From: an uncultured Acidobacteriota bacterium
GTDB taxonomy: Bacteria > Acidobacteriota > Vicinamibacteria > Vicinamibacterales > UBA2999
Reading direction: 5' to 3'
NCBI GenBank assembly: GCA_902826515.1
Contig: CADEFD010000007.1
Span: 3,373 to 67,372, forward strand
DNA: 64,000 nt
In this document: positions 1 through 64,000 of the stretch, piece by piece
Position numbering within the stretch: position 1 is the stretch's first letter
Layout: the number at the start of each line of letters is the position of its first letter
The notes under the pieces: generated by a model
What the model was told of the DNA's origin: nothing
Seen by the model: only the letters and a program-made list of their open reading frames with translations
Databases searched by the model: none
Made by a program: the position numbers and the translations under genes

Positions 1-1
1 C

Positions 2-349
2 ACGTATCAGGCGGTCTACAACGCCACCAAGGCGTTTGTCGATTCGTTTTCGTTCGCGCTCCGGGCCGAACTGAAGGACTCGGGTGTCACCGTGACGTGC
101 CTGATGCCCGGCGCGACCGACACCGACTTCTTCGAACGCGCCGGCATGGAACAGACGCGCGTCGGCCAGTCATCCAAGGACGACCCCGCCGATGTCGCGC
201 TGGTGGGATTCGAGGCGATGAAACGTGGCGATGGCGACGTCGTGAGCGGCTGGAAGAACAAGATTCAGTCGACGCTCGCCAGCATCACGCCGGCCGGGGT
301 GCTGGCCGAACAGCACCGCCGCATGGCCGAACCGCCGTCGACCGATTGA
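2..349 (+). CDS. Short-chain dehydrogenase/reductase (SDR), 3' part; 5' end lies outside the window
   Basis: Extending track ORF 92..349 in frame to the window edge reads TYQAVYNATKAFVDSFSFALRAELKDSGVTVTCLMPGATDTDF. This contains the SDR catalytic YxxxK (YNATK) followed by the conserved PG..T.. segment. Third codon positions are GC-rich. Confidence 0.8.
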   Translation, partial: TYQAVYNATKAFVDSFSFALRAELKDSGVTVTCLMPGATDTDFFERAGMEQTRVGQSSKDDPADVALVGFEAMKRGDGDVVSGWKNKIQSTLASITPAGVLAEQHRRMAEPPSTD

Positions 350-377
350 ACGTGGCGTGTCAGCGCCCGCCTGGCGG

Positions 378-728
378 TCACGCCAGGCGGGTGAGCACGA
401 CGAACGCCAGCAGCGTCAGCACGGCCGCACTGACCGACCACCACGCCGAGAGCGCCGCCCGTTCGGCCGAAATCGACGCCAGCTTCGCGGCATACGACGC
501 GTCCTGCACGGCCGCGACCAGCTTCTCGCCTTCGGTCATCAGGTTGTGCACGCCGGCCGCCCGCAGGTGGAACACCGCGCCGCGTTCGTAGCGTTCCCGA
601 TCGGGCGCCGTGGCGAGTGCGGCGAGGTTGCCCTCGACCGACTCGACGGCCTCCTCCCATTCGGCGAACGTCGCCCGCTGGGCCGGTGTCAGCGTGGTGA
701 GAACCAGCCGGTACTCACTGAGCGTCAT
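378..728 (-). CDS. Hypothetical tail-anchored membrane protein, last gene of the small-membrane-protein operon
   Basis: 116-aa ORF with ATG at 728, only 6 nt after the stop of the upstream small ORF, and an AAGGG Shine-Dalgarno (SD) sequence within that junction. It has a single C-terminal hydrophobic helix (WWSVSAAVLTLLAFVVLTRLA). I recognise no family. Confidence 0.55.
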   Translation of the reverse strand: MTLSEYRLVLTTLTPAQRATFAEWEEAVESVEGNLAALATAPDRERYERGAVFHLRAAGVHNLMTEGEKLVAAVQDASYAAKLASISAERAALSAWWSVSAAVLTLLAFVVLTRLA

Positions 729-734
729 GGACCC

Positions 735-881
735 TTACAGGCGGCCGCCGCCTCCGGTGAGCAGGTAGATGACGAGGATGATGAGCACGAGTCCGCCGAG
801 CCCGCCCCCGTATCGCGGACCGCCGAAGTAGAACCCGCCGCCGCCGAAGAGGAGCAGAAGAATCAGGAGCAGCACCAGCAT
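735..881 (-). CDS. 48-aa Gly-rich two-helix membrane peptide (DUF3309-like); not in the ORF track
   Basis: Manual translation of the minus strand gives MLVLLLILLLLFGGGGFYFGGPRYGGGLGGLVLIILVIYLLTGGGGRL*. This is two hydrophobic helices separated by a Gly-rich loop, resembling DUF3309 peptides from memory. It is sandwiched between co-oriented genes at 40 nt and 6 nt. Confidence 0.5.
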   Translation of the reverse strand: MLVLLLILLLLFGGGGFYFGGPRYGGGLGGLVLIILVIYLLTGGGGRL

Positions 882-921
882 CACAACCTCCCGTTGATGA
901 ACGTGGAATCGGCCGTCACCG

Positions 922-1278
922 TCAGTGCCGGCCGGCGTGGTCGAAGGCGCGGCTGAAGCCCGGCAGCCGCGCTTCCATGTAGTCCTTGCCGCGGTTCACC
1001 GCGAGCGCGCTGAGCGCTCCGACGAACCGGTCGAACGTCTCGGTACCGGTCTGCGCTTTCAGGGCCCTGGCGACGCGCCCGCGTCCCTGACCCGTGCCTC
1101 CCGACAGGACGAAGCCGGTCACGAACGCCGCTCCCAGCCAGAGATGCGGCGAGCGCGCCATGTGCCGCCGCCAGTTGGTGGCGGCGTTGACCTGCTCCTG
1201 CAGCTCCTGCAGGTGGTCCCCGAGACGACGGCGCGCCCGCCTGATGCGGGCCTCTACTTCGACGACTGACTCAGCCAT
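922..1278 (-). CDS. YqjK-like / coiled-coil membrane protein (hypothetical)
   Basis: Internal ATG of track ORF 922..1452 gives MAESVVEVEARIRRARRRLGDHLQELQEQV...PHLWLGAAFVTGFVLSG. The upstream 58 codons are Arg/Ala junk that overlaps the preceding gene. Its position after YqjD- and YqjE-like genes mirrors E. coli yqjDEK. Confidence 0.6.
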   Translation of the reverse strand: MAESVVEVEARIRRARRRLGDHLQELQEQVNAATNWRRHMARSPHLWLGAAFVTGFVLSGGTGQGRGRVARALKAQTGTETFDRFVGALSALAVNRGKDYMEARLPGFSRAFDHAGRH

Positions 1279-1640
1279 GCGACGTTCTCCTTGATGGTGG
1301 CCACGGTGCGCTCGGGTCCGAAGGAGACGCGGCGCCACCGACCCAGCCCGCGCGACACCAGCACTGCGCCGGCAACGACGAGCACGCCGCCCACGGTGCC
1401 CGCGGCCCCCCACAGCGGCAGCCGCAGCGACAGCGCGTACACGACCGCCCACAGCAGGAACACGCCGCCGATGAGACCGGCCAACGCGCCGGCGATGAGC
1501 GCCGCCACGGCTGTACGGGCACGTCCGAGGTCTTCGGTGACCTCCTGCCGGGCGAGCGCGATCTCCGCGCGCAGCAGGTCCTGCAGGGCGTCGAGGATCT
1601 CCCGAAGGATGCGGGCGATGGAACGTTCGGGCGCGCTCAT
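1254..1640 (-). CDS. Phage-holin-family / YqjE-like (DUF1469) membrane protein
   Basis: The 128-aa product has an N-terminal amphipathic segment (ILREILDALQDLLRAEIALARQE) followed by two TM helices (AALIAGALAGLIGGVFLLWAVVYAL; LWGAAGTVGGVLVVAGAVLV), typical of the DUF1469 family. ATG lies 4 nt after the upstream stop. Confidence 0.75.
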   Translation of the reverse strand: MSAPERSIARILREILDALQDLLRAEIALARQEVTEDLGRARTAVAALIAGALAGLIGGVFLLWAVVYALSLRLPLWGAAGTVGGVLVVAGAVLVSRGLGRWRRVSFGPERTVATIKENVAWLSQSSK

Positions 1641-1644
1641 TGGC

Positions 1645-1932
1645 TCAGCGGCTCAGCGTGCGGCCGACCATGAAGCCGAGCACGCCGGCCACGACGAGCG
1701 CCGGACCGGGATGGCGTTTGACCATCGACTCGACGTCGGCCACCATGCTCTCCATCTCGGTCTCGCGCAGATAATCGGCCGCCTGCTTGACCGTGTCGGT
1801 GGCGGCGGTGCGCGCCTCGCCGAAGGTATTGGCCGCACTCGCCGCCGCGTCGCCGAGGCGATCGCCCAGCGTCTCTCCGCTCATGTCGCCGTCGCCGGTC
1901 GTCGTGTTGCTCGCCTGATCTGGATAGGTCAT
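1645..1932 (-). CDS. DUF883 (YqjD/ElaB/YgaM-like) membrane-anchored stress protein
   Basis: Internal ATG at 1932 is preceded by GGAGGG at about 8 nt. The 95-aa product ends ...MVKRHPGPALVVAGVLGFMVGRTLSR, the characteristic DUF883 C-terminal anchor. Confidence 0.75.
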   Translation of the reverse strand: MTYPDQASNTTTGDGDMSGETLGDRLGDAAASAANTFGEARTAATDTVKQAADYLRETEMESMVADVESMVKRHPGPALVVAGVLGFMVGRTLSR

Positions 1933-2123
1933 GTCTGAGACCCTCCCCGCCTCATTGGGAGCAACGTCCGTGCCGTCCGCGGAGACGCCCCGGAGTGGCG
2001 TGTGTTGTGCAAAGACACGGGTTGTCGACGGCAGCGCGTCCACGCGGTGGTCAACCGCGTGTCAGCCGCTGGCAGCGCGCTACCCAATGTGGGTGCTGCG
2101 ATTCCCCTCGACAGCCACGACGC

Positions 2124-2834
2124 GTGACTTCCCCCGGCGCCCTGCCCGAACGACGCGACGTCGAGCCGATCCGGCTCGTGATTGCCGACCCTCACGCGAT
2201 CGTGCGCGACGGCTTGTGCGCGCTCTTCGCGCATGCACCGGGCATCGAGGTCGTGGCCGAGGCGGCCGACGCCGAGTCGCTCGTGGCCCGTATGCCGGGC
2301 CTTGACGCCCGTATCGTCGTGCTCGACCTCGCGCTACCCGGCGGCGGCGGAATGTCGCTCATCCCACGCATCCGCGCCGCCGCTAGGGACGCGGCCGTGA
2401 TCGTGCTCAGCCGTCTGAATGATCCCCGCCTGGTGGGCGACGCGCTGGCCGCGGGGGGCGCCGCCTACGTGCTCATGCAGAGCGGCTTCGGGACCCTGGA
2501 GCAGGCGGTTCACGCGATCGCTCGCGGCGAACACTTTCTCGACCCGGCGCTCGACGGCGTCTGCGACTCCGACCCGACGCCGAGCCGACGCGAACTGGAT
2601 GTGTTGCAGCGCGCGGCACTCGGCCACAGCAACAAGGCCATTGCCGTCAGCCTCGGCATTTCCCCCCGCACGGTGGAGGCGCACAAGACCCACGCCATGC
2701 GCAAGCTGGGCCTGCACGGCCGGGACGAACTGATGCGTTACGCCGCGACGCGGCAGTGGCTCGGTGACCATGCGAGCCTGTGGCCGGCAGAGGCGCGGGC
2801 GGCGTCGGTCAACGCGCGCGGGTCGCGTGCGTGA
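2124..2834 (+). CDS. NarL/LuxR-family response regulator (no adjacent kinase)
   Basis: Receiver domain (IRLVIADPHAIVRDGL...IVVLDLALPGGGG) plus a LuxR-type helix-turn-helix (LSRRELDVLQRAALGHSNKAIAVSLGISPRTVEAHKTHAMRKLG). The start is uncertain. GTG at 2124 is the nearest in-frame start upstream of the receiver, and the track ORF begins at 1995. Confidence 0.8.
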   Translation: MTSPGALPERRDVEPIRLVIADPHAIVRDGLCALFAHAPGIEVVAEAADAESLVARMPGLDARIVVLDLALPGGGGMSLIPRIRAAARDAAVIVLSRLNDPRLVGDALAAGGAAYVLMQSGFGTLEQAVHAIARGEHFLDPALDGVCDSDPTPSRRELDVLQRAALGHSNKAIAVSLGISPRTVEAHKTHAMRKLGLHGRDELMRYAATRQWLGDHASLWPAEARAASVNARGSRA

Positions 2835-4068
2835 AGTCCGTGGCGGCGTCCTGGTCAGACGTCGGCGCTTCGGCTGTCGGTCCCGTGCCGGCAGCGGGCG
2901 CCGGGGCCTGGAGCGTCTGCCGCACGAGTTCCGCCGTGCGTGCCCAGGTGCGATCCCACGACATGCCGCGGAGCATCACATCGGCCCGTACCCGGCGGGG
3001 CTCCGGCGGTTCGGTGAGCGCCCGGTCGCAGTGGCGGGCAAACGCGTCGACGTCGGCGGCGATGCGCACCAGGTCGCGCTCGCCGTATATGCGGATCACG
3101 TCACGAATGGGCGTCGACACCACGGGCTTGCCCGCGGCCAGATATTCGGGCGTTTTTGCGGGACTGATGTAGCGGGTCGCCTCGTTGACCGCGAAGGGCA
3201 GGAGCGCCACATCCCAGCCGGCGATGTAGGCCGGCAGGTCCTCATAGGCCTTCGGGCCGAGGTAGTGGATGTTCGGTGCGGTCGGCAGCTCGCCCGGGTC
3301 AATCTTGACGACCGGCCCGATGAGCACCCAGTGGTAGTCGGGACGGACGCGCGCCAGGCCCGCGAGCAGCGCGACATCGAGTCGTTGGTCGAGCACGCCG
3401 AAATAGCCGAGGCGCGGCGACGGGATGTGCCGCTGGTCGTCGGGGTCGTCGTGCAGATGGCGCGCCGCCGCGAAGTGACGGGTATCGACGCTGCTCGGCA
3501 CGGCGTGGATGTTCTCGTGCAGGTAGCACTTGGCCTCGTAGAGCGAATGGCCGCCGGTGAACACCACGTCTGCCACCGCCATCAGCTGCGCCTCGAGGCG
3601 TGGCAGGCCCGGGTCCGCGCCCTTGAACGCCGCCAGTTCGTCCATGCAGTCGTAGACCACGCCAACCGGTACGAGGTGCGCGGTGAAGGGCAGGGCCGCG
3701 GGCGTGTAGTACCACGCGATGAAACGGGTCAGCCGTTCGCGCCGGATGAGCGCATCGACCAGGTCGCGCAGTGTCTGTGTGACGGCGGCGCCGGACACCG
3801 ACAGCGGGAGTTGCGGCACGGCAACCGTGACGCCGCCGTGTGCTGACAGCCCCCACGACGGCGCCGTGGCCTCCGTCCGCACCGGCTCCTCGATGAAGAA
3901 GACGCGCTGGCTGATGGCGTAGCGGCTCATGAGGTGCTGCGGGCGCTGGTAGACGAACGACCAGCGGCGGTGCGAGAAGCAGAGGATGTCGGCCCCGAGG
4001 GGGAGTGTGTCAACCGGGTGCTGCATGCGCGTGACAGGTGCAACAGGCATGCCGCGAGAGTGCGACAT
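2809..4068 (-). CDS. Glycosyltransferase, GT1/GT4-like
   Basis: 419-aa ORF with the N-terminal motif ILCFSHRRWSFVYQRPQHLMSRYA, typical of a GT-B glycosyltransferase subfamily. The C-terminal half has ...GYFGVLDQRLD...IGPVVKIDP...YLGPKAYEDLPAYIAGWDVALLPF.....ISPAKTPEYLAAGKPVVST. The start could be 4068, 4050 or 4026. Confidence 0.75.
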   Translation of the reverse strand: MSHSRGMPVAPVTRMQHPVDTLPLGADILCFSHRRWSFVYQRPQHLMSRYAISQRVFFIEEPVRTEATAPSWGLSAHGGVTVAVPQLPLSVSGAAVTQTLRDLVDALIRRERLTRFIAWYYTPAALPFTAHLVPVGVVYDCMDELAAFKGADPGLPRLEAQLMAVADVVFTGGHSLYEAKCYLHENIHAVPSSVDTRHFAAARHLHDDPDDQRHIPSPRLGYFGVLDQRLDVALLAGLARVRPDYHWVLIGPVVKIDPGELPTAPNIHYLGPKAYEDLPAYIAGWDVALLPFAVNEATRYISPAKTPEYLAAGKPVVSTPIRDVIRIYGERDLVRIAADVDAFARHCDRALTEPPEPRRVRADVMLRGMSWDRTWARTAELVRQTLQAPAPAAGTGPTAEAPTSDQDAATDFTHATRAR

Positions 4069-4117
4069 GCACCGCCGCTCGTCCGGAGTGCCGGTCCCCG
4101 GACGAGCAGCGGCCGGA

Positions 4118-4690
4118 CTACTTCGTAGCGCTGCAGGTCGCGTTGACCATCGTCACCGACGTGGCCGTGAGTGTCGTGAGCGGACCGGACGCGCCCGCGC
4201 CCATCCGCCCCTCCGACGATTCGCCGCCCTGGCCCGTCGTGGCGCGATCCCCGGCCATCGACGACTGATCCAGCGTGCCGGTCACGCGCACCGTGTGATG
4301 CACGTGCCCGGCGAGATTCACGCCTGAACCTGCGGCCAGCACGTAGCGGCGGGCGCCCGTCTGTGCCGACATGCTCGGCGTGCTGGTGGACGGCGTCGAC
4401 GGCGTGCCTGTCGATGACCCGCTGTTCTGCACGTCGGTGAGGACATACCGCGTGCCGGCGGCGGCGCTGCCGGCAGCGCCAGTGGACGGCGCGGTGGCGG
4501 AACCTTCGCGCGGCAGCGTGCCCATGGACTGATCCCACGGCTTGAGGCACCCGGTCACGGTGATGGGGCTCTGCGCGGATCGCGGCTGCTGATCCGGCTT
4601 CGTGGTCGGTGTCGGCGTCTGTGCATACGCGCTGATGGCGGTTGCGGCCACCGCGGCGCTGAGCATGGCGGAGAGTGAATGCGTCGTCAC
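4118..4690 (-). CDS. Exported Cys-bracketed Pro/Thr/Ser-rich protein, family copy A (hypothetical)
   Basis: GTG at 4690 lies 5 nt after AGGAGGA. Signal peptide VTTHSLSAMLSAAVAATAISAYAQ. The gene shares conserved blocks with the genes at 46412..46951 and 50594..51202 (see findings). Confidence 0.7.
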   Translation of the reverse strand: MTTHSLSAMLSAAVAATAISAYAQTPTPTTKPDQQPRSAQSPITVTGCLKPWDQSMGTLPREGSATAPSTGAAGSAAAGTRYVLTDVQNSGSSTGTPSTPSTSTPSMSAQTGARRYVLAAGSGVNLAGHVHHTVRVTGTLDQSSMAGDRATTGQGGESSEGRMGAGASGPLTTLTATSVTMVNATCSATK

Positions 4691-5019
4691 GACTGTCCTC
4701 CTGAATTCGCATCGCCCTGCGCGATGCATCCACTGGACGACGTGCAGGAAGCACGCCACACACGTTCACGCCGCGATCCTCACGACAGGACAAGCGTGAT
4801 GCGGGAGATCCCTGATGTACGAAGGTCGCGAAGCTGTGTAGCGTGCATCCACAACTGGGCAGCGCCGCGCGTGACGCCGTGCCGCCACGCGCGCCATCGC
4901 TGAGCGCCCGCCGTCGTTGCGTGCGTCGCTCGCATCGATCGGCGTGGCAGCGCACTTGCACTGGCCATGGCTGTACCCGCGCAGCGATGGACTCAGCCAG
5001 GCGCGTGATGGAGGCAGTG

Positions 5020-5970
5020 ATGGCAGATCAGTTTCGACAGGGACAGCAGGACGCGATGCGGCAGGGAAATCGCGACAGGCCGCAGGGCTACGGACAGGAT
5101 GGACGCCCCGGGCAGGGCGCGCGCGGACAGCAGTCGCAGGACCCCTCGTATCAGGGCGATCGCGGCTGGCGGGATTCGGAACGCGACGGCGGGTGGTCGC
5201 AGAGCGCCGGCGGCGGCGAGAACGGCGATCAGCCATGGAGCGACGGGCAGACGTCCGGTGGGTATGACGATGCGCCGTGGGCCGGCCGTAACCCCGGTGG
5301 CTTCCCCGGCGGCTTCCCCGGCGGCCGTCAGGAGAACGGCGGGCGGCAGTGGGGCAGGCCCCGCCAGCTCGGCGGCGGCTATCAGGACGACCTCGAGAGC
5401 TACCGCGGCGGTCAGGGCTTCGGCTCATCGTTCGGCAGCGGATATGGCAGCGATTCCGGCAGCTCCGGCGGCCAGCGCGGCGCCGGCAGCTGGCCGCAGG
5501 GCCGCTCTGGCCCGTCATGGTCGTCGTCCGGCGGCGGCATGGGCTCGCAGACGGGCTCGCAGTCGCAGGAGAGTTACGCCGGCCGCGGCCCCAAGGGCTA
5601 CAAGCGCTCGGACGAGCGGGTGCGCGAAGACGCGTCCGATCGTCTCGAACAGGACCACCAGGTCGACGCCACCGAGATCTCGATCGAGGTCAGCAGCGGC
5701 GAACTCACGCTTTCGGGCACGGTGACGAGCCGTGAACAGAAGCGCGCTGCCGAGGAATGTGTCGAGAGCGTGCCGGGCGTGAAGGACGTCATCAACAACC
5801 TGCGCGTCAGCCGCGAGTCGTCGATGTCGGCGGGCCAGTCGGGCGGCAGCTCGACCCAGAGCGGCCGCAGCGGCCAGCAGGGCAAGGACGCCGACTCGTC
5901 GTCGGGCAGCGGCAAGGACAGCAACCGTTCGAAGGGCACGACGTCGGGCGCATCCGGCGGCGCCTCGTAG
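5020..5970 (+). CDS. BON-domain protein with a long Gly/Ser/Gln-rich disordered N-terminal region
   Basis: ATG at 5020 lies 5 nt after GGAGG. The C-terminal part (DERVREDASDRLEQDHQVDATEISIEVSSGELTLSGTVTSREQKRAAEECVESVPGVKDVINNLRV) is a canonical BON (OsmY-type) domain. Confidence 0.8.
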   Translation: MADQFRQGQQDAMRQGNRDRPQGYGQDGRPGQGARGQQSQDPSYQGDRGWRDSERDGGWSQSAGGGENGDQPWSDGQTSGGYDDAPWAGRNPGGFPGGFPGGRQENGGRQWGRPRQLGGGYQDDLESYRGGQGFGSSFGSGYGSDSGSSGGQRGAGSWPQGRSGPSWSSSGGGMGSQTGSQSQESYAGRGPKGYKRSDERVREDASDRLEQDHQVDATEISIEVSSGELTLSGTVTSREQKRAAEECVESVPGVKDVINNLRVSRESSMSAGQSGGSSTQSGRSGQQGKDADSSSGSGKDSNRSKGTTSGASGGAS

Positions 5971-6058
5971 GCTCACATGGCCATGGCCTGGCTCGTCCGC
6001 GGAGGCGGATGGGCCGGGCCTCGTGACGAATCTATTGGTCCGACTACCGGGCGTCATC

Positions 6059-9049
6059 ATGACTCATCGCATCGCGCTGCTCGTCTGCCTGCTCGCCGCG
6101 CTGCCCGTGCGCGCCTCGGGCCAGTATTTCGGCCAGAACAAAGTGCAGTACGAGCGCCTGCGGTTCCAGGTGCTGGCCACCCCGAATTTCGACATCTATC
6201 ACTATCCGGAAGAAGCCGACGCCGTGCGCCTGGCCGCGCGCCTGGTCGAGCAGTGGCGCGCCAGCCTCACGACCACGCTCGGCTTCGGCCTGCCGGGCCG
6301 GCAGCCGCTCGTCCTCTACGCCAGTCATCCGCACTTCACGCAGACGCAGATCGTGGGCGGCCTCATCGGCGAAGGCACTGGCGGCGTCACCGAATCGCTG
6401 AAGCGCCGCATGGCGCTGCCATTTGCCGCCTCGCTCGGCGAAACCAGCCACGTGCTGGGACATGAGCTGGTGCACGCCTTCCAGTACGCCGCGGGGGGCG
6501 AGCGCATCGGCGCCCTGCCGCTCTGGTTCATCGAGGGCATGGCCGAATACCTGTCGCTCGGCAACGACGATGCACACACGGCGGCCTGGCTGCGCGACCT
6601 CGCCACGCGGGAAGCACTGCCGGGATTCGACGAGCTCGACGACCCCGCGCTCTTTCCCTACCGGGCCGGGCACGCCGCCTGGGCGTACCTTGCCGCGCGC
6701 TTCGGCGATGAGATCGTCGGCTCCGCCTATGTCGCCGCCGCGCGTTCGGGTGATGTTGTATCGGCGATCGAAGCGGCCACGGGTCGCGATATCGCGGACC
6801 TCTCGCGGGCGTGGCACGCCGCGATTCGCGAACGTCATGGCGGCCGGCGCGACTCAGCGGCGCGTGCGCGCACCGTGGTGGGCGGCAGCGATTCCCGCGG
6901 CACGCTGAACGTCGCCCCGGCGCTCAGTCCCGATGGCCGCTGGCTCGCCTTCCTGTCCGAGCGGGGGCTGTTCTCGATCGACCTCTACGTGGCCGAGGCA
7001 GCGACCGGACGCGTGGTGCGCCGCGTGACGACGAGTGACACCGACCCGCACATCGAGAGCCTGAACTTCACCGCGTCGGCCGGCGCCTGGGATCGCAGCA
7101 GTCAGCGGCTGGCCTACACCACCATCACCGGCGGCCGCGCCGTCCTGTCGATCGTCAGCATGGCGGACGGGCCGGATCGCGAACTGCGAATCGACGCGGT
7201 GGATGAAGCGTGGCATCCCACGTGGGCCCCGGACGGCGGTGCCATCGCGTTCAGCGGCCTCTCGGGCGGCGTCTCAGACCTCTACGTCGTGACGCTCGAC
7301 GACGGCGCGGTGCGGCGCCTCACCGACGACGCGTACGCCGACCTGCAGCCTGCCTGGTCGCCGGATGGCCGGTCGCTGGTGTTCGTGACCGATCGGTTTT
7401 CCTCGCGCCTCGATGCCCTGACCTTCGGCGACTGGCGTCTTGCGACCATCGCCGCGAGCGGCGGCCGCGTGGACCGGCGTCTGGCCTTCGAGACCGGCGG
7501 GCACCTCAACCCGCAGTGGGACGACGACGGCACGCATCTGTTCTTCGTGGCCTCGCCGGATGGCGCGCCGAACATCTATCGTCAGCGCCTGGCGGATGGC
7601 CGCATCCAGCAGGTCACCGACGTCGTGACCGCGGTGTCCGGCATCACGAGCGGCAGTCCCGCCATCTCCTACGCGCCCGAGGCGCGCCGCCTGGCGTTCG
7701 GCGTGCTGCGCAACGGCGGGTACGACCTGCGCGTGCTCGAGGCCGATGCCTGGACCGGGGCTGCAGAGGTGCCGGCCGGCACCTCGGGTACGCGCGCCCG
7801 CCTGTTCGCAACGGCGAGCCGGGCCGGCGACGTGTTGCCCGGCACGACCGCTCGCGCCACACCGGCCGACCTGCCGGCCACGGTCGAGCCCTATCGCCCG
7901 TCGCTGTCGCTCGATCTCGCCGGGGCCGGCGGCGGCGTCGGGGTGTCCGGCCGCTACGGCGCCACCTTCGGCGGCGGCGTGGGCCTGCAGTTCAGCGACA
8001 TGCTCGGAGACCACAACCTCGGTGCCTATGTGAGCGCCAACGGCGGCGTGCGCGACATCGGCGCACAGGTGCTGTACGTGAATCGCTCCTCGCGCTGGAA
8101 CTGGGGCGCCGCGGCCCTGCGTCTGCCGTACGCCTCCGGCGCCATCAGCCAGACACTCGACACGACGAGCGACGGCCGTCTCGTGGTTCGCGAAGATCAG
8201 GAAGTCTTCAGGCAGACCGACACCGAGCTGCGCGGCATCGTGGCGTATCCGTTCAGCCGAGCGATGCGGGTCGAGTTCCAGGCCGGCGGCAGACGCCTCG
8301 GATTCAGCCGCGAAGTCACGAGCCGCACGTTCGACCTGTCGTCCGGCGAACTGCTGACCGACAGCGAGCAGGATCTGGCGGCCCCCGGCGCGTTGACCTT
8401 CGCGGAAGCGAGCGCCGCCCTCGTCTACGACCAGTCGACCTTCGGTCCGACGAGCCCGATCACCGGCCAGCGGTACCGCTTCGAGGTGGCGCCGTCGGTC
8501 GGATCGCTCCGGTTCACGAGTGTCACGCTCGACTACCGGCGGTACGTGCCGGTCGTGCGGCCCGTGACGCTGGCCGTCCGTGCCATGCACCTGGCCCGGT
8601 TCGGCGGCGGCGCCGAAGACCCGCGCCTGTCGGAACTGTTCCTGGGGTACCCGGCGCTCGTGCGCGGCTACGACGCGGGCTCGTTCGATGCGGTGAACGA
8701 CTGTGATGCCACGACGCGGACCTGCCCGGAGTTCGATGCGCTCTTCGGATCGCGGCTGCTTCTTGCCAATGCCGAGCTCAGGTTCCCGCTGCTCGGCGTC
8801 TGGACGGGCCGGTATCACTACGGCCCGATTCCCATCGAAGGATTTCTCTTCTCGGATGCCGGCGTGGCCTGGACGTCCACGATTCGTCCGTCGTTTGCCG
8901 GCGGCGTTCGCGATGTGGTGCGCAGCGCCGGGGCCGGCGTGCGCGTGAACGCCTTCGGCTACGCGATCGTCGAGCTGGCGATGGCGCGGCCGTTCGACCG
9001 TACCCGGAAGGGATGGGTCTTCAGTTTCAACCTGCGTCCTGGCTACTGA
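6059..9049 (+). CDS. Outer-membrane protein: HExxH peptidase-like domain + PD40/TolB-like propeller repeats + Omp85/surface-antigen-type beta-barrel
   Basis: Signal peptide MTHRIALLVCLLAALPVRASG. HELVH followed by FIEGMAEY (MA-clan-like). Repeated SPDGR/APDGG/SPDGRSLVF motifs. The C-terminal barrel ends ...WVFSFNLRPGY with an aromatic terminus. Confidence 0.8.
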   Translation: MTHRIALLVCLLAALPVRASGQYFGQNKVQYERLRFQVLATPNFDIYHYPEEADAVRLAARLVEQWRASLTTTLGFGLPGRQPLVLYASHPHFTQTQIVGGLIGEGTGGVTESLKRRMALPFAASLGETSHVLGHELVHAFQYAAGGERIGALPLWFIEGMAEYLSLGNDDAHTAAWLRDLATREALPGFDELDDPALFPYRAGHAAWAYLAARFGDEIVGSAYVAAARSGDVVSAIEAATGRDIADLSRAWHAAIRERHGGRRDSAARARTVVGGSDSRGTLNVAPALSPDGRWLAFLSERGLFSIDLYVAEAATGRVVRRVTTSDTDPHIESLNFTASAGAWDRSSQRLAYTTITGGRAVLSIVSMADGPDRELRIDAVDEAWHPTWAPDGGAIAFSGLSGGVSDLYVVTLDDGAVRRLTDDAYADLQPAWSPDGRSLVFVTDRFSSRLDALTFGDWRLATIAASGGRVDRRLAFETGGHLNPQWDDDGTHLFFVASPDGAPNIYRQRLADGRIQQVTDVVTAVSGITSGSPAISYAPEARRLAFGVLRNGGYDLRVLEADAWTGAAEVPAGTSGTRARLFATASRAGDVLPGTTARATPADLPATVEPYRPSLSLDLAGAGGGVGVSGRYGATFGGGVGLQFSDMLGDHNLGAYVSANGGVRDIGAQVLYVNRSSRWNWGAAALRLPYASGAISQTLDTTSDGRLVVREDQEVFRQTDTELRGIVAYPFSRAMRVEFQAGGRRLGFSREVTSRTFDLSSGELLTDSEQDLAAPGALTFAEASAALVYDQSTFGPTSPITGQRYRFEVAPSVGSLRFTSVTLDYRRYVPVVRPVTLAVRAMHLARFGGGAEDPRLSELFLGYPALVRGYDAGSFDAVNDCDATTRTCPEFDALFGSRLLLANAELRFPLLGVWTGRYHYGPIPIEGFLFSDAGVAWTSTIRPSFAGGVRDVVRSAGAGVRVNAFGYAIVELAMARPFDRTRKGWVFSFNLRPGY

Positions 9050-9077
9050 CGTACTTGCACCGAGAGGGGAGTGGACG

Positions 9078-9308
9078 ATGTCGACGACGTACTGGATATC
9101 ACTGGGCTTGGTGGTGGTCGGCGCCTTGAACTGGGGTCTCGTGGGCCTCTTCCAGTTCGATCTGGTGGCCGAGCTGTTTGGCGGTCCGGAGACGGCCGCG
9201 AGCCGCGCGGTCTACACGCTGGTAGGTCTTGCCGCCATCCTGCTGCTGGTCGTGCGGAACCAGCCGGCGGTCCCGGGGATCACGGCCGAGACGCGGTCGC
9301 TCGGCTGA
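9078..9308 (+). CDS. DUF378 small membrane protein
   Basis: 76 aa with SD GAGGGGAG upstream. The sequence WISLGLVVVGALNWGLVGLFQFDLVAELFGG...RAVYTLVGLAAI is the DUF378 signature. Confidence 0.8.
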   Translation: MSTTYWISLGLVVVGALNWGLVGLFQFDLVAELFGGPETAASRAVYTLVGLAAILLLVVRNQPAVPGITAETRSLG

Positions 9309-10078
9309 TGCGCGCGAGCGGGCTCACGGGGGCGGCGGTCGCCGCCGCGGCGGCGACCCTCGCCGCGCCGATGATCCGGACCATCGCGCGCGGACGCGGC
9401 CTGGCCGCCTGCCCGCGCCGGTTCGTTCGCCGCCGGCAAGGCGGCATGCGGGTGCTCGTGGTCGGCGACAGCTCGGGCGTGGGTGTGGGGGCCAGCAGCC
9501 CCGTATACTCTGTGGCCGGGCGCCTCGCCGCGGCGCACCCCGACTGGTCGATCGGCAATCTCGCGGTGGTCGGCAGCCGCACCGCCGATGTCGCCCGCCT
9601 CGTGTCACGGCTTCGGCGCCGCACTGCGCCGCGGACCGTCGCCGGTCACCCCTACGATCTGCTCATCGTGCATACAGGCGGGAACGACGCGCTGCATGCG
9701 ACGCCCTCGCCCGAGCTGGAAGAGTCTGTCGACCGGCTGGTGGCGGCGGCCTGCCTCGTCGCCCGCCATACGGTCATCGTCACGGGCGGGAACCTGGCAC
9801 TCGCGCCGGCTCTGCCCGTGCCCTGGTCGTGGTGGTTCGGCGCCCAGTCGCGCCGGGTGCGCGACGTCCTCCGCTGGCGCATCCCGGGCACCCATGTGGT
9901 GTACGTCGACCTCTACCGGAAACCGGAAGCCGACCCGACCGTCCGCGAGCCTGAGCGGTTCTTCGCACGGGATGGTCTGCATCCAAGCGACGAGAACTAC
10001 GCGTTGTGGTCACACGCCATCGACCAGCACGTGCCGGCCGTGCCCGGGCGCGCGTACGAGGCGATGCTCCGCGCGTGA
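9308..10078 (+). CDS. SGNH/GDSL-family hydrolase
   Basis: ATG at 9308 overlaps the DUF378 stop (TGATG). Block I is VLVVGDSSGVGVG, block III is GGNDA, and block V is DGLHPSDENY. The track ORF 9071..10078 carries a non-coding-looking N-terminal extension. Confidence 0.8.
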   Translation: MRASGLTGAAVAAAAATLAAPMIRTIARGRGLAACPRRFVRRRQGGMRVLVVGDSSGVGVGASSPVYSVAGRLAAAHPDWSIGNLAVVGSRTADVARLVSRLRRRTAPRTVAGHPYDLLIVHTGGNDALHATPSPELEESVDRLVAAACLVARHTVIVTGGNLALAPALPVPWSWWFGAQSRRVRDVLRWRIPGTHVVYVDLYRKPEADPTVREPERFFARDGLHPSDENYALWSHAIDQHVPAVPGRAYEAMLRA

Positions 10079-10089
10079 AGTGCGGCTGG

Positions 10090-10563
10090 TCAGTTCGCGC
10101 GGACGATGGCCGCGTTCAGCGCAGTCGCGTAGGTCACCCAGAACAGATACGGCACGAGCAGGGCGGCGGCCACGGTGCTCTGTCGCGAGAACAGCAGAAT
10201 CGTCAGCGCGATGAAGACCCCAGGACGAGGATCTCGACGAGCGCCAGCCCTGGCTGCTGCAGGCCGAAGAACAGGAACGACCACGCGAAGTTCAGCGTCA
10301 GTTGCGCGAGGAACAGCCGGATGGCCGCGGCGTCGACCCGCTGGCCCGTGCGCATCCAGACCATCCAGGCCGCGGTGCCCATCAGCGCGTACAACGTCGT
10401 CCACACGGGCCCGAACACACGGCGGCGGCGTCCACGAGGGCTTGTCGAGCGTGGCGTACCACGGACTCATGCCGCTGTTGCTCAGGTAGCCGACGAGCGC
10501 GCCGCCGCCGATGGTGAGTACGAGCCAGAAGGCCAGACCGCGCAGTGATCCGGTGCGTGACAT
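10090..10563 (-). pseudogene. tspO: TspO/MBR (tryptophan-rich sensory protein) with two compensating frame disruptions
   Basis: The N-terminus (GYLSNSGMSPWYATLDKPSWTPP) and C-terminus (LLVPYLFWVTYATALNAAIVRAN) are in one frame. The conserved middle (VFGPVWTTLYALMGTAAWMVW...LAQLTLNFAWSFLFFG...ALVEILVL) is in another frame (track ORF 10203..10418). The breaks are near 10416-10420 and 10215-10223. Confidence 0.8.
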
Positions 10564-10709
10564 GCCCGGAGCGGTGCATGAATTGCGCCGCCCGCGCGTG
10601 CCGCGAAATTCCCGCCGGGTGGGTAGCCGCCTACTCAGATTGGGCAGGCGGCGTTCTCGCGACCCTCGCAGGGCGTCCGTAAACGCGGCATACCGTTTGA
10701 AGCACTGGC

Positions 10710-11747
10710 GTGTCAGTGGGCACGCATCACACTCGTTCGTTGTGGGGGCTCGCCGCGCTGACCGCCGGCGCCCTCGCGGTCTTCCACGGTTCCCGACGGT
10801 CGAGGCTGCCGTCGTGGCAGGGCCGCGTCGTGCTTATCACGGGCGGCGCGCGCGGCCTCGGGTTCGCACTGGCCCGCTGCTTTGCCGACCGCGGCGCCAT
10901 CGTCTGGCTCGCGGCGCGGCATGGCGACCAGCTCGATCGCGCCGTGGACCGGCTCCGACTCCCCGGCGCCGAGATTCACGCATATGTCGTCGACGTGCGC
11001 GACCGCGAGGCGGTCGAGTCGCTCGTTGCCGCGGTCGTGGCGCGCCACGGGCGTCTCGATGCCGTCGTGAACAACGCCGGCGTCATCACGGCGATGCCGT
11101 TCGACAACGCGGAACTGAGCGATTTTGCCGAGTCGCTCGACACGCACTTCTGGGGACCGCTGCATGTCATCCGCGCCGCCCTGCCGTGGCTGCGCCGCCA
11201 GCCGATCAGCCACATCATCAACGTCTCGTCGATCGGCGGCCGCGTCGGCGTGCCGCACCTCGCGCCCTACTGCGCCGGGAAGTTCGCGCTGGCCGGGCTG
11301 TCTGAAGTGTTGCGCGCGGAACTCGCCGGTGATGGCGTGTGGGTCACACTCGCCACCCCGGGCCTGATGCGCACCGGCTCGGTGGGCAACGTCCGCGTGC
11401 GGGGAGACCACGTCGCCGAAGCCCGGTGGTTCGCGGCGCTGTCGGCCACGCCCTTGACGTCACAACATGCGATGCGCGCCGCCGGCGAGATCGTGATGGC
11501 CGCGGGACGACGCCGGGCGGTGGTGATGCCGGGGTGGCAGGCGCGCCTGCAGCACGCCGCGAATACGCTCGCGCCCGAGCTCACGGCGGCGGGGCTCCAG
11601 GCCGTGTCACGACGCGTGCTGCCGAACGCCGTGCCTGGTCCGTCGCCGTCGCGGGCGGTGTCCGACCTCGACCTCGGCTGGGCCGCGCCGCTCGTGTCGG
11701 CGGTCACGGCCCGCGCCTACAACCAGCCCGTGCCGTCGGCGTCCTGA
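10710..11747 (+). CDS. SDR-family oxidoreductase with an N-terminal membrane anchor
   Basis: TGGARGLG cofactor motif, NNAG, and catalytic S...YCAGK. N-terminal hydrophobic segment LWGLAALTAGALAVF. The GTG start is uncertain. Confidence 0.85.
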   Translation: MSVGTHHTRSLWGLAALTAGALAVFHGSRRSRLPSWQGRVVLITGGARGLGFALARCFADRGAIVWLAARHGDQLDRAVDRLRLPGAEIHAYVVDVRDREAVESLVAAVVARHGRLDAVVNNAGVITAMPFDNAELSDFAESLDTHFWGPLHVIRAALPWLRRQPISHIINVSSIGGRVGVPHLAPYCAGKFALAGLSEVLRAELAGDGVWVTLATPGLMRTGSVGNVRVRGDHVAEARWFAALSATPLTSQHAMRAAGEIVMAAGRRRAVVMPGWQARLQHAANTLAPELTAAGLQAVSRRVLPNAVPGPSPSRAVSDLDLGWAAPLVSAVTARAYNQPVPSAS

Positions 11748-11809
11748 AGGGTACGGCGGGCCTCGCGCGTCTGACGCCGCCCGCCTCGATGTCTGTTCCT
11801 GGGGGTGTG

Positions 11810-13300
11810 ATGAACGCGCAGATCGCTGATTCGCTGGCGCCGACCGGTGTCGAGGGCCTCGACAACATCCTTGGTGGAGGCCTGCCCGCGGGATGTTTCT
11901 ACCTCGTGCAGGGCGACCCGGGCTCCGGTAAGACCACGCTGGCCCTGCAGTTCCTCTTCGAGGGATTGTCGCGCGGCGAGTCGGTGTTCTACATCACGCT
12001 GTCGGAGACCCGCGCCGAACTGGAGCGGGTGGCGCGATCGCACGGCTGGACGCTCGACAAGGTCCCGCTGCTCGAGCTGTCGGCCATCGAGGCCCTCCTC
12101 ACACCCGATGCCCAGACGACGGTGTTCCACCCCTCGGAGCTGGAGCTGAACAGCGTGGCGCAGCTCGTGATCGACGAGGCTAGGAAGATCCAGCCGGCCC
12201 GCGTGGTGTTCGACTCGCTCTCCGAGTTCCGGCTGATGGGCGACACCCAGTTGCGCTATCGACGCCAGCTCCTCAGCCTGAAGCAGGCGTTTGCGGCCCT
12301 CGGCAGCACGGTGCTGCTGCTCGACGACAAGATGGACAACGCCCGCTGGGGCGCCGACCCGCACATCCTCAGCCTGACCCACGGCGTCATCGAGATGGAG
12401 CAGCTGGCGCCCGATTACGGCCGGGCGCGCCGCCGAATCCGCGTGCAGAAGATGCGGGGCGTGTCGTTCCGCGAGGGGTATCACGACTACGCGATCGAGA
12501 AGGGCGGCATCCGCACGTTCCCGCGGCTCGTGCCCGCGGAGCATCACGTGGCATTTACGCGCGAGGCGGTGTCGAGCGGCGTGCCGGCACTCGACGCCCT
12601 GCTCGGCGGCGGGCTCGATCGCGGCACCACGACCCTCATCCTGGGCCAGGCGGGCACCGGCAAATCCACCATGGCGCTGCAGTACGCCGCGACGCTTGCC
12701 GCGCAGGGCGAGCGGAGCCAGCTGTTCGCGTTCGACGAGACCCGCGGCATCGTGCTCGCGCGCGCCGATGCCCTCGGCCTGCGGCTCTCGGAGCACGTCG
12801 AGAGCGGGCTCATCACGCTGCAGCAGGTGGACCCGGCCGAGCTGTCGCCGGGCGAGTTTGCGTGCCGCATCGCCCGGGCCGTTGAAGGCGGCTGCCGGCT
12901 GGTGGTCATCGACACGCTGAACGGCTACCTCAACGCCATGCCGGGCGAGTCGTATATGAACAACCAGCTGCACGAACTCTCCGCCTATCTGAATCAGCAG
13001 GGCGTCGTGACGATCTTCGTGCTCGCCCAGCATGGACTGGTCGCGGCGGCCGAGGCGCCCGTCGACCTGAGCTACCTGGCCGACACCGTCATCAGCGCGC
13101 GCTACTTCGAAGCCGCGGGCCACGTCCGGAAGGCGGTATCGGTCATCAAGAAGCGCAGCGGTCCGCACGAGACCGCAATTCGCGAGCTCGCCCTGGTCCC
13201 GCACGTGGGGATGCGCATCGGAGAACCGCTCACTGACTTTCAGGGCGTCCTCACGGGCTTGCCGTCGTTCCGCGGCGACCTCTCGCAGATGATCGAGTGA
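11810..13300 (+). CDS. KaiC-like double-domain RecA-superfamily ATPase
   Basis: There are two tandem KaiC/RadA-type domains. Each begins with G...LD..LGGGL and carries a Walker A motif (GDPGSGKTT; GQAGTGKST). ATG at 11810 follows GGGGGTG; the alternative is ATG at 11789. The longer track ORF from 11339 overlaps the SDR gene. Confidence 0.85.
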   Translation: MNAQIADSLAPTGVEGLDNILGGGLPAGCFYLVQGDPGSGKTTLALQFLFEGLSRGESVFYITLSETRAELERVARSHGWTLDKVPLLELSAIEALLTPDAQTTVFHPSELELNSVAQLVIDEARKIQPARVVFDSLSEFRLMGDTQLRYRRQLLSLKQAFAALGSTVLLLDDKMDNARWGADPHILSLTHGVIEMEQLAPDYGRARRRIRVQKMRGVSFREGYHDYAIEKGGIRTFPRLVPAEHHVAFTREAVSSGVPALDALLGGGLDRGTTTLILGQAGTGKSTMALQYAATLAAQGERSQLFAFDETRGIVLARADALGLRLSEHVESGLITLQQVDPAELSPGEFACRIARAVEGGCRLVVIDTLNGYLNAMPGESYMNNQLHELSAYLNQQGVVTIFVLAQHGLVAAAEAPVDLSYLADTVISARYFEAAGHVRKAVSVIKKRSGPHETAIRELALVPHVGMRIGEPLTDFQGVLTGLPSFRGDLSQMIE

Positions 13301-16300
13301 GCGGGATGACCGCTGGCCATGTCGACGAGCGTGTGGTCGCCCTTGCCCCGGTCGGGCGGGACGGCTCGGCGATTGCCACGCTGCTGCGCGCGCACGACGT
13401 GGCCTGCGAGGTCTGCACCTCGATGTCGGAGCTGCGTCAGCGCATGCACGAGGGCGCGGGCGCACTCGTGCTGACCGATGAGGCGCTCGACGGCGTGCAG
13501 GCAGACGCCTTCTTCGATCAGCTCCGCGATCAGCCGCCCTGGTCGTCGCTGCCCCTCATCATCCTGACGAGCGGCGGCGAGCCGCGCATCGCGCATCTGC
13601 TCGACCTTGCCGCCTCCGCGGCCGGCGGCGTGACGCTGCTCGACCGGCCGCTCAGAGCCGCCACGCTGCTCCGGGCCGTCGACGTGGCGCTGCGGTCCAG
13701 GCGCCGCCAGTACGAGATCCGGGATCTGCTCGACGCGAAGGCCCGGCTCGCCGCCATCGTGGAATCGTCCGACGATGCGATCTATTCCTACGACAGCGAC
13801 GGCGTGGTGCTCAGCTGGAACCGCGGCGCCGAACGCCTCTTCGGCTGGCCGGCCGAGGCACTCGTGGGAGGCGGCATCGCGCGGATCACGCCGCCGGAGT
13901 GTGCCGACGACGCGTCCGACGTCACCCGGCGGGTGCTCGAGGGCCAGACCGTGGCGCATCTGGAGACGGTCTGCTGCCGGCGTGACGGCACGCGGTTCGA
14001 CGTCGTGCTGACGGCGTCGGCCGTCCGCGGCATCGACGGCCGGCCCCAGGCGGTCTCGGTCATCACCCGCGACATCACCGCGCGCAAACGCACGGAACGG
14101 GCCCTTCAGGAGAGCGAAGCCACGTTCCGCGCGATGTTCAGCATCAGCAGCGTGGGCAAGGTGCAGCTCGACCCCGCCACCGGACGGTTCCTGCAGGTCA
14201 ACGACGCGATGTGCCGCTTCGTGGGCTACACGCGCCAGGAACTGCTGGCGCGCAGCGTGCTCGACATCACCCATGCGGCCGACCAGGCGCGCGACCGTCA
14301 CGCCATGCGGCGGCTGCTGAGCGGCGACGCCGAGGACGACGACGTCGAGAAACGGTTCGTCCGCGCCGATGGCACCGTGGTCTGGGCCCAGGTGACGATG
14401 AACGTCATCCGCGATGAAGAGGGGCGGCCGGCGCGCTACACGGCCATCGTGCAGGACATGTCGCGACGGCGCGCCGCGGAAGACGCGCTGCAGGCCCGCA
14501 ACGCCGAACTCGAGCTGACGCGGGCGCGTCTCGAGACCGCGGTCGAAGCCTCGCAGGTCGTCCTGTTCACGCAGGACCGGCACCTGCGCTACACCTGGAT
14601 TCACAATCCCTCGCTCGGGTACGCCGCGCAGGACGTCGTCGGCCGGCGGGACGTCGATCTGCTCCCGTGCGCCGAGGATGCCCTCCATCTCGAGCGGTCA
14701 AACGGCAGGTGATCGAGACCGGCGCGCGAACGCGCGCTGAAGTCCACGTCCGGCACGGCGGCCTGACCCACACCTTCGATCTCATCGTCCAGCCGGATGC
14801 GACGAGCGCCGGCGACGTCATCGGCGTGACCTGCGCGGCCCTCGACATCACCGAACGCAAGCGCGGCGAGGAGGCCCTGCGGATCGCCGGCCACAGCTTC
14901 CGCCAGCTCGTCGAGCAGTCGCCCTTCGGCGTCTACGCCGTCGATGCGGACTTCCGCCTCGTGCTCGTGAGCGCCGGTGCGCAGAAGGTGTTCCAGAACG
15001 TGCGGCCGCTGCTCGGCCGCGATTTCGACGACGTGATGCACTTCCTCTGGCCCGAGCCGTTTGCGGGCGAGGTGCTGCACCAGTTCCGCCGCACGCTGGC
15101 GACGGGCGCGCCGTATCACGCCAGCCGCACCGTGGAACAACGCGCCGACAGCGGCGACACGGAGGCCTACGACTGGAAGATCGAGCGGACGATTCTTCCG
15201 GATGGCCGGGCCGGTGTCGTGTGCCACTTCTACGACCTGTCGGAACGGCAGCGCCACGAGGCCGACCTGCGCGCCAGCGAGCTGCGCTACCGGACGCTGC
15301 TCGACGCCACGAGCGCGGTCACGTGGACGTCGCCGCCCGATGGCCGGCACGTGGAGCCGCAGCCGTCCTGGATGGCCTTCACCGGTCAGACGGCCGGTGA
15401 GATGCTGGGCGACGGCTGGATGCAGGCCATCCATCCCGACGACGCCGCCGACGCCGGCGCGCGCTGGCGGCAGGCCATGCGGCGCGGCACGCCGTACGAG
15501 AACGAACATCGCCTGCGCCGCCATGACGGCGAGTGGCGCTGGATGCGGACCACGGCCGCGCCCGTGCGCAGCGCGAGTGGCGATGTAAAGGAGTGGTTCG
15601 GCGCCCTCGTGGACGTGAGTGACCGCCGGACGGCCGAGGAGCAGTTGCGCCAGGCCGACCGGCAGAAGGACGAGTTCCTGGCGGTACTCGCGCACGAGCT
15701 GCGCAACCCGCTCGCGCCCATCCGGACGGCGGCCGCGCTGCTCAAGACCTGCCAGACGTCGGATCCGCTGCTCATGCGCAGCCGCGACGTGATCGACCGC
15801 CAGGTGGCGCACATGGCGAGGCTGCTCGACGATCTGCTGGACGTCTCGCGCCTGTCGCGCGGCATCCTCACGCTGCGGCGAGCGCAGGTGAGCCTCAGTG
15901 AGGTGCTGGCCGCCGCCATCGAGGTCGCGGCGCCGCTCATCGAGCAGCGCACGCAGGTGCTGTCCGTGCGGGGTGTCACTGAGACGGTGGTCCTCGACGG
16001 CGATCTGGCGAGACTGACCCAGGTCTTCGGCAACCTGCTCACGAACGCCGCCAAGTACAGTCCGCCGCAGACCACGATCACGATCGACGTCGAGGTGAAC
16101 GACCTGACGGCCGTGGTCGCCGTGCGCGACACCGGCGCGGGCATTTCCACGGAACACCTGACGTCGGTGTTCGGTCTGTTCACGCAGATCGACGCCAGCG
16201 ACCACGCGAGCTCCGGCGGTCTGGGGATCGGCCTTGCGCTCGCCCGGCGGCTCGTCGAACTCCACGGCGGCACCATCGACGCCGCAAGCCAGGGGGTGGG

Positions 16301-16766
16301 CCGCGGCAGCACGTTCACCGTGCGTCTGCCCATCCTGCCGGTGGCGCAGGTGGCGGCGCCGAAGCGCGGCCCGTCACCCGCCGAAGCCCTGCGCCAGCGC
16401 GTCCTCGTGGTGGACGACAACGCCGATGCGGCCGATGTCATCTCGCTGCTGCTCGAATCCGCCGGCTGTGACGTCCGCACGGTCTACGAGGGCGAAGCGG
16501 CGATCCGGGAGGTGGAGCCGTTCAGACCCGACGTGGCGCTCGTCGATCTGGGCCTGCCCGACCTCGACGGCCGCGACGTCTGTCGCCGCATGCGGTCGCT
16601 GCCGTGGGGCCCGCACATGGTGATCATCGCGCTGACGGGATGGGGCCGCGACGACGACCGCCGGAGCACGACGCTCGCCGGCTTCGACCACCATCTGCTG
16701 AAGCCCGTGGATCCGGACGCCCTGGTCCGGCTGCTCGGCGAACTCACGCGGCCGTCGGAAGCGTGA
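13297..16766 (+). pseudogene. Hybrid sensor histidine kinase (pseudo-receiver + several PAS + HisKA + HATPase + receiver), split by a 1-nt frame break near 14695-14698
   Basis: Track ORFs 13297..14712 and 14667..16766 are the two halves of one PAS domain: ...DVVGRRDVDLLPCAEDALHLE | (R)VKRQVIETGARTRAEVHV...DLIVQP...DITERKRGEEAL. Downstream are H-box FLAVLAHELRNPL, an ATPase with DTGAGI and GGLGIGLAL, and a receiver with VLVVDDN...VALVDLGLPDLDG. The start GTG overlaps the KaiC-like stop (GTGA). Confidence 0.85.
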
Positions 16767-16767
16767 T

Positions 16768-16785
16768 GCGGCTCACGAGAGCCGC
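16768..16785. terminator. Hairpin straddling convergent stop codons (possible bidirectional terminator)
   Basis: GCGGCTC-ACGA-GAGCCGC, a perfect 7-bp stem between or over the kinase stop (16766) and the argA stop (16773). There is no U-tract. Confidence 0.3.
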
Positions 16786-18053
16786 TTCACGAGCACCTTC
16801 GAGTTGCGGCCGCTCTTCTCGTAGCGTTCGCGGCGGCCCGGCGACAGGTCGTCCACCGTGCCTTCCACGAAGCCGCCCTTGGCGCTGAAGTAGTTGAAGG
16901 CCTGCGTCGAGAGCGCCAGGATGCGGTCCAGCCCCTGCTGGCGGGCGCGGTTCTCCACGAACTGGATGAGCTTGCGGCCGATGCCCTGGTTCTCGTGCGC
17001 CGAACTCACGTAGAGGCAGGCCAGCTCGCCCTGGTTGCGGTCGCGGTCCACGTGCAGCGCGACGCAGCCCACCGGATTGCGGTCGATCTCGAAGATCACG
17101 TAGTCGCCGAGCTGCTGCTCGATGCTGCTCCGCGTGCGCTTCACGAGTTCGTCGGCTTCGACGCCCTGCCGCGTGAGCGACTGGATGGCGCCGATGTCGC
17201 GCCGCTCCGCCGGCCGGATGTTCTCGTACTCGTTCGTGTGGATGAGCGTGCCGTAGCCGTGGTTCGAGAACACCTCGCCGAGCAGGCCCTCGTCGAGTGT
17301 GCCGTCGATGACGTGCACGCGCGGCACGCCGCCCACGCACGCGCGCACCGCGTGCTGCGCCTTCGACAGGTGCTCGCCTTCGAACCCGGCCGGATCCTTC
17401 TGCACGAGATCGCCGAGCTGCGCCACCATCATCTGGCGGATCGGCTGCCCGCGGTGCACGAGCCCCGGCGCCGCGGTGACGTAGATGAGTTTCACCGCGC
17501 GGAGCTGCGCCGCCACGGCCACGGCCATGCCGTCGGAATTCACCCGGTAGGTGCGGCCTTCGCCGTCGAAGCCGAGCGGCGGCACGATGGGCACGACGCC
17601 CTGGGTGAGCAGCGACTGCAGCAACCCGATGTCCACGCGTTCGACGCTGCCGGTGAACTGCTGGTCCACGCCCTTGATGACACCCACCGGGTGCGCCACG
17701 ATGCCGTTGGTGCAGGCCGCCCTGAGGTCGTTGGCCGACAGCCCCTGCAGGATCTCGTGCGTCAGGCGGTTGGAGGCCGTGACGGAGAGTCCCAGCGTGA
17801 GCGCGTCCGTTGCGCCGGTGCCATCGGTATTCGACGCCGTGACGCCGCGTTCGTCCGCCAGGCGGCGAATCTCCGCCGCCACGCCGTGCACGATCACCAC
17901 GCGGATGTTCAGCGACCACAGGACGGCGATGTCCTTGAGCAGCGTCGCGAAACGTTCGTCCGACACGATTTCGCCGTCGATCGCCAGCACGAAGGTCTTC
18001 TCCCGGAACTCCGGGATGTACTGCAGGATGCCGCGCAGGTCGGTCAGCTTCAC
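16773..18053 (-). CDS. argA: Amino-acid N-acetyltransferase (N-acetylglutamate synthase)
   Basis: 426 aa. N-terminal amino-acid-kinase fold (FREKTFVLAIDGE...IRVVIVHG...VNSDGMAVAVAAQLRAVKLIYVT) plus a C-terminal GNAT domain (ELACLYVSSAHENQGIGRKLIQFVE). GTG start. Confidence 0.9.
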   Translation of the reverse strand: MKLTDLRGILQYIPEFREKTFVLAIDGEIVSDERFATLLKDIAVLWSLNIRVVIVHGVAAEIRRLADERGVTASNTDGTGATDALTLGLSVTASNRLTHEILQGLSANDLRAACTNGIVAHPVGVIKGVDQQFTGSVERVDIGLLQSLLTQGVVPIVPPLGFDGEGRTYRVNSDGMAVAVAAQLRAVKLIYVTAAPGLVHRGQPIRQMMVAQLGDLVQKDPAGFEGEHLSKAQHAVRACVGGVPRVHVIDGTLDEGLLGEVFSNHGYGTLIHTNEYENIRPAERRDIGAIQSLTRQGVEADELVKRTRSSIEQQLGDYVIFEIDRNPVGCVALHVDRDRNQGELACLYVSSAHENQGIGRKLIQFVENRARQQGLDRILALSTQAFNYFSAKGGFVEGTVDDLSPGRRERYEKSGRNSKVLVKRLS

Positions 18054-18134
18054 GGTTGATATGGTGCTACAGCTCCGCCGCCGTCGTCTCGCGGAATTCG
18101 AGGCGGCTGGTAGAATCCCGGTCCGAGGCCCTAG

Positions 18135-19250
18135 ATGACCATGTCACTCCGCCTGCTCCTGCCCGCCGCTCTGGTCCTTGTCGCCGTCATCACGACGAGC
18201 GGCGGCGTACGTGCCGGCGCCTCGAACGGCGCCGGCTGGGACCCCGCGGCCGCCGCGCGATACCTCGACGCGCGGGCCACCTGGTGGACGACGTGGCCCA
18301 ATGCCGCCCGCGATCGCGGCACCTACTGCATGTCGTGCCACACGACGCTGCCGTATGCGCTGGCGCGGCCGGCGCTGCGCGGGCTGCTGAACGAGTCCGC
18401 TCCGTCGGCGGGCGAGCAGCAGATCGTCGGCAACCTGCTGGCACGAGCGCGGGCCTGGCGCGACGTCGAGCCCTGGTATCCCGATCAGACGCGCGGCATT
18501 CCGAAGACGAGCGAGTCGCGGGCCATCGAATCCGTGATGAACGCCCTCGTGCTCAGCTGGCGCGACGCCGTGGCCGGTACGCTCAGCGACGACGCCCGCG
18601 CGGCCTTCGACGTGATGTGGGCGCTCCAGATGAAGACCGGGCCGGAGACCGGCGCGTGGACGTGGCTCAACTTCAAGCTCGAGCCGTGGGAATCCCCGAA
18701 CTCGCCCTACTTCGGTGCGTCGATGGCGGCGCTCGCCGTGGGCTCGGCGCCCGGCGGCTACGCGGCGTCGCCCGAGATCGCGGCCCGTGTAAAGGCGATG
18801 CGCGACTACTTCCAGAAGCAGCACGGCCAGGTGTCGCTGCTCAATCAGCTCACCGGAGTGTGGGCGACGAGCCGGGTGCCCGACCTGCTGACGCCGGCGC
18901 AGCGCCAGGCCACCGTGGAGGCCGCGTTCGCGCGCCAGCAGGCCGACGGCGGCTGGAACACGCCGGCGCTCGGCGGTTACACGCGCGTGGACAACACCGC
19001 GACCGATACGCGCAGCGATGGCTACGCCACGGCGCTCGCCACGCTCGCGCTGCAGGCGGCGGAAGTGCCGGTGTCCGAGCCACGCCTTGCCAGGGGGCTC
19101 GACTGGCTGCGCCGCCATCAGGACAAGGCGTCGGGCCGATGGCCGGCGGCCTCACCGAACAAGGACCGCGATCCGGAATCGGATCCCGGCAAGTTCATGA
19201 GCGACGCGGCCACGGCCTACGCCGTGTTGTCGCTCACGTATCAGCGCTGA
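18135..19250 (+). CDS. Exported protein with a single CxxCH motif and a possible alpha/alpha-toroid (prenyltransferase/terpene-cyclase-like) repeat region
   Basis: Signal peptide [24 protein letters not shown]. The motif is [10 protein letters not shown]. Later motifs QQADGGWN and [10 protein letters not shown] resemble QW-type repeats. The assignment is tentative. Confidence 0.6.
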
Positions 19251-19257
19251 GGCGCGA

Positions 19258-19794
19258 TCAGAAGCGCCAGCGCAGCCCGGCGCGGAGCGGCGCCACCGCG
19301 AGCGTTTCGCCGCCCTCGGTCCCCACCTGCATCCGCGCGTCGGCGAAAATCGCCAGATGCGGCCCGAGCGGCGCCTGCACGCCCCCGCCGGCAAAGACCG
19401 CCCGCACCGTGTTCGTCACGCGGTCAGGAAACGTGTCGTTCACGGTGGGTGTGGATCGGCCGCGGGCGAAACCGGCGACGACGTAGGGCGTGAGGCGGTG
19501 CGGCGGGAAGAGCGACACGCGCACGCCGGCCGCGCCGAGCACCATCGCGCCGCCGCGAAAGGTGCTGCCGCCGCCGCGGCCGTCTGACGTGACGCGCGTC
19601 GACAGCACGGTGCGTTCGGCGTCGAGCGTCAGCGTCACGCGAGACCACGGCGACCAGCCGGCGCCGCCGGCCACGCTGTAGCCGCGATCCACGAGGGTAG
19701 GTCCGGCCGCCGCCTGGATGTTGAATGCCTGGGCGCGGGCCAGGGCCGGTGCACTCAGCAGGAGCGCGATCGCGAGGACGGATCTGAGGCGCAT
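19258..19794 (-). CDS. Small outer-membrane beta-barrel protein
   Basis: ATG at 19794 lies 6 nt after AAGGAG. Signal peptide MRLRSVLAIALLLSAPALARAQA. The sequence has an alternating beta-strand pattern and a C-terminal ...LRAGLRWRF (terminal Phe). The track ORF to 20103 is an over-extension. Confidence 0.7.
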   Translation of the reverse strand: MRLRSVLAIALLLSAPALARAQAFNIQAAAGPTLVDRGYSVAGGAGWSPWSRVTLTLDAERTVLSTRVTSDGRGGGSTFRGGAMVLGAAGVRVSLFPPHRLTPYVVAGFARGRSTPTVNDTFPDRVTNTVRAVFAGGGVQAPLGPHLAIFADARMQVGTEGGETLAVAPLRAGLRWRF

Positions 19795-19948
19795 GATGGA
19801 CTCCTTTGCCTCGTAGTGCGCAGGGGCCGTGCGAAGCGGCTCACCGCGTGGGTCGCCGCGCGCGAGTATAGGCGAACGCGCCGCCTCAGCCGATCGCCGC
19901 GCACCGGATCGTTCGACAACGCCGTGCCCGCATGGCACGATCGGGCGG

Positions 19949-20389
19949 GTGAGCCGCAGGCACGAGGGCGCGAATCTGGAGGAGCTCCGCCGGCTGCGCC
20001 GGGTACGCGACCGCATGGATCGCGACTTCGCGGAGCCGCTCGACGTCGACGCGCTCGCCCGCGACGCCGGCATGTCGGCCGGCCACCTCAGCCGCCAGTT
20101 CAAACGTGCCTACGGCGAGTCGCCGTACAGCTACCTGATGACGCGGCGCATCGAACGTGCGATGGCGTTGCTGCGGCTCGGGCGGATGAACGTCACCGAC
20201 GTGTGCTTCGAGGTGGGCTGTTCGTCGCTCGGCACCTTCAGCACCCGGTTCACCGAACTCGTGGGCGTGCCGCCGAGCCTCTACCGGCAGCAGGCGGCGA
20301 AGGCCACGGCCGGGCTGCCGGCGTGCGTGGCGAAGCAGATCACCCGTCCGGTCAGGAATCGAGAAGCGCGCGTCGCCGCGCGTTCCTAA
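19949..20389 (+). CDS. AraC/XylS-family transcriptional regulator (DNA-binding domain only)
   Basis: LDVDALARDAGMSAGHLSRQFKRAYGESPYSYLMTRRIERAMALLRLGRMNVTDVCFEVGCSSLGTFSTRFTELVG is the double HTH of AraC. The GTG start at 19949 is my choice and is uncertain. Confidence 0.8.
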   Translation: MSRRHEGANLEELRRLRRVRDRMDRDFAEPLDVDALARDAGMSAGHLSRQFKRAYGESPYSYLMTRRIERAMALLRLGRMNVTDVCFEVGCSSLGTFSTRFTELVGVPPSLYRQQAAKATAGLPACVAKQITRPVRNREARVAARS

Positions 20390-20399
20390 ACTGTCGCGC

Positions 20400-20810
20400 A
20401 TGGACATCATCATTCACTCGAGCTTCCTTCCGCAGAACGATCCCGAGGCCGCGCTGGCCTTCTATCGCGACACCCTCGGCTTCGAGGTCAGGAACGACGT
20501 CGGCTACCAGGGCATGCGCTGGATCACTGTGGGCCCGCCGTCGCAGCCCGGCACGAACATCGTGCTCTTCCCGCCGGAGGCCTCACCCGGCCTCACGGAC
20601 GACGAGAAGCGCACGATCGCCGAGATGATGGCGAAGGGCACGTTCGCCATGGTCGTGTTCGCCACGCCCGACCTCGCCGGCACGTTCGAACGCCTGCAGG
20701 CGCACGATGCCGATATCGTGCAGGAACCCACCGATCAGCCCTACGGCGTGCGCGACTGTGCCGTGCGCGATCCGGCGGGCAATCTGATCCGCATCCAGCA
20801 GATGCGCTGA
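20400..20810 (+). CDS. VOC-family (glyoxalase/bleomycin-resistance fold) protein
   Basis: 136 aa with AALAFYRDTLGFEV...YGVRDCAVRDPAGNLIRI, a typical VOC beta-alpha-beta-beta-beta module. Confidence 0.85.
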   Translation: MDIIIHSSFLPQNDPEAALAFYRDTLGFEVRNDVGYQGMRWITVGPPSQPGTNIVLFPPEASPGLTDDEKRTIAEMMAKGTFAMVVFATPDLAGTFERLQAHDADIVQEPTDQPYGVRDCAVRDPAGNLIRIQQMR

Positions 20811-20825
20811 CCGAGGGAGCGTTCG

Positions 20826-23218
<2,393 letters not shown>

Positions 23219-23312
23219 CGGTGGCACGGTCCCGCGAGCGCGTCCGTCCGACTGTCGAGCCGGCGGTGCTCACCCGTACGGGTGATACGACCTGAGACAC
23301 GACATCCGCGCG

Positions 23313-23341
23313 TTGACTTCGGGCACACTCCAATTTATTCT
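23313..23341 (+). promoter_or_regulatory. Candidate sigma70-type promoter upstream of the sensor kinase
   Basis: TTGACT (23313-23318), a 17-nt spacer, then TATTCT (23336-23341), within a locally AT-richer patch 85 nt upstream of ATG 23427. Sequence match only. Confidence 0.35.
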
Positions 23342-23426
23342 TCGGCGGCTTTTTCCGTCCCTCCGCATCGCGTGCCGGGGGGACGCTGACCGGCGTGTCC
23401 TCGACGCCACGCGGCCGTGGAGACCC

Positions 23427-26372
23427 ATGTTCCGCTATCGGCCTTCTTGCGCGTTTGCACCTCTGGCGGTTGCGGCAGCGATCGTGTCGTGTCTGTCCGG
23501 CAACGCTCACGCGGAGCCCGCCATCTTCGACCAGTACACGCTGACGTCATGGACCGACGAAGACGGTCTGTTTGGCGGCTGGATCGTGGGCATCGCGCAG
23601 GACGAGCGCGGCTACATGTGGATTGGCACCGTGAGCGGCCTGCTGACCTTCGACGGCATCCGCTTCGAACGCTTCCAGCCGCGCGCCGGCGACCGTCTGC
23701 CGCAGCGATCGATCTCGAGCGTCGTCTCGACACGCGACGGGAGCGTGTGGGTGGGATTCAGCGGCAGCGGCGGCGTGTGCCGCATCCGCGAGGGGCGTGT
23801 CATCGACTACGGCGTCGAGGACGGCCTGGGCGAAGGCCGGGTCACGGCGCTCGTCGAAGACGCCGACGGGGTGATGCTGGCGTCCACGGCCGACGGGTTG
23901 TTCCGGTTCTTCGAAGGCCGCTGGCAACGCGTGAGCGACGCGCAAGGCCTGCCCGGCGGGCCGGTGCACGGTTTGTTCCGGGATCACACCGGCTCGATGT
24001 GGGCGTCGACGTCGACCGCCGTGTTCCGCCGCGGCCGTCGCGACGACGGCTTTCAGGCGGTGACCCAGACGTCCTACCGCGCCCTCAGCTTCACCGAAGC
24101 CCCGGGGGGCGTCATCTGGACGTCGAACCCGGAGTCCGGATTCGGTCCGCTCGTTGACGGCGAGGTGCAGTCGACGCCACGCTCCGCGCGCCAGGGCCGA
24201 GGCTATCGGGTGCTGCACGACCATCGCGGCAACCTGTGGGTGGCCACGCTCGGTCAGGGTCTGTGGTTCGTGCCCGCCGGTGCCCGCGACCCGCAGGTCG
24301 TCGGCATACAGAACGGCCTGTCGAACGACACCGTGCGCACGTTGTTCGAAGACCGCAACGGCGATGTGTGGGCGGGCACCACGGTCGGGCTCCACCGATT
24401 CGCGCGCCGGCGCGTGGCGCCCGTCACCGACCTCGATGTGGCCAGCGCGGTGGAAGCGGATCCTCGCGGAGGGCTCTGGGTCGGCACGGCCACCGGCCTC
24501 ATCCACATGCGCGACGGCGTCCGCCGTCGTTACGGCGCGGCTGACGGCCTGCCCGACCCGCAGGTGCGTGCCCTCCACCTGGATCGCTCGGGCACGCTGT
24601 GGGTGGCAACGGAGCAGGGCCTCGCCGTCGTGTCGGCGGACGGCGCACTCACGACCCCGCGCCTGCGGGAGGGCCGGTGGCCGGCGGGGGTGATGGCGAT
24701 CGCGATGGCGCCCACCGGCGAGCTGTGGCTGTGCACCCAGGACCACGGCGTGTTTCGCTGGGCGGGCGGCCGCCTCCTGCCCGTGACGTTGACGTCCGAT
24801 GAGCGGCCCACCGATTCGGTGTTCACCGACAGCCAGGGGCGCCTGTGGGTGGTGCTCCAGGGCGGTGGCATCGGCGTCGTGGAACGCGACGGCGCGTTCC
24901 GCGTCCTGCGCCGGGGCGACCGCTTCCATCGCAGTGAACTCGCCATCTACGAAGATCGGTCCGGGGCCGTCTGGTTCGGCGCCGGCGGGCGCCTGACACG
25001 ATTCAAGGACGGTGCGCTCAAGGCCATCACGCCCGCACACGGCCTGCCTTCCGACACCATCCGCGCCATCGTCGGCGACGACGACGATCATCTGTGGATC
25101 GGCACGAGCGGCGGCATCCTGCGGCTGGCCGCCCGTGAGTTCGATCGTGTGCTGGCCGATGCAGACAATCGGCTCGACTTCCGCGCCTACAACTCCTCGG
25201 ACGGCCTGGCCGGAGCGCCCGTGCGTGCCGGCTTCCCCAATGCCGCGCGCACGCCGGACGGACGCCTCTGGTTCGTGACCGGGAACGGCCTGACGATGCT
25301 GGATCCGCTGCAGCTGGCGGCGACGCGACCGGCGCCGCCGGTGCACATCGAACGCCTGATGGCTGCGGGCCGGGCGTTCGAGCCCGCAGGTGGCCTCACG
25401 CTGCCCGCGGGCACCGTCGCGTTTCAGATCGAATACACCGCGCTCGAATACTTCTCGCCACGGCAGGTGCAGTTCCGCTACCGGCTGGAGGGGTTCGACG
25501 ACACCTGGACCGACGTCGGCGCGCGCCGCATCGTCTCGTTCACCAACCTGCCGCCGCGGTCATACCGCTTCCGTGTCATCGCCCGGAGCAGCGAGGGCGT
25601 GTGGAACGACCATGGCGCCGTCCTCGACTTCGCCGTCGCCCCCACGTTCTACCAGACACGCGCCTTCGCCGGCGTCTGTGGTGCGGCCGGTGTCGCGCTC
25701 CTCATCGGCGGCTGGCGGCTGCGGCTCCGTCAGGTGCGCCGCCAGTTCGGTCTGGTGCTGACCGAGCGGGCGCGGATGGCGCGTGAGATCCACGACACGC
25801 TGCTGCAGAGCCTGGCCGGGCTGGAACTGCAGGTCGACGCCATGTCGACGCAGCTCGATGTGTCGCCGGCCGGCGTCAAGCAGCAGCTCGAGCGTGTCCG
25901 GCGTCAGATCCAGTCGGATGTGACCGACGCGCGCCAGTCGATCTGGGACCTGCGGTCGCCGCTCCTCGAGTCGCGCGACCTGGCGAGTGCCCTGCAGCAG
26001 CTCGGCGACGCCGTGACCGCCTGCAGCCGCACGCGCTTCGAGTTCGTCGTGACGGGCCGCCCGGCCCGCTGCGCCCGCAAGATCGAAGAGCACGTGCTGC
26101 GGGTCGGCCGCGAGGCTGTGAGCAACGCCGTGCGCCACGCGCACGCGGGGGTGGTGCGACTCGAGCTCGCGTACGGGGACGACACGATCATCCTGAAGGT
26201 CTCGGACGACGGCTGCGGATTCGATCCCGCGCAAGCCGTGCACGAGAGCGCCCACTGGGGCATGGCGACGATGCACGAGCGTGCCCAGGCCATCGGCGGG
26301 CGACTCCGGCTCGTGAGCCATCCGGGCGGCGGCACCAACCTGGAAATGGTGGCGCCGCTGCTGGCGCCCTGA
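23427..26372 (+). CDS. Sensor histidine kinase with a periplasmic two-component-regulator-propeller / Y_Y_Y domain (NarL-class kinase core)
   Basis: Signal/anchor MFRYRPSCAFAPLAVAAAIVSCLSGNAHA. There are many propeller repeats (GYMWIGTVSGLLTFDG, GSVWVGF, GNLWVATLGQGLW, GDVWAGTTVGLHRF, GTLWVATEQGLAVV ...). These are followed by the Y_Y_Y segment (FQIEYTALEYFSPRQVQFRYRLEGFDDTW), a TM helix, a HisKA_3-type H-box (REIHDTLLQSL) and an ATPase (VSDDGCGF). Confidence 0.85.
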   Translation: MFRYRPSCAFAPLAVAAAIVSCLSGNAHAEPAIFDQYTLTSWTDEDGLFGGWIVGIAQDERGYMWIGTVSGLLTFDGIRFERFQPRAGDRLPQRSISSVVSTRDGSVWVGFSGSGGVCRIREGRVIDYGVEDGLGEGRVTALVEDADGVMLASTADGLFRFFEGRWQRVSDAQGLPGGPVHGLFRDHTGSMWASTSTAVFRRGRRDDGFQAVTQTSYRALSFTEAPGGVIWTSNPESGFGPLVDGEVQSTPRSARQGRGYRVLHDHRGNLWVATLGQGLWFVPAGARDPQVVGIQNGLSNDTVRTLFEDRNGDVWAGTTVGLHRFARRRVAPVTDLDVASAVEADPRGGLWVGTATGLIHMRDGVRRRYGAADGLPDPQVRALHLDRSGTLWVATEQGLAVVSADGALTTPRLREGRWPAGVMAIAMAPTGELWLCTQDHGVFRWAGGRLLPVTLTSDERPTDSVFTDSQGRLWVVLQGGGIGVVERDGAFRVLRRGDRFHRSELAIYEDRSGAVWFGAGGRLTRFKDGALKAITPAHGLPSDTIRAIVGDDDDHLWIGTSGGILRLAAREFDRVLADADNRLDFRAYNSSDGLAGAPVRAGFPNAARTPDGRLWFVTGNGLTMLDPLQLAATRPAPPVHIERLMAAGRAFEPAGGLTLPAGTVAFQIEYTALEYFSPRQVQFRYRLEGFDDTWTDVGARRIVSFTNLPPRSYRFRVIARSSEGVWNDHGAVLDFAVAPTFYQTRAFAGVCGAAGVALLIGGWRLRLRQVRRQFGLVLTERARMAREIHDTLLQSLAGLELQVDAMSTQLDVSPAGVKQQLERVRRQIQSDVTDARQSIWDLRSPLLESRDLASALQQLGDAVTACSRTRFEFVVTGRPARCARKIEEHVLRVGREAVSNAVRHAHAGVVRLELAYGDDTIILKVSDDGCGFDPAQAVHESAHWGMATMHERAQAIGGRLRLVSHPGGGTNLEMVAPLLAP

Positions 26373-26377
26373 CCGCC

Positions 26378-27013
26378 ATGTCGAGCGCCCGCCAGCCGAT
26401 CCGCGTGCAGTGCGTCGACGACCACGCGGTCGTGCGCGAAGGCATCAGTCTCAAGATCAACCTCGAGCCCGACATGACGGTCGTCGCCGCGGCCGCGACC
26501 GGCGAGCAGGCCGTGGCGCTCTTCACGGAGCACCGGCCCGATGTCACGCTGATGGACCTGCAGTTGCCGGCGATGAGCGGCCTCGAGGCGATTCGCGCCA
26601 TCCGCGCCATCGACGGCGCCGCGCGGATCGTCGTGCTCACGATGTACTCGGGCGAAGAGGACGTCTATCGCGCGCTGCAGGCCGGCGCCGCCACCTACCT
26701 GCTGAAGGGGACGCTGTCGGACGATCTCGTGCGCATCGTCCGCGAGGTCCATGCGGGTGGACGACCGATGCCGCCGGACGTAGCGGCCACGCTGGCGGCG
26801 CGCGTGCCGCGATCGGCGCTGACGCCGCGCGAAGTGGAAGTCGTGACGCTCATGGCGAAGGGCCTGCACAACAAGGAAATCGCGGCCCTGATGCACATCA
26901 GCCACGAGACCGTGCGCATCCACGCGAAGAACATCTTCTTCAAGCTGCAGGTGCCAGACCGCACGGCCGCCGTGGTGGATGCGTTACGCCGCGGCATCAT
27001 TCACATGAGCTGA
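26378..27013 (+). CDS. NarL/LuxR-family response regulator
   Basis: Receiver (IRVQCVDDHAVVREG...VTLMDLQLPAMSG) plus a LuxR HTH (LTPREVEVVTLMAKGLHNKEIAALMHISHETVRIHAKNIFFKL). ATG lies 5 nt after the kinase stop. Confidence 0.9.
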   Translation: MSSARQPIRVQCVDDHAVVREGISLKINLEPDMTVVAAAATGEQAVALFTEHRPDVTLMDLQLPAMSGLEAIRAIRAIDGAARIVVLTMYSGEEDVYRALQAGAATYLLKGTLSDDLVRIVREVHAGGRPMPPDVAATLAARVPRSALTPREVEVVTLMAKGLHNKEIAALMHISHETVRIHAKNIFFKLQVPDRTAAVVDALRRGIIHMS

Positions 27014-27393
27014 GCGCCGCGCCGGCGGCCCATGGCCGGCCTGCCGGCCGCGTCGCATCTCTGATTTCGCACGCTCCAACCCGTTCGGGTGATTGACGGT
27101 CCGCACCGGCGGACCGATCATCACGCACCGTTGAGAGAGACGGTTCGTCGATCGACAGCTCACTGCGTGCGGCGCTGGCAGGCGCCGTTGGCAGCACCTC
27201 GCAGCTGAACACGAAGGCTTGCGCGCGGTGGGGTTCGATGACGGCGAGTGAGGCGCGTCGACCGGGGAGACACGTGAGGCCTCGTGCCGCTGGGCACGGC
27301 CGCACCGTCGTCAGTGTTCCTCTCGGCCGTCCATGAGCGGGAGCCGTCAGGTTGCGCCAGGCGCGCCGCGGGCATCCCCTCCGGGAGAATCAG

Positions 27394-30300
27394 ATGGCAG
27401 GCAAAGTGTTCGCGGCGATCGTGTTCGGGCTGGCGGCCGCCCTGGCCGCGCCGGCACCCGCGGCCGCGCAGGGTACCGGCGCCGGCACGATCGCCGGTGT
27501 CGTGCGCGACGAGTCGGGCGGCGTGCTGCCCGGCGTCACGGTGGAGATCTCGAGCCCGGCACTCATCGAGAAGGTGCGGGCCACGGTGACCGATGGCGAC
27601 GGCGCCTACCGCGTGTCGGAGCTGCGGCCCGGCGACTACGCGGTCGTCTTCACGATGCCCGGGTTCGCGGTGATGCGCCGCGAGGGCATCGAGATCACGT
27701 CGAACTTCACCGCCAGCATCAACGTGGTGATGAAGGTCAGCGCGCTCGAGGAGACGATTACGGTGAGCGGGCAGACGCCGCTCGTCGACACGTCGACGGC
27801 GACGCAGCGCACCACCATCACCCGCGAGGTGCTGGCCGCGGTGCCGACCTCGCAGAGCGCGCTGGCCATCGCCTCGCTGATGCCGGCGGTGGTGCAGCCG
27901 CCGAGCGCTCAGGATGTCGGCGGCAGCATGGGAGAGCGGTCGGTGCGGATCTCGGTGCACGGGTCGCGCACCTCGGATGCCCGGCTGCGCCAGGAGGGCA
28001 TGATCTACAACGCGCTGACGCCCGGCGCCGACTACGGCACCGGCGGGCTCGAAGGCACGGGCCGCGGCTACTACGTGAACCCGCTGGCGGCGAGCGAGAT
28101 TGTCGTCGACGTCGGCACCATGGGCTCGGCTGAATACGGTGTCGGCGGCGCCCAGTCGAACGCGCTCTACAAGGACGGCGGCAACGAGTTCCGCGGCACG
28201 GTGTTCGGTGCCTGGACCGGACATCAACTGCAGTCGGGCAACCTGTCGGATGAGTTGCGGTCGCAGGGGCTGAACCAGGTCAACACGCTGCGCAAGATCT
28301 ACGACGCCAACGTCGCCCTCGGCGGCGCCCTGTGGCGCGACAAGCTGTGGTACTTCGGCCATGCGCGCTCCTGGGGCGTCACCGGCCGGCCCGCCAACCT
28401 GTTCCGCGACGCCAACCTCGGTCAGCGCGTGGTCGGGGCGCCGGCGGCCGCCTGGCGCTACGCGCCGGATACGAGCCAGCCGGTCGATCAGCGCGAGATC
28501 GACAAGGGCGCCGGCCTGCGTCTGACCTCGCAGTTCACGACCAAGGACAAGATCACCTTTTCCTACGACCGGCAGAAGAACTTCCAGGACTCGCTGACGG
28601 GCGCCCTCAACCTCGGCACCACCAAAGTCGAGAGCAACGCGCCCTACTGTCAGCAGCACTCGGTCTACCAGGGGCTGTGGCTGCGACCGCAGTCGAATCG
28701 GCTGCTGTTCGAGGGCGGCGCTACCGTCAGCAAGTTCACCTTCGGGAACGGCGGCTGGGGCAACGAACTCGACCTCAGCGACTACCAGCAGTGCGGCGAG
28801 ATGTTGTTCGACAACGTCTCGATCAACGACACCGGGCTCGGCTACACCTACAACGGCGGCGGCAACCGCAACCTCGCCAAGTCGTTCCAGACCAACGGCC
28901 GCGCCTCGGTCTCGATCATGGCCGGCGCCCACAGCGTCAGGCTCGGCACGCAGTGGATGTTCGGGCTCGGCGGCGGCCACCGCGTCTCGAACGACCGGAC
29001 GCCCGCGCAGGTGCAGGGGCTCCCGGTCGCCTACACCTTCCTCAATGGCCGGCCGACCGGGCTCACCCAGTACGCCACGCCGCTCAACATCGTGTCGCAG
29101 CTCAACCCCGACCTCGGCATCTTCGTGCAGGACCAGTGGCGAATCGGCTCGCGCCTGACGCTGAGCGGCGGCCTGCGCTTCGACTGGCTGCACGAATCGG
29201 TCCCCGAGACCTGCCAGCAGGCCGGGCCGCTCGTGGACGCGCGCTGTTACGAGGCGCTGCCGACGGTGACGAACTGGAAGGACCTCAACCCGCGGTTCGG
29301 CGTGGTCTGGGATCCCTTCGGCGATGGGCGCACCGCCGTCAAGGGCGGCATCAATCGCTATGTGACCGGGGCCACGACCGGCATGGCGAGCGCCTTTGCC
29401 GGCGCCAACGCCGCGGTCAGCAACACCACCCGGGCGTGGAACGACGCCAACGGCAACTTCCTGCCCGATTGCGAGCTGCGCACGCCAGGTGCCAACGGGG
29501 AGTGCGGCGCCCTGGCCAACCAGAACTTCGGCCGCCTGGTGCGTACGACCGTGCCCGATCCCGACATGAGCGAGGGCTGGGGCAAGCGCGGCTATAGCTG
29601 GCAGGCGCAGATGTCGATCGACCGTCAGCTGTTCTCCGGCGTGTCGGTGACCGCGGGTTACTACCGCACCTGGTACGGCAACTTCATCGCCGTCGACAAT
29701 CAGGCGGTCACACCCGCCGACTACAGCCAGTACTGCGTGTCGGTGCCCGACGACCCACGCCTGCAGTCGCAGATCCGCGGTCAGCAGCTGTGCGGTCTCT
29801 ACGACCTCAACCCCGACAAGTTCGGACAGGTCAACAACGTCGTCACGTTCGCCAAGAACTTCGGCACGCAGCGCGACATCTACAACGGCGTCGATGTGCT
29901 GTTCCAGGCGCGCATCAAGGGACACACCGCCAGCGGCGGCTGGAACATCGGCAACTCGATCCAGTCCGGCACGACGGCCGGCGGCGCGGTGGGCTCGAGC
30001 TCGGACCGCTGCTTCGTCGTCGACTCGCCGCAGCAGTTGTTCCGCTGCAAGGTCAACAACCCCTACCAGAGCCGCTTCAAGTTCAACTGGTCGTACCTGC
30101 TGCCGTGGCAGGACATCCAGCTGGCGGCCGTGTTCCAGAACAACCCCGGGCCGCAGTTCACCACCAACATCGCCTACTCGAACGCGCTCATCGCGCCGTC
30201 GCTGGGCCGATCGCTGTCGGGCAACGTGCAGCAGGTGACCGTCGAGGTCGCCGAGCCGAACACGCAGTTCGGGCCGCGCATCACCCAGGTCGATGTGCGG

Positions 30301-30492
30301 GCGACGAAGATCGTCCGCTTCGGAACCCGGCGGCTGCAGTTCAACTTCGACGTCTACAACGCCCTCAACGGCAACGCCGTCATCAACTACTTCAGCACCT
30401 ACAGCCTGGCCAACGGCGGCGCGCGCTGGAAGACGCCGACGCAGATCCTCGACGGGCGCCTGGCCAAGGTCAGCCTGCAGGTCGATTTCTAG
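27394..30492 (+). CDS. TonB-dependent receptor-like outer-membrane protein with an N-terminal carboxypeptidase-regulatory-like domain
   Basis: SD GGGAGA. Signal peptide MAGKVFAAIVFGLAAALAAPAPAAAQ. G.IAGVVRDESGGVLPGVTVEISS...TDGDGAYRVSELRPGDYAVVFTMPGF is the CarboxypepD_reg fold. A plug-like segment (TITVSGQTPLVDT) follows. The roughly 900-aa barrel ends ...RLAKVSLQVDF. Confidence 0.85.
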   Translation: MAGKVFAAIVFGLAAALAAPAPAAAQGTGAGTIAGVVRDESGGVLPGVTVEISSPALIEKVRATVTDGDGAYRVSELRPGDYAVVFTMPGFAVMRREGIEITSNFTASINVVMKVSALEETITVSGQTPLVDTSTATQRTTITREVLAAVPTSQSALAIASLMPAVVQPPSAQDVGGSMGERSVRISVHGSRTSDARLRQEGMIYNALTPGADYGTGGLEGTGRGYYVNPLAASEIVVDVGTMGSAEYGVGGAQSNALYKDGGNEFRGTVFGAWTGHQLQSGNLSDELRSQGLNQVNTLRKIYDANVALGGALWRDKLWYFGHARSWGVTGRPANLFRDANLGQRVVGAPAAAWRYAPDTSQPVDQREIDKGAGLRLTSQFTTKDKITFSYDRQKNFQDSLTGALNLGTTKVESNAPYCQQHSVYQGLWLRPQSNRLLFEGGATVSKFTFGNGGWGNELDLSDYQQCGEMLFDNVSINDTGLGYTYNGGGNRNLAKSFQTNGRASVSIMAGAHSVRLGTQWMFGLGGGHRVSNDRTPAQVQGLPVAYTFLNGRPTGLTQYATPLNIVSQLNPDLGIFVQDQWRIGSRLTLSGGLRFDWLHESVPETCQQAGPLVDARCYEALPTVTNWKDLNPRFGVVWDPFGDGRTAVKGGINRYVTGATTGMASAFAGANAAVSNTTRAWNDANGNFLPDCELRTPGANGECGALANQNFGRLVRTTVPDPDMSEGWGKRGYSWQAQMSIDRQLFSGVSVTAGYYRTWYGNFIAVDNQAVTPADYSQYCVSVPDDPRLQSQIRGQQLCGLYDLNPDKFGQVNNVVTFAKNFGTQRDIYNGVDVLFQARIKGHTASGGWNIGNSIQSGTTAGGAVGSSSDRCFVVDSPQQLFRCKVNNPYQSRFKFNWSYLLPWQDIQLAAVFQNNPGPQFTTNIAYSNALIAPSLGRSLSGNVQQVTVEVAEPNTQFGPRITQVDVRATKIVRFGTRRLQFNFDVYNALNGNAVINYFSTYSLANGGARWKTPTQILDGRLAKVSLQVDF

Positions 30493-30511
30493 GACTCCGG
30501 AGATGCCTCAC

Positions 30512-31465
30512 ATGCGACTTGCGTTGTTCACCGCACTCACGGCCGGCCTGGTCGGCGCCCTCGGCACCGCGCCGGTCTCGGTGCAGGCGCCGCCGCGCGG
30601 CGACGGCGGCGTCCGCATCCTCCAGCAGGCGCCCACCGACCGATCCGTGAACGTTCCCGGCGAGACGCTCACCCGGTATCTGAAGGAGATGGACGCTCAC
30701 AAGCTGGCCACCCTCCGCATGGTCGAGGGCGGCAAGTACAACGTGAACATCCGCCGCATCCGCAACGCGGAGACGGCGCTCATCCACCCGAAGACGATCG
30801 ACACCTGGGTCGTGCTCGACGGCGGCGGCACCATGACGACGGGCGGCCGCATCGAGCAGGGCAGGATCGTCGGCGGCGTCTCCACGCCGCTCAAGGTCGG
30901 CGACGTCTACTTCGTGCCGGCCGGCGTGCCGCACGGCGTGAGCGGCGTGAACGGCAGCGTGACCTGGCTGAACGTCCGGTGGGACGTCGATTGGGCCGAC
31001 GGCGCGACGATGGGCGCCGGCACGCTCACGCCGCCGCCGGCGGCGCCGGGACGGCCGTCGTTCAAGCCGCTCGAGTACGCGCCGGCCGACCGCGCCGTCT
31101 ACATCCCGAAGGAGAAGCTCACCGGCTACCTGGCGCAGATGGAAGCCGACAAGTCGGCCGTGCTGCGGATGATCGAAGGCGGGCACTTCAACGTCAACAT
31201 CCGTCGCGTCAAGGCGCCCTCGGCCGAGCACCATCCGGTCACGGCTGACGCGTGGGTGCTCATCGAAGGCGGTGGCATGGTGGCGACCGGCTTCGACCGC
31301 AAGGGCAACCAGCCGGTGCCCGGTACCGGGGTCAGCGCGTTCGCGCGCGTCGGCGACCTCTTCTACGTGCCGGCCAACCTCACGCACGGGTTCACGGCCG
31401 TCGACTCGGTGGCGGCCTGGCTGAACATCCGCTGGGACACCAACTGGCCGGCGGCGGGCCGGTAG
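30512..31465 (+). CDS. Exported bicupin (two tandem cupin modules), hypothetical
   Basis: Start is ATG 30512 (GGAG 9 nt upstream) or ATG 30503. Signal peptide MRLALFTALTAGLVGALGTAPVSVQA. The two halves are internally duplicated and each ends VGD.(Y/F).VPA...HG.......W.N(V/I)RWD. Confidence 0.7.
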   Translation: MRLALFTALTAGLVGALGTAPVSVQAPPRGDGGVRILQQAPTDRSVNVPGETLTRYLKEMDAHKLATLRMVEGGKYNVNIRRIRNAETALIHPKTIDTWVVLDGGGTMTTGGRIEQGRIVGGVSTPLKVGDVYFVPAGVPHGVSGVNGSVTWLNVRWDVDWADGATMGAGTLTPPPAAPGRPSFKPLEYAPADRAVYIPKEKLTGYLAQMEADKSAVLRMIEGGHFNVNIRRVKAPSAEHHPVTADAWVLIEGGGMVATGFDRKGNQPVPGTGVSAFARVGDLFYVPANLTHGFTAVDSVAAWLNIRWDTNWPAAGR

Positions 31466-31475
31466 GAGGGGCGTC

Positions 31476-32729
31476 ATGACGCATACCGCCCTTTCCCTGC
31501 GCCTGGCCGAGACCGCCTGGATCCTCGCCGTGGCGATGGCCGCCCTCACGGCGAGCGGCGCCTGCCGCGAGCGCCCAGTGGCCGCCGACCCCGCGCCCGC
31601 CGCGGCCGCCGAGGGGATGCCGGTGTTCGAAGTCGATCGGTCCTGGCCGCCGCCGCTGCCCTACAACTGGAAGGTGGGTCACGTGCCGTCGGTGGCGGTG
31701 GACTCCCGCGATCACGTGTTCGTGCTGTCGCGGCCCAATACGCTCCCACCGGAGGAACGCGCCCGCGCGGCCCCGCCGGTCGTCGAACTCGACGACCAGG
31801 GGCGCTTCGTGAACGCGTGGGGCGGCCCTGGCACGAGCGGCTTCGACTGGCCCGACAGCGAGCACGGCATCGCGCTCGACGCCAGCGACAACGTCTGGAT
31901 TGGCGGCAGCGCGCCGGTCGCGCCCTCCCTCTTCCGGCGCAACGACGACATGCTGCTCAAGTTCGCGCGCGACGGACGCTTCCTGCTGCAGATCGGCGGC
32001 CGCGACAGGAGTCCGACCTCGGCGTCGCCGCCGCAGGAGGGCGGCAACAGGGATCCGGACAGCGTGCACCAGCCGGCCGATGCCTTCGTGCACACGCCCA
32101 CCAACGAGGTGTTCGTCGCCGATGGCTACGGCAACCGGCGCGTCGTGGTGTTCGACGCCGGGACCGGGGCGTTCAAGCGGGCCTGGGGCGCCTTCGGCCG
32201 GACGCCGCTCGACGTGCTGGTGCCGCTCGGCCCGCCCTCGGGCGATCGGGCGCTCGACACCGAAGGTGAGGGCGCGCCGCAGTTCGGCAGCCCCGTCCAC
32301 AGCGTGAAGGTGGCGCGTGACGGACTCGTCTACGTGGCCGATCGCGCCAACCGGCGCGTCCAGGTGTTCCAGCTCGATGGCACCTACGTGACGCAGATGT
32401 TCCTGAACCGCGGCGGCCCGTCGGCGGCGTCGGCCGCCGGCCTGGCTTTCTCGCCGGATCCGTCGCAGCGCTTCCTCTACGTCGCCGACTACGGGAACTC
32501 GCGCATCGCGGTCGTCGAGCGGACGTCGCTCGAGCTGCGCTACCAGTTCGGCGACCGCAGCGCCAGGCCCGGCGACTTTCAGGGGCTGCATCACATCGCC
32601 GTCGACTCGAAGGGGAACCTTTACACAGGCGAGGTCGCCCCCGGCGCACGCATGCAGCGGTTCCTCTACAAGGGGCTGTCGGCCACGGTGCCGGCCAACG
32701 GCGTGCCGGCGGCGACGCCGGGCTCATGA
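31476..32729 (+). CDS. NHL-repeat beta-propeller lipoprotein (PAL-like fold)
   Basis: Lipobox LTASGAC. Repeated NHL-type strands (HGIALDASDNVWIG; VFVADGYGNRRVVVFD; LVYVADRANRRVQVFQLDG; FLYVADYGNSRIAVV; IAVDSKGNLYTGE). ATG lies 10 nt after the bicupin stop. Confidence 0.75.
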   Translation: MTHTALSLRLAETAWILAVAMAALTASGACRERPVAADPAPAAAAEGMPVFEVDRSWPPPLPYNWKVGHVPSVAVDSRDHVFVLSRPNTLPPEERARAAPPVVELDDQGRFVNAWGGPGTSGFDWPDSEHGIALDASDNVWIGGSAPVAPSLFRRNDDMLLKFARDGRFLLQIGGRDRSPTSASPPQEGGNRDPDSVHQPADAFVHTPTNEVFVADGYGNRRVVVFDAGTGAFKRAWGAFGRTPLDVLVPLGPPSGDRALDTEGEGAPQFGSPVHSVKVARDGLVYVADRANRRVQVFQLDGTYVTQMFLNRGGPSAASAAGLAFSPDPSQRFLYVADYGNSRIAVVERTSLELRYQFGDRSARPGDFQGLHHIAVDSKGNLYTGEVAPGARMQRFLYKGLSATVPANGVPAATPGS

Positions 32730-32781
32730 CGGCGGGCGCGCACGCGTCCACGTCTCACTCACGGTTCCGGGAGGATTGGTG

Positions 32782-33849
32782 ATGTCGAAGCGAAATCGCA
32801 CGACCGCGCGTCTGCTTGCCGTGCTCACCACGGTGCTGATGTCGGTGGCCGGGCCCGAGGCTCAGAGCACGCCGAGCGCGATGAACAATCCCTATCGCCT
32901 CGTGCCGTCGTGGCCGGCGCTCGGCCCGGGCATGAAGTGGGGTGCCGCCATCGGGCTCATTCCCGACGGGCAGGGCGGCGTGTGGATGCACTTCCGGTCG
33001 GAGCCGCCTATCAACCACTTCGACGCGGCCGGCAGGTTGCTCGCGAGCTTCGGCCAGGGCGTGTTCGTCCAGGCCCACGGCTTCTGCCGCGATCGCGCCG
33101 GCAACTTCTGGGCCGGCGACAGCGGGCCGTTCCGCGACGATCCGTCGACGAAGGGCCGCGGCTTCACGCTGCACAAGTTCAGCCCGGAGGGGAAGCTGCT
33201 CCTGACGCTCGGCAAGCCCGGGGTGTCCAGGGCCGGCACCGACACCTTCATCGGACCCACGGCCTGCGCCATTGCACCGAACGGCGACATCATCGTGGCC
33301 GACGGCCACTGGCCGCGGCCCTCCGATGCCCAGCAGGACGGCGACCGCCTGGTCCGGTTGACGCCGGACGGGAAGTTCATCCGCGCCGTCGGCAAGATGG
33401 GATCGGGGCCCGGCGAGTTCATGGGACCGCACTCGCTGGCCTTCGACTCGCAGGGCCGCCTGTTCGTCGCCGACCGCTCGAACAACCGCGTGCAGGTGTT
33501 CGACGCGGATCTCAACTTCGTCGACGACTGGCGGCACTTCGGCCGCCCGAGCGGCGTCGCGATCCTCAAGGACGACACGCTCGTCGTGTCCGACTCGGAA
33601 TCCGGCTTCCCGATCGACGGCCCGGCCATGGCGCCGGAAGGCGGCGGGCCCAGCAAGCGCAACCCGGGCTGGCGCAACGGCGTGCGGATCGGCAGCGCGC
33701 GCGACGGTTCGCTCACGCAGTTCATCCCCGACACGCGGCCCGAAGGCCTGGCCGCCGACGAGCACGGCAACATCTTCGCGGGGCTGACCGGCGGTTGCGA
33801 CAGGAGTCCCTCGGGGGGCTGCCTGCAGAAGTGGGTGCGGTCACGGTAA
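32782..33849 (+). CDS. NHL-repeat beta-propeller protein, exported
   Basis: ATG at 32782 lies 6 nt after GGGAGGA. Signal peptide MSKRNRTTARLLAVLTTVLMSVAGPEAQS. NHL strands include GDIIVADGH, HSLAFDSQGRLFVADRSNNRVQVFD and LAADEHGNIFAG. Confidence 0.75.
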   Translation: MSKRNRTTARLLAVLTTVLMSVAGPEAQSTPSAMNNPYRLVPSWPALGPGMKWGAAIGLIPDGQGGVWMHFRSEPPINHFDAAGRLLASFGQGVFVQAHGFCRDRAGNFWAGDSGPFRDDPSTKGRGFTLHKFSPEGKLLLTLGKPGVSRAGTDTFIGPTACAIAPNGDIIVADGHWPRPSDAQQDGDRLVRLTPDGKFIRAVGKMGSGPGEFMGPHSLAFDSQGRLFVADRSNNRVQVFDADLNFVDDWRHFGRPSGVAILKDDTLVVSDSESGFPIDGPAMAPEGGGPSKRNPGWRNGVRIGSARDGSLTQFIPDTRPEGLAADEHGNIFAGLTGGCDRSPSGGCLQKWVRSR

Positions 33850-33926
33850 CGCGCGCACGCGCGGCGCAGGACGGGCCGGCACGCGCCGGCGGAGCGACGT
33901 CGAGGCGGCGTCAGGAAGGAATCAAC

Positions 33927-34481
33927 ATGCAGCGGGCGGTGACGGCGGTCGTGGCGGTGTGGGCCGCCGGGGTCATGGTGGCGTGGTCGCAATCGCGACC
34001 CTCGGTGTCGACGGCGGTCACGAAGGCCGACGTCGAAGCCGTCCTCAAGTATCCGGAGGGCGGCGCGGACCGGCAGATCAAGGTGGTCGACGTCGGCAGG
34101 CTGAACGTCGCTGTGGGCGTGCTGCACCGCGACGCGGTGAAAGACACGGGCTGGCCGGTGCGCGGTCTAAGCCACACCCAGGTGACCGAGGTCTATTACA
34201 TCACCTCGGGGTCGGGCACGCTCGTCACCGGCGGCACGCTGATCGATCAGAAGCCGTTCCCGCCCGACTCCGAAGTGGTCAAGGTGGCCGTCGGGCCGAG
34301 CGTGACGAGCGCCAGCCAGAACGGCCAGACCCGCGTGGTCTCGGCCGGCGACATCGTGGTGATTCCGGCCGGGATGTTCCACGGCTGGAAGGAAGTGCCC
34401 AGCCACGTGACCTACGTGAGCATCCGGCCGGATCCCGACCGGGTGCTGCCGGCGGGCTACGTCAGCCCGGCGATCAAATAG
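33927..34481 (+). CDS. Exported single-cupin protein, same module as the bicupin
   Basis: ATG lies after AGGAAGGA. Signal peptide MQRAVTAVVAVWAAGVMVAWSQS. The motifs SHTQVTEVYYITSGSGTL...AGDIVVIPAGMFHGW...VTYVSIRPD parallel both halves of 30512..31465. Confidence 0.65.
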   Translation: MQRAVTAVVAVWAAGVMVAWSQSRPSVSTAVTKADVEAVLKYPEGGADRQIKVVDVGRLNVAVGVLHRDAVKDTGWPVRGLSHTQVTEVYYITSGSGTLVTGGTLIDQKPFPPDSEVVKVAVGPSVTSASQNGQTRVVSAGDIVVIPAGMFHGWKEVPSHVTYVSIRPDPDRVLPAGYVSPAIK

Positions 34482-34513
34482 CGCGGCCCCCGCGCGCGAC
34501 GTCGGTGTTTTTT
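34481..34513 (+). terminator. Possible intrinsic terminator after the cupin gene
   Basis: GCGCGG-CCC-CCGCGC hairpin starting at the stop codon, then the CGACGTCG palindrome and a T6 run (34508-34513). T6 runs are rare in this DNA. The geometry is imperfect. Confidence 0.35.
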
Positions 34514-34696
34514 CCGGGCGGCTCTCCTGCCAGAGCCGATGGGGTGGGCGGCGTTCGACGACAGCGCCGTCTGCCGCTCGAGGCCCGCGTTCGGCCCTTA
34601 CTCGACGGGGCCGGACGCGGGCGCGCCGGACCGCCGCGCGCCAACCGACCCGACGAACCCTGCGACTGGACTTTCCGTTTGAGTGAGGAGCCGACG

Positions 34697-35614
34697 ATGA
34701 CGCTGCGACTGTGTACGACCTGGTGTGTGATGGTGCTCCTGAGCCTGCCCGCCGTGAGCTACGGCCAGCTCACCGCCGAGCACGAGGAGCTGTCAGGAAT
34801 CATCGATGTCCACCAGCACGTGGGGCCTGCCACGCAGCTGTCGATTCCGCGCTCGCTCGATGCGATCGAGACCGCGCAGATTGCCAAGCGGCATGGCATG
34901 AGGGCAATCGTGTTCAAGCAGCACTACCTCGAGACGGCCTCGTGGGCCTACCTCGTCTCGAAGGTGGTGCCCGGCATCCAGCTGTTCGGCGGCGTCGCCC
35001 TCAATCGCTCTGTGGGCGGGCTCAACCCGAATGCGGTCGAGCAGGTGGCGACGTTCCGCGGCGGGTTCGGCCGGGTGGTCTACTTTCCGACCTTCGAGTC
35101 GGAGCACTACAACCCAGGCTCGCCCATCGCGGTGCCGATCTCGAAGAACGGGCAGCTGCTGCCGGCGGTCTTCGACGTGCTGACGGTGATGGCAAAGTAC
35201 GACATGAGCATGTCGACCGGCCACTCCAGCCCGGCCGAGTCGTTGCTGCTCATCAAGGCGGCGAAGGAGAAGGGCGTCAACCGCATCTACGTCCAGCACC
35301 CGATGCTCGACCGCGTCGGCATGACCATCGATCAGCAGAAGGAGGCCGCGAAGATGGGCGCGCTGCTCGAGTACGTGATTGGCGAGGCGCTCGGCGCGCC
35401 CAAGGCGTTCGAACACTGGGCCGAGGGGATCCGCGCCGTCGGGCCGCAGAACGTGATCATCTCGACCGACCTCGGCCAGGTCGGCCGGCCGATTCCCACC
35501 GACGGCTACAAGGCGGTGCTGCCGCGGCTCAGGAAGTTCGGTTTCACCCAGGCGGAACTCGACGTGATGACCAAGACCAACCCGGCCCGGTTCATCGGCA
35601 TCGACAAGTGGTGA
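34697..35614 (+). CDS. Exported metal-dependent amidohydrolase-fold (TIM-barrel) protein
   Basis: SD GAGGAG. Signal peptide MTLRLCTTWCVMVLLSLPAVSYGQ. IIDVHQHVGP (the HxH metal motif at the start of strand 1), ...MSTGHSS..., ...IYVQHP..., and ...IISTDLGQ (Asp of strand 8) fit the amidohydrolase superfamily. Confidence 0.7.
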   Translation: MTLRLCTTWCVMVLLSLPAVSYGQLTAEHEELSGIIDVHQHVGPATQLSIPRSLDAIETAQIAKRHGMRAIVFKQHYLETASWAYLVSKVVPGIQLFGGVALNRSVGGLNPNAVEQVATFRGGFGRVVYFPTFESEHYNPGSPIAVPISKNGQLLPAVFDVLTVMAKYDMSMSTGHSSPAESLLLIKAAKEKGVNRIYVQHPMLDRVGMTIDQQKEAAKMGALLEYVIGEALGAPKAFEHWAEGIRAVGPQNVIISTDLGQVGRPIPTDGYKAVLPRLRKFGFTQAELDVMTKTNPARFIGIDKW

Positions 35615-35923
35615 CGTGTGGGCCGTCCCGCGCCGGGGCGGCTCACCCGTCACCCGCCCGCGGCCCTGGCGGCGGCCCCATCCCGGGCCCCGTCAGGGAG
35701 CGGCCGCGAGCTTGACGAGCCCTCGTCCCTGACGTCCTGCGAACCACCGATTCCGGCTGACAGACGCCGTGGTTCGGTGTAGTTTGACGGCACTCGGAAG
35801 TCCCGGTCATGGCACGGTCTGCCGCCGCCGATACGTCGGCGGGCGGCTCGACGTGTCTCAGGGCCGCGACGGACGCGTCATCCGGCATCCAGCCGGGCCG
35901 GCGCTCGGGTAACGAGGACGTGC

Positions 35924-38362
35924 ATGACGAGAGTTCCTGCCGCGCTGGTCGCCCTGGCCCTGCCGGCCGTGGTCACCGCGCTATCGGCGGCACAGGCGCC
36001 CCGGCCGGTGACGCCGGCGCCGCGTCCGGCGGCTTCACACGCCCCGGTCGCCGCGACGTCGGCGTCGAACAACGAGACCATCCAGACCTACTGCGTAGGC
36101 TGTCACAACGACCGCTCGAAGTCGGGCGGCCTGTCGCTGGCGGCGTTCGACGTCGCGAAGGCAGACGCGCACGCCGACGTGGCCGAGAAGGTCGTGCGCA
36201 AGCTGCGCACCGGCATGATGCCGCCGCGCGGCGCGTCGAAGAAGCTCGAGGCGCCGGCGCGTGACGCGCTGGCCGCCGCACTCGAGACCACGCTCGACCG
36301 CAGCGCGGCCGTGAACCGCAACCCCGGCCGCCGGTCGTTCCAGCGTCTCAACCGCGCCGAATACGTGGCGGCCGTACGCACGCTCGTCGGCCTCGACATC
36401 GACGTCAGCCAGTACCTCCCGGCCGACACCATCAGCGCCAGCTTCGACAACATCGCCGACGTGCAGATGCCGTCGGCCACCGTGATGCAGGGGTACCTGC
36501 GCGCCGCGGCCTACGTGAGCCGTATCGCGGTGGGCGACCCCACCATCGACGCCACCTCCACGCAGTACGAAGTGCCGCGCACGCTCTCGCAGAAGGAACG
36601 GCTCGAGGGCGCGCCGTTCGGCACCCGCGGCGGCACCGTCGTGACGCACAACTTCCCGGCCGACGGGAAGTACAAGTTCCAGATGCTGCTGCACGGCGAA
36701 CCCACCGGGTATCTCTTCGGCCGCACGATGCGCGCCATCGAGATGGAAGTGGCCGTGGACGGCGAACGCGTGGCGCTCGTGAAGGTCGATCGCTGGATGT
36801 CGGAATCCGATCCCGATGGCCTCACGCTCTCGACCGCGCCCATCTACGTGCGCGCCGGCGCCCGCCAGGTGTCGGCCACCTTCATCCAGGAATTCGAGGG
36901 CGCGGAAGACGACCTCATCAAGCCCATCGACCACACGCTCGCCGACACGCAGATCGGCGTCGGGTATGGTGTGACCACACTCGCGCACCTGCGCAACCTG
37001 TCGGTCGTGGGGCCGTATGAAGCCACCGGCGTGTCGGATCATCCCGCCCGCCGCAACATCTTCACCTGCCGCCCGACGGCGCCCGGGGAAGACGTGGCCT
37101 GCGCCCGCGGCATCCTGCAGCGCCTCGCCACCCAGGCCTACCGCCGGCCGGCCACGAAGGCCGATGTCGATCAGCTGATGACGTTCTACAGCCAGGCGGC
37201 GAAGACGGACGGCTTCGAAGCCGGCATCCGCCAGTCGCTCCAGGCGCTGCTCACGAGCCTCCACTTCGTGTTCCGCGTCGAGGCGACCCCGGCCGGCGTC
37301 AAGCCCGGTGCGGCGTATCGCGTGAGCGATCTCGACCTCGCCTCGCGTCTCTCGTTCTTCCTCTGGAGCACGCTGCCCGATCGCGAGCTGCTCGACGTGG
37401 CGGCGCGCGGCGGCCTGACGCGGCCCGAGATGGCCGACCGCCAGGTGCGCCGGATGCTCGACGATCAGCGGTCGTCGGCCCTCGGCACGCGCTTCGCAGC
37501 GCAGTGGCTGCGCCTGCAGGACCTGACCAAGGTCGAACCCGACGCCCTGTCGTTCCCCTACTTCGACGAGTCGCTCGCCGAGGCGATGGGGCGCGAAACC
37601 GAGCTGCTCTTCGAACACCTCGTGAAGGAAGACCGCTCGGCGCTCGAACTGCTCACGGCCGACTACACGTTCGTGAACGAGCGGCTGGCGCGGCACTACG
37701 GCATTGCCGGCGTCAGCGGGCCGACGTTCCGCAAGGTCAGTTATCCCGACGACACGCGCCGCGGCCTGCTCGGCCACGGCAGCGTGCTCACACTCACCTC
37801 GCACGGCAACCGCACGTCGCCGGTGCTGCGCGGCAAGTGGGTGATGGAAGTGCTGCTCGGCAGCCCGCCGCCGCCGCCGCCGCCGAACGTGCCGGAACTC
37901 GAAGCCACCAAGGCCACCACCGCCGGCCGTCTGCTGTCGGTGGCCGAGCAGCTCGCGTCGCATCGCGCCAGCCCCGTGTGCAGCTCGTGCCACAACGTGA
38001 TCGACCCGATCGGGCTCTCGCTCGACAACTTCGACGTCACCGGCGCCTGGCGCATCAAGGATCGCGGCGTGCCGGTGAACGCGTCGGGGCAGCTCTACGA
38101 CGGCACCCCGCTCAACGGCGTGGGTGACCTGCGGGCGGCGCTCGTGGCGCGCTCGGACGTGTTCGTGACGCACCTCACCGAACGGCTGCTCTCGTACGCG
38201 CTCGGCCGCCGGGTCGAGTACTACGACATGCCCACGGTGCGGCAGATCGTGAAGGATGCGAAGGCCGCCGACTACCGGATGTCGGCTCTCATTCTCGGCG
38301 TCGTGCGCAGTGCGGCTTTCCGCACGGCGAGCGCCGACCAGACCGACGACACCCGGCAGTAG
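35924..38362 (+). CDS. DUF1592-family protein (with DUF1587/1595/1588/1585-type regions) carrying an N-terminal CxxCH motif
   Basis: 812 aa with signal peptide MTRVPAALVALALPAVVTALSAAQA. It carries TYCVGCHNDRSKSGGLSL...KLRTGMMPP, LFWSTLPDRELLD, DYTFVNERLARHYGI, a PPPPPPPNVP stretch, ...HR....C..CH..IDPIG..LDNFD..G.WR and LSYALGR..EYYD. Confidence 0.85.
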   Translation: MTRVPAALVALALPAVVTALSAAQAPRPVTPAPRPAASHAPVAATSASNNETIQTYCVGCHNDRSKSGGLSLAAFDVAKADAHADVAEKVVRKLRTGMMPPRGASKKLEAPARDALAAALETTLDRSAAVNRNPGRRSFQRLNRAEYVAAVRTLVGLDIDVSQYLPADTISASFDNIADVQMPSATVMQGYLRAAAYVSRIAVGDPTIDATSTQYEVPRTLSQKERLEGAPFGTRGGTVVTHNFPADGKYKFQMLLHGEPTGYLFGRTMRAIEMEVAVDGERVALVKVDRWMSESDPDGLTLSTAPIYVRAGARQVSATFIQEFEGAEDDLIKPIDHTLADTQIGVGYGVTTLAHLRNLSVVGPYEATGVSDHPARRNIFTCRPTAPGEDVACARGILQRLATQAYRRPATKADVDQLMTFYSQAAKTDGFEAGIRQSLQALLTSLHFVFRVEATPAGVKPGAAYRVSDLDLASRLSFFLWSTLPDRELLDVAARGGLTRPEMADRQVRRMLDDQRSSALGTRFAAQWLRLQDLTKVEPDALSFPYFDESLAEAMGRETELLFEHLVKEDRSALELLTADYTFVNERLARHYGIAGVSGPTFRKVSYPDDTRRGLLGHGSVLTLTSHGNRTSPVLRGKWVMEVLLGSPPPPPPPNVPELEATKATTAGRLLSVAEQLASHRASPVCSSCHNVIDPIGLSLDNFDVTGAWRIKDRGVPVNASGQLYDGTPLNGVGDLRAALVARSDVFVTHLTERLLSYALGRRVEYYDMPTVRQIVKDAKAADYRMSALILGVVRSAAFRTASADQTDDTRQ

Positions 38363-38379
38363 TCACACGGAGCAGACAG

Positions 38380-39789
38380 ATGGTCCTGACCAAGAAGCAC
38401 GTTTCACGCCGCTCGATGCTGCGTGGCATGGGCGCCACCGTGGCGCTGCCGTTCCTCGAGTCGATGGTGCCGGCCGGTGCGGCGTATGCGAAGACCAGCG
38501 CCGCCAAGGCGGCCGGCAAGGTGCGCCTCGTCTGCATCGAGCAGGTGCACGGCGCCGCCGGCATCAGCGAGTTCGGCCAGGCGCAGCACATGTGGAACCC
38601 GGCCGCGACCGGCCGCCGGTTCGACATCAGCAAGGGCAGCCTGAGCCCGCTCGAGGCGTTCCGCGACCAGCTCACGATCGTGAGCCAGACGGATGCGCGG
38701 ATGGCCGAGGCCATGTCGGCCCCGGAAGTGGGCGGCGACCACTTCCGCTCGAGCGCCGTGATGTACACGCACGCTCATCCCAAGCTCACCGAAGGATCGG
38801 ACGTGCGCGTCGGCACGTCGATGGACCAGCTCTACGTGCAGCGCCACGGCAAGGACACGCCGATCCCGTCGATGCAGCTCAGCATCGAGCCCGTCGATCA
38901 GTCGGGCGGCTGCGCCTACGGCTACGCCTGCGTCTACACCGACACCATCAGCTGGGCGACGCCGGAAACGCCGCTGCCGATGATCCGCGACCCGCGGATG
39001 GTGTTCGAGCAGCTCTTCGGCTCCGGCGGCACGCCCGAGCAGCGCGCGGCCCGGCGCGCCACCGACAAGAGCATCCTCGACATGCTCAGCACGCAGATGG
39101 CCGACCTGCGCCGGTCGCTCGGACCGTCTGACCGCCAGCGCCTCGACCAGTACGGCACCAACATCCGTGAAATCGAGTCGCGCATCGCCCGCATCGAGGC
39201 GCGCAACACGAGCGGCGACGCGCGCGAGCTGCCGGGCGCCCCGGCCGGCGTGCCCGACTCGTTCGAAGAACACGTGAAGCTGATGTTCGACCTGCAGGTG
39301 CTGGCCTTCTCGTCCGACACCACGCGTGTCTTCTCGTTCAAGATGGGCCGCGACGGCTCGGGCCGCGTCTACCCGGGCAGCGGCATCTCCCGCGGCTTCC
39401 ACGACGCCTCGCACCACGGCGCCTCGGAAGACCGGATCAAGGAATTCGCCGAGATCAACAAGTACCACGTGTCGATGCTGCCGTATTTCCTCGAGAAGCT
39501 GCAGGGCACGATGGACGGCGAGGCGAACCTGCTCGACAAGACCCTCATCCTCTACGGTTCGCCGATGGCCGTCGGCAACACGCACAACCATCGCAACTGC
39601 CCGCTCATCGTGCTCGGCAAGGGCGGCGGCGCCATCGAGCCCGGCCGTCACATCCGCGCGCAGGAAGGCACACCGATGGCGAACGTGATGCTCACGCTGC
39701 TGCGCAACCTCGGCCTCGACGACCTGCAGAGTTTCGGCGACAGCACGGGCGAATTCTCGTTCACCGCGCCCGACAGCACGGTGGCCTGA
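38380..39789 (+). CDS. DUF1552-family protein with a Tat-type signal
   Basis: SRRSMLRGMGATVALPFLESM at the N-terminus. Motifs ...DTTRVFSFKMGRDGS..., ...HHG..., ...ILYGSPMAVGNTHNHRNCPLIVLGKGGG are typical of DUF1552. The gene starts 17 nt after the DUF1592 gene. Confidence 0.85.
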   Translation: MVLTKKHVSRRSMLRGMGATVALPFLESMVPAGAAYAKTSAAKAAGKVRLVCIEQVHGAAGISEFGQAQHMWNPAATGRRFDISKGSLSPLEAFRDQLTIVSQTDARMAEAMSAPEVGGDHFRSSAVMYTHAHPKLTEGSDVRVGTSMDQLYVQRHGKDTPIPSMQLSIEPVDQSGGCAYGYACVYTDTISWATPETPLPMIRDPRMVFEQLFGSGGTPEQRAARRATDKSILDMLSTQMADLRRSLGPSDRQRLDQYGTNIREIESRIARIEARNTSGDARELPGAPAGVPDSFEEHVKLMFDLQVLAFSSDTTRVFSFKMGRDGSGRVYPGSGISRGFHDASHHGASEDRIKEFAEINKYHVSMLPYFLEKLQGTMDGEANLLDKTLILYGSPMAVGNTHNHRNCPLIVLGKGGGAIEPGRHIRAQEGTPMANVMLTLLRNLGLDDLQSFGDSTGEFSFTAPDSTVA

Positions 39790-39808
39790 CCTCATGGAGA
39801 TCCGCCAG

Positions 39809-41578
39809 ATGCCACGCCCGTTCCGTTCCTCGTTGTGCGTGATCGCGGTCGCGGCGCTCGTCGCCGCCGGCCCGGTCGCGCGTCCGGCCGCCGCGGCCGC
39901 CGATGCCCCCGTGGCGGATGCCGCCATGAAGAGCCGCAGCACCGACGTGCGCACGCTGCTCAAAAGCGGCGCCGACGTCAACGCGGCGCAGGCCGACGGC
40001 ATGACGGCGCTGCACTGGGCGGCGCTCAACGGCGACCTCGCCACGATCGACCTGCTGCTGCTGGCCGGCGCCACGCGTGAATCGCTGACCCGGGTGGGCG
40101 CCTACACGCCGCTCCACCTGGCCAGCCAGCGCGGGCACGCCGGAGCCGTCGCGAAGCTGCTCGACGCCGGCGCGAAAGTGCAGCCGTTCACCGCCACCGG
40201 CGTGCAGGCGCTGCACCTGGCGGCGCAGGCGGGCGATGTCGCGGCGGTGAAGGCGCTGCTCGACCACGGCGCCGACATCGACGCGCAGGACAAGACACAC
40301 GGCCGCACGGCGCTCGTCTTCGCGGTGTCGAAGGATCGGCGCGAGGTGCTCTCGCTGCTGGCGTCGCGTGGCGCGAAACTGACTCTGACCACCACCGTCA
40401 TCGACTACCGCGAACGCGCGGCCGCCGATCGCACGGCCCGCGAGACCCGCGACCGCATCGTCTCGGCCACGACCGGCCGCAAGGTGGATTCGAGCTTCGA
40501 TCCGGATCCGCCGCCGCCCGGCACCGTGAACGTGGGCGGCGTGCAGAACGGGCGTGGCGCGCCGCCGGTGGCCGCGGCCGGGGGCGCGGCGCCGCGCCGG
40601 CCGCCGTCGGACATCGAACAGATCGGCCGTCAGGGCGGCTTCACCGCCCTGCACTACGCCGCGCGCGACGGCTACGCGGCCGCGGCCGTGGCGCTCGTGG
40701 ATGCCGGCCTCGACGTGAACGTGCCCTCCGCCGGCGATCACTCGACGCCGATGACGGTGGCCCTCATCAACGGGCAGTACGACCTGGCGCTGACGCTGCT
40801 GAAGCGTGGCGCCGATCCGAACCTGGCCAACGACGACGGCGTGACGCCGCTCTTCGCGACGCTCAACAACGAGTGGGCGCTGCGCACCTGGTACCCGCAG
40901 CCCACCGCCGGCGGCCAGCAGCGCGCCTCGTATCTCGACGTGCTCGAGACGCTGCTCAAGGCCGGCGCCGATCCCAACCGCCGCACTCTCTCGCACATCT
41001 GGTACGCCGCCTACAACACCGGCCGCATGGGCGTCGACTTCGCCGGCGCCACGCCGTTCTGGCGCGCCGCCTACGCCCTCGACGTCGAGGCGATGCGCCT
41101 GCTCACGCGCTACGGCGCCGATCCCGACATCCCGAGCATGACCTACGGCGCCACGCGCCGGCCCACCGATGCCTCGGGCCTCGAGAGCGTGCCTCAGGGC
41201 GGGCCGCACGTGCCGGCCTTCCACGCCGCGAGCGGCGTGGGCTACGGCACCTCGCGCGTCGCGCAGCAGCACCGGCACGTGCCGGAGGGCTGGCTGCCGG
41301 CGGCCAAGTACTTCGTCGAGGAACTCGGCGTGAATGTGAACATCCGCGACGCCGACGGCTTCACGGCGCTCCATCACGCCGCCGCGCGCGGCGACAACGA
41401 CGCCGTGAAGTACCTCGTGAGCAAGGGCGCCGATGTCCGGGCCGTCAACCGCGTCGGCCAGACCACGGCCGACATGGCCAACAGCCCGGAACAGCGCACG
41501 CAGCCGTTTCCCGACACGCTGGCACTGCTCGAGTCGCTCGGGGCGACCAACAACCACAACTGCCGCGCCTGCAAGTAG
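39809..41578 (+). CDS. Exported ankyrin-repeat protein
   Basis: ATG at 39809 lies 7 nt after GGAGAT; the track start 39794 is also possible. Signal peptide MPRPFRSSLCVIAVAALVAAGPVARPAAAAA. There are multiple ANK repeats (DGMTALHWAALNGDLATIDLLLLAGA; TPLHLASQRGHAGAVAKLLDAGA; ALHLAAQAGDVAAVKALLDHGADIDA; GFTALHYAARDGYAAAAVALVDAGLDVN; GFTALHHAAARGDNDAVKYLVSKGADV). Confidence 0.85.
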   Translation: MPRPFRSSLCVIAVAALVAAGPVARPAAAAADAPVADAAMKSRSTDVRTLLKSGADVNAAQADGMTALHWAALNGDLATIDLLLLAGATRESLTRVGAYTPLHLASQRGHAGAVAKLLDAGAKVQPFTATGVQALHLAAQAGDVAAVKALLDHGADIDAQDKTHGRTALVFAVSKDRREVLSLLASRGAKLTLTTTVIDYRERAAADRTARETRDRIVSATTGRKVDSSFDPDPPPPGTVNVGGVQNGRGAPPVAAAGGAAPRRPPSDIEQIGRQGGFTALHYAARDGYAAAAVALVDAGLDVNVPSAGDHSTPMTVALINGQYDLALTLLKRGADPNLANDDGVTPLFATLNNEWALRTWYPQPTAGGQQRASYLDVLETLLKAGADPNRRTLSHIWYAAYNTGRMGVDFAGATPFWRAAYALDVEAMRLLTRYGADPDIPSMTYGATRRPTDASGLESVPQGGPHVPAFHAASGVGYGTSRVAQQHRHVPEGWLPAAKYFVEELGVNVNIRDADGFTALHHAAARGDNDAVKYLVSKGADVRAVNRVGQTTADMANSPEQRTQPFPDTLALLESLGATNNHNCRACK

Positions 41579-41604
41579 GCGCGTTTCCCGGAGTGAGATC
41601 GCGT

Positions 41605-42243
41605 ATGTCGTCGATGGTGTGGATGCGTTCGCTGACCGTGGCCATGCTGGCCGTCGTGGGGATGGCGGCTCCGGCGGCCGCGCAGCGTGTCGTGGGCACG
41701 GGCGCGTCGGGCCCGGCGCCGGAACCGGTCGTGCTCGACAACACCGGGCTCTTCCAGGAGAAGTTCGTGAGCGTGGGTGACGACCTCTTCATCGGCGGGC
41801 AGCCCACGGAGAAGGCGCTGCGCGAGCTGAAGGCGAAGGGCGTCACCACGGTCGTGAATCTGCGGATGCCGCAGGAGATGGCGCAGATCGGCTTCGACGA
41901 AGCGGCGCTGCTCAAGGAGCTCGGCATCACCTACGTGCACATCCCGATGCGCGGCTCCGCCGAAAATCCCTACGGCCCGGCGCAGCTCGATACCTTTGCC
42001 AGCACGCTCGCCGGCGCGCGGGGCAAGGTACTGCTGCACTGCACGGTGGCATGGCGCGCCAGCCATCTCTGGGGCGCATATCTCATTCGCGACCGCAAGA
42101 TGCCTGTGGAAACCGTGCTCGCCCAGACGCGGAAGATCAACCTGCGCGACGACGCCCCCTTCGGCACGCAGCAGCCGATCGAAGGCTTCCTGGCGAAGCC
42201 GGTGCCGGGGCTCCTTCCGCCCAAGCCCAGACCGCAGCCCTGA
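41605..42243 (+). CDS. Exported DUF442 / dual-specificity-phosphatase-like protein (tentative)
   Basis: Signal peptide MSSMVWMRSLTVAMLAVVGMAAPAAAQ. The segments FIGGQPTEKALRELKAKGVTTVVNLR and KVLLHCTVAWRASHLW (a Cys-x4-Arg P-loop-like motif) resemble the DUF442 phosphatase-like family, from memory. Confidence 0.6.
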   Translation: MSSMVWMRSLTVAMLAVVGMAAPAAAQRVVGTGASGPAPEPVVLDNTGLFQEKFVSVGDDLFIGGQPTEKALRELKAKGVTTVVNLRMPQEMAQIGFDEAALLKELGITYVHIPMRGSAENPYGPAQLDTFASTLAGARGKVLLHCTVAWRASHLWGAYLIRDRKMPVETVLAQTRKINLRDDAPFGTQQPIEGFLAKPVPGLLPPKPRPQP

Positions 42244-42273
42244 GCGCGTCGCGCCACAGACCGCACCAAATGA

Positions 42274-42302
42274 AAACGGCCGCCGGAATCCGGCGGCCGT
42301 TT
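42274..42302. terminator. Bidirectional intrinsic terminator between convergent genes
   Basis: AAACGGCCGCCGG-AAT-CCGGCGGCCGTTT, a perfect 13-bp stem. On the minus strand it is followed by TTTTCATTT, and on the plus strand the stem ends in TTT. Confidence 0.7.
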
Positions 42303-42332
42303 CAACGTACGCGCCCCGTCGCGGGGCGGCGG

Positions 42333-42788
42333 TTACTTGCGCTTCTTGTAGGTCACGTGCGTCACGCCCGTGATCTTGCCGTCCTTGTCGAGGCGGATGT
42401 ACTCGTTGTTGATCGTCATGTTGTCTTCCGACAGCGTGTTGATCACGACCTGGTAGACCACGCCGTTCCGCTTGTTGAGGATGCGGATGCTCTTGGCGCT
42501 GCCGTTGATGAGCTCGACCGCGGTTTCGGAACCGGGCTGGCCCGACACGGGGCGGAAGACGCCGTCGAACATGGTCACGTAGCCCCAGGCGGCTTCGGGC
42601 TTGCTGGGGTTGCTCACGGTGAGCTTGCTGCCGCCCTTCTCGAAGGCCTCGTAGGTCATCACGTTGTTCGGGTCGGTGGTGTTGTCCCACACCCCGAAGC
42701 GCAGCTCGGCCTGAGCGAAGCTCGGCGTGGCGGAGAAGAGCGCGATGGTGGCAACGGCGGAGCAGACGAGCAGATTCAGGTGTCGCAT
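42333..42788 (-). CDS. Small exported protein of atypical composition (hypothetical, possibly lipocalin-like beta-barrel)
   Basis: ATG at 42788 (AGAGGA upstream). Signal peptide MRHLNLLVCSAVATIALFSATPSFAQA. The mature part is rich in Asn, Lys and Thr and ends ...THVTYKKRK. The local G+C is visibly lower than the surroundings. Confidence 0.65.
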   Translation of the reverse strand: MRHLNLLVCSAVATIALFSATPSFAQAELRFGVWDNTTDPNNVMTYEAFEKGGSKLTVSNPSKPEAAWGYVTMFDGVFRPVSGQPGSETAVELINGSAKSIRILNKRNGVVYQVVINTLSEDNMTINNEYIRLDKDGKITGVTHVTYKKRK

Positions 42789-42860
42789 CGATTCAATCCT
42801 CTTCGGGGCACCAGCCCCGCAAATCACCGCGTCAGCATACTCAATGCGGCGCCCCGGCGA

Positions 42861-43571
42861 CTACCTGCGTCGCGCCGCGGCCTCGTAGCGGGCCCGGGTC
42901 TCGGCGTTCGGGGGATACAGTCCGGGTAGCGGCACCCCGGCCCGGATCTCTGCCATGATCCACTCTTCGAGGTGCTCCTGATCGGCCGTCTGCGCGGCGA
43001 TCTCCTCGACGAGCGCCGCCGGGATCACGACCGCGCCGTCGCCGTCGGCCACGATCACGTCGCCGGGAAACACCGCCACGCCGCCGCATCCCACCGGCTG
43101 CTGCCAGTCCACGAACGTCAGCCCGGCGACCGACGGCGGGGCGGCCGCACCGGCCGCCCACACCGGCAGGCCGGTGGCCACGACGCCGGCCCGGTCGCGC
43201 ACCACCCCGTCGCTCACGAGGCCGGCCACGCCGCGTTGCGCCATGCGCGCGCAGAGGATGTCGCCCCAGAAGCCGGCATCGCGCACGCCGTTGGCGTCGA
43301 CTACCGCCACGCAGCCGGCCGGCATGTCTTCGATGGCGGCGCGGGTCGAGATCGGCGAACTCCACGACGCCGGAGTCGCGAGGTCTTCCCGGGCCGGCAC
43401 GAAGCGCACCGTGAAGGCGCGGCCGACCACGCGCGGCTGGCCGTCCACGAGCGGAAAGGCGCCGCGGATCCACACATTGCGCAGGCCTTTCTTGAGCAGC
43501 AGCGTCGTGAGCGTGGCCGTGGTGGCGGCGGCCAGGGCGGCAAACGTGGAGGCGTCGGTCGAAGCGGTCAT
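42861..43571 (-). CDS. RraA-family protein (RNase E regulator / HMG-aldolase-like fold)
   Basis: ATG at 43571 lies 5 nt after AAGGAG. GCVAVVDANGVRDAGFWGDILCARMAQRGVAGLVSDGVVRD...GLPVWA...PGDVIVADGDGAVVIP is the RraA signature. It is the C-terminal 237 codons of the spurious 913-aa track ORF. Confidence 0.8.
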   Translation of the reverse strand: MTASTDASTFAALAAATTATLTTLLLKKGLRNVWIRGAFPLVDGQPRVVGRAFTVRFVPAREDLATPASWSSPISTRAAIEDMPAGCVAVVDANGVRDAGFWGDILCARMAQRGVAGLVSDGVVRDRAGVVATGLPVWAAGAAAPPSVAGLTFVDWQQPVGCGGVAVFPGDVIVADGDGAVVIPAALVEEIAAQTADQEHLEEWIMAEIRAGVPLPGLYPPNAETRARYEAAARRR

Positions 43572-43636
43572 CGGGTCTCCTTGCGGTGTGTCGCAGGATA
43601 CCCGCGGGCGCCGCGCGCGGCCAGCGCCTCGTGCGC

Positions 43637-44422
43637 TCACCGCGTGCCGTACTCGTCGTGGCGGCGCCACCACGGGCCGGTTTCGTTGCGGCCCTTCGGC
43701 GCCCGATCGAGCCAGGGATACATGCCCCAGATGCCGTCCACGCCGCGTGAATAGGTCGAGTAGGTGTGGTACACGGTGCCGCTGTCGAGCACGAAGGCGC
43801 TCATGCCGGGGCGCTCGCGCGCGTACGTGGCCGCGTCGGTGCCGGCCATCGCGGCCAGCCGGGCCACCGGCCCCGGCGCGGGCCCGGCGGCGCCGGGCGT
43901 GGCGACCGGCGCGCGCTCGCGGCGGAAGTTGTAGGCGATACCCTTGCGCTGCGCCTCTTCCGTGAACGACACGCCGTAGTCGAAGTTGAAATCGCCGCCG
44001 TGTGACGACGCCCACGGGAAACTCCAGCCCATGGGCTCTCGATAGGCCCGCAGCTTCTCGAAGGGCGCCCGCGAGACCGCCATGAGCGTGACGTCGTGGT
44101 GGGCGAGATGTACGACGGAGCCGTTGAAGCCGTCGGCGATGGCGGAACACGACGGGCATCCGGCCGCGCAGTCGGGGCCGAACATGAAGTGATACACGAG
44201 CAGCTGCGAGCGCCCCGCGAAGAGGTCGGCCAGTGTGGCCGGCCCGTCCGCCGTCTCGAAGCGGTAGGGTGTCTCGACCCGCACCCAGGGCAGCGTCTGC
44301 CGCAGGCGCGCCAGTTCGTCGCTCTGTCGTGTCAGCGCCTTTTCGGCCTCGAGCAGCGCCATCCGCGCGGCGAGCCATTCGTCCCGTGTGCCGGTCGTGT
44401 GTGCCGTGGTCATCGTCGTCAT
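43637..44422 (-). CDS. DUF899 thioredoxin-like protein
   Basis: RDEWLAARMALLEAEKALTRQSDELARLRQTLPWVRVETPYRFETADGPATLADLFAGRSQLLVYHFMFGP....GCPSCS matches the DUF899 family. Confidence 0.8.
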   Translation of the reverse strand: MTTMTTAHTTGTRDEWLAARMALLEAEKALTRQSDELARLRQTLPWVRVETPYRFETADGPATLADLFAGRSQLLVYHFMFGPDCAAGCPSCSAIADGFNGSVVHLAHHDVTLMAVSRAPFEKLRAYREPMGWSFPWASSHGGDFNFDYGVSFTEEAQRKGIAYNFRRERAPVATPGAAGPAPGPVARLAAMAGTDAATYARERPGMSAFVLDSGTVYHTYSTYSRGVDGIWGMYPWLDRAPKGRNETGPWWRRHDEYGTR

Positions 44423-44535
44423 GTGTCGTCTCCTTGCGGCGCCCCGACCGCCTGGCCGCGGTGCGCCGCTGTGTCGTGGGATAGATTGAGCGGCGGACGG
44501 CTGATGGCGGGAGTGACAAGCGTGGCGGGATTTCG

Positions 44536-45756
44536 ATGGACTCGTTGATCACGGCGGCTGGCCGCGCGCTGGCCGCCGGCGATCCGCTCGGCGCGCTGCG
44601 GCGCGTCGCGCTGCGTGACGACGCGTCGGGCCTGGCGCTGCGCGGTATCGCCATGGCACAGCTCGGTGATCTGCCGCGCGCGGTCGTGCTGCTGCGGCGG
44701 GCCGGCCGGGCCTTCGGCGCGAAGGAGCCGGTGGCGCGGGCGCGGTGTGTGGTGGCCGAGGCGGAGATTGCGCTGGCGGCGCGCAACCTCGGCTGGCCGG
44801 CCGCCGCGCTCGATGCCGCCACGGCGACGCTCGAAGCGCATGGCGATCGCGCCAACGTGGTGCACGCGCGTCTGCTGGCGGCGCGGCGGCTGCTGCTCAT
44901 CGGCCGCGTCGACGCGGCGGCGCAGGTGCTCGGCGCCGTGGGCCGCGCGGGGCTCACGCCATCGGCGCGGGCCGTGCAGGCGCTCGTGGCCGCCGGCATC
45001 GCCATCCGCCGCCTGCGGACCGCCGCGGCTCGCGCCGCGCTGGCGGCCTCGCTCCGGGCCGCGCGCGCGGCCGGCATTCCCGCGCTCGTCGCGGAGGTCG
45101 CGCGCGTCGCGGCGCTGCTCGACGCGCCAGCCGCCCGGGTGCGGTCGCCGCAGGGCGAACGGCCGCTCCGGCTGGCGGAGGTGGAGCGGCTCCTGGCGTC
45201 GGACGTCGTCGTCGTGGACGGCTGCCGGTACCTGGTGCGCGACGGCCGCACCACCATCCGCCTGGCCTCGCGCCCCGTGCTCTTCGCCCTCGCGCAGGCG
45301 CTCGGTGAAGCGTGGCCGGGCGACGTCGCGCGTGACGCGCTCGTGGCGCGCGCCTTCGGCGCCGCCCGTGCCGACGAGTCGCACCGCGCCAGGCTGCGTG
45401 TCGAGGCCGGACGGCTGCGCCGGCTGCTGCGGCCGGTGGCCGACATCACGGCCACGCCGCGGGGGTTCGCCATGACACCGCGACGGGCGCGCGCCGTCGT
45501 CGCGCTGGCGCGGCCGACCGACGAGCCGCACGGCGCGGTGCTCGCGCTGCTCGCCGACGGCGAAGCGTGGTCCACCTCGGCGCTGGCCCTGGCCCTCGAC
45601 ACCAGTCAGCGCAGCGTGCAGCGGGCGCTCGACACGCTCGCGGCCGAGGCGAAGGTGCAGTCGCTCGGCCGTGGACGATCCCGGCGCTGGGTGGCGCCGC
45701 CGCTGCCCGGATTCACGACAGCCTTGTTACTCCCGGCGCCGCTGCCCGTTGACTAG
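44536..45756 (+). CDS. Putative transcriptional regulator (helical repeat N-terminus, OmpR/SARP-like winged helix, C-terminal wHTH)
   Basis: The central segment LASRPVLFALAQALGEAWPGDVARDALVARAFG...ESHRARLRVEAGRLRRLL resembles a Trans_reg_C-type fold. The C-terminal segment LALLADGEAWSTSALALALDTSQRSVQRALDTLAAEAKV is a wHTH. The gene is divergent from the DUF899 gene. Confidence 0.6.
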   Translation: MDSLITAAGRALAAGDPLGALRRVALRDDASGLALRGIAMAQLGDLPRAVVLLRRAGRAFGAKEPVARARCVVAEAEIALAARNLGWPAAALDAATATLEAHGDRANVVHARLLAARRLLLIGRVDAAAQVLGAVGRAGLTPSARAVQALVAAGIAIRRLRTAAARAALAASLRAARAAGIPALVAEVARVAALLDAPAARVRSPQGERPLRLAEVERLLASDVVVVDGCRYLVRDGRTTIRLASRPVLFALAQALGEAWPGDVARDALVARAFGAARADESHRARLRVEAGRLRRLLRPVADITATPRGFAMTPRRARAVVALARPTDEPHGAVLALLADGEAWSTSALALALDTSQRSVQRALDTLAAEAKVQSLGRGRSRRWVAPPLPGFTTALLLPAPLPVD

Positions 45757-45765
45757 GATCGCCGC

Positions 45766-46404
45766 ATGCGACGTTCACGGGCAGACATCCTCCGCGAGTA
45801 CGGACCCTTCCCCGGCACCGACCACGTGCACGGCGTGACCTTCGACGGCAGCGACGTCTGGTTCGCGGCCGGCGATCGCCTGCGTGCGTTCGATCCGGCC
45901 ACCGGCGCGGCCCGCCGCGACATCGCGGTCGCCGCTCACGCCGGCACCGCATTCGACGGCCGCCACTTCTTCCAGCTCGCGGAAGACCGCATCCAGAAGA
46001 TCGACGCGGCCACCGGCCGCGTGCTCACGACACTGCCGGCTCCCGGCGGCGGCGGCGACTCGGGACTGACGTGGGCCGAAGGGTCGCTGTGGGTCGGACA
46101 GTACCGCGACCGGAAAATCCACCAGATCGATCCCGACACCGGTGCGTTGCTGCGCACCATCGAGTCCAACCGCTTCGTCACCGGCGTGACCTGGGTGGAG
46201 GGCGAACTCTGGCACGGCACCTGGGACGGGGACGAGAGCGAGCTGCGGCACCTCGATGCGCGCACGGGCGATGTCATCGAGGTGCTGCAGATGCCGGCCG
46301 GCACGGGCGTCTCGGGCCTCGAGTCGGACGGGGCGGAGCGCTTCTACTGCGGCGGCGGCAGGAGCGGCACCGTGCGGGCGGTGCGCCGCCCGCGCCGGCC
46401 CTGA
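45766..46404 (+). CDS. Beta-propeller repeat protein (glutaminyl-cyclase-like?), hypothetical
   Basis: 212 aa with repeated strands GVTFDGSDVWFAAGDRLRAFDPATG, GLTWAEGSLWVGQYRDRKIHQIDPDTG and GVTWVEGELWHGTWDG. The family call is tentative. Confidence 0.5.
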   Translation: MRRSRADILREYGPFPGTDHVHGVTFDGSDVWFAAGDRLRAFDPATGAARRDIAVAAHAGTAFDGRHFFQLAEDRIQKIDAATGRVLTTLPAPGGGGDSGLTWAEGSLWVGQYRDRKIHQIDPDTGALLRTIESNRFVTGVTWVEGELWHGTWDGDESELRHLDARTGDVIEVLQMPAGTGVSGLESDGAERFYCGGGRSGTVRAVRRPRRP

Positions 46405-46411
46405 CGCCGGG

Positions 46412-46951
46412 CTACCGGCACGTCGCCGCGAGTGACGTCACGGTGCGCGCGACGAGCGTCGGCAGGTTGGCGCGATCGAACGGCGTGCCGGTGGCGCCCG
46501 AGCCCGCGCTGCCCGTGGCGACCGGCGCCTGATACGGCGTGGCTTCGGGTGACCGGCCGGCCAGCGGGGCGGACGTCGCGCGGTCGGTCGACGTGCCTTC
46601 GACCTTCACGCGGTGGTTCACGTACGACGCCAGCGGGATCTTCGCGTCCGGCGCGGACCGGAGCACGTACATCTTCGGCAGGGCAGGCGCCGGGACGGTG
46701 CCGCCGGCCGCCGGCGCGGCCTCGCCGCGCGGGGACGCGGCCGTGGGCACGACGAGCACGTAGAGCTCCGCGGCCGAGGATGTCGCGGCGCCGCCCTCCT
46801 TCGTCAGGCACCCTTCCACGCTGAGCGTCGTTGCGCCCGCGCCCGGTGTGCCAGGCGCCGGTGTCTGCGCGGCCGCGGTGGTGGCGAGCGCGATGGTCAA
46901 CATCGGGAGTGTGACGGCACGAACGGCGAGGCGTGGGGAGCTGAGCGGCAT
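46412..46951 (-). CDS. Exported Cys-bracketed protein, family copy B (divergent)
   Basis: ATG at 46951 lies 7 nt after AGGAGG. Signal peptide MPLSSPRLAVRAVTLPMLTIALATTAAAQ. The conserved blocks are LSVEGCL, YVL, YVNHRVKVEGT and a C-terminal ...VTSLAATCR. Confidence 0.65.
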   Translation of the reverse strand: MPLSSPRLAVRAVTLPMLTIALATTAAAQTPAPGTPGAGATTLSVEGCLTKEGGAATSSAAELYVLVVPTAASPRGEAAPAAGGTVPAPALPKMYVLRSAPDAKIPLASYVNHRVKVEGTSTDRATSAPLAGRSPEATPYQAPVATGSAGSGATGTPFDRANLPTLVARTVTSLAATCR

Positions 46952-47095
46952 GGGCGAACCTCCTGGAATCACGGACGCGGCGGGCAGGTTTGCTCGCGGC
47001 CCCTGTCACCGCCACCAGAGCAACATACGTGCCCGTACGTGACGAGGTGGTGCTGGTCCGCGTTGCGTGGGCACACATCCTGCACCGCCCGAGGC

Positions 47096-47962
47096 ATGGT
47101 GGCTACGCGCCGGCGTCGTGTGGGTCCCGTCGAGCTGTTGCGCCTGCTCGGCCGCGCCGTCGCCGCGTGGTGGCAGGACAACCTGCTCCGCCTGGGCGCG
47201 TCGATCGCGTACTACACCCTGTTCGCGATCGCGCCGATTCTGCTCGTGGCGGTGGCGGTGGCCGGAGCGGTGTTCGGGGACGAGGCCGTGCGCGGCGAAG
47301 TGGCCCGGCAGATCGACGGCCTGATCGGGCCCGACGGCGCGGCGGCCGTGCAGGCGCTCATCGAAGGCGCGCGGCGGCCGGGCGCCGGACGGCTGGCCGT
47401 CGTGAGCGGCACGATGGCCACCGTGCTGGCCGCTGGCGGCGTGTTTCTCGAGCTGCAGGCCGCGCTCAACACCATATTTCGCGTGCCGCCGCGGCCCGGC
47501 AGTGTCGTGCGGCAGTTCTTCCGCGACCGCGCCCAGTCGTTCGGTGTCGTGCTCTCGATCGGGTTCCTGCTGCTGGTCTCGCTCGCCGTGAGCGCCGCGC
47601 TCGCCGCCGCGGCGAGCTGGCTCGACGGCAGGCTGCCGGCCGTTCCCCTGCTCGTGCGTGCCGCCAACTGGTGCCTCTCGATCGCCTTCACGGCCGTGCT
47701 CTTCGGCCTGCTGTTCAAGGTGCTGCCGGATGTGCGTCTCGCGTATGCCGACGTCGTCATCGGCGGGCTCATCACCGCACTGCTCTTCACGGTGGGCAAA
47801 CACGCGATCGGCCTCTATCTGGGCCACTCCGGGGGCGCGTCGAGTTACGGGGCCGTCGGCTCGGTCGCGGTGCTGCTGCTGTGGGTCTATTACTCCGCCC
47901 AGATCTTCCTCCTCGGCGCGCAGTTCACACGGCTCTACGCCGAACGCGCGCGCCCGCTCTGA
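47096..47962 (+). CDS. YihY/BrkB-family membrane protein
   Basis: LGASIAYYTLFAIAPILLV...ALNTIF...PDVRLAYADVVIGGLITALLFTVGKHAIGLYLG...SSYGAVGSVAVLLLWVYYSAQIFLLGAQFT is the family signature. Confidence 0.85.
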   Translation: MVATRRRRVGPVELLRLLGRAVAAWWQDNLLRLGASIAYYTLFAIAPILLVAVAVAGAVFGDEAVRGEVARQIDGLIGPDGAAAVQALIEGARRPGAGRLAVVSGTMATVLAAGGVFLELQAALNTIFRVPPRPGSVVRQFFRDRAQSFGVVLSIGFLLLVSLAVSAALAAAASWLDGRLPAVPLLVRAANWCLSIAFTAVLFGLLFKVLPDVRLAYADVVIGGLITALLFTVGKHAIGLYLGHSGGASSYGAVGSVAVLLLWVYYSAQIFLLGAQFTRLYAERARPL

Positions 47963-48114
47963 GGCCGCGTACCAGCGACTCAATGTCGGTAAGCGGCACC
48001 ACAGAGTGTGGTAGCGCCGGCGCCTGGTTCCCGGTCCGGCGGCGCGTTCCGGCTGGAACGGCCCGTGCAACGGTGACGGGAAGCCGCCCCCGCAGCAGGG
48101 ACAAGGAGACACGC

Positions 48115-48375
48115 ATGGCCACGAAGCCCACGCCCACCTTCCTCGACGCGCCCGACCTCGATGACCCCACGGGCGATGACATCGACCGCGACGACACCGG
48201 CGCCGTGGCCAGTGACGACACCTTCGCCGACGACACGACCCGACGAGCGGCCGACGAGACCGACGGTGTCGCTGACGTGCCGTCCGGAGACGACGCGCCG
48301 GTGCTCGAGGACGCCGCGGGCGCCGACGCCGAAGATATCGCGGCCGAGGCGCCCTTACGCCGGCGACGCCGCTGA
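48115..48375 (+). CDS. 86-aa highly acidic, probably disordered protein with an Arg5 C-terminus (hypothetical)
   Basis: AAGGAG lies 6 nt before ATG 48115. The product is MATKPTPTFLDAPDLDDPTGDDIDRDD...EDIAAEAPLRRRRR. There is no recognisable domain, and the coding status rests on the SD and the open frame only. Confidence 0.45.
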   Translation: MATKPTPTFLDAPDLDDPTGDDIDRDDTGAVASDDTFADDTTRRAADETDGVADVPSGDDAPVLEDAAGADAEDIAAEAPLRRRRR

Positions 48376-48467
48376 TGCCCGCAAACGGCGCGCTGCCGCT
48401 CGATGGACACGCGACGACCTGCTCGCCGTGGCGCGCGCGCTCCACGGCGTCGCCCGTCTCGAGCAGA

Positions 48468-49367
48468 TCAGGCGATCGACGGATCCAGCGGATAGGGCAG
48501 TGCACCCGCCGGTGTGGCGTCGATCGGCACCGACACGCGCGGATCGCCGCCGGTGACGAATGTGAGGACGTCGCGCGCCAGCTCCTGCGGGTGTGACGCC
48601 AGCAGGCCGTGCGGCGCGCCGTCGTATTCGAGCAGGATGCTGCCGGGAATGGCGGCCGCGGCCGGACGTGCCGCCGTATCGATCGGCACGGTGCGGTCGT
48701 TCGTCCCGTGGACGATGAGCGTCGGCACCGTGAAACTTGCGAGATCGGCGCGAAAATCGGTGGTGGCGAACGCCTCGGCGCAGGCCACGGTCGCCTTGAG
48801 GCTGGCCCGCATCGCGATGGCAGCCGACCATTCCAGCACCTCGTCACTCACCGGCTTCGAGAGTACGCCGACGCCGTAGAAGTCCGAGAAGAAACTCGTC
48901 CAGAACTTCGCGCGATCGGCGCGCAGCGACTCGGCCATGCCGTCGAAGACTCGCGGATCCACCCCGGCGGGGTTGTCGTCGGTCTTCAGCATGTACGGCA
49001 CGACCGACGCGACGAGGATCGCCTGGCGCACGCGCGCCTGCCCGTGGCGGGTCAGGTAGCGCGCCACTTCGCCGCCGCCCATCGAGAAGCCGAGCAGCGT
49101 GACGTCGTCGGCTCCGGTCGACTCGATGACCGCCGCCAGATCGTCGGCGAGCGTGTCGTAGTCGTAGCCGTGCCACGGCTGTCCGGATCGTCCGAAGCCG
49201 CGCCGGTCATAGGCGATCGCGCGCACGCCCCCCTCAGCGAGGGTCATCGCCAGGTCGTCGAAGGTGTCGGCCGAGAGCGGCCAGCCGTGCAGCATGATGA
49301 CGGGCCGGCCGGCGCCCCAGTCCTTGACGAACAGCGGGCAGCCGTCGGGCGTGGTGATGGTGGGCAT
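48468..49367 (-). CDS. Alpha/beta hydrolase (non-haem haloperoxidase / arylesterase-like)
   Basis: ATG at 49367. The sequence PLFVKDWGAGRPVIMLHGWPLSAD...LLGFSMGGGEV (nucleophile elbow GxSxG)...LIVHGTNDRTVP...APHG fits the family. The track ORF to 49970 is over-extended. Confidence 0.85.
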   Translation of the reverse strand: MPTITTPDGCPLFVKDWGAGRPVIMLHGWPLSADTFDDLAMTLAEGGVRAIAYDRRGFGRSGQPWHGYDYDTLADDLAAVIESTGADDVTLLGFSMGGGEVARYLTRHGQARVRQAILVASVVPYMLKTDDNPAGVDPRVFDGMAESLRADRAKFWTSFFSDFYGVGVLSKPVSDEVLEWSAAIAMRASLKATVACAEAFATTDFRADLASFTVPTLIVHGTNDRTVPIDTAARPAAAAIPGSILLEYDGAPHGLLASHPQELARDVLTFVTGGDPRVSVPIDATPAGALPYPLDPSIA

Positions 49368-49402
49368 CGTGAGTCCTTTCGAGTGACGGGGGCGTCGAGG
49401 GG

Positions 49403-50509
49403 CTAGTCGTGCGGCGGTTGCACGTTGACGAGGCGCGGCTTCGTCGCGGGAGGCGGCAACGCGATCCGCTGGCCGCGATGCGGCACGGCATCCGCGAATG
49501 CCGGCAGGGCGATCGCCGTGCCTTCGCGCATCGACCGGTAGAGCGCCTCGATGATGTGGACGTCCCACGCGCCTTCTTCCGCCGACGGTTCGGGCGGCAC
49601 GTCGTCGAGGATGCAGCGCGAGAAGTAGACGAGCTCCGCGGCGAACTGGTCCACCCTGCGGCCCTTGTGGCGGCGCGTCGTGCCGTCGGTGGTCACGGTG
49701 TAGCCAATCGGCTCGCTGGTGCTGAAGGCAGGGTCGAGCACGACGTCGCCTGTCGTGCCGACGAGCCGGCAGGTCGACACATCGGCGGCGTCGAAGCTGC
49801 ACGTGAACGTCGCCAGCCGATCGCCGTCGAAGTGCAGCCACGCGCTGGTGGTTTCGTCCACGTCCGGCATGTCCGAGCGGGCGCCGGGGATCGCGCACGC
49901 CGAGACCCGCACGGGCTCGGCGCCGAAGAACATCCGCGCCGCATTGATGCAGTAGATGCCGATGTCCCACAAGGCGCCGCCACCGGTCTCCGGACGTGTG
50001 CGGATGCCGCCGGGGGTCGTCCGCAAAGAGAACGACGAGGTGACGTAACGCAAATCGCCGAGCTGGCCGCGTCGCGCCAGGTCCACGACCGCGAGCGTGG
50101 AAGGTTCGAAGTGCAGGCGGTAGGCGGTCATGAACTTCACGCCGCCGCTGTCACGCGCCGCCAGCATGCGCCGGCAATCGTCGTCGGACGCCGCGAGTGG
50201 CTTCTCGCAGAGCACATGGACGCCGCCGAGAGCGGCCTCGACGGCGAAGCGCAGGTGCGCCGTGTTCGGCGTGCACACGTAGACGGCGTCCACGAGCGGC
50301 AGGCACTGCGCGAAGTGGTCGTAGCTGAACCGGTGCGCGACCTCGTAACGCCGGCCGAGCGTCTCGAGCTTCTCCGCGTCGCCGCTGACGAGCGCCACGA
50401 GTTCGCTGTTGTTCTTCGCCCGCGCGAACGCGGGCAGCACGGACGCCTGCGCGATGTGGCCCAGACCCACGACGGCGTACCGGATGCGACGACGGGTGCG
50501 TGACGCCAT
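49403..50509 (-). CDS. Gfo/Idh/MocA-family NAD(P)-dependent oxidoreductase
   Basis: IRYAVVGLGHIAQASVLPAF (Rossmann) ...VYVCTPNTAHLRFAVEAALGGVHVLCEKPLA (EKP motif). Confidence 0.85.
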   Translation of the reverse strand: MASRTRRRIRYAVVGLGHIAQASVLPAFARAKNNSELVALVSGDAEKLETLGRRYEVAHRFSYDHFAQCLPLVDAVYVCTPNTAHLRFAVEAALGGVHVLCEKPLAASDDDCRRMLAARDSGGVKFMTAYRLHFEPSTLAVVDLARRGQLGDLRYVTSSFSLRTTPGGIRTRPETGGGALWDIGIYCINAARMFFGAEPVRVSACAIPGARSDMPDVDETTSAWLHFDGDRLATFTCSFDAADVSTCRLVGTTGDVVLDPAFSTSEPIGYTVTTDGTTRRHKGRRVDQFAAELVYFSRCILDDVPPEPSAEEGAWDVHIIEALYRSMREGTAIALPAFADAVPHRGQRIALPPPATKPRLVNVQPPHD

Positions 50510-50593
50510 GGCCCGATGCAGTGCAACCTGCGTGCCCGCCGCCAGACGGCTGTGCCCGCGCCACGGATGCGCGAGCACAGCCCCTGGCGACGC

Positions 50594-51202
50594 TCACGAC
50601 TGCGTGGTGCAGGTGGTGCTCACCATCGCGAGGGACGTCGCGGTCAGGGTGGACCACGGCTTGTCGGCCCTGGCCGGCGGCTGTGTGCCCGTGGCCGGGG
50701 CCGGATCCCCCGGACGCGCGGCCGGCGGCTTGCCAGGCGCCATTGCCGGCGCCATGTGCTCCGTCGTGCCGGTGATCGTGACCTTGTGGTTCACGTGCGC
50801 GGCCAGGTTGACTCCGGTGCCGGCCATCACGATGTACTGCGTGGTCTGCGGATGCGCGGGCGGGCTCGCCGGAGCCGACGGCGTCGGCGTGCGCGGCTGC
50901 GCGCCCGGCTGGCCCGGTGCACGCGTATCGGGGGCGACGTCGGTCAGCACGTAGCGGGTCCCCGGCATTGGCGTGACACCGGACCGGGCCGGCGCGTCGG
51001 TGGGCAGAGCGCCCATGGTGTTGTCCCACGGCTTCAGACAGCCTGTCACCGTGACGGTGGACGAATCGGTGCGCGCCGGCTGGGTCGGAGCGGGCGGCTG
51101 CGGACGGGTGGCCGGCGGCTGCGTCGGCGTCTGCGCGGCAAGACTCATCGTGCCGGCAATCGTCAGGGCGCCACAGGCGGCGAGGAACGGCGGCTTCATC
51201 AC
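50594..51202 (-). CDS. Exported Cys-bracketed Pro-rich protein, family copy C
   Basis: GGAGGTGA lies upstream of GTG 51202 / ATG 51199. Signal peptide MKPPFLAACGALTIAGTMSLAAQ. The blocks VTVTGCLKPWDNTMGALP, TRYVLTDV, GVNLAAHVNHKVTITGT and STLTATSLAMVSTTC are near-identical to copy A. Confidence 0.7.
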   Translation of the reverse strand: MMKPPFLAACGALTIAGTMSLAAQTPTQPPATRPQPPAPTQPARTDSSTVTVTGCLKPWDNTMGALPTDAPARSGVTPMPGTRYVLTDVAPDTRAPGQPGAQPRTPTPSAPASPPAHPQTTQYIVMAGTGVNLAAHVNHKVTITGTTEHMAPAMAPGKPPAARPGDPAPATGTQPPARADKPWSTLTATSLAMVSTTCTTQS

Positions 51203-51395
51203 GGATCACCTCCAGGACCGCGTGCGCGCACGGACGCACCGGCTGCGATTGTGAATTGCACGATGCGGGCCAGCCTCGACGGCGGCGGAATTCCACGGCG
51301 GGGGCCGAGGATCGGTGTTCGTGATGGCGCGGGCGCCACTGGTCGTGGCGCCGCCTGCTCACATTGGGTCGCCGGTGACCGACGCCCGATGTGGC

Positions 51396-52844
51396 TCAGC
51401 CGTGTTTGATGGCGATGGTCTTGAGCACCGTGAAGCCGAGCAGCGCCTCGAAGCCCTTCTCGCGGCCGTGGCCGCTGGCCTTGACGCCGCCGAAGGGCAG
51501 TTCCACGCCGCCGCCGGCCCCGTAGTTGTTGATGAAGACCTGCCCGCAGCGCAGCGCGCGGGCGACGCGGAGTTGCCGCGCCCCGTCGCGCGTCCAGACG
51601 CCGGCCACGAGGCCGTAGTCGGTGCCGTTGGCGAGCCGGATCGCGTCGGCTTCGTCGTCGAAGGGCATGGCTGCCAGCACCGGCCCGAAGATCTCGCGCT
51701 GCGCCAGTGCGCTCGTCGGCGGCACGTCGCGGAAAAGCACCGCCGCCTGGTAGTAGCCGGCGCTCGCCGCCTCCGGGTGCAGTGAGCCGCGCGCCATCAC
51801 CGGAATCCGCTCGGCTTCGGCGGCATCGATGAACCCCTTCACGAGACCGTACTGCTTCTCGTTCACGAGCGGGCCCATCTCGAGTTCGAGCGCCGGCGGA
51901 CCGGCGCGCAGCGCGCGGAACCGTTCGGCCAGCCGCTCGAGCACGGCCTCGTAGATGCCGCGCTGCACGAGCACGCGGCTGCCGGCCGAGCACGTCTGCC
52001 CGGCGTTCTGGATGATGGCGTTCACGATGACCGGCAGCGCCTGGTCCAGATCGGCGTCGTCGAAGACGAGCTGCGGCGACTTGCCGCCGAGTTCGAGCGT
52101 GACCGGGCAATGCCGCTGCGCCGCCGCTTCGGCGACGAGGCGTCCGGTCACGGTGGAGCCGGTGAACGAGATGTGGTCGATGCCCGGATGGGCGGTGAGC
52201 GCGGCGCCGGCGTCGTGGCCATACCCGGTCACGACGTTCAGCGCGCCGGCGGGGAAGCCGATCTCCGCGGCCAGTTCGGCGAGGCGGAGGATGGAGAGGC
52301 TGGCGTCTTCGGCCGGCTTCACCACGCAGGCGTTCCCGGCGGCGAGCGAGGCGCCCACCGTGCGCCCGAAGATCTGCATCGGGTAGTTCCACGGCACGAT
52401 GTGGCCGGTGACGCCGTGCGGCTCGCGAATCGTGAGCACCGTGTAGCCGTGTTCGTAGGGCAGTGTCTCGCCGTGCAGCTTGTCGGCGGCGCCGCCGTAG
52501 TATTCGAAGTAGCGGGCGAGCGCGGTGGCGTCCACGCGGGCGGTCTTCATCGACTTGCCGGTATCGAGCGCTTCGAGCCTGGCGAACTCCTCGTTGCGTT
52601 CGGTGACGGCGGCGGCGAGGCGCATCATGAGGCGGCCGCGCTGGGCGGCCGAGAGGTGTCCCCACGGACCGTCGAAGGTCTCACCGACTGCCGCGCGCGA
52701 CGAGGCCACGGCGCGGCCGATGTCGGCCGCGGTGCCGCGCGCCAGGCTGCCCACCGTGGTGCCGGTGCTCGGATCGACGACCGGAATCGTCCCGGTGGTG
52801 CTGCCGGCCTGCCACGTGTTGTCGATGAAGTGCTGCATCTGCAT
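51396..52844 (-). CDS. NAD(P)+-dependent aldehyde dehydrogenase
   Basis: 482 aa with VPWNYP, VVKPAE, FTGST, catalytic ELGGKSP and GQTCSAGSR, and PFGGVKASG. Confidence 0.9.
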   Translation of the reverse strand: MQMQHFIDNTWQAGSTTGTIPVVDPSTGTTVGSLARGTAADIGRAVASSRAAVGETFDGPWGHLSAAQRGRLMMRLAAAVTERNEEFARLEALDTGKSMKTARVDATALARYFEYYGGAADKLHGETLPYEHGYTVLTIREPHGVTGHIVPWNYPMQIFGRTVGASLAAGNACVVKPAEDASLSILRLAELAAEIGFPAGALNVVTGYGHDAGAALTAHPGIDHISFTGSTVTGRLVAEAAAQRHCPVTLELGGKSPQLVFDDADLDQALPVIVNAIIQNAGQTCSAGSRVLVQRGIYEAVLERLAERFRALRAGPPALELEMGPLVNEKQYGLVKGFIDAAEAERIPVMARGSLHPEAASAGYYQAAVLFRDVPPTSALAQREIFGPVLAAMPFDDEADAIRLANGTDYGLVAGVWTRDGARQLRVARALRCGQVFINNYGAGGGVELPFGGVKASGHGREKGFEALLGFTVLKTIAIKHG

Positions 52845-53034
52845 GACGGATATTCTGGCTCAAGGGCCGCCGGGCCAGTGAACGGGGCGGCGCCGGCCGC
52901 GGCCGGACCAGGTAACACGGGCCGGCCCGGGTCACGTGCTACATTTGGTCGCATCCAGTTCTGGATGGCCTGTTCAATCGGGCGCAGGGGACCGCGCGGC
53001 GTTTCCATCGCCGCGTGTTGAGGGAGATGAACTC

Positions 53035-53559
53035 ATGACGCGTGTAATGCAGTGGGGAATGACGGCCGTGGGCGTGGCCCTCGTGGCGGGCGCGGCGACG
53101 CTTGCCGCGCAGGCGCCGGTCAAGGTCGAGATGAAGGACGCGCAGGGGCAGTCGATTGGCACGGCGACACTGTCGTCGTCGATGGGCGCGGTACATATCG
53201 CGCTCGATCTCAAGGGGCTGAAGCCCGGTCCGCATGGCCTCCACGTGCACGCGGTGGGCAAGTGTGAAGCCCCCGGCTTCACGACCGCCGGCGGGCACCT
53301 GAACCCGGCCGGCAAGAAGCACGGCCTGCAGAGCCCCGACGGCCCGCACGCCGGCGACATGGAGAACTTCACCGTGGCCGCCGACGGCACCGCCAAGGGC
53401 ATGGTCATGGCCAAGGGCCTGACGTTCGGCAGCGAGCCGAACTCGGTGTTCGCCAATGGCGCCACCGCGCTCGTCGTGCACGCCGGTCCTGACGACGGCA
53501 AGACCGACCCCTCGGGCGGCTCGGGCGATCGCATCGCCTGCGGCGTCATCACGAAGTAG
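53035..53559 (+). CDS. sodC: Periplasmic Cu,Zn superoxide dismutase
   Basis: SD GAGGGAG plus a signal peptide. GLHVHAVGKCE...GGHLNP...H.GDM.N......G........LVVHAGPDD....PSGGSGDRIACGVI is the Cu/Zn SOD signature. Confidence 0.9.
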   Translation: MTRVMQWGMTAVGVALVAGAATLAAQAPVKVEMKDAQGQSIGTATLSSSMGAVHIALDLKGLKPGPHGLHVHAVGKCEAPGFTTAGGHLNPAGKKHGLQSPDGPHAGDMENFTVAADGTAKGMVMAKGLTFGSEPNSVFANGATALVVHAGPDDGKTDPSGGSGDRIACGVITK

Positions 53560-53672
53560 CCCGCTCTGCCCGCTCGCGGCCCCGGGGCCGGCGTCGCTCG
53601 ACGCCCGGCTCCGGCCCGCGCCTTCCGCACGTCCCGCCTCGTTCACGACGTTCCTCAGCGAGTTCCCGTTAC

Positions 53673-54719
53673 ATGAAGACCATCGGATATGCCGCCCAGC
53701 GCGCCGACGCGCCGCTGGCCCCGTTTGCGTTCGATCGCCGCGCCCTGCGTCCGAACGACGTCGCCCTGGAGATTCTCTACAGCGGCGTCTGTCACTCCGA
53801 CCTCCACCAGGCCAGAAACGACTGGGGCTGGACCACCTACCCGATCGTGCCCGGCCACGAGATCGTCGGCCGCGTCATCGAGGTCGGCGCCGAGGTCGAG
53901 GGGTTCCGTGTCGGCGACGCCGTGGCCGTCGGCTGCATGGTGGACAGCTGCCAGAGCTGCGACCAGTGCCTGCAGGGCGAAGAACAGCTGTGCCGCGACG
54001 GCAACACCGGCACCTACAACAGCCCCGACCGCGTCACCGGCGAACTCACGCGCGGCGGCTATTCGAAGCATCTCGTCGTACGTGAGGAGTTCGTGCTGCG
54101 CGTGCCGGCCGGCCTCGATCTGTCGCGCACGGCGCCGCTCCTCTGCGCCGGCATCACCACCTACTCGCCGCTGCGCACGTGGGGCATCGGCCCGGGCAGC
54201 CGCGTGGGCGTGATCGGCCTCGGCGGCCTCGGCCACATGGCCGTCAAGCTGGCCGTGGGCCTCGGCGCCGACGTGACCGTGATGAGCCGCTCGATCGACA
54301 AGGCGGCGGATGCGCTCTCACTGGGCGCCGATCGCCTGCTCGTCTCGACCGACGAGGCGGCGATGACGGCGGCGCAGTCCACCTTCGATCTCATCATCGA
54401 CACGGTGCCGGTCAGCCACGCGCTCGACCCGTACCTGCCGCTCCTCGACGTGGACGGCACACTCGTCATCGTCGGGCAGATCGGGCCGATGGAACCGACC
54501 AACACCGTGCCGCTGCTGCTCGGACGGCGCCGCATCGCCGGGTCGCCCATCGGCGGCATCCCCGAGACGCAGGAGATGCTCGACTTCTGCGCGAAGAAAG
54601 GCATCCTGCCCGACTGCGAGCTCATCCGCATGGATCAGATCAACGAGGCGTTCGATCGCATGGCGCGCGCCGATGTCCGCTACCGGTTCGTGATCGACAT
54701 GGCGTCACTCACGGTCTAG
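53673..54719 (+). CDS. Zn-dependent NAD(P) alcohol dehydrogenase (cinnamyl-ADH / YahK-like)
   Basis: GVCHSDLH, PGHEIVGRV, the structural Zn site CMVDSCQSCDQCLQGEEQLC, and GLGGLGHMAVK. Confidence 0.9.
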   Translation: MKTIGYAAQRADAPLAPFAFDRRALRPNDVALEILYSGVCHSDLHQARNDWGWTTYPIVPGHEIVGRVIEVGAEVEGFRVGDAVAVGCMVDSCQSCDQCLQGEEQLCRDGNTGTYNSPDRVTGELTRGGYSKHLVVREEFVLRVPAGLDLSRTAPLLCAGITTYSPLRTWGIGPGSRVGVIGLGGLGHMAVKLAVGLGADVTVMSRSIDKAADALSLGADRLLVSTDEAAMTAAQSTFDLIIDTVPVSHALDPYLPLLDVDGTLVIVGQIGPMEPTNTVPLLLGRRRIAGSPIGGIPETQEMLDFCAKKGILPDCELIRMDQINEAFDRMARADVRYRFVIDMASLTV

Positions 54720-54776
54720 CCGATCCACGCTGCGCCGATCGCCGTCACGGCGATCGGACGCCGCTCCGCTCCGAAG

Positions 54777-54808
54777 CCCGGGATGCTGCCGCATCCCGGG
54801 CTTTTGTC
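54777..54808 (+). terminator. Intrinsic terminator of the ADH gene
   Basis: CCCGGGATGC-TGCC-GCATCCCGGG, a perfect 10-bp stem followed by CTTTTGTCGTT. A second hairpin (CCGATCGCCG-TCAC-GGCGATCGG) lies at about 54734-54757. Confidence 0.7.
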
Positions 54809-54848
54809 GTTCAGGGCGCGGGTGTCGCCTGACTATTCAATCAACGTA

Positions 54849-54878
54849 TTGACATGTATTGATTCTTGTTTGTATGCT
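54849..54878 (+). promoter_or_regulatory. Candidate sigma70-type promoter in an AT-rich island upstream of the SAM riboswitch
   Basis: TTGACA (54849-54854), an 18-nt spacer, then TATGCT (54873-54878). The island 54835-54880 is strikingly AT-rich for this DNA. It contains the direct repeat GTATTGA-N3-GTATTGA. Confidence 0.45.
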
Positions 54879-54904
54879 CATGGAGTCGCGAGGTTTCACG
54901 ATTG

Positions 54905-55012
54905 CGCGGCACTTATCCAGAGTGGCTGAGGGGCCAGGCCCGACGACGCCACGGCAACCAGGTGCGAACCCAGGTGCCCCTTCCTGCCCGGACCGTCCGG
55001 GGAGATAAGCCG
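54905..55012 (+). promoter_or_regulatory. SAM-I (S-box) riboswitch aptamer
   Basis: CUUAUCCAGAGUGGCUGAGGGGCCAGGCCCGACGACGCCACGGCAACCAGGUGCGAACCCAGGUGCCCCUUCCUGCCCGGACCGUCCGGGGAGAUAAG. This carries the conserved S-box elements UUAUC.AGAG.GG..GAGGG...GGCCC.A.GA..CC..GCAACC...GGUGC...U.CC...AGAUAAG, with P1 as CUUAUC/GAUAAG. It lies upstream of a Cys/Met-metabolism PLP enzyme gene. Confidence 0.8.
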
Positions 55013-55014
55013 CC

Positions 55015-55494
55015 GTGATCGATTCCGCCGCTTCGTCCACGCCCGCACGCGCCGTCACGTCACGCGCCGCCACCTCACGCGCCGCCGTCCTCACCCTCGG
55101 CGGCGCCGTGCTTCGAGGTCCGTCCGGCTACGCCACCGCCGCCGCCCATCTGCGCCGCCGCGTCCGAGGCAATTCGAGGCCCGATGCCGCCGTGTTCGAT
55201 CGCCAGTGGTCCATCGGCGAACGGCGCTCGGTGGCGCTCCTCGCTCTCGCCCTGCGCGCGCAGGGGTTCGCGGTGAGCGGACTGCACGTGCGCGCAGCGC
55301 TCGCCGAGGCCGGCCGGGCACGGCTGCCGCTCGTCATCCGCAGTGCCGCCCGTCCGGTCGCACGCCTTCAGGAGTCAGCACATGGAATTCGCCACGAGGA
55401 CGATTCACTTCCGCCAGCCCGCCGATCCGCTCACCGGCGCCGTGACGCCGCCGATCTATCAGACCTCCACGTTCGAACAGACGGCGCCCGGTGA
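55015..55494 (+). CDS. Aspartokinase-N-terminus-like ORF (possible gene remnant), overlapping the next gene by 113 nt
   Basis: GTG at 55015 lies 10 nt after the GGAG embedded in the riboswitch P4/P1 strands. The frame is GC3-rich. The segments VLTLGGAVLRGPSGYATAAAHLRRRV and SIGERRSVALLALALRAQGFAVSGLHVRAA resemble aspartokinase VQKYGGSSL...RI and [25 protein letters not shown]. The catalytic-region Lys and the SAMGDTTD block are absent. Confidence 0.35.
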   Translation: MIDSAASSTPARAVTSRAATSRAAVLTLGGAVLRGPSGYATAAAHLRRRVRGNSRPDAAVFDRQWSIGERRSVALLALALRAQGFAVSGLHVRAALAEAGRARLPLVIRSAARPVARLQESAHGIRHEDDSLPPARRSAHRRRDAADLSDLHVRTDGAR

Positions 55495-56563
55495 ACATCG
55501 CGGCTTCGACTACGGGCGCACGAACAACCCGACGCGCCAGCGCCTCGAGGCGGTGCTCGCCGATCTCGAACACGGCCAGCACGCGGCGGTGTTCGGCTCG
55601 GGACTGGCGGCCGAACACGCCGTGCTCCAGGCGCACCTCAGGCCCGGCAGTGGCATCGTCGTGCCGCATGATGTCTACGGCGGCACGTTCCGGCTCCTGC
55701 ATCGTGTCTTCGAGCCGCTCGGCTGCCGCATCACACGCGTGGACTTCGCGGATCTCGACGCGCTCGGCGCCGCCATCGACACCTCGACCCGGCTCGTGTG
55801 GCTCGAGTCGCCGACCAATCCGCGGTTGCTCGTCTACGACATCCGCGCCGTGGCGCGCCTGGCGCACGAGCGTCAGGCGCTCGTGGTCGTCGACAACACG
55901 TTCGCCACGCCGTGTTTCCAGCAGCCGCTCGACCTCGGCGCGGATCTCGTGGTGCACAGCGTCACGAAGTACCTCGCCGGGCACTCCGACGTGATCCAGG
56001 GCGCGGTCATCGCGCGCGAGGCGGCGGTGTTCGAGCCGGTGAAGTTCCTCCAGAACGCGCTTGGCGGCGTGCCCGGTGCCTTCGACTGCTGGCTCACGCT
56101 GCGGGGGCTGAAGACGCTGGAACTGCGGATGGAGCGCCACGCGAACAACGCGCGCGCGATCGCCGAGGTGCTCGACGCGCATCCTCGCGTGCGTCGTGTG
56201 TACTACCCGGGACTCGCCGGGCATCCCGGCCACGCCGTGGCCGCGGCCCAGATGTCCGGCTTCGGCGGGATGGTCTCGTTCGAGCTCGAGGGCACGCCGG
56301 ACGAGGCGGCACGGTTCGCCTCGTCGCGCACGTTCTTCGCGCTCGCCGAGAGCCTCGGCAGCGTGCGGGCGCTCATCAGCGTGCCCGGCCTCATGACCCA
56401 CGCCTCGATTCCCGCCGACATCCGCCGCACGATGGGCTTGTCGGAGACCCTCATCCGCCTGTCACCGGGCATCGAACACGCGCGCGATCTGGTCGCCGAC
56501 CTCGTCAGCGGCCTCGACGCCCTCGCGCCGGTGGCCGCCGGCCGCGCGCATGCTGCGTGCTAG
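55382..56563 (+). CDS. Cys/Met-metabolism PLP-dependent enzyme (cystathionine gamma-synthase / lyase family)
   Basis: AGGAG lies 7 nt before ATG 55382. MEFATRTIHF...PIYQTSTF...YGRTNNPTR...ESPTNP...DNTFATP...HSVTKYLAGHSD (PLP-binding Lys in TKY)...RLSPGIE. Confidence 0.85.
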   Translation: MEFATRTIHFRQPADPLTGAVTPPIYQTSTFEQTAPGEHRGFDYGRTNNPTRQRLEAVLADLEHGQHAAVFGSGLAAEHAVLQAHLRPGSGIVVPHDVYGGTFRLLHRVFEPLGCRITRVDFADLDALGAAIDTSTRLVWLESPTNPRLLVYDIRAVARLAHERQALVVVDNTFATPCFQQPLDLGADLVVHSVTKYLAGHSDVIQGAVIAREAAVFEPVKFLQNALGGVPGAFDCWLTLRGLKTLELRMERHANNARAIAEVLDAHPRVRRVYYPGLAGHPGHAVAAAQMSGFGGMVSFELEGTPDEAARFASSRTFFALAESLGSVRALISVPGLMTHASIPADIRRTMGLSETLIRLSPGIEHARDLVADLVSGLDALAPVAAGRAHAAC

Positions 56564-56627
56564 ACTGCCGCCGATGGCCCGTCAGCGCTGCCCGCGCCCA
56601 GTGCGGGCGCGCTGACTTCCACCGGCC

Positions 56628-58319
56628 ATGACCGACGCGCCGCCTCAGGCTTCCCGATCGTTTCGCGCCGCGCTCGCCGTCTACACGGAGCGCTCGTCGC
56701 TCGTCATGGTGGCGCTCGGTTTCTCGGCGGCGCTGCCGTACTTCCTCGTCTTCGACACCCTCTCGGCCTGGCTGCGCGCGTCGGGCCTGTCGCTCGAGGT
56801 GATCGGGTTCTTCAGTCTGGTCACGCTCGTCTCGAGCTTCAAGTTCCTGTGGGCGCCGTTCGTCGATCGCCTGCGCGTGCCGCTGCTCGACGGCTGGCTC
56901 GGCCATCGCCGCGCCTGGATGCTGGTGTGCCAGGCGCTCATCATCGTGGGCCTGTGGGTGGTCGCCGGCTTCGATCCCACGCGCAGCCTTGGCGCCATCG
57001 CCGTGTGCGCCACGCTCGTCGGCTTCGCCCTGGCCACACAGGACATCGCCATCGACGCCTGGCGCATCGAGGCCGCCGACACCTCGCGACAGGGCGCCAT
57101 GGCCGCGGCCTACCAGTGGGGGTACCGCGTGGCGATGATCATCGCCGGCGCCGTGCCGCTCATCCTCGCCCAGACGTACGGCTGGAACTTCTCGTATGCC
57201 GTGATGGCGGGCCTGATGCTCGTCGGCGTGGCCGGCGTGCTGGCCGCACCCCGCGAGGCGCAGCATGTCGTGCGGCCGATCGCCACGGCGGGCCTGGCGG
57301 CCGCGCCCGCGCGCGACGCCGTGGAATGGATCGCGCGCCTCGCCGTGCTCGGCACCGGCGCGCTCGTGCTCGGCTCGGGGCTCGCCGCCAACGCCGGCAT
57401 CCTCGGCAACGTCGTCGCGGCGCTGGGCCTGTCAGGTCTGCGCGACGCGCTGCTCGCGGCCTGGCAGTCGGACGTGCGGGTGTGGGTGCACGTCGGGGCC
57501 GTCGTGGCCGGCCTCGTGACGATCGCCGTGGCCGCCTCGCCGCTCCCCGGAGCCCGCACGCGTCCCGGCGTCTACCTCGCCTCCGCACTCGCTGATCCGC
57601 TCCGTGATTTCTTCGCGCGGCATCGCTCGACCGGCACGCTCGTGCTGGCGCTCATCTGTCTCTACCGCATCCCGGATTTCGTGCTGAACATCATGAATCC
57701 GTTCTACCTCGACCTCGGCTACACGCTCGTCGAGATCGCCGAGGTGCGGAAGATCTTCGGCGTGGCGATGACGATGTTCGGGGTGTTCGTCGGCGGGGTC
57801 GCCGTGGCGCGCTACGGACTGCTGCGGGCGATGGTCATCGGCGCCTTCGCGGGGCCGCTCAGCAACCTGCTCTTCATCTGGCTGGCGCTGCAGGAGCACA
57901 ACCTGTGGGCACTGTTTGCCGCGATCGGCCTCGACAACGTGGCCGGCGGCTTTGCCGGCACGTGCCTCATCGCCTACATGTCGAGCCTGACCTCTGCCGG
58001 CTTCACCGCCACGCAGTACGCGCTCTTCTCGTCGCTCTACGCGATTCCCGGCCGCCTCATCGCCTCGCAGTCGGGACGCATCGTCGAACATGCGGCGCGT
58101 CTGGCCGACGGCGGCGGCCTCGCGGTGCTCACGGGCCTGTTCGCGCACCGGCCACCGCAGAGCTTCGCCACGGCGCTCGAGAAATCCGGCGTGTCGCCCG
58201 AAGCGCTCGGCGCCGGCTACGTGCTGTTCTTTCTGTATTCCGCGCTCATCGGCGTGTTCGCGCTGGGGCTCGCCGTGATGGTGCAGAGGCGAACGCCGCC
58301 GCCCGCGCCGGCCCCCTGA
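56628..58319 (+). CDS. ampG: AmpG-family MFS muropeptide permease
   Basis: LGFSAALPYFLVFDTLSAWLRASGLSLEVIGFFSLV...FKFLWAPFVDR...GHRRAWML...QDIAIDAWRIE is the AmpG signature. About 14 TM segments. Confidence 0.85.
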   Translation: MTDAPPQASRSFRAALAVYTERSSLVMVALGFSAALPYFLVFDTLSAWLRASGLSLEVIGFFSLVTLVSSFKFLWAPFVDRLRVPLLDGWLGHRRAWMLVCQALIIVGLWVVAGFDPTRSLGAIAVCATLVGFALATQDIAIDAWRIEAADTSRQGAMAAAYQWGYRVAMIIAGAVPLILAQTYGWNFSYAVMAGLMLVGVAGVLAAPREAQHVVRPIATAGLAAAPARDAVEWIARLAVLGTGALVLGSGLAANAGILGNVVAALGLSGLRDALLAAWQSDVRVWVHVGAVVAGLVTIAVAASPLPGARTRPGVYLASALADPLRDFFARHRSTGTLVLALICLYRIPDFVLNIMNPFYLDLGYTLVEIAEVRKIFGVAMTMFGVFVGGVAVARYGLLRAMVIGAFAGPLSNLLFIWLALQEHNLWALFAAIGLDNVAGGFAGTCLIAYMSSLTSAGFTATQYALFSSLYAIPGRLIASQSGRIVEHAARLADGGGLAVLTGLFAHRPPQSFATALEKSGVSPEALGAGYVLFFLYSALIGVFALGLAVMVQRRTPPPAPAP

Positions 58320-58341
58320 TCGGCTGTGCCAGAATCTGCGG

Positions 58342-59619
58342 ATGGCTTCCGCAGACGACCACACGATGACGAGGCGCGAGTTCGTGGCTGGCTCCGTGGG
58401 GACGCTGGCCGCCGCCGGCGCCGCGGCCCAGTCACCCCCCACCCTGCCCGATCTGCCGGCGCTCTGGGACGTCGATCGGTCGGTCGCCAATCTCGAGAAC
58501 GCCTACTGGGGTGTGATGCCGCGCGAGATCGAAGCCGAATATCTCGAGCACTCGCGGTTCCTGAATCGCCGGAACACCGTGTTCGTCCGCGATGCGATCG
58601 CCGGCCGCGAACGAACGGCCGCCATGGAGGCCGCGCGGGCCGCGGTGGGACGGCTGCTCGGCGCCCCGGCCAGTGAGTTCGCCCTCACGCGCAACGGCAC
58701 CGAGTCGCTGCAGAATCTCATCCTCCAGTACGGCCGGCTCACGGCAGGCGACGCCGTGCTCTACGCCGATCTCGACTACGACGAGATGCAGCAAGCCATG
58801 GAAGCGCTGCGCCAGACGCGCGGCGTGACGGTGCTGCGGTTCGCCATTCCGGAGCCGGCGACGACCGCCAACATCCTGGCCGCCTACGAACGCCAGCTCG
58901 CGACGGCGCCGGCCCGTCTGAAACTGCTGCTCGTGACCCACCTGTCGAACCGCACCGGGGTCGTGATGCCGGTGAAGGAGATCGTCGCGATGGCGCGGGC
59001 GCGCGGCGTCGACACGATCGTCGATGCCGCGCAGACCATCGGCCACATGCACTACACGCTGGCCGATCTCGACGCCGACTTCGTGGGCTTCTCCCTGCAC
59101 AAGTGGCTGTGCGCGCCCATCGGCACCGGCGCGATCTGGATCCGGCCCTCGCGTCTCGCCGACATCGAGCCGTGTATGGGCAGCACGATGTTCCCGCCCG
59201 ACGACACCCGCAGCCGGTCGAGCGTGGGCACGGTGAACTTCGCGGCGACGATGACCGTGCCCGCGGCCATCACGTTCCATGAACGCCTCGGCGGGGTGCG
59301 CAAGCAGCAGCACCTGCAGTCGCTGCGCAACTACTGGGTCGAGCGCGTGCGAGACATCCGCGGTCTGGAAATTCTGACACCGGACGATCCGGCTCGCCAC
59401 GGCGCCGTCACGAGCTTCCGCCTGCCGAAGATGCGGGACTACGCCGAAGCGCAGCGCATGGCGCGGATCCTGCTCGAGAAGCATCACATCCTCACCGTGG
59501 CGCGGCGCGGGCTCGACAAGGGCGCGGCCGTGCGCGTGACCCCGACGCTCTACAACACCACCGCGGAACTGGACCGCCTCGTGAGCGGGCTGCACGCCGA
59601 GAGCGGCGCGTTCCTCTGA
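58342..59619 (+). CDS. Tat-exported aminotransferase class-V-fold PLP enzyme (isopenicillin-N-epimerase-like)
   Basis: Twin-arginine signal MTRREFVAGSVGTLAAAGAAAQ. ...NGTESL...THLSNRTGVVMPV...IVDAAQTIGH...DFVGFSLHKWLCAPIGTG (PLP Lys in SLHKW). The start may be 58366. Confidence 0.8.
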   Translation: MASADDHTMTRREFVAGSVGTLAAAGAAAQSPPTLPDLPALWDVDRSVANLENAYWGVMPREIEAEYLEHSRFLNRRNTVFVRDAIAGRERTAAMEAARAAVGRLLGAPASEFALTRNGTESLQNLILQYGRLTAGDAVLYADLDYDEMQQAMEALRQTRGVTVLRFAIPEPATTANILAAYERQLATAPARLKLLLVTHLSNRTGVVMPVKEIVAMARARGVDTIVDAAQTIGHMHYTLADLDADFVGFSLHKWLCAPIGTGAIWIRPSRLADIEPCMGSTMFPPDDTRSRSSVGTVNFAATMTVPAAITFHERLGGVRKQQHLQSLRNYWVERVRDIRGLEILTPDDPARHGAVTSFRLPKMRDYAEAQRMARILLEKHHILTVARRGLDKGAAVRVTPTLYNTTAELDRLVSGLHAESGAFL

Positions 59620-59624
59620 TCGCC

Positions 59625-59642
59625 GGCCGCGGGGACGCGGCC
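59625..59642. terminator. GC hairpin between convergent genes
   Basis: GGCCGCG-GGGA-CGCGGCC, located between the stop at 59619 (+) and the stop at 59643 (-). There is no U-tract. Confidence 0.3.
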
Positions 59643-59810
59643 TCAGCCGTGGCTGCGCAGGATGAGGCGCAGCATCTTGAGGTTGATGACCGCGAAGCGC
59701 ACCATCTGCCACGGCACGAACGTGCGCATGAAGACGGTGGCGCGCGTGGGCATCGCGGCGGCGGACGTGGCGCGCGCGGGCGCGGTGGACGGCGCGGAGG
59801 CAGGGGTCAT
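59643..59810 (-). CDS. 55-aa small ORF translationally coupled to the SQR-like gene; not in the ORF track
   Basis: ATG at 59810 lies 4 nt after the SQR-like stop (59815). The product is MTPASAPSTAPARATSAAAMPTRATVFMRTFVPWQMVRFAVINLKMLRLILRSHG*, with an amphipathic or hydrophobic C-terminal half. The real start could be an internal Met. Confidence 0.4.
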   Translation of the reverse strand: MTPASAPSTAPARATSAAAMPTRATVFMRTFVPWQMVRFAVINLKMLRLILRSHG

Positions 59811-59814
59811 GGCG

Positions 59815-61269
59815 TCACTCCGGAATGAGACTCCAGCCGGGGCGGAGTCGCGCCTTGTACAGGAACAGGTGGTGCAGCAGGATCTTGATCCAGTGGCCGG
59901 CGAGGCCGATTTCCCCTGACGTCTGCGCCAGGTCGCGGCCGTAGGCGGGATACCGCTCGAAGTCGGGCACGATCGGGAAGACCGTGAGGGAGACCGCGGT
60001 GCCGGTGAACGGGTTGGCGCCGGCCGAGGCCACGCAGGCCGCGCCCATCGTCGCCATCGAGGTGCGGTGTGTCGGGCCTTCGGCGCCGCCGAGCATGTCC
60101 ACGATGCTGCGGGCGACGGCCTTGCCGATCATGGCCGATGGCATGCCGGTGCGTGGCGGCGCCGGCGCAACCGGTGCGCCCGACGGCGTCTGGTAGGGAC
60201 GCGAGATCGCATGCGGCGGGGCAAACGCGATGCCGGCGGCAAACAGGTTCCGATAGGCGGGTGACTGGTACGTGGACGGCCAGTCCGCGGCGCGCCACTG
60301 CTCGTAGGGGCGGGCCGCATAGTCGGCATCCACCGTCATGAAGCCGTTCGGCCGGAAGACCTGCGCGGAGATGTCCGCACCCGCGCGATCGACCGCCGTC
60401 AGGCCCACGCCGCTGAAGGGCGGCAGCAACATCGCGAAGTCGAAGCCCGCGGTACCCTGGCTGCCGTCGATCGTCTCGTAGTGGGCCTGTCCCGGCTCCA
60501 CCTGCCGCACGTGGGCCTTCGTGATCGCGGTGATGCCGCGTTCCGCGAAGAGCGACTCCATGAAGATGCGGCCCGGTGTCACGTAGCCGCCCTGCTTGAA
60601 GTGCATGCCGCCCATGCCGAAATCGCCGAGCTCGTATTCGTTCGTGATCCACTCGATGTCCGCCCGGTCGCGCACGCCGCGGGCCCGCAGTTCGAACTCG
60701 AGGTTGACCGCGTACTCGAAGGCCGCGCCTTCGCAGGTGCAGCCGCCGTGGCCGGTGCCGACGAGGAACCGCTGCCGTTCGCCCCGCCGCATGCGCTCGA
60801 CCGCGACGTCGAGGGCGCGCGCGGTGTCGGCGGCGTGGCTGTCGGTGCACACCGAGAGGCTGTGGCCGCCCGGTCCGAGCCCCGGCGTGGCGCCGAAGTT
60901 CAGCTTCGGACCGGTGGCGTTGATGAGGAAGTCGTAGCGAATCTCTTCCCGCTCGCCTTCGTGACCGGGTCGCGTGGACTCGACCACGACGAACGGGGCC
61001 GGGTCGTCGGCCCGGCCCTCGGGGTGCAGGGCCACGGCCTTCGCCTGCCGGAACTCGATGCCGTGGCGTTCGTACACCGGCGCCAGGTCGAACACGACGT
61101 CGGCCGGGGCCATCAGGCCCACGCCGACCCAGATGTTCGAGGGAATCCAGTTGTAGGTGGGCTTGGGCGACACCACGACCACGTCGTCACCACGCGGCAG
61201 CCACTTGCGAAGGAACGAGGCCGCCGTGTGCCCCGACACGCCGGCACCAAGCACGACAACTCTGGACAT
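59815..61269 (-). CDS. Sulfide:quinone-oxidoreductase-like FAD-dependent pyridine-nucleotide-disulfide oxidoreductase
   Basis: ATG at 61269 lies 5 nt after GGGAGG. MSRVVVLGAGVSGHTAA (FAD GxGxxG), ...YDFLINATGPKLNF..., ...GGCTCEGAAFEY (equivalent to the SQR CFGPAYEF Cys motif), and a C-terminal amphipathic tail HWIKILLHHLFLYK. It is the C-terminal 484 codons of the spurious 1011-aa track ORF. Confidence 0.8.
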   Translation of the reverse strand: MSRVVVLGAGVSGHTAASFLRKWLPRGDDVVVVSPKPTYNWIPSNIWVGVGLMAPADVVFDLAPVYERHGIEFRQAKAVALHPEGRADDPAPFVVVESTRPGHEGEREEIRYDFLINATGPKLNFGATPGLGPGGHSLSVCTDSHAADTARALDVAVERMRRGERQRFLVGTGHGGCTCEGAAFEYAVNLEFELRARGVRDRADIEWITNEYELGDFGMGGMHFKQGGYVTPGRIFMESLFAERGITAITKAHVRQVEPGQAHYETIDGSQGTAGFDFAMLLPPFSGVGLTAVDRAGADISAQVFRPNGFMTVDADYAARPYEQWRAADWPSTYQSPAYRNLFAAGIAFAPPHAISRPYQTPSGAPVAPAPPRTGMPSAMIGKAVARSIVDMLGGAEGPTHRTSMATMGAACVASAGANPFTGTAVSLTVFPIVPDFERYPAYGRDLAQTSGEIGLAGHWIKILLHHLFLYKARLRPGWSLIPE

Positions 61270-61404
61270 CACGGCCTCCCGATGGGTGAGAGCCGATTCG
61301 CGCCGCTTGGGTTCGGGCCGGCGGCAGAACCCTTGGCCAGCCCCGTGTCTCCCACGAAGTACGGACGCGGCACGGGCCGCGGACGCGGGCAGGAGGGTGA
61401 CGTC

Positions 61405-61896
61405 ATGACGCGGGTGTGGTGGGCGGCAGGGATCTTCGCAGCGGTGCTCGGCGTGGCGGGATGCGACGAGGGGCGCTCGCCGGTGGGGCCCTCGGTCGTG
61501 GTGCTCGCGGCGGACGTGCAGGTCGCGCTCGACACGACGATTCAGGACGAATACCGGGCCGAGACGATCTACCAGGGGGTCATCAACGACTTCGGTCCGG
61601 TGCTGCCGTTCACGGCGATCCTGACCGCGGAACAGCGGCACTCGACGAGCCTCGGCCTGCTCTTCACGAAACGGGGACTGCCGGTGCCGGCGAGCCTCGC
61701 GACGCTGGCGACGGTGCCACACTTTGCCACCGTGCGGGAGGCCTGCGCGGCCGGGGTCGTGGCCGAACGCGAGAACATCGCGCTGTACGACCGGTTCCTC
61801 GCCCAGGACCTTCCCGACGACGTGCGGCAGGTGTTCTCGAACAACCGCCGGGCCTCGATCGAGAACCACCTGCCGGCGTTCGTGACTTGTGCGTGA
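61405..61896 (+). CDS. DUF2202 (ferritin-like) lipoprotein
   Basis: SD AGGAGGGTGA. Lipobox LGVAGC. LDTTIQDEYRAETIYQGVINDFGPVLPFTAILTAEQRHSTSLGLLFTKRGLPVP and ...AERENIALYDRFL... resemble the duplicated DUF2202 ferritin-like motif. Confidence 0.7.
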   Translation: MTRVWWAAGIFAAVLGVAGCDEGRSPVGPSVVVLAADVQVALDTTIQDEYRAETIYQGVINDFGPVLPFTAILTAEQRHSTSLGLLFTKRGLPVPASLATLATVPHFATVREACAAGVVAERENIALYDRFLAQDLPDDVRQVFSNNRRASIENHLPAFVTCA

Positions 61897-61947
61897 GGGG
61901 GGCGGATCCGGGCGGGCCGCGGCCGCGGCGACAGGTAAGATGGGGCC

Positions 61948-62808
61948 GTGGACCGTCCGGACGCGCTCGTACCAGACGCCGACCTCATCGAGGCGGCCCG
62001 GCGTGGTGACGGTGACGCCCTCGACACGCTCATCCTGCGCTACCAGCCGCGGGTGTTCCGCTTCGGGCTGAAGATGTGCCGGAACGTCGAGGATGCCGGC
62101 GACATCGTCCAGGAGACGCTGCTCGCCCTGGCCCGCAAGATCGGCGATTTCCGTGGCGACGCGGCAATCTCGACCTGGCTGTTCGCCATCGCGCGCAACG
62201 CCTGCATCCGGCGGCGCCGCCGCAGCAAGTTCGCGCCGCCGCGCGAGGAATCCCTCGAAGGGCTCGAGACCGGCCTGCGCGAGGCCATCGCCGACCCGTC
62301 CACCGGACCCGAGCGGGCCGCCTTCGGCCACGAGATCGAGCTGCAGCTGACCGCCGCGATCGACACGCTGGAGCCCGGGCAGCGCGAGGTGCTCGTGCTG
62401 CGGGATGTCGAGGGCTTGTCGGCGCCCGAGGTGGCCGAGGTGCTCGGCATCCAGGTCGATGCGGTGAAGAGCCGGCTCCATCGCGCCCGCCTCCTCGTGC
62501 GGGCCCGGCTCGCGCCGGCGTTCGGGGCGCCGCCGGCCAGCGCGCCGGCGTCCGGGTGTCCCGACGTGCTGGCGCTGTTTTCGCGGCACCTCGAAGGTGA
62601 CATCGCGGCGGACGTCTGTCACGAGATGGAGGCGCATCTCGCGCAGTGCCGGAACTGCCTGGCGGCGTGCGACTCCCTCCGCCGCTCCATCGCCGTGTGT
62701 CAGGCCGCGCCGCCCGGCCCGGTGCCGGCGGCCGTGGCGAACGCCGTGCGGGCCTCGGTGCACGCCGCCCTGGCCGACATGCGCCGCGGCGCGCCATCGG
62801 CCGACTGA
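61948..62808 (+). CDS. ECF sigma-70 factor with a fused C-terminal zinc-finger anti-sigma (ZAS, HxxxCxxC) domain
   Basis: Sigma2 (LILRYQPRVFRFGLKMCRNVEDAGDIVQETLLAL...STWLFAIARNACIRRRR) and sigma4 (LEPGQREVLVLRDVEGLSAPEVAEVLGIQVDAVKSRLHRAR), then about 95 aa containing C....LFSRHLEGD......C..MEAHLAQCRNCLAAC. No TM segment. GTG start. Confidence 0.85.
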   Translation: MDRPDALVPDADLIEAARRGDGDALDTLILRYQPRVFRFGLKMCRNVEDAGDIVQETLLALARKIGDFRGDAAISTWLFAIARNACIRRRRRSKFAPPREESLEGLETGLREAIADPSTGPERAAFGHEIELQLTAAIDTLEPGQREVLVLRDVEGLSAPEVAEVLGIQVDAVKSRLHRARLLVRARLAPAFGAPPASAPASGCPDVLALFSRHLEGDIAADVCHEMEAHLAQCRNCLAACDSLRRSIAVCQAAPPGPVPAAVANAVRASVHAALADMRRGAPSAD

Positions 62809-62894
62809 ACGATTCCAGCGTCCTCCGCCTTCCGCCGATTGCGTCTGCACGGGAGCGGTCGTTACACTCGGCCCTCGGTTCCCGGGACGACGCC

Positions 62895-64000
62895 ATGGTG
62901 ACCCCCGCCATCATCGCCCCGCGCACGATGCTCGTGCTCGGTCTGTGGGTTGTGCTGCTCTGCGGCACGGCGTGCCGGCTCGCGCCCGCGAGGGAAACGC
63001 CGCGCACCCTGGCGGGCCCGTGGAAGTTCCAGCCCGGCGACGACCTTGCCTGGGCCGCGCCGGACGCCGACGATCGCACCTGGACGACCCTGCAGGTGCC
63101 GAAGAGCTGGGGACGGCAGGGATTTCACGAGGTCTACGGGCTGGCGTGGTACCGCACGCGCGTCGCGGTGCCGTGGCCGTCCACCGAACCGATCGCCCTG
63201 GCCCTCGGCAAGATCGACAGCGCCTACGAGGTCTACGTCGGCGGCCGACGGCTCGGCGGCGTCGGCCAGCTCCCGCCGTCGCCGGTCATGGAGTACGACC
63301 GGCACCGCATCTACGTCGTGCCCGCGTCCACGCGCGAGCCCGACGGCTCGATCGTGATCGCGCTGCGGGTGTGGCGCGCGGAGGGGAAGTCGGCCGGCGC
63401 GGCCGGTCCGGTCGAGGGGCCCTTCGAGGTCGGGCCGATCGGTCCCATTCTCGAACGCGACAAGCTCGCCGAAGCCGCGCAGCTCGCGGTCGTGCTGCTC
63501 TTCGTCGGCGTCGCGGTGTTTCATCTCGGCCTGCGTCTGCTGCGGCCCGAAGCCGCGGCGTACGGCTGGTTCGGGCTGCTGGCCCTCGAATCCGCGCTCT
63601 ACGCGTTCCTGCGCACGCAGTGGAAGTACATGGTGTTCGACGACTTCGTCATGCTGAAGAAGGTCGAGCACCTGATGATCTATCTCGTGCCGGTCACCTT
63701 CCTGCAGTTCCTGTGGGTGTTCTTCGGCCGGCCGGTGCCGCGCGGCGTGCGGATGCTCCAGGCGGGGCTGCTTGCCGGCGGCGCGCTGGCGCTGCTCGCG
63801 CCCGGGCTCGACACGGCGCTGGCGCTCCTGCCCGGCGTGCAGGTGGCGGCGTTCACCGCCGCGGGCGCCGGCACGGTCTTCGTGATGCCGTTCATCCGCG
63901 CCGGCGATCCGGAGGCGCGGCTCCTCGGGCTGGGGGCCCTGGCCGTCGTGCTCACGATCGGCAGTGACTTCCTCATCGAGCGCAACTTCTACGTGGCGCC
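62895..64000 (+). CDS. 7TMR-DISM-type sensor protein, N-terminal part (3' end outside the window); not in the ORF track
   Basis: Manual translation from ATG 62895 stays open to the window end. The product is MVTPAIIAPRTMLVLGLWVVLLCGTAC...WKFQPGDDLAWAAPDADDRTWTTLQVPKSWG....GLAWYRTRV......IALALGKIDSAYEVYVGG, a 7TMR-DISMED2-like extracellular module. Successive TM helices follow (AAQLAVVLLFVGVAVFHLGL; YGWFGLLALESALYAFL; HLMIYLVPVTFLQFLWVFF ...). The competing track ORFs 62597..63967(+) and 62862..63671(-) are Arg-rich junk. Confidence 0.65.
   Translation, partial: MVTPAIIAPRTMLVLGLWVVLLCGTACRLAPARETPRTLAGPWKFQPGDDLAWAAPDADDRTWTTLQVPKSWGRQGFHEVYGLAWYRTRVAVPWPSTEPIALALGKIDSAYEVYVGGRRLGGVGQLPPSPVMEYDRHRIYVVPASTREPDGSIVIALRVWRAEGKSAGAAGPVEGPFEVGPIGPILERDKLAEAAQLAVVLLFVGVAVFHLGLRLLRPEAAAYGWFGLLALESALYAFLRTQWKYMVFDDFVMLKKVEHLMIYLVPVTFLQFLWVFFGRPVPRGVRMLQAGLLAGGALALLAPGLDTALALLPGVQVAAFTAAGAGTVFVMPFIRAGDPEARLLGLGALAVVLTIGSDFLIERNFYVA

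Follow-up and report, generated by a model that had tools for sequence, protein, structure and literature searches.

What compound would an acidobacterium take up and process with an outer-membrane receptor, a dedicated two-component sensor and a set of exported cupins, NHL propellers and an amidohydrolase? We asked this of eight genes, all on the plus strand, in a 64-kb stretch of DNA from a Vicinamibacterales acidobacterium of soil (64,000 nucleotides; hereafter the window). On balance we favor a regulated uptake-and-processing locus that includes a C-N lyase step on a nitrogen compound, and a peptide-like or ureide-like substrate for this step is our best guess.

Organization of the locus

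The features of the locus are listed in Table 1. Every detail of the preliminary description that we checked, namely gene order, gaps, domains, export signals and absent gene types, was correct; profile-HMM searches with Pfam found Reg_prop, Y_Y_Y, CarboxypepD_reg, Cupin_2, Cupin_1 and NHL domains and matched the last gene to DUF6282. By inspection, the six cargo products are predicted to be exported, the N-terminus of each having a positively charged region followed by a hydrophobic stretch. Pfam scans of the flanking genes revealed no glycoside hydrolase, SusD, peptidase or TonB/ExbBD, and no inner-membrane transporter near the locus; the sole transporter among the scanned genes was an MFS gene at 56.6 kb.

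Table 1. Genes and cis elements of the locus (window coordinates)
Feature	Position	Strand	Remarks
Inverted repeat ACCCGTACGGGTGAT	23272..23286	+	~140 nt upstream of HK start
HK (sensor histidine kinase)	23427-26372	+	first gene of locus
RR (NarL/FixJ-type response regulator)	26378-27013	+	5 nt gap after HK
Inverted repeat ACCCGTTCGGGTGAT	27079-27093	+	adjoins sigma-70-like promoter (element 27079..27121)
Sigma-70-like promoter	27093-27121	+	TTGACG, 17 nt spacer, GATCAT (promoter scan)
Receptor	27394-30492	+	380 nt gap after RR
Bicupin	30512-31465	+	19 nt gap after receptor; alternative ATG at 30503
NHL1	31476-32729	+	10 nt gap after bicupin
NHL2	32782-33849	+	52 nt gap after NHL1
Cupin (single)	33927-34481	+	77 nt gap after NHL2
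GC-rich hairpin and T-run	34481..34514	+	between cupin and DUF6282 genes (from the sequence)
DUF6282 gene	34697-35614	+	215 nt gap after cupin

The GC hairpin before the DUF6282 gene (34481-34495) has an imperfect terminator geometry because its T-run (34508-34514) starts 12 nt downstream, and a terminator scan flagged the hairpin on the minus strand only. The element is possibly a weak terminator or attenuator, and given this hairpin and the 215-nt gap, DUF6282 may be separately transcribed.

Conservation of the gene set

In the 16 related loci whose flanks were complete, the bicupin gene co-occurred with genes for the receptor (16/16), the single cupin (15/16), NHL1 and NHL2 (14/16 each) and DUF6282 (13/16). 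The block was arranged in at least six gene orders across related loci, and several genomes carried two copies. Recurrence in related genomes places the gene set beyond chance, and synteny in shuffled orders supports the view that these genes form one conserved functional module. No inner-membrane transporter was conserved with the module across the related loci. As the preliminary description had anticipated, no characterized system of this composition was found.

Sensor kinase, response regulator and candidate operator

The HK consists of an N-terminal anchor, a periplasmic domain of ~700 aa with a twin propeller (Reg_prop, 149 bits) and Y_Y_Y, a transmembrane segment, and HisKA_3 and HATPase_c domains. 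Residues 35-744 align to 4A2L, the periplasmic sensor of Bacteroides BT4663 (E = 8e-43), making a glycan binder the nearest solved relative of the sensor domain, and the kinase core aligns to DesK/VraS. The RR contains a Response_reg receiver and a GerE helix-turn-helix domain, with NarL as its best NCBIfam match (146 bits, under the equivalog cut-off).

Upstream of the receptor gene, an inverted repeat of the form ACCC-N4-GGGT-GAT adjoins the −35 box, and we consider 27079..27121 a candidate operator-promoter region for the operon of receptor and cargo genes. Exact matches to ACCC-N4-GGGTGAT numbered two in the 64-kb window versus 0.03 expected by chance. The repeat at the receptor promoter occurs once per locus and is kept at the equivalent place in L001, L002, L003 and L028, which are all four of the 36 related loci with the propeller HK/NarL RR pair; the L002 copy is a compensatory ACTC...GAGT variant. 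It was not found in the remaining 32 loci, all of which lack the pair. The other window match, ACCCGTACGGGTGAT, is a candidate autoregulatory site for the NarL-type RR, known from the window only because the HK upstream regions of the same four loci contain no counterpart.

In other lineages this position is taken by different sensor systems. A TAXI solute-binding protein, a HisKA kinase and an OmpR regulator occupy the equivalent position in 17 loci, and in L037 a Trans_reg_C-propeller protein does so. These patterns, together with the operator-like repeat that tracks the HK/RR pair, support control of the module by an envelope sensor, as had been proposed from the window, although the link to the propeller kinase itself is limited to the closest clade.

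Outer-membrane receptor

The receptor has a signal peptide at its start, a C-terminal Phe, and CarboxypepD_reg and OMP_b-brl_4 (94.5 bits) domains, and its orthologues in 17 loci share 56-76% identity. It scored slightly below the cut-off for TonB_dep_Rec_b-barrel (24.7 versus 27 bits) and no plug domain was detected, so that TonB dependence rests on family annotation. The protein is a putative TonB-dependent outer-membrane beta-barrel of the large acidobacterial CarboxypepD_reg class. Adjacency of the receptor and a hydrolase that follows it recurs across related loci; in L037, a Tat-signal PTE-family enzyme (PF02126) adjoins the receptor in place of DUF6282.

The earlier label "PUL-like" holds only as an analogy. 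CUT loci are TonB-receptor carbohydrate utilization loci of Xanthomonas. Like these and the Bacteroidota PULs (SusC/SusD with hybrid two-component sensors), the locus clusters a receptor, exported enzymes and a dedicated envelope sensor, with several paralogous copies per genome, and BT4663 has a homologue of its periplasmic twin-propeller/Y_Y_Y domain. In contrast to those systems, however, it has no SusD, no glycoside hydrolase, lyase or other CAZyme and no inner-membrane transporter; the receptor is not of the SusC class (28 bits against a SusC/RagA cut-off of 368); a classical HisKA_3 kinase and a separate NarL RR take the place of a hybrid sensor carrying fused receiver and AraC domains; and the cargo comprises cupins, NHL propellers and an amidohydrolase.

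NHL propellers

Pfam identified NHL repeats in both NHL1 and NHL2. NHL1 is an exported six-bladed NHL propeller and, in the closest clade, probably a lipoprotein, since in NHL1 and the homologues nearest to it a lipobox-like Cys directly follows the hydrophobic stretch; in more distant orthologues the signal peptide is of the plain type. The catalytic site of NHL1 is of the PAL type and complete (H130, Y218, H275, R290, H372 and the Arg533 equivalent). In a MAFFT alignment with rat PAL, whose sequence was confirmed against 3FVZ, the equivalents of the three Zn-binding His (His585, His690, His786), the catalytic Tyr654 and both Arg533 and Arg706 were invariant in 25/25 NHL1 orthologues, and a DGY motif aligned to PAL with HMMER. 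In these features NHL1 resembles both animal PAM, in its PAL domain, and the bacterial PALs; for one of the latter, ExiPAL, the published spacing of the catalytic residues is similar (PMC10900485). Bacterial PAL homologues are active lyases whose natural function is stated as unknown (PMC10900485).

NHL1 differs from PAL in that overall similarity is weak (E = 1.5e-5), the Ca2+-site residue Asp787 is replaced, and the protein is exported or a lipoprotein, encoded along with a receptor in what looks like a catabolic operon. Unlike PAM, its locus has no PHM-type copper monooxygenase partner. It is also paired, and at times fused, with a variant paralogue: NHL2 is an exported NHL propeller that by alignment keeps the His585, His690, Arg533 and Arg706 equivalents, with fixed changes of Tyr654 to His (H176) and His786 to Glu in 22/22 orthologues. 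NHL2 matches PAL 3FVZ over residues 85-254 (E = 1e-14), with weak Pfam matches to SGL and strictosidine synthase. Natural NHL1-NHL2 fusion proteins in P0359 and relatives carry a Pro/Ala linker in place of the NHL2 signal peptide. One NHL1 orthologue (67% identity) adjoins an Opp-type peptide ABC importer and S15/M23 peptidases.

Cupins and DUF6282

By alignment, the bicupin (Cupin_2 and Cupin_1) and the single cupin (Cupin_2) all belong to a single subfamily, small and new, whose site is His/Asp(Glu)/His. Each bicupin domain has His-x4-Asp and G-x5-P-x-G-x2-H, giving metal-site residues H92/D97/H141 and H241/D246/H292, and alignment of the single cupin with both bicupin domains and 23 orthologues gave H83/E88/H152; in all three modules the first His of motif 1 is Leu. 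The bicupin family is small, with 41 representatives at E ≤ 1e-30 among 1.84 billion. The AlphaFold2 model of the bicupin (pLDDT 88.5) had as best Foldseek matches gentisate/salicylate 1,2-dioxygenase, quercetinase and oxalate decarboxylase (TM 0.5-0.57, ~14% identity), with the periplasmic Mn-bicupin MncA (2VQA) also among the matches. The modeled bicupin is like these proteins in its two-domain fold and intact motif 2, and like MncA it is exported; it is unlike them in its reduced metal site, low similarity (TM ~0.5), extra N-terminal helix and conserved NVNIRR...WLNxRWD signature, which mark a separate subfamily.

The last gene product matches DUF6282 alone in Pfam (195 bits, E = 1.5e-57), PDB sequence matches were insignificant, and we found no mention of DUF6282 in the literature searched. 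H39-x-H41, H176, H201 and D258 are invariant, with Glu134 or Lys74 as candidate bridging metal ligand. Its AlphaFold2 model (pLDDT 88.5) best matched SsoPox, PTE, GKL, DR0930 and PTER (TM ~0.6), and sugar lactonases of COG3618 were also among the amidohydrolase fold matches. The product has the amidohydrolase TIM-barrel fold and resembles phosphotriesterase-like lactonases and PTE/PTER in this and in its HxH, His, His, Asp ligands; a true PTE-family protein fills its place in L037. Unlike PTE/PTER, the window protein is exported. The fold matches of both models are generic (TM 0.5-0.6, ~15% identity).

Alternative explanations

The fold matches of the bicupin to ring-cleaving dioxygenases and of DUF6282 to lactonases, the weak SGL and strictosidine-synthase matches of NHL2, and SnoaL-like proteins and an HpaB-family gene near some related loci would fit degradation of an aromatic, flavonoid or lignin-derived compound by ring-cleaving cupins, a DUF6282 lactone/depside hydrolase and lactonase- or strictosidine-synthase-like NHL proteins. 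We judge this unlikely: the sites of gentisate/salicylate dioxygenases and quercetinases are of the 3-His or 3-His-1-Glu kind, whereas the modules here lack the first His of motif 1, structural similarity is low, genes for a downstream aromatic pathway are not conserved, and the invariant Zn/Tyr/Arg site of NHL1 would be left unexplained. That site, being of the PAL-type His3 rather than the SMP30-type acidic kind, also argues against a periplasmic oxidative sugar or sugar-lactone pathway, in which quinoprotein-type dehydrogenases encoded elsewhere would oxidize an imported glycan or sugar, DUF6282 or the propellers open the lactones, and the cupins isomerize the products. Such a pathway would suit the full-length homology of the sensor domain to glycan-sensing BT4663, the PQQ-dehydrogenase/quinoprotein homologues, GSDH and SGL genes that recur near related loci, the COG3618 matches and the JGI name of the bicupin, "mannose-6-phosphate isomerase-like". 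Nevertheless, we doubt it, since quinoprotein neighbors occur in only ~11/36 loci and not in the window, and neither CAZymes nor SusD occur in the window or recur in the related loci.

Every protein being a predicted, exported metalloprotein, the locus could also handle metals, the receptor importing a chelate, the cupins binding metal like cyanobacterial MncA/CucA and the hydrolases breaking the chelator. TonB-dependent receptors are classic metallophore importers, and MncA is among the bicupin fold matches. This explanation is very unlikely, because conservation of the module does not extend to any Fur/Zur-type regulator, ABC metal importer or reductase, the two-component systems that regulate it sense ligands, and the catalytic Tyr and Arg indicate catalysis, not storage. 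Finally, the 380-nt and 215-nt gaps permit separate transcription and most related loci lack the HK/RR pair, as expected if the genes were unrelated neighbors and the pair controlled something else. Synteny effectively tested this idea and came out against it: co-occurrence persists through at least six gene orders, NHL1-NHL2 fusions exist and the operator-like repeat is found exactly where the HK/RR pair is, leaving it extremely improbable.

Proposed function

Building on gene content, conservation of the module and its catalytic residues, folds and the cis motif, we infer a scheme for RR activation, transport direction, step order, metals and substrate. A periplasmic ligand would be detected by the HK through its domain of the Bacteroides hybrid-sensor type; the HK would phosphorylate the NarL-type RR, which would bind the inverted repeat adjoining the −35 box and activate the operon headed by the receptor. 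Through the receptor, an organic compound that is scarce or bulky would enter, to be converted in the periplasm by five Sec-exported enzymes for which bound metal and water or O2 would suffice, with no cytoplasmic cofactor. DUF6282 may open an ester, lactone or amide bond; the three cupin modules, with a 2-His-1-carboxylate site, may carry out an O2-dependent or isomerizing step; and NHL1, as a PAL-type zinc lyase, and its variant paralogue NHL2 would cleave a carbinolamide (alpha-hydroxyglycine-like) C-N bond, with an amide and an aldehyde (glyoxylate, for example) as the products.

As substrate, we regard nitrogen compounds that resemble a peptide, an N-acylglycine or a ureide as the likeliest class. 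Of the substrates suggested earlier, a modified peptide gains from the complete catalytic site of NHL1 and a lactone from the phosphotriesterase-like-lactonase fold of DUF6282. The broader proposal of a non-carbohydrate substrate is not established, given the glycan-sensing relative of the HK, and a sugar or lactone fits equally well because sugar-lactone-type enzymes (SGL, GSDH and quinoprotein homologues) recur near related loci. In sum, this acidobacterial locus would be of the TonB-receptor utilization type, and in one of its enzymes the catalytic site of the peptide-amidating lyase of animals is retained in full.

Organisation of the locus

Analysis of the eight co-directional genes between 23.4 and 35.6 kb of the window (G+C 70%) reproduced the coordinates and spacings of the preliminary description exactly, and Pfam profile-HMM searches assigned domains to all eight products, as listed in the table. 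NCBIfam added to the Pfam assignments only similarity to the NarX/NarL class and weak ScyF-type NHL matches. Export of every product encoded after the NarL-type regulator gene (RR) had been proposed, and signal-peptide-like N-termini were indeed present on all six. In NHL1, the first of the two NHL-repeat proteins, and its closest homologues a Cys lies directly behind the hydrophobic stretch, so these proteins are probably lipoproteins; the Cys is missing in more distant orthologues. The absences claimed earlier also held, with Pfam searches of the locus and its flanks finding no SusD, CAZyme, peptidase, TonB/ExbBD or adjacent inner-membrane transporter gene.

The flanking genes are unrelated to the locus. 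An apparent single-base frameshift divides the UvrA-paralogue gene between two frames, of which the first reads to '...EAREF' and the other carries the remainder; this reflects either a pseudogene or an assembly error. The KaiC/PAS group may form a timing or signalling module built on KaiC, here in an acidobacterium. The trio directly 3' of the locus was rejected as part of the module, as its DUF1592, DUF1552 and ankyrin genes gave no tblastn match in any related locus.

Features of the locus, its flanks and related loci (window positions unless a related locus, L, is named; the last column counts loci with the gene)
Feature	Position	Strand	Content	Loci (of 16)
KaiC/PAS group	11333-16766	+	KaiC-family ATPase, then multi-PAS protein, then PAS hybrid histidine kinase with receiver	
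UvrA paralogue	20826-23218	+	UvrA-like; frameshift at ~22775-22800	
Inverted repeat, second copy	23272-23286		upstream of HK	
HK, propeller sensor kinase	23427-26372	+	Reg_prop repeats, Y_Y_Y, HisKA_3, HATPase_c (Pfam)	
RR, NarL-type regulator	26378-27013	+	Response_reg, GerE (Pfam); 5 nt from HK	
Inverted repeat, candidate operator	27079-27093		at receptor promoter	
Receptor leader	27122-27393		~265 nt; conserved blocks in L001 at ~6575-6855	
Cargo genes, receptor to DUF6282	27394-35614	+	six genes, in the order of the next six lines	
Receptor		+	CarboxypepD_reg, OMP_b-brl_4; TonB_dep_Rec_b-barrel slightly sub-threshold (Pfam)	16
Bicupin		+	Cupin_2, Cupin_1 (Pfam)	
NHL1		+	NHL repeats (Pfam)	14
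NHL2		+	NHL repeats (Pfam)	14
Single cupin		+	Cupin_2 (Pfam)	15
Last gene of locus		+	DUF6282 (Pfam)	13 (family)
3' trio, co-directional	35924-41578	+	DUF1592/DUF1595/DUF1587/DUF1588/DUF1585 protein with cytochrome c motif; DUF1552 (HXXSHH) protein; ankyrin-repeat protein, 594 aa	
Other flanking genes			AraC regulator; dehydrogenases	
Receptor-hydrolase ORF	L037 4475-8806		receptor, then PF02126 hydrolase	
NHL1-NHL2 fusion gene	L037 10001-12157			
Peptidase-flanked NHL genes	L039 5917-17886		NHL1 orthologue, NHL2-like gene	
Cluster c6 genes, examples	L010 10974; L013 7954		exported protein, ~330 aa	

The receptor belongs to the acidobacterial CarboxypepD_reg/OMP_b-brl_4 class. Its C-terminal barrel scored 94.5 bits with OMP_b-brl_4 and 24.7 bits with TonB_dep_Rec_b-barrel (cut-off 27), and the protein has the large barrel of a TonB-dependent transporter with an aromatic end (...QVDF). 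The Plug domain (PF07715) gave no Pfam match even at E <= 10, the receptor matched no PDB sequence, and an hhalign comparison with the BtuB plug, using an approximate BtuB sequence and a shallow profile, was negative. A TonB-box-like ETITVSG and plug-like motifs were recognised by eye behind the CarboxypepD_reg domain.

The earlier label of a PUL-like system holds as an analogy. The receptor, exported enzymes and dedicated sensor work like those of a PUL, a likeness that extends to the CUT locus, but the hallmarks of the Bacteroidota systems are missing: there is no SusC/SusD pair, with no SusD-like product in or near the locus (Pfam) and a receptor score of 28.3 bits against a cut-off of 368 for the SusC model TIGR04056, and none of the products carries a glycoside hydrolase, polysaccharide lyase or carbohydrate esterase domain. 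Nor were CAZyme domains found to recur in related loci. In agreement with the initial view that no characterised system has this composition, a literature search found no description of the gene set, and no TonB receptor with NHL and cupin genes described for Acidobacteria.

Conservation of the gene set

The bicupin has 584 detectable homologues, the named ones from Vicinamibacterales/Acidobacteriota MAGs, and the gene set is confined mainly to Vicinamibacterales-type Acidobacteriota. Scanning one genome per species yielded 36 loci, against which the window proteins were searched by tblastn; co-occurrence was counted in the 16 loci with both a full bicupin match and a full ±10 kb flank. The genes are kept together in the related loci despite a shuffled order, with at least six arrangements, among them NHL1-NHL2-cupin-receptor-bicupin-DUF6282, receptor-DUF6282 / bicupin-NHL1-NHL2-cupin and bicupin-NHL1-NHL2-cupin-receptor-DUF6282. 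Because the set is retained through rearrangement, this is strong evidence for functional coupling of its members. Two sub-blocks recur, bicupin-NHL1-NHL2-cupin and receptor followed by hydrolase, and several genomes have the module twice. The same gene set came up again (L042) when NHL1 homologues were looked up independently.

Other genes recur near the module. Cytochrome c-fused homologues of PQQ methanol/ethanol dehydrogenases (cluster c7; best NCBIfam match, below cut-off, 'acido-empty-quinoprotein group A') are found in L010, L011, L013 and eight other loci, in some cases immediately upstream of the bicupin gene. The exported protein of cluster c6, with no Pfam or NCBIfam match, occurs in 20 copies in 13 loci, and in two of these its gene lies between those for the bicupin and the receptor. 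Cluster c11 is a recurrent protein of ~670 aa with three SnoaL_4 domains. Locus L039 lacks both receptor and cupin; there, peptidase genes of the S15 (PepX/CocE) and M23 families flank an NHL1 orthologue (67% identity) and an NHL2-like gene (40% identity), and a complete Opp-type peptide ABC transporter adjoins the block.

Sensors and a candidate operator

The periplasmic part of HK combines a twin beta-propeller with Y_Y_Y, as in hybrid two-component sensors (HTCS), and over its whole length (residues 35-744) it aligns to the periplasmic domain of the Bacteroides BT4663 hybrid sensor (4A2L; E = 8e-43). The kinase core is DesK/NarX-like and non-hybrid: HK ends after HATPase_c, without the HTCS-type fusion of kinase, receiver and AraC DNA-binding domain, and receiver and GerE sit on a separate protein. 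A HisKA_3 kinase with a receiver/LuxR-GerE helix-turn-helix regulator places the pair in the NarL/FixJ class.

Outside the window, only its four closest relatives (L001, L002, L003 and L028) have this pair together with the module. When the RR-receptor intergenic regions of the five loci were aligned, a single element stood out as strongly conserved, the inverted repeat ACCC-N4-GGGT-GAT, which abuts a TTGAC(G/A) -35 box followed 17 nt on by a -10-like GAnnAT; a promoter scan independently picked the same site. The L002 variant, ACTC...GAGT, is compensatory and preserves the palindrome. Searched in degenerate form, the motif has exactly one match per locus in the four relatives, always at the receptor promoter, and none in the other 32 loci; the exact motif occurs twice in the window against 0.03 expected. 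These patterns are good comparative evidence that the NarL-type regulator would act at the receptor promoter, although they do not prove activation. The second exact copy, 140 nt upstream of the HK gene, suggests autoregulation; no such copy was found upstream of HK in the four relatives. Conserved blocks, such as GCGGCGCTGGCAGGCGCCG and GTGTTCCTCTCGGCCGTCCATGAGCGG, are common to the receptor leaders of the window and L001, and Rfam recognised no known RNA element between 22.5 and 36.5 kb, the leader included.

In 17 other loci a different sensor set is divergently adjacent to the first cargo gene; its members are a solute-binding protein of the TAXI family, an OmpR-type regulator and a HisKA kinase that has a periplasmic loop. 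The TAXI gene is in an operon with the kinase and regulator in L006, L015-L020, L024-L027, L030, L034, L035, L040 and L042. TAXI-type proteins are periplasmic binding components of the TRAP-type transporter family; TRAP membrane genes are absent beside these TAXI genes, and the operon looks like a binding-protein-dependent sensor in place of the propeller kinase. A third sensor type, a Trans_reg_C protein with PD40 propellers, was found in L037. With three types in different loci, an envelope sensor consistently accompanies the cargo, but its kind has been exchanged during evolution.

The PAL-type site of NHL1 and its variant in NHL2

Matches of NHL1 and NHL2 to NHL propellers in the PDB and to peptidyl-alpha-hydroxyglycine alpha-amidating lyase (PAL; EC 4.3.2.5; 3FVZ), together with their NHL repeats, indicate six-bladed propellers, the blade count being taken from homology. 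Rat PAL, in a reference sequence identical to PDB 3FVZ (residues 498-820 of PAM), was aligned with 25 NHL1 and 22 NHL2 orthologues. Equivalents of the Zn ligands His585, His690 and His786, the catalytic Tyr654, Arg533 and Arg706 are kept in all 25 NHL1 sequences (H130, H275, H372, Y218 and R290 are the site residues in the window), and HMMER independently aligned the NHL1 DGY segment to PAL. By these residues NHL1 carries a predicted PAL catalytic site, and a reading of NHL1 as an SMP30-type lactonase was rejected on the His3/Tyr/Arg constellation. NHL2 keeps His585, His690, Arg533 and Arg706, with Tyr654 replaced by His and His786 by Glu in 22/22 sequences, and is a fixed variant that departs from the full PAL site. 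The PAL Ca2+ ligand Asp787 is His in NHL1 and Gly in NHL2. NHL1 therefore differs from PAL in its Ca2+ site, and also in its context and partner proteins. Lyase activity is known for bacterial PAL homologues (Zn ligands H95/H210/H309 and Tyr178 in ExiPAL), which already serve in biotechnology for peptide amidation, although 'their natural functions ... remain unclear' (PMC10900485).

The two propellers also occur as natural fusions of 660-720 aa (P0359, P0337, P0341, P0339 and P0313). In P0359, the fusion examined (718 aa, from L037), identity is 58% to NHL1 over the N-terminal half and 72% to NHL2 over the C-terminal half, and a Pro/Ala-rich linker stands where the NHL2 signal peptide would be. 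The argument from fusions uses P0359 and its relatives; P0347 was left out, its contig (L038) being full of frameshifts.

Cupins and the DUF6282 hydrolase

Alignment showed both bicupin domains and the single cupin to be three copies of one module, with an N-terminal helix, an NVNIRR-type strand and a WLNxRWD end. Cupin motif 2 (G-x5-P-x-G-x2-H) is intact, as G130...P136.G138..H141 and its equivalents in domain 2 and the single cupin. The canonical 3-His-1-Glu motif 1 (G-x5-H-x-H-x3,4-E-x6-G) is reduced in all three to His-x4-Asp/Glu, the first His being Leu, which leaves the 2-His-1-carboxylate sets H92/D97/H141, H241/D246/H292 and H83/E88/H152; on this substitution a reading as canonical 3-His dioxygenases was rejected. 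The bicupin matched nothing useful among PDB sequences. Structure prediction and fold searching, as the preliminary description had advised, gave an AlphaFold2 model (pLDDT 88.5) whose Foldseek matches are bicupins, in keeping with the double-stranded beta-helix fold of cupins, but limited to generic similarity to bicupin dioxygenases, oxalate decarboxylase and MncA (TM 0.5-0.57, ~14% identity). A profile search of 1.84 billion representatives showed the family to be small, with 41 members at E <= 1e-30, mostly fragments.

DUF6282 has H39-x-H41, H176, H201 and D258 invariant in 35 sequences, the pattern of a PTE-like amidohydrolase with HxH on strand 1, His on strands 5 and 6 and Asp on strand 8, as the strands are inferred. 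The AlphaFold2 model (pLDDT 88.5) is an alternating beta/alpha (TIM) barrel closest to phosphotriesterase-like lactonases (SsoPox, GKL), PTE and PTER (TM ~0.6); PDB sequences gave nothing useful, and the literature search found no paper mentioning the family. The cupins and DUF6282 thus lie within their superfamilies and outside any characterised family.

In L037 the place of DUF6282 is taken by a true PTE-family hydrolase (PF02126) with a Tat signal, encoded in frame behind the receptor ORF. The substitute shares the fold family of DUF6282, an argument for PTE-like hydrolysis as a step proper to the system. No stop codon separates the receptor ORF from the hydrolase, whose own twin-arginine-like signal is SRRKLIGALGAGVG; the read-through is either a real fusion or the result of a lost stop codon or of an error in long-read assembly. 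Further on lie genes for a VOC/glyoxalase protein, a cupin of a different kind and the NHL1-NHL2 fusion.

A proposed pathway and its alternatives

In the best-supported reading, we propose that the envelope sensor would turn on the receptor-led operon and the receptor would import a compound, of which the PTE-like hydrolase, whose gene usually adjoins that of the receptor, would open an ester, lactone or amide bond. The cupins could then contribute an oxidation or isomerisation, and NHL1 together with NHL2 could cleave a carbinolamide C-N bond in the manner of PAL. As the periplasm has no ATP or NAD(P)H, it suits the cargo enzymes, which are all exported and belong to classes needing only bound metal and water or O2. 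PAL-type C-N cleavage points to peptide-like, N-acylglycine-like or ureide-like substrates; PAL and ureidoglycolate lyase (EC 4.3.2.3) catalyse the same reaction type. The L039 NHL1 orthologue beside an Opp importer and peptidases is a single hint in favour of the peptide reading.

The same genes may instead handle an aromatic or flavonoid substrate or a sugar-lactone, or the locus may serve metal handling, yet each of these explains the invariant PAL site less well than C-N cleavage does. We regard the general architecture of an uptake-and-processing locus as probable, and the C-N lyase assignment with its peptide or ureide chemistry as tentative, with the odds somewhat against it; for architecture and chemistry taken together we lean slightly in favour. 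A bolder version, to which we give little credence, is a periplasmic counterpart of the two-step amidation of animals, with the 2-His-1-carboxylate cupins in the role of the copper monooxygenase PHM and NHL1/NHL2 in that of PAL. If true, the cupins would hydroxylate the alpha-carbon beside an amide nitrogen and NHL1/NHL2 would cleave the carbinolamide, an oxidative C-N cleavage route by which Vicinamibacterales would gain nitrogen and glyoxylate from glycine-terminated peptides, N-acylglycines or ureides imported via a dedicated receptor. This would be the first natural function for bacterial PAL homologues.

Implications

Acidobacteriota rank with the most abundant bacteria of soil and have very many TonB-type receptors, nearly all of which, to our knowledge, lack a known substrate. 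With its conservation, its regulation and a defined core of four enzyme genes, the locus makes a clean example; it gives bacterial PAL-type lyases a genomic setting of receptor, sensor and partner enzymes, assigns DUF6282 to a pathway and delineates a new, small subfamily of cupins. The same cargo behind three sensor types in different lineages illustrates the evolution of uptake loci. Handles for substrate screening are offered by the propeller kinase and by the TAXI-type protein, both of them ligand-binding sensors, and the system as a whole provides an experimental handle on bacterial PAL function and on the substrates of acidobacterial receptors.

Follow-up and report, generated by a model that had tools for sequence, protein, structure and literature searches.

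A Recurrent DUF1592–DUF1552–Ankyrin Gene Trio in Acidobacteriota and the DUF442-Like Gene Adjoining One of Its Copies

Introduction

The 64,000-nucleotide stretch of DNA analysed here (the window), from an uncultured Acidobacteriota bacterium, carries four closely spaced genes for a DUF1592-family protein (g1), a DUF1552 protein (g2), an ankyrin-repeat protein (g3) and a DUF442-like protein (g4). The locus raises the question of which of these genes belong together and what their products may do. An earlier note, written from the sequence, had suggested that all four form one periplasmic complex. The gene pair represented by g1 and g2, PSCyt3/PSD plus DUF1552, is said to appear in Planctomycetota and Verrucomicrobiota in the work of Studholme et al. 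of 2004.

Layout of the Locus

The four co-directional genes occupy positions 35924–42243, all on the plus strand, and their coordinates were confirmed (Table 1). Intergenic gaps are 17 nt (g1–g2), 4 nt (g2–g3) and 26 nt (g3–g4); the second gap becomes 19 nt if g3 starts at its second ATG, 39809, where a GGAG lies 8–13 nt upstream. The domain assignments of the earlier note were upheld by Pfam profile search for all four products, and on inspection all four N-termini look like the export signals that it had described.

The 13-bp stem reported downstream of g4 is found exactly in place as the hairpin AAACGGCCGCCGG-AAT-CCGGCGGCCGTTT, with −29.6 kcal/mol for the 55-nt segment. Its U-tracts are weak, and the scan for consensus terminators does not list it because the T-tract is short (TTT on the plus strand). 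It is likely a terminator for both g4 and the convergent gene. In the g3–g4 region no hairpin was seen upstream of 42274.

Table 1. Coordinates of genes and sequence features at the locus, numbered from the first letter of the window.
Feature	Position	Strand	Basis or remark
g1, predicted two-haem c-type cytochrome, DUF1592/PSCyt3-PSD family	35924..38362	+	Pfam; 812 aa
First haem-attachment motif CVGCH, g1 aa 57–61	36092..36106	+	C57, C60, H61 invariant, n = 72 homologues
GMMPP with likely Met ligand, g1 aa 97–101	36212–36226	+	M99, P101 invariant, n = 72 homologues
Second haem-attachment motif CSSCH, g1 aa 686–690	37979..37993	+	Inside PSCyt3/DUF1588; C686, C689, H690 invariant, n = 72 homologues
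g2, DUF1552 (HXXSHH) protein	38380..39789	+	Pfam; 469 aa
Tat motif SRRSML in g2	38404–38421	+	R10, R11 invariant in 85 homologues
HDASHH in g2	39400–39417	+	
HNHRNC in g2	39583–39600	+	
g3, ankyrin-repeat protein	39794..41578 (alternative start 39809)	+	Pfam; 594 aa
C-terminal tail NNHNCRACK of g3	41549..41575	+	Family signature N-x-H-x-C-x-x-C
g4, DUF442-like PTP-fold protein	41605..42243	+	Pfam, NCBIfam; 212 aa
P-loop HCTVAWRAS in g4	42037–42063		Cys-x4-Arg
GC-rich hairpin, 13-bp stem, 3-nt loop	42274..42302	.	Between convergent g4 (+) and gene 42333–42788 (−)

Conservation of the Three-Gene Module

The genome under study holds 10 DUF1552 genes; with one exception, each of those that could be assessed has an ankyrin paralogue (45–55% identity) behind it, which amounts to about nine of ten pairs. 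Ankyrin-family matches were present in 12 of 12 congeners, at 3–17 per genome. A wider set comprised 78 loci of Acidobacteriota, Gemmatimonadota and Gammaproteobacteria (three or more phyla); in 76 of these, DUF1592, DUF1552 and ankyrin genes follow each other on one strand, often in tandem. A survey of g2-like (clade-A) DUF1552 genes from a further 30 Acidobacteriota genomes, in which an ankyrin gene was scored within 1.5 kb downstream, found one directly downstream of 62 of the 66. Because the same order recurs in dozens of genomes, it is far beyond chance, and the ankyrin gene proves to be the partner of the pair that the earlier note had supposed. The proteins encoded by the three genes also vary together: over 65 trios, their pairwise distance matrices correlate with r = 0.75–0.80, compared with a permutation maximum of 0.15.

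The genes flanking the trios are heterogeneous, the largest flanking cluster being present in only 9 of 78 loci. Judging by these comparisons, g1–g3 are one copy of an anciently duplicated, self-contained three-gene module, which Acidobacteriota, Gemmatimonadota and some Gammaproteobacteria pass on and duplicate as a unit.

Occasional neighbours of the trios are TonB-receptor/SusD, DUF5916/CBM9 and amidohydrolase genes, and a TonB-receptor locus lies just upstream of the trio within this window. Several trios, in one island, have single genes related to sulfur (sulfate permease, rhodanese) close by; sulfur-metabolism genes were not found as consistent neighbours in the surveyed flanks of the loci.

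The PSCyt3/PSD (DUF1587-1595-1592-1588-1585) and DUF1552 (HXXSHH) gene pair is known from Planctomycetota and Verrucomicrobiota (He et al. 2017, PMC5615132). The locus studied here resembles it in the five Pfam domains and the CxxCH motifs of g1, and in that a co-directional DUF1552 gene with a twin-arginine leader follows directly. It differs in its fixed third gene, which encodes a CxxC-tailed, exported ankyrin protein; this difference holds for one DUF1552 clade in the three lineages named above. We found no description of an ankyrin third gene in the literature searched, and no mention of it in papers on the pair. The third gene extends the known pair to a trio of exported proteins.

Predicted Cytochrome and DUF1552 Protein

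Five Pfam profiles exceed their gathering scores in g1, namely PSD3/DUF1587 (3.2e-16), PSD5/DUF1595 (2.9e-19), PSD4/DUF1592 (1.8e-45), PSCyt3/DUF1588 (5.1e-34) and PSD2/DUF1585 (6.7e-26), and PSCyt1 reaches 23.9 bits (cut-off 22). The TYCVGCH motif pointed out earlier is present at aa 55–61; a second CxxCH (CSSCH) had been overlooked. The invariance of both motifs and of the likely Met ligand among the homologues argues for functional haems, and g1 is predicted to be a Sec-exported cytochrome with two haem sites. The protein is laid out as an N-terminal cytochrome c domain, a CBM-like β-sandwich (about aa 205–370) and a large helical domain. Its AF2 model (pLDDT 86.8, pTM 0.87) gave no whole-chain match in Foldseek, where only the β-sandwich was matched, to BcsB/CBM6/CBM35/C1q jelly rolls with E of about 4e-3 or weaker.

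The g2 protein belongs to HXXSHH/DUF1552 (1.9e-83), and its leader matches TAT_signal with an E value of only 0.032. An alignment of DUF1552 homologues shows as invariant candidate metal ligands E54, H57, D293, H298, D325, H341, H345, H402 and H404. The clade that accompanies CxxC-tailed ankyrin proteins has five residues of its own (E54, H57, D105, N403, C407); E54 and H57, which the other DUF1552 clade does not conserve, stand where alkaline-phosphatase-type enzymes have their first metal ligand. In the AF2 model of g2 (pLDDT 76, pTM 0.84), two loops rich in invariant residues, aa 108–143 and 174–191, have pLDDT below 50. The top 50 Foldseek matches in the PDB all belong to the alkaline-phosphatase superfamily and are weak (best E 3e-4, TM 0.36–0.43), which weakly suggests an α/β core of that kind, with a phosphatase/sulfatase fold.

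A parallel is offered by the DUF1501 plus PSCyt1/PSCyt2/PSD1 module of PVC bacteria (Kamneva et al. 2012, PMC3542564), which likewise joins a Tat-exported enzyme-like protein to a multidomain protein with a cytochrome c motif and is highly amplified. Its Pfam families are different, the profile comparison of DUF1552 with DUF1501 giving only 12.9% probability over 73 columns, and an ankyrin partner is not described for it. DUF1501 genes are also present in this genome.

The Ankyrin Protein and Its Tail

The g3 protein (Ank_2, 1.3e-51) is predicted to be Sec-exported and has two ankyrin blocks joined by a low-complexity linker. It ends in a CxxC motif followed by one extra Lys, and N586, H588, C590 and C593 are invariant in six paralogues. 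A CxxC at the C-terminus or within about ten residues of it was found in 88 of 88 ankyrin homologues, mostly in the form NN[H/N/D]xCxxC.

An exported ankyrin protein encoded with a haem protein has a precedent in katB-ankB of Pseudomonas aeruginosa and others, where a periplasmic ankyrin-like protein is encoded with a haem catalase. There, too, an exported haem protein and an exported ankyrin-repeat protein, its accessory factor, are encoded in one operon. AnkB, by contrast, is small, has no CxxC tail and is partnered by the catalase KatB; a DUF1552-like third component is absent, and the sequence relationship is limited to the ankyrin repeats.

Proposed Mechanism of the Trio

Our best guess, tentative and less likely than not, is that the trio forms a cytochrome-wired metalloenzyme of the periplasm, for which the ankyrin protein would act as scaffold. 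The catalytic subunit would be DUF1552, a metal-dependent enzyme built on a scaffold of the alkaline-phosphatase type, with a site rich in histidines (HxxSHH, HNH, D293/H298). The CBM-like β-sandwich of the cytochrome would bind a polymeric or bulky substrate, and the cytochrome would link the DUF1552 metal centre to the periplasmic electron-transfer chain, much as the cytochrome domains of Cellvibrio Cbp2D serve LPMOs. As a cognate scaffold or assembly factor, the ankyrin protein would use its terminal CxxC to dock onto a partner, at a metal, thiol or haem site. The best candidate site would be the clade-specific Cys407, which adjoins H402/H404 of DUF1552; the covariation of Cys407 with the tail spans two clades only, with phylogeny as a confounder. 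On this view the paralogous trios, roughly ten to a genome, would be variants that differ in the substrates for which they are specific. It should be noted that members of the alkaline-phosphatase superfamily act as hydrolases or transferases and do so without a cytochrome, so we infer the redox role of the trio from gene linkage alone.

For the electron-transfer step, the closest model is Cbp2D/CjX183 of Cellvibrio japonicus, whose cytochrome domain reduces LPMOs (Branch et al. 2021, PMC8981238). Cbp2D is secreted and combines c-type cytochrome domains with a carbohydrate-binding module and DUF1587 (PMC8981238). It resembles the arrangement proposed here as a secreted multidomain cytochrome with CBM and DUF1587 that passes electrons to an extracytoplasmic metalloenzyme. 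The partner, however, is a copper LPMO and not DUF1552, the architecture differs and an ankyrin protein is absent.

The trio might instead be purely hydrolytic and scavenge nutrients, with DUF1552 as a phospho- or sulfo-esterase, the cytochrome-like protein as a substrate-binding or structural part only, and the ankyrin protein as a chaperone or latency cap whose cysteines would keep the catalytic metal covered until it is required (a 'cysteine switch'). The structural neighbours of DUF1552, the β-sandwich of g1 and the occasional TonB-receptor/SusD, DUF5916/CBM9 and amidohydrolase genes nearby, together with the TonB-receptor locus upstream here, are consistent with such a role, as is the multi-copy diversification, which recalls sulfatase and PUL families. 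The invariance of both CxxCH motifs and the Met ligand in all 72 homologues nevertheless argues for working haems, and the neighbouring genes are heterogeneous. We regard this alternative as unlikely.

The DUF442-Like Gene

The claim that the DUF442-like protein is the fourth component fared differently from that for the ankyrin protein. The g4 product scores above the Pfam cut-offs for BLH_phosphatase (DUF442; 30.3 bits vs 26.1) and PTP-NADK (33.3 vs 27), and the Cys-x4-Arg that had been noted is indeed present in its P-loop, which aligns with HCLANYRAS of PDB 3gxg, a 'putative phosphatase (DUF442)' (E 1.9e-7). It shares with the DUF442/PTP-fold proteins (PDB 3gxg/3gxh, 2f46) this shortened loop and the above-cut-off BLH_phosphatase match, and differs from them by its signal peptide and Pro-rich tail. 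Compared with Blh (TIGR01244), it has no fused dioxygenase; the TIGR01244 and Blh sulfurtransferase models stay far below the NCBIfam cut-offs (40.9 vs 85.85 and 47 vs 625).

Under the refuting condition set in the earlier note, conservation beside the DUF1592/DUF1552 pairs of other genomes, the ankyrin part of its proposal stands, and the DUF442 part finds no support: none of the 78 loci has a DUF442-like gene adjoining the trio, and the 28 genes that lie co-directionally downstream include no member of the DUF442/DSP family. Among the congeners, only the two sister species G010 and G012 share with this genome a g4 directly behind the trio; it is absent behind the orthologous trio of G008, G005 and G002. 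None of the nine or so other trios of the own genome has a g4 paralogue beside it. Orthologues of g4 are placed elsewhere in six congeners; in the four examined closely (G009, G001, G005, G002) the gene looks monocistronic and lies beside an RraA-like gene, behind a divergent gene and a spacer of 700–900 nt. Nucleotide homology to these four loci begins about 20 nt inside g4, which puts the breakpoint at its 5' end.

By these comparisons g4 is a backbone gene outside the conserved module, and a rearrangement in the common ancestor of the three species set the trio directly before it. The gene is now probably transcribed by read-through from the trio, since the spacer is only 26 nt and no hairpin precedes 42274.

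G005 carries another, paralogous trio 2.3 kb away from its g4 orthologue and convergent to it, and there may be a weak link between the g4 neighbourhood and trios.

A complex or pathway of all four proteins, with the DUF442-like protein as the catalytic phosphatase or sulfurtransferase partner, could draw on the shared strand, the short hairpin-free spacer, the export signal of g4, its weak similarity to the TIGR01244/Blh sulfurtransferase domain, the retention of the arrangement in two sister species and the second trio in G005. The distribution of g4 and the breakpoint at its 5' end weigh against it, so that comparative genomics largely refutes this alternative, to which we give little chance. 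Because its model fold is alkaline-phosphatase-superfamily-like, DUF1552 itself is the more likely catalytic partner. Taken whole, the conserved module and g4 as an outsider, together with the more tentative cytochrome-wired mechanism, make up the explanation that we consider best and, on balance, probable.

Other Readings of the Ankyrin Protein

The cysteine-bearing end of the ankyrin protein also recalls thiosulfate oxidation by the Sox system, which consists of the SoxAX cytochrome, the SoxB hydrolase and the SoxYZ carrier with a C-terminal Cys. A Sox-like trio would hold a covalently bound intermediate on the ankyrin cysteines, in the manner of the C-terminal Cys of SoxY, attach it oxidatively through the cytochrome, the part played by SoxAX, and hydrolyse it off through DUF1552, the part played by SoxB. 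The three-part logic fits, with a cytochrome, a hydrolase-fold metalloprotein and invariant Cys at the extreme C-terminus, and the single sulfur-related genes near several trios of one island would suit it. Sox, however, is single-copy and its tail is GGCGG, whereas the trio has about ten copies and a CxxC; homology to Sox proteins was not detected in Pfam, NCBIfam and other searches, and sulfur-metabolism neighbours are inconsistent, which leaves this alternative only a slim chance.

By analogy, one can go further and picture the CxxC as a swinging-arm carrier or redox relay, with the two-haem cytochrome loading or oxidising a cysteine-held intermediate, the sulfatase-fold DUF1552 releasing it and, in this lineage, the sulfurtransferase-like DUF442 protein newly recruited to feed this Sox-analogous periplasmic oxidation system. 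This is a long shot; if true, the trio would be a carrier-protein-based periplasmic oxidation system of a new type.

Bacterial ankyrin proteins are usually read as eukaryote-directed effectors, and a secreted effector linked to the pair by accident would agree with the best NCBIfam matches of g3, to Legionella Dot/Icm ankyrin effectors, and with a sponge-associated origin of certain loci, but it is scarcely credible given that these matches are far sub-threshold (at most 116 bits against cut-offs of at least 450), that the protein has only a Sec signal and lies outside any secretion-system context, and that a gene of about ten copies per genome, in fixed order with those of two periplasmic proteins in free-living lineages, co-varies with its partners. 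Some of the loci come from sponge-associated MAGs, and others come from free-living soil and marine lineages.

Gene Organization of the Locus

The G+C content of the window is 70%, which accounts for the many spurious reading frames overlapping real genes; the latter were picked by third-position GC. The gene calls agree with the arrangement described in the earlier note, that is, four co-directional genes separated by 17, 4 and 26 nt (see the table), the second spacer being 19 nt if the ankyrin gene g3 begins at its alternative start, which is preceded by a better GGAG.

Features of the locus in the window; domains are Pfam assignments
Feature	Position	Strand	Description
g1, DUF1592-type cytochrome gene	35924–38362	+	five "planctomycete-specific" domains (DUF1587, DUF1595, DUF1592, DUF1588, DUF1585); weak N-terminal cytochrome c match
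g2, DUF1552 gene	38380–39789	+	DUF1552/HXXSHH, 1.9e-83
g3, ankyrin gene	39794–41578	+	ankyrin repeats; alternative start 39809
g4, DUF442-like gene	real start ATG 41605	+	BLH_phosphatase (DUF442) and a DSP-type PTP family, both barely over threshold
Hairpin	42274–42302		perfect 13-bp stem; short U-tract
Small exported ORF	42333–42788	−	no Pfam match; between g4 and RraA-like gene

The domains proposed for the four products were recovered as well, with a Pfam match for each; NCBIfam contains no model matching g1 or g2, and sequence searches of these two against PDB gave nothing meaningful. The motif TYCVGCH is present in g1 as noted, and a second CxxCH was found at residues 686–690. The stem of the proposed hairpin is indeed perfect, and the consensus terminator scan skipped it. 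The closest solved relative of g4 is 3gxg, a "putative phosphatase (DUF442)", the two having in common a shortened HCxxxxR(A)S P-loop; against the NCBIfam sulfurtransferase models g4 scores far under the cut-offs.

The Ankyrin Gene as a Constant Third Partner

The assembly of the source genome (5.85 Mb, 418 contigs) contains ten DUF1552 genes, and according to tblastn each is preceded by a DUF1592-type gene. A g3 paralogue with 45–55% identity follows all assessable pairs but one, three tandem trios on contig C15 being included in this count, and contig C52 carries one divergent trio with an ankyrin gene of 33% identity. All 12 congeners have matches to the ankyrin family (3–17 per genome) and to DUF1552 (4–18 per genome).

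For a scan across phyla, we used an alignment of six ankyrin paralogues as the query against one genome per GTDB species, which returned more than 570 relatives. In 76 of the best 78 loci, DUF1552 lies directly before the ankyrin gene, with DUF1592 before that where the contig allows, in identical order and strand and often in tandem. These loci are labelled Vicinamibacterales (Acidobacteriota), Longimicrobiales, Gemmatimonadales, and Woeseiaceae and other Gammaproteobacteria; a few come from MAGs labelled Acidimicrobiia or Bifidobacteriaceae, where mis-binning is possible.

Among 151 evenly drawn Acidobacteriota genomes, 31 contain the DUF1552 family, and its genes were split into two groups by the start point of the Pfam profile alignment. 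In the group that includes g2, the ankyrin family is found on the same strand within 1.5 kb downstream in 62 of 66 cases, and in the other group in only 12 of 68 at E ≤ 1e-40. The survey of downstream genes supports the proposed tie between the ankyrin gene and the pair.

Over 65 trios, the distance matrices of cytochrome, DUF1552 and ankyrin protein are correlated with r = 0.75–0.80 against a permutation maximum of 0.15, indicating that the trio is copied and passed on as one unit. DUF1552 evolves slowest (mean p-distance 0.34) and the ankyrin protein fastest (0.46). It should be noted that a search of all representatives with the C-terminal 200 residues of the ankyrin protein gave 1307 matches at 1e-30, a number unusable as a family size, as it is swamped by giant multi-ANK proteins with summed repeat scores and, among the best 150, roughly one in four truly belongs to the family.

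Two of the 78 loci depart from the order: an ankyrin gene directly following DUF1592 across a 168-nt gap with no DUF1552 between them (L039:5563–9788) and an ankyrin-CxxC gene with no pair in the 7.6 kb upstream (L093:7663–9453). In the tandem array of the source genome (C15:1–16296), the first pair (1133–4965) is followed by the next DUF1592 gene without an ankyrin gene; a single ankyrin-less pair within an array also occurs in G148:C7 and G112:C88.

The pair itself is known, with its function unexplained (He et al. 2017, PMC5615132), as is the parallel DUF1501/PSCyt module (Kamneva et al. 2012, PMC3542564), where DUF1501 is exported by Tat and pairs with the other PSCyt family. The available text on the DUF1552/DUF1592-type, HXXSHH and PSCyt3 families contains no mention of an ankyrin partner that we could find, and no published description of the trio was found in it; the trio extends the known gene pair, and the present locus adds one more example of it.

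The DUF442-like Gene Is a Neighbour

The earlier note had also suggested g4 as a component of a larger periplasmic complex, a claim that the comparisons largely contradict. The 78 trio loci contain no homologue of g4. After the 90 ankyrin genes of these loci, there is no co-directional gene within 400 nt in 41 cases, the next trio in 16, the contig end in 5 and another co-directional gene in 28; the Pfam families of these 28 are mixed (TPR 3, DUF5916 3, hydrogenase small subunit 2, creatininase 2 and others), with neither DUF442 nor DSP among them.

Nine congeners have a g4 orthologue (72–92% identity), which lies next to g3 in G010 and G012 only, there again 26 nt away. In G008, G005 and G002, the trio orthologous to that of the window (g2 86–89% identical) is not followed by g4. 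In G009, G001, G005 and G002, g4 stands after a divergently transcribed gene 700–900 nt away and before a convergent RraA-like gene, and is therefore a stand-alone unit. Nucleotide homology of these loci to the window starts about 20 nt inside g4, stops at its stop codon and resumes in the RraA-like gene. In G009, orthologues of window genes at 16.8–18.1 kb and 20.8–23.2 kb flank g4, which makes it part of the conserved backbone of the region.

From these sequence comparisons, g4 appears to be a recent neighbour of the trio, and the four-gene version a lineage-specific juxtaposition, not a system. Since its own upstream region has been lost in this lineage, g4 probably owes its expression to read-through of transcription from the trio. 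What this finding chiefly teaches is a caution: the tight 26-nt spacing alone gave a recently juxtaposed backbone gene the look of a system component.

One contrary observation was made in G005, where a different, paralogous trio is convergent with g4 at 2.3 kb, with the RraA-like gene between. The latter is co-directional with this trio and directly follows its ankyrin gene (L020, G005:C10:16924–25200); this is a second, independent trio beside the g4/RraA spot, which may be an insertion hot spot.

In G009, G005 and G001 the small exported ORF is missing at the equivalent position, its G009 orthologue being about 6 kb away; this is a second indication that the surroundings of g4 have been rearranged. 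Compared with G009 (C1:174–181 kb, L019), the window genes at 16779–23200 are separated from g4 by about 20 kb containing a TonB-receptor/cupin/NHL locus and the trio; because in G009 g4 lies amid their orthologues, these 20 kb represent an insertion or rearrangement compared with that genome.

Features of the Three Proteins

In the g3 protein, a signal peptide is followed by 4–5 canonical repeats; a low-complexity linker then leads to a second block, whose non-canonical inserts are rich in aromatic residues. The family ends, usually at the extreme C-terminus, in the invariant tail LG(A/S)xNN(H/N/D)xCxxC, the CxxC being present in 88 of 88 homologues.

Invariant in 72 homologues of g1 are C57xxC60H61, M99 (in GMMPP), C686xxC689H690, C382 and C393. 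Its confident AlphaFold model (pLDDT 86.8, pTM 0.87) has no whole-chain neighbour among PDB structures; the sole matching part is a β-sandwich at about residues 205–370, which resembles carbohydrate-binding and C1q-type jelly rolls (E about 4e-3). The only experimentally studied relative that we found is Cbp2D of Cellvibrio, which combines a DUF1587 domain with a CBM and with cytochrome domains of the c type; LPMOs are reduced in vitro by one of these cytochrome domains (PMC8981238).

The best 120 homologues of g2 are all at least 80% identical; they confirm an origin from Vicinamibacterales and are too close for modelling, so the alignment was built from the DUF1552 genes of the trio loci. 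Invariant are the twin arginine and several His, Asp and Cys residues, among them HxxSHH 341–346, H402-N-H404, D293/H298 and C178/C184. The resulting model (pLDDT 76, pTM 0.84) has two poorly modelled invariant-rich loops. All of its 50 best PDB neighbours belong to the alkaline phosphatase superfamily (3lxq, LtaS/LtaP, YejM, sulfatases, phosphonate-monoester hydrolases), the matches being weak (E ≥ 3e-4, TM 0.36–0.43); the predicted fold of DUF1552 is probably of the alkaline phosphatase type. The profile of DUF1501, also encoded in the source genome, aligns with that of DUF1552 only where its "SEFGR...RDH" meets the C-terminal "strand-...-HNH" of DUF1552 (12.9% probability).

Residues E54, H57, D105, N403 and C407 of DUF1552 are confined to the clade with the CxxC-tailed ankyrin. 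Cys178 and Cys184 were considered as specific partners of the tail and rejected, since every clade of DUF1552 retains them, with or without an ankyrin partner.

Proposed Role of the Trio

Taken together, three predicted exported proteins are encoded, inherited and diversified together. DUF1552, Tat-exported and slowest-evolving, would be the catalytic subunit, with a putative His-rich metal site on an alkaline-phosphatase-like scaffold. The two haems and CBM-like β-sandwich that g1 would contribute suggest both electron transfer and substrate binding. A purely hydrolytic scavenging module, with the ankyrin protein as a "cysteine-switch" cap, we consider unlikely, and a Sox-like carrier system very improbable.

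In the model with a catalytic DUF1552, the ankyrin protein would serve as a scaffold or assembly factor specific to its trio, by analogy with AnkB, a periplasmic ankyrin protein whose gene accompanies that of the haem catalase KatB. With the CxxC at its end, the trio's ankyrin protein would dock onto a partner at a metal, thiol or haem site, Cys407 of DUF1552 being the best candidate. An ankyrin effector is scarcely credible. Contrary to a common assumption, many of the "eukaryote-like" ankyrin genes counted in Acidobacteriota and Gemmatimonadota from soil, the sea and sponges probably encode periplasmic subunits of this module and not host effectors, and the ankyrin enrichment reported for sponge symbionts may in part reflect the module. 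The trios L034, L036, L052, L058 and L060 come from MAGs whose names (SB066x_bin, RHO1/RHO3_bin) suggest sponge-associated communities.

DUF1592-type cytochromes and DUF1552 form a large, long-known gene-pair family of environmental bacteria, still without a function and with about ten copies here. The constant third partner, with its well-delimited CxxC at the end, offers concrete handles for experiments. The trio is among the more accessible ways into this family.

Neighbourhoods and the Second DUF1552 Clade

The neighbourhoods give no decisive functional clue. When 500 flanking ORFs of the 78 loci were clustered, the largest cluster was found in 9 loci; DUF5916/CBM9, creatininase, TonB receptor/SusD, MacB and amidohydrolase clusters each recur in 9 or fewer. 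Neither these clusters, nor the 28 downstream genes, nor the 36 Pfam-heterogeneous, otherwise unrelated genes between the six trios of a 100-kb island in G148 are enriched in a recurrent fourth gene or functional context. Islands of about 100 kb, with trios interspersed among unrelated housekeeping-type genes, were seen at G148:C7:130001–230000 (L137–L141; six trios), G007:C6:1.72–1.82 Mb, G009:C3:216–304 kb and G005:C27:920–1012 kb.

Copies of the second DUF1552 group, as sampled in another family of the order, vary in what comes next: sometimes the third gene encodes an all-ANK protein that is shorter and lacks the tail, and elsewhere DUF1552 is followed by an esterase or ABC ATPase gene or by no co-directional gene. 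In G016, DUF1552 and DUF1592 are separated by a nucleoside-hydrolase-like gene. A second, divergent clade of pairs, with 36–40% identity to g2, is represented in the source genome (C52:18841–24146) and in G017 (L110–L114). Its DUF1552 proteins have Leu for Cys407 and lack E54/H57, and the ankyrin neighbours, where present, are shorter and without the CxxC tail.
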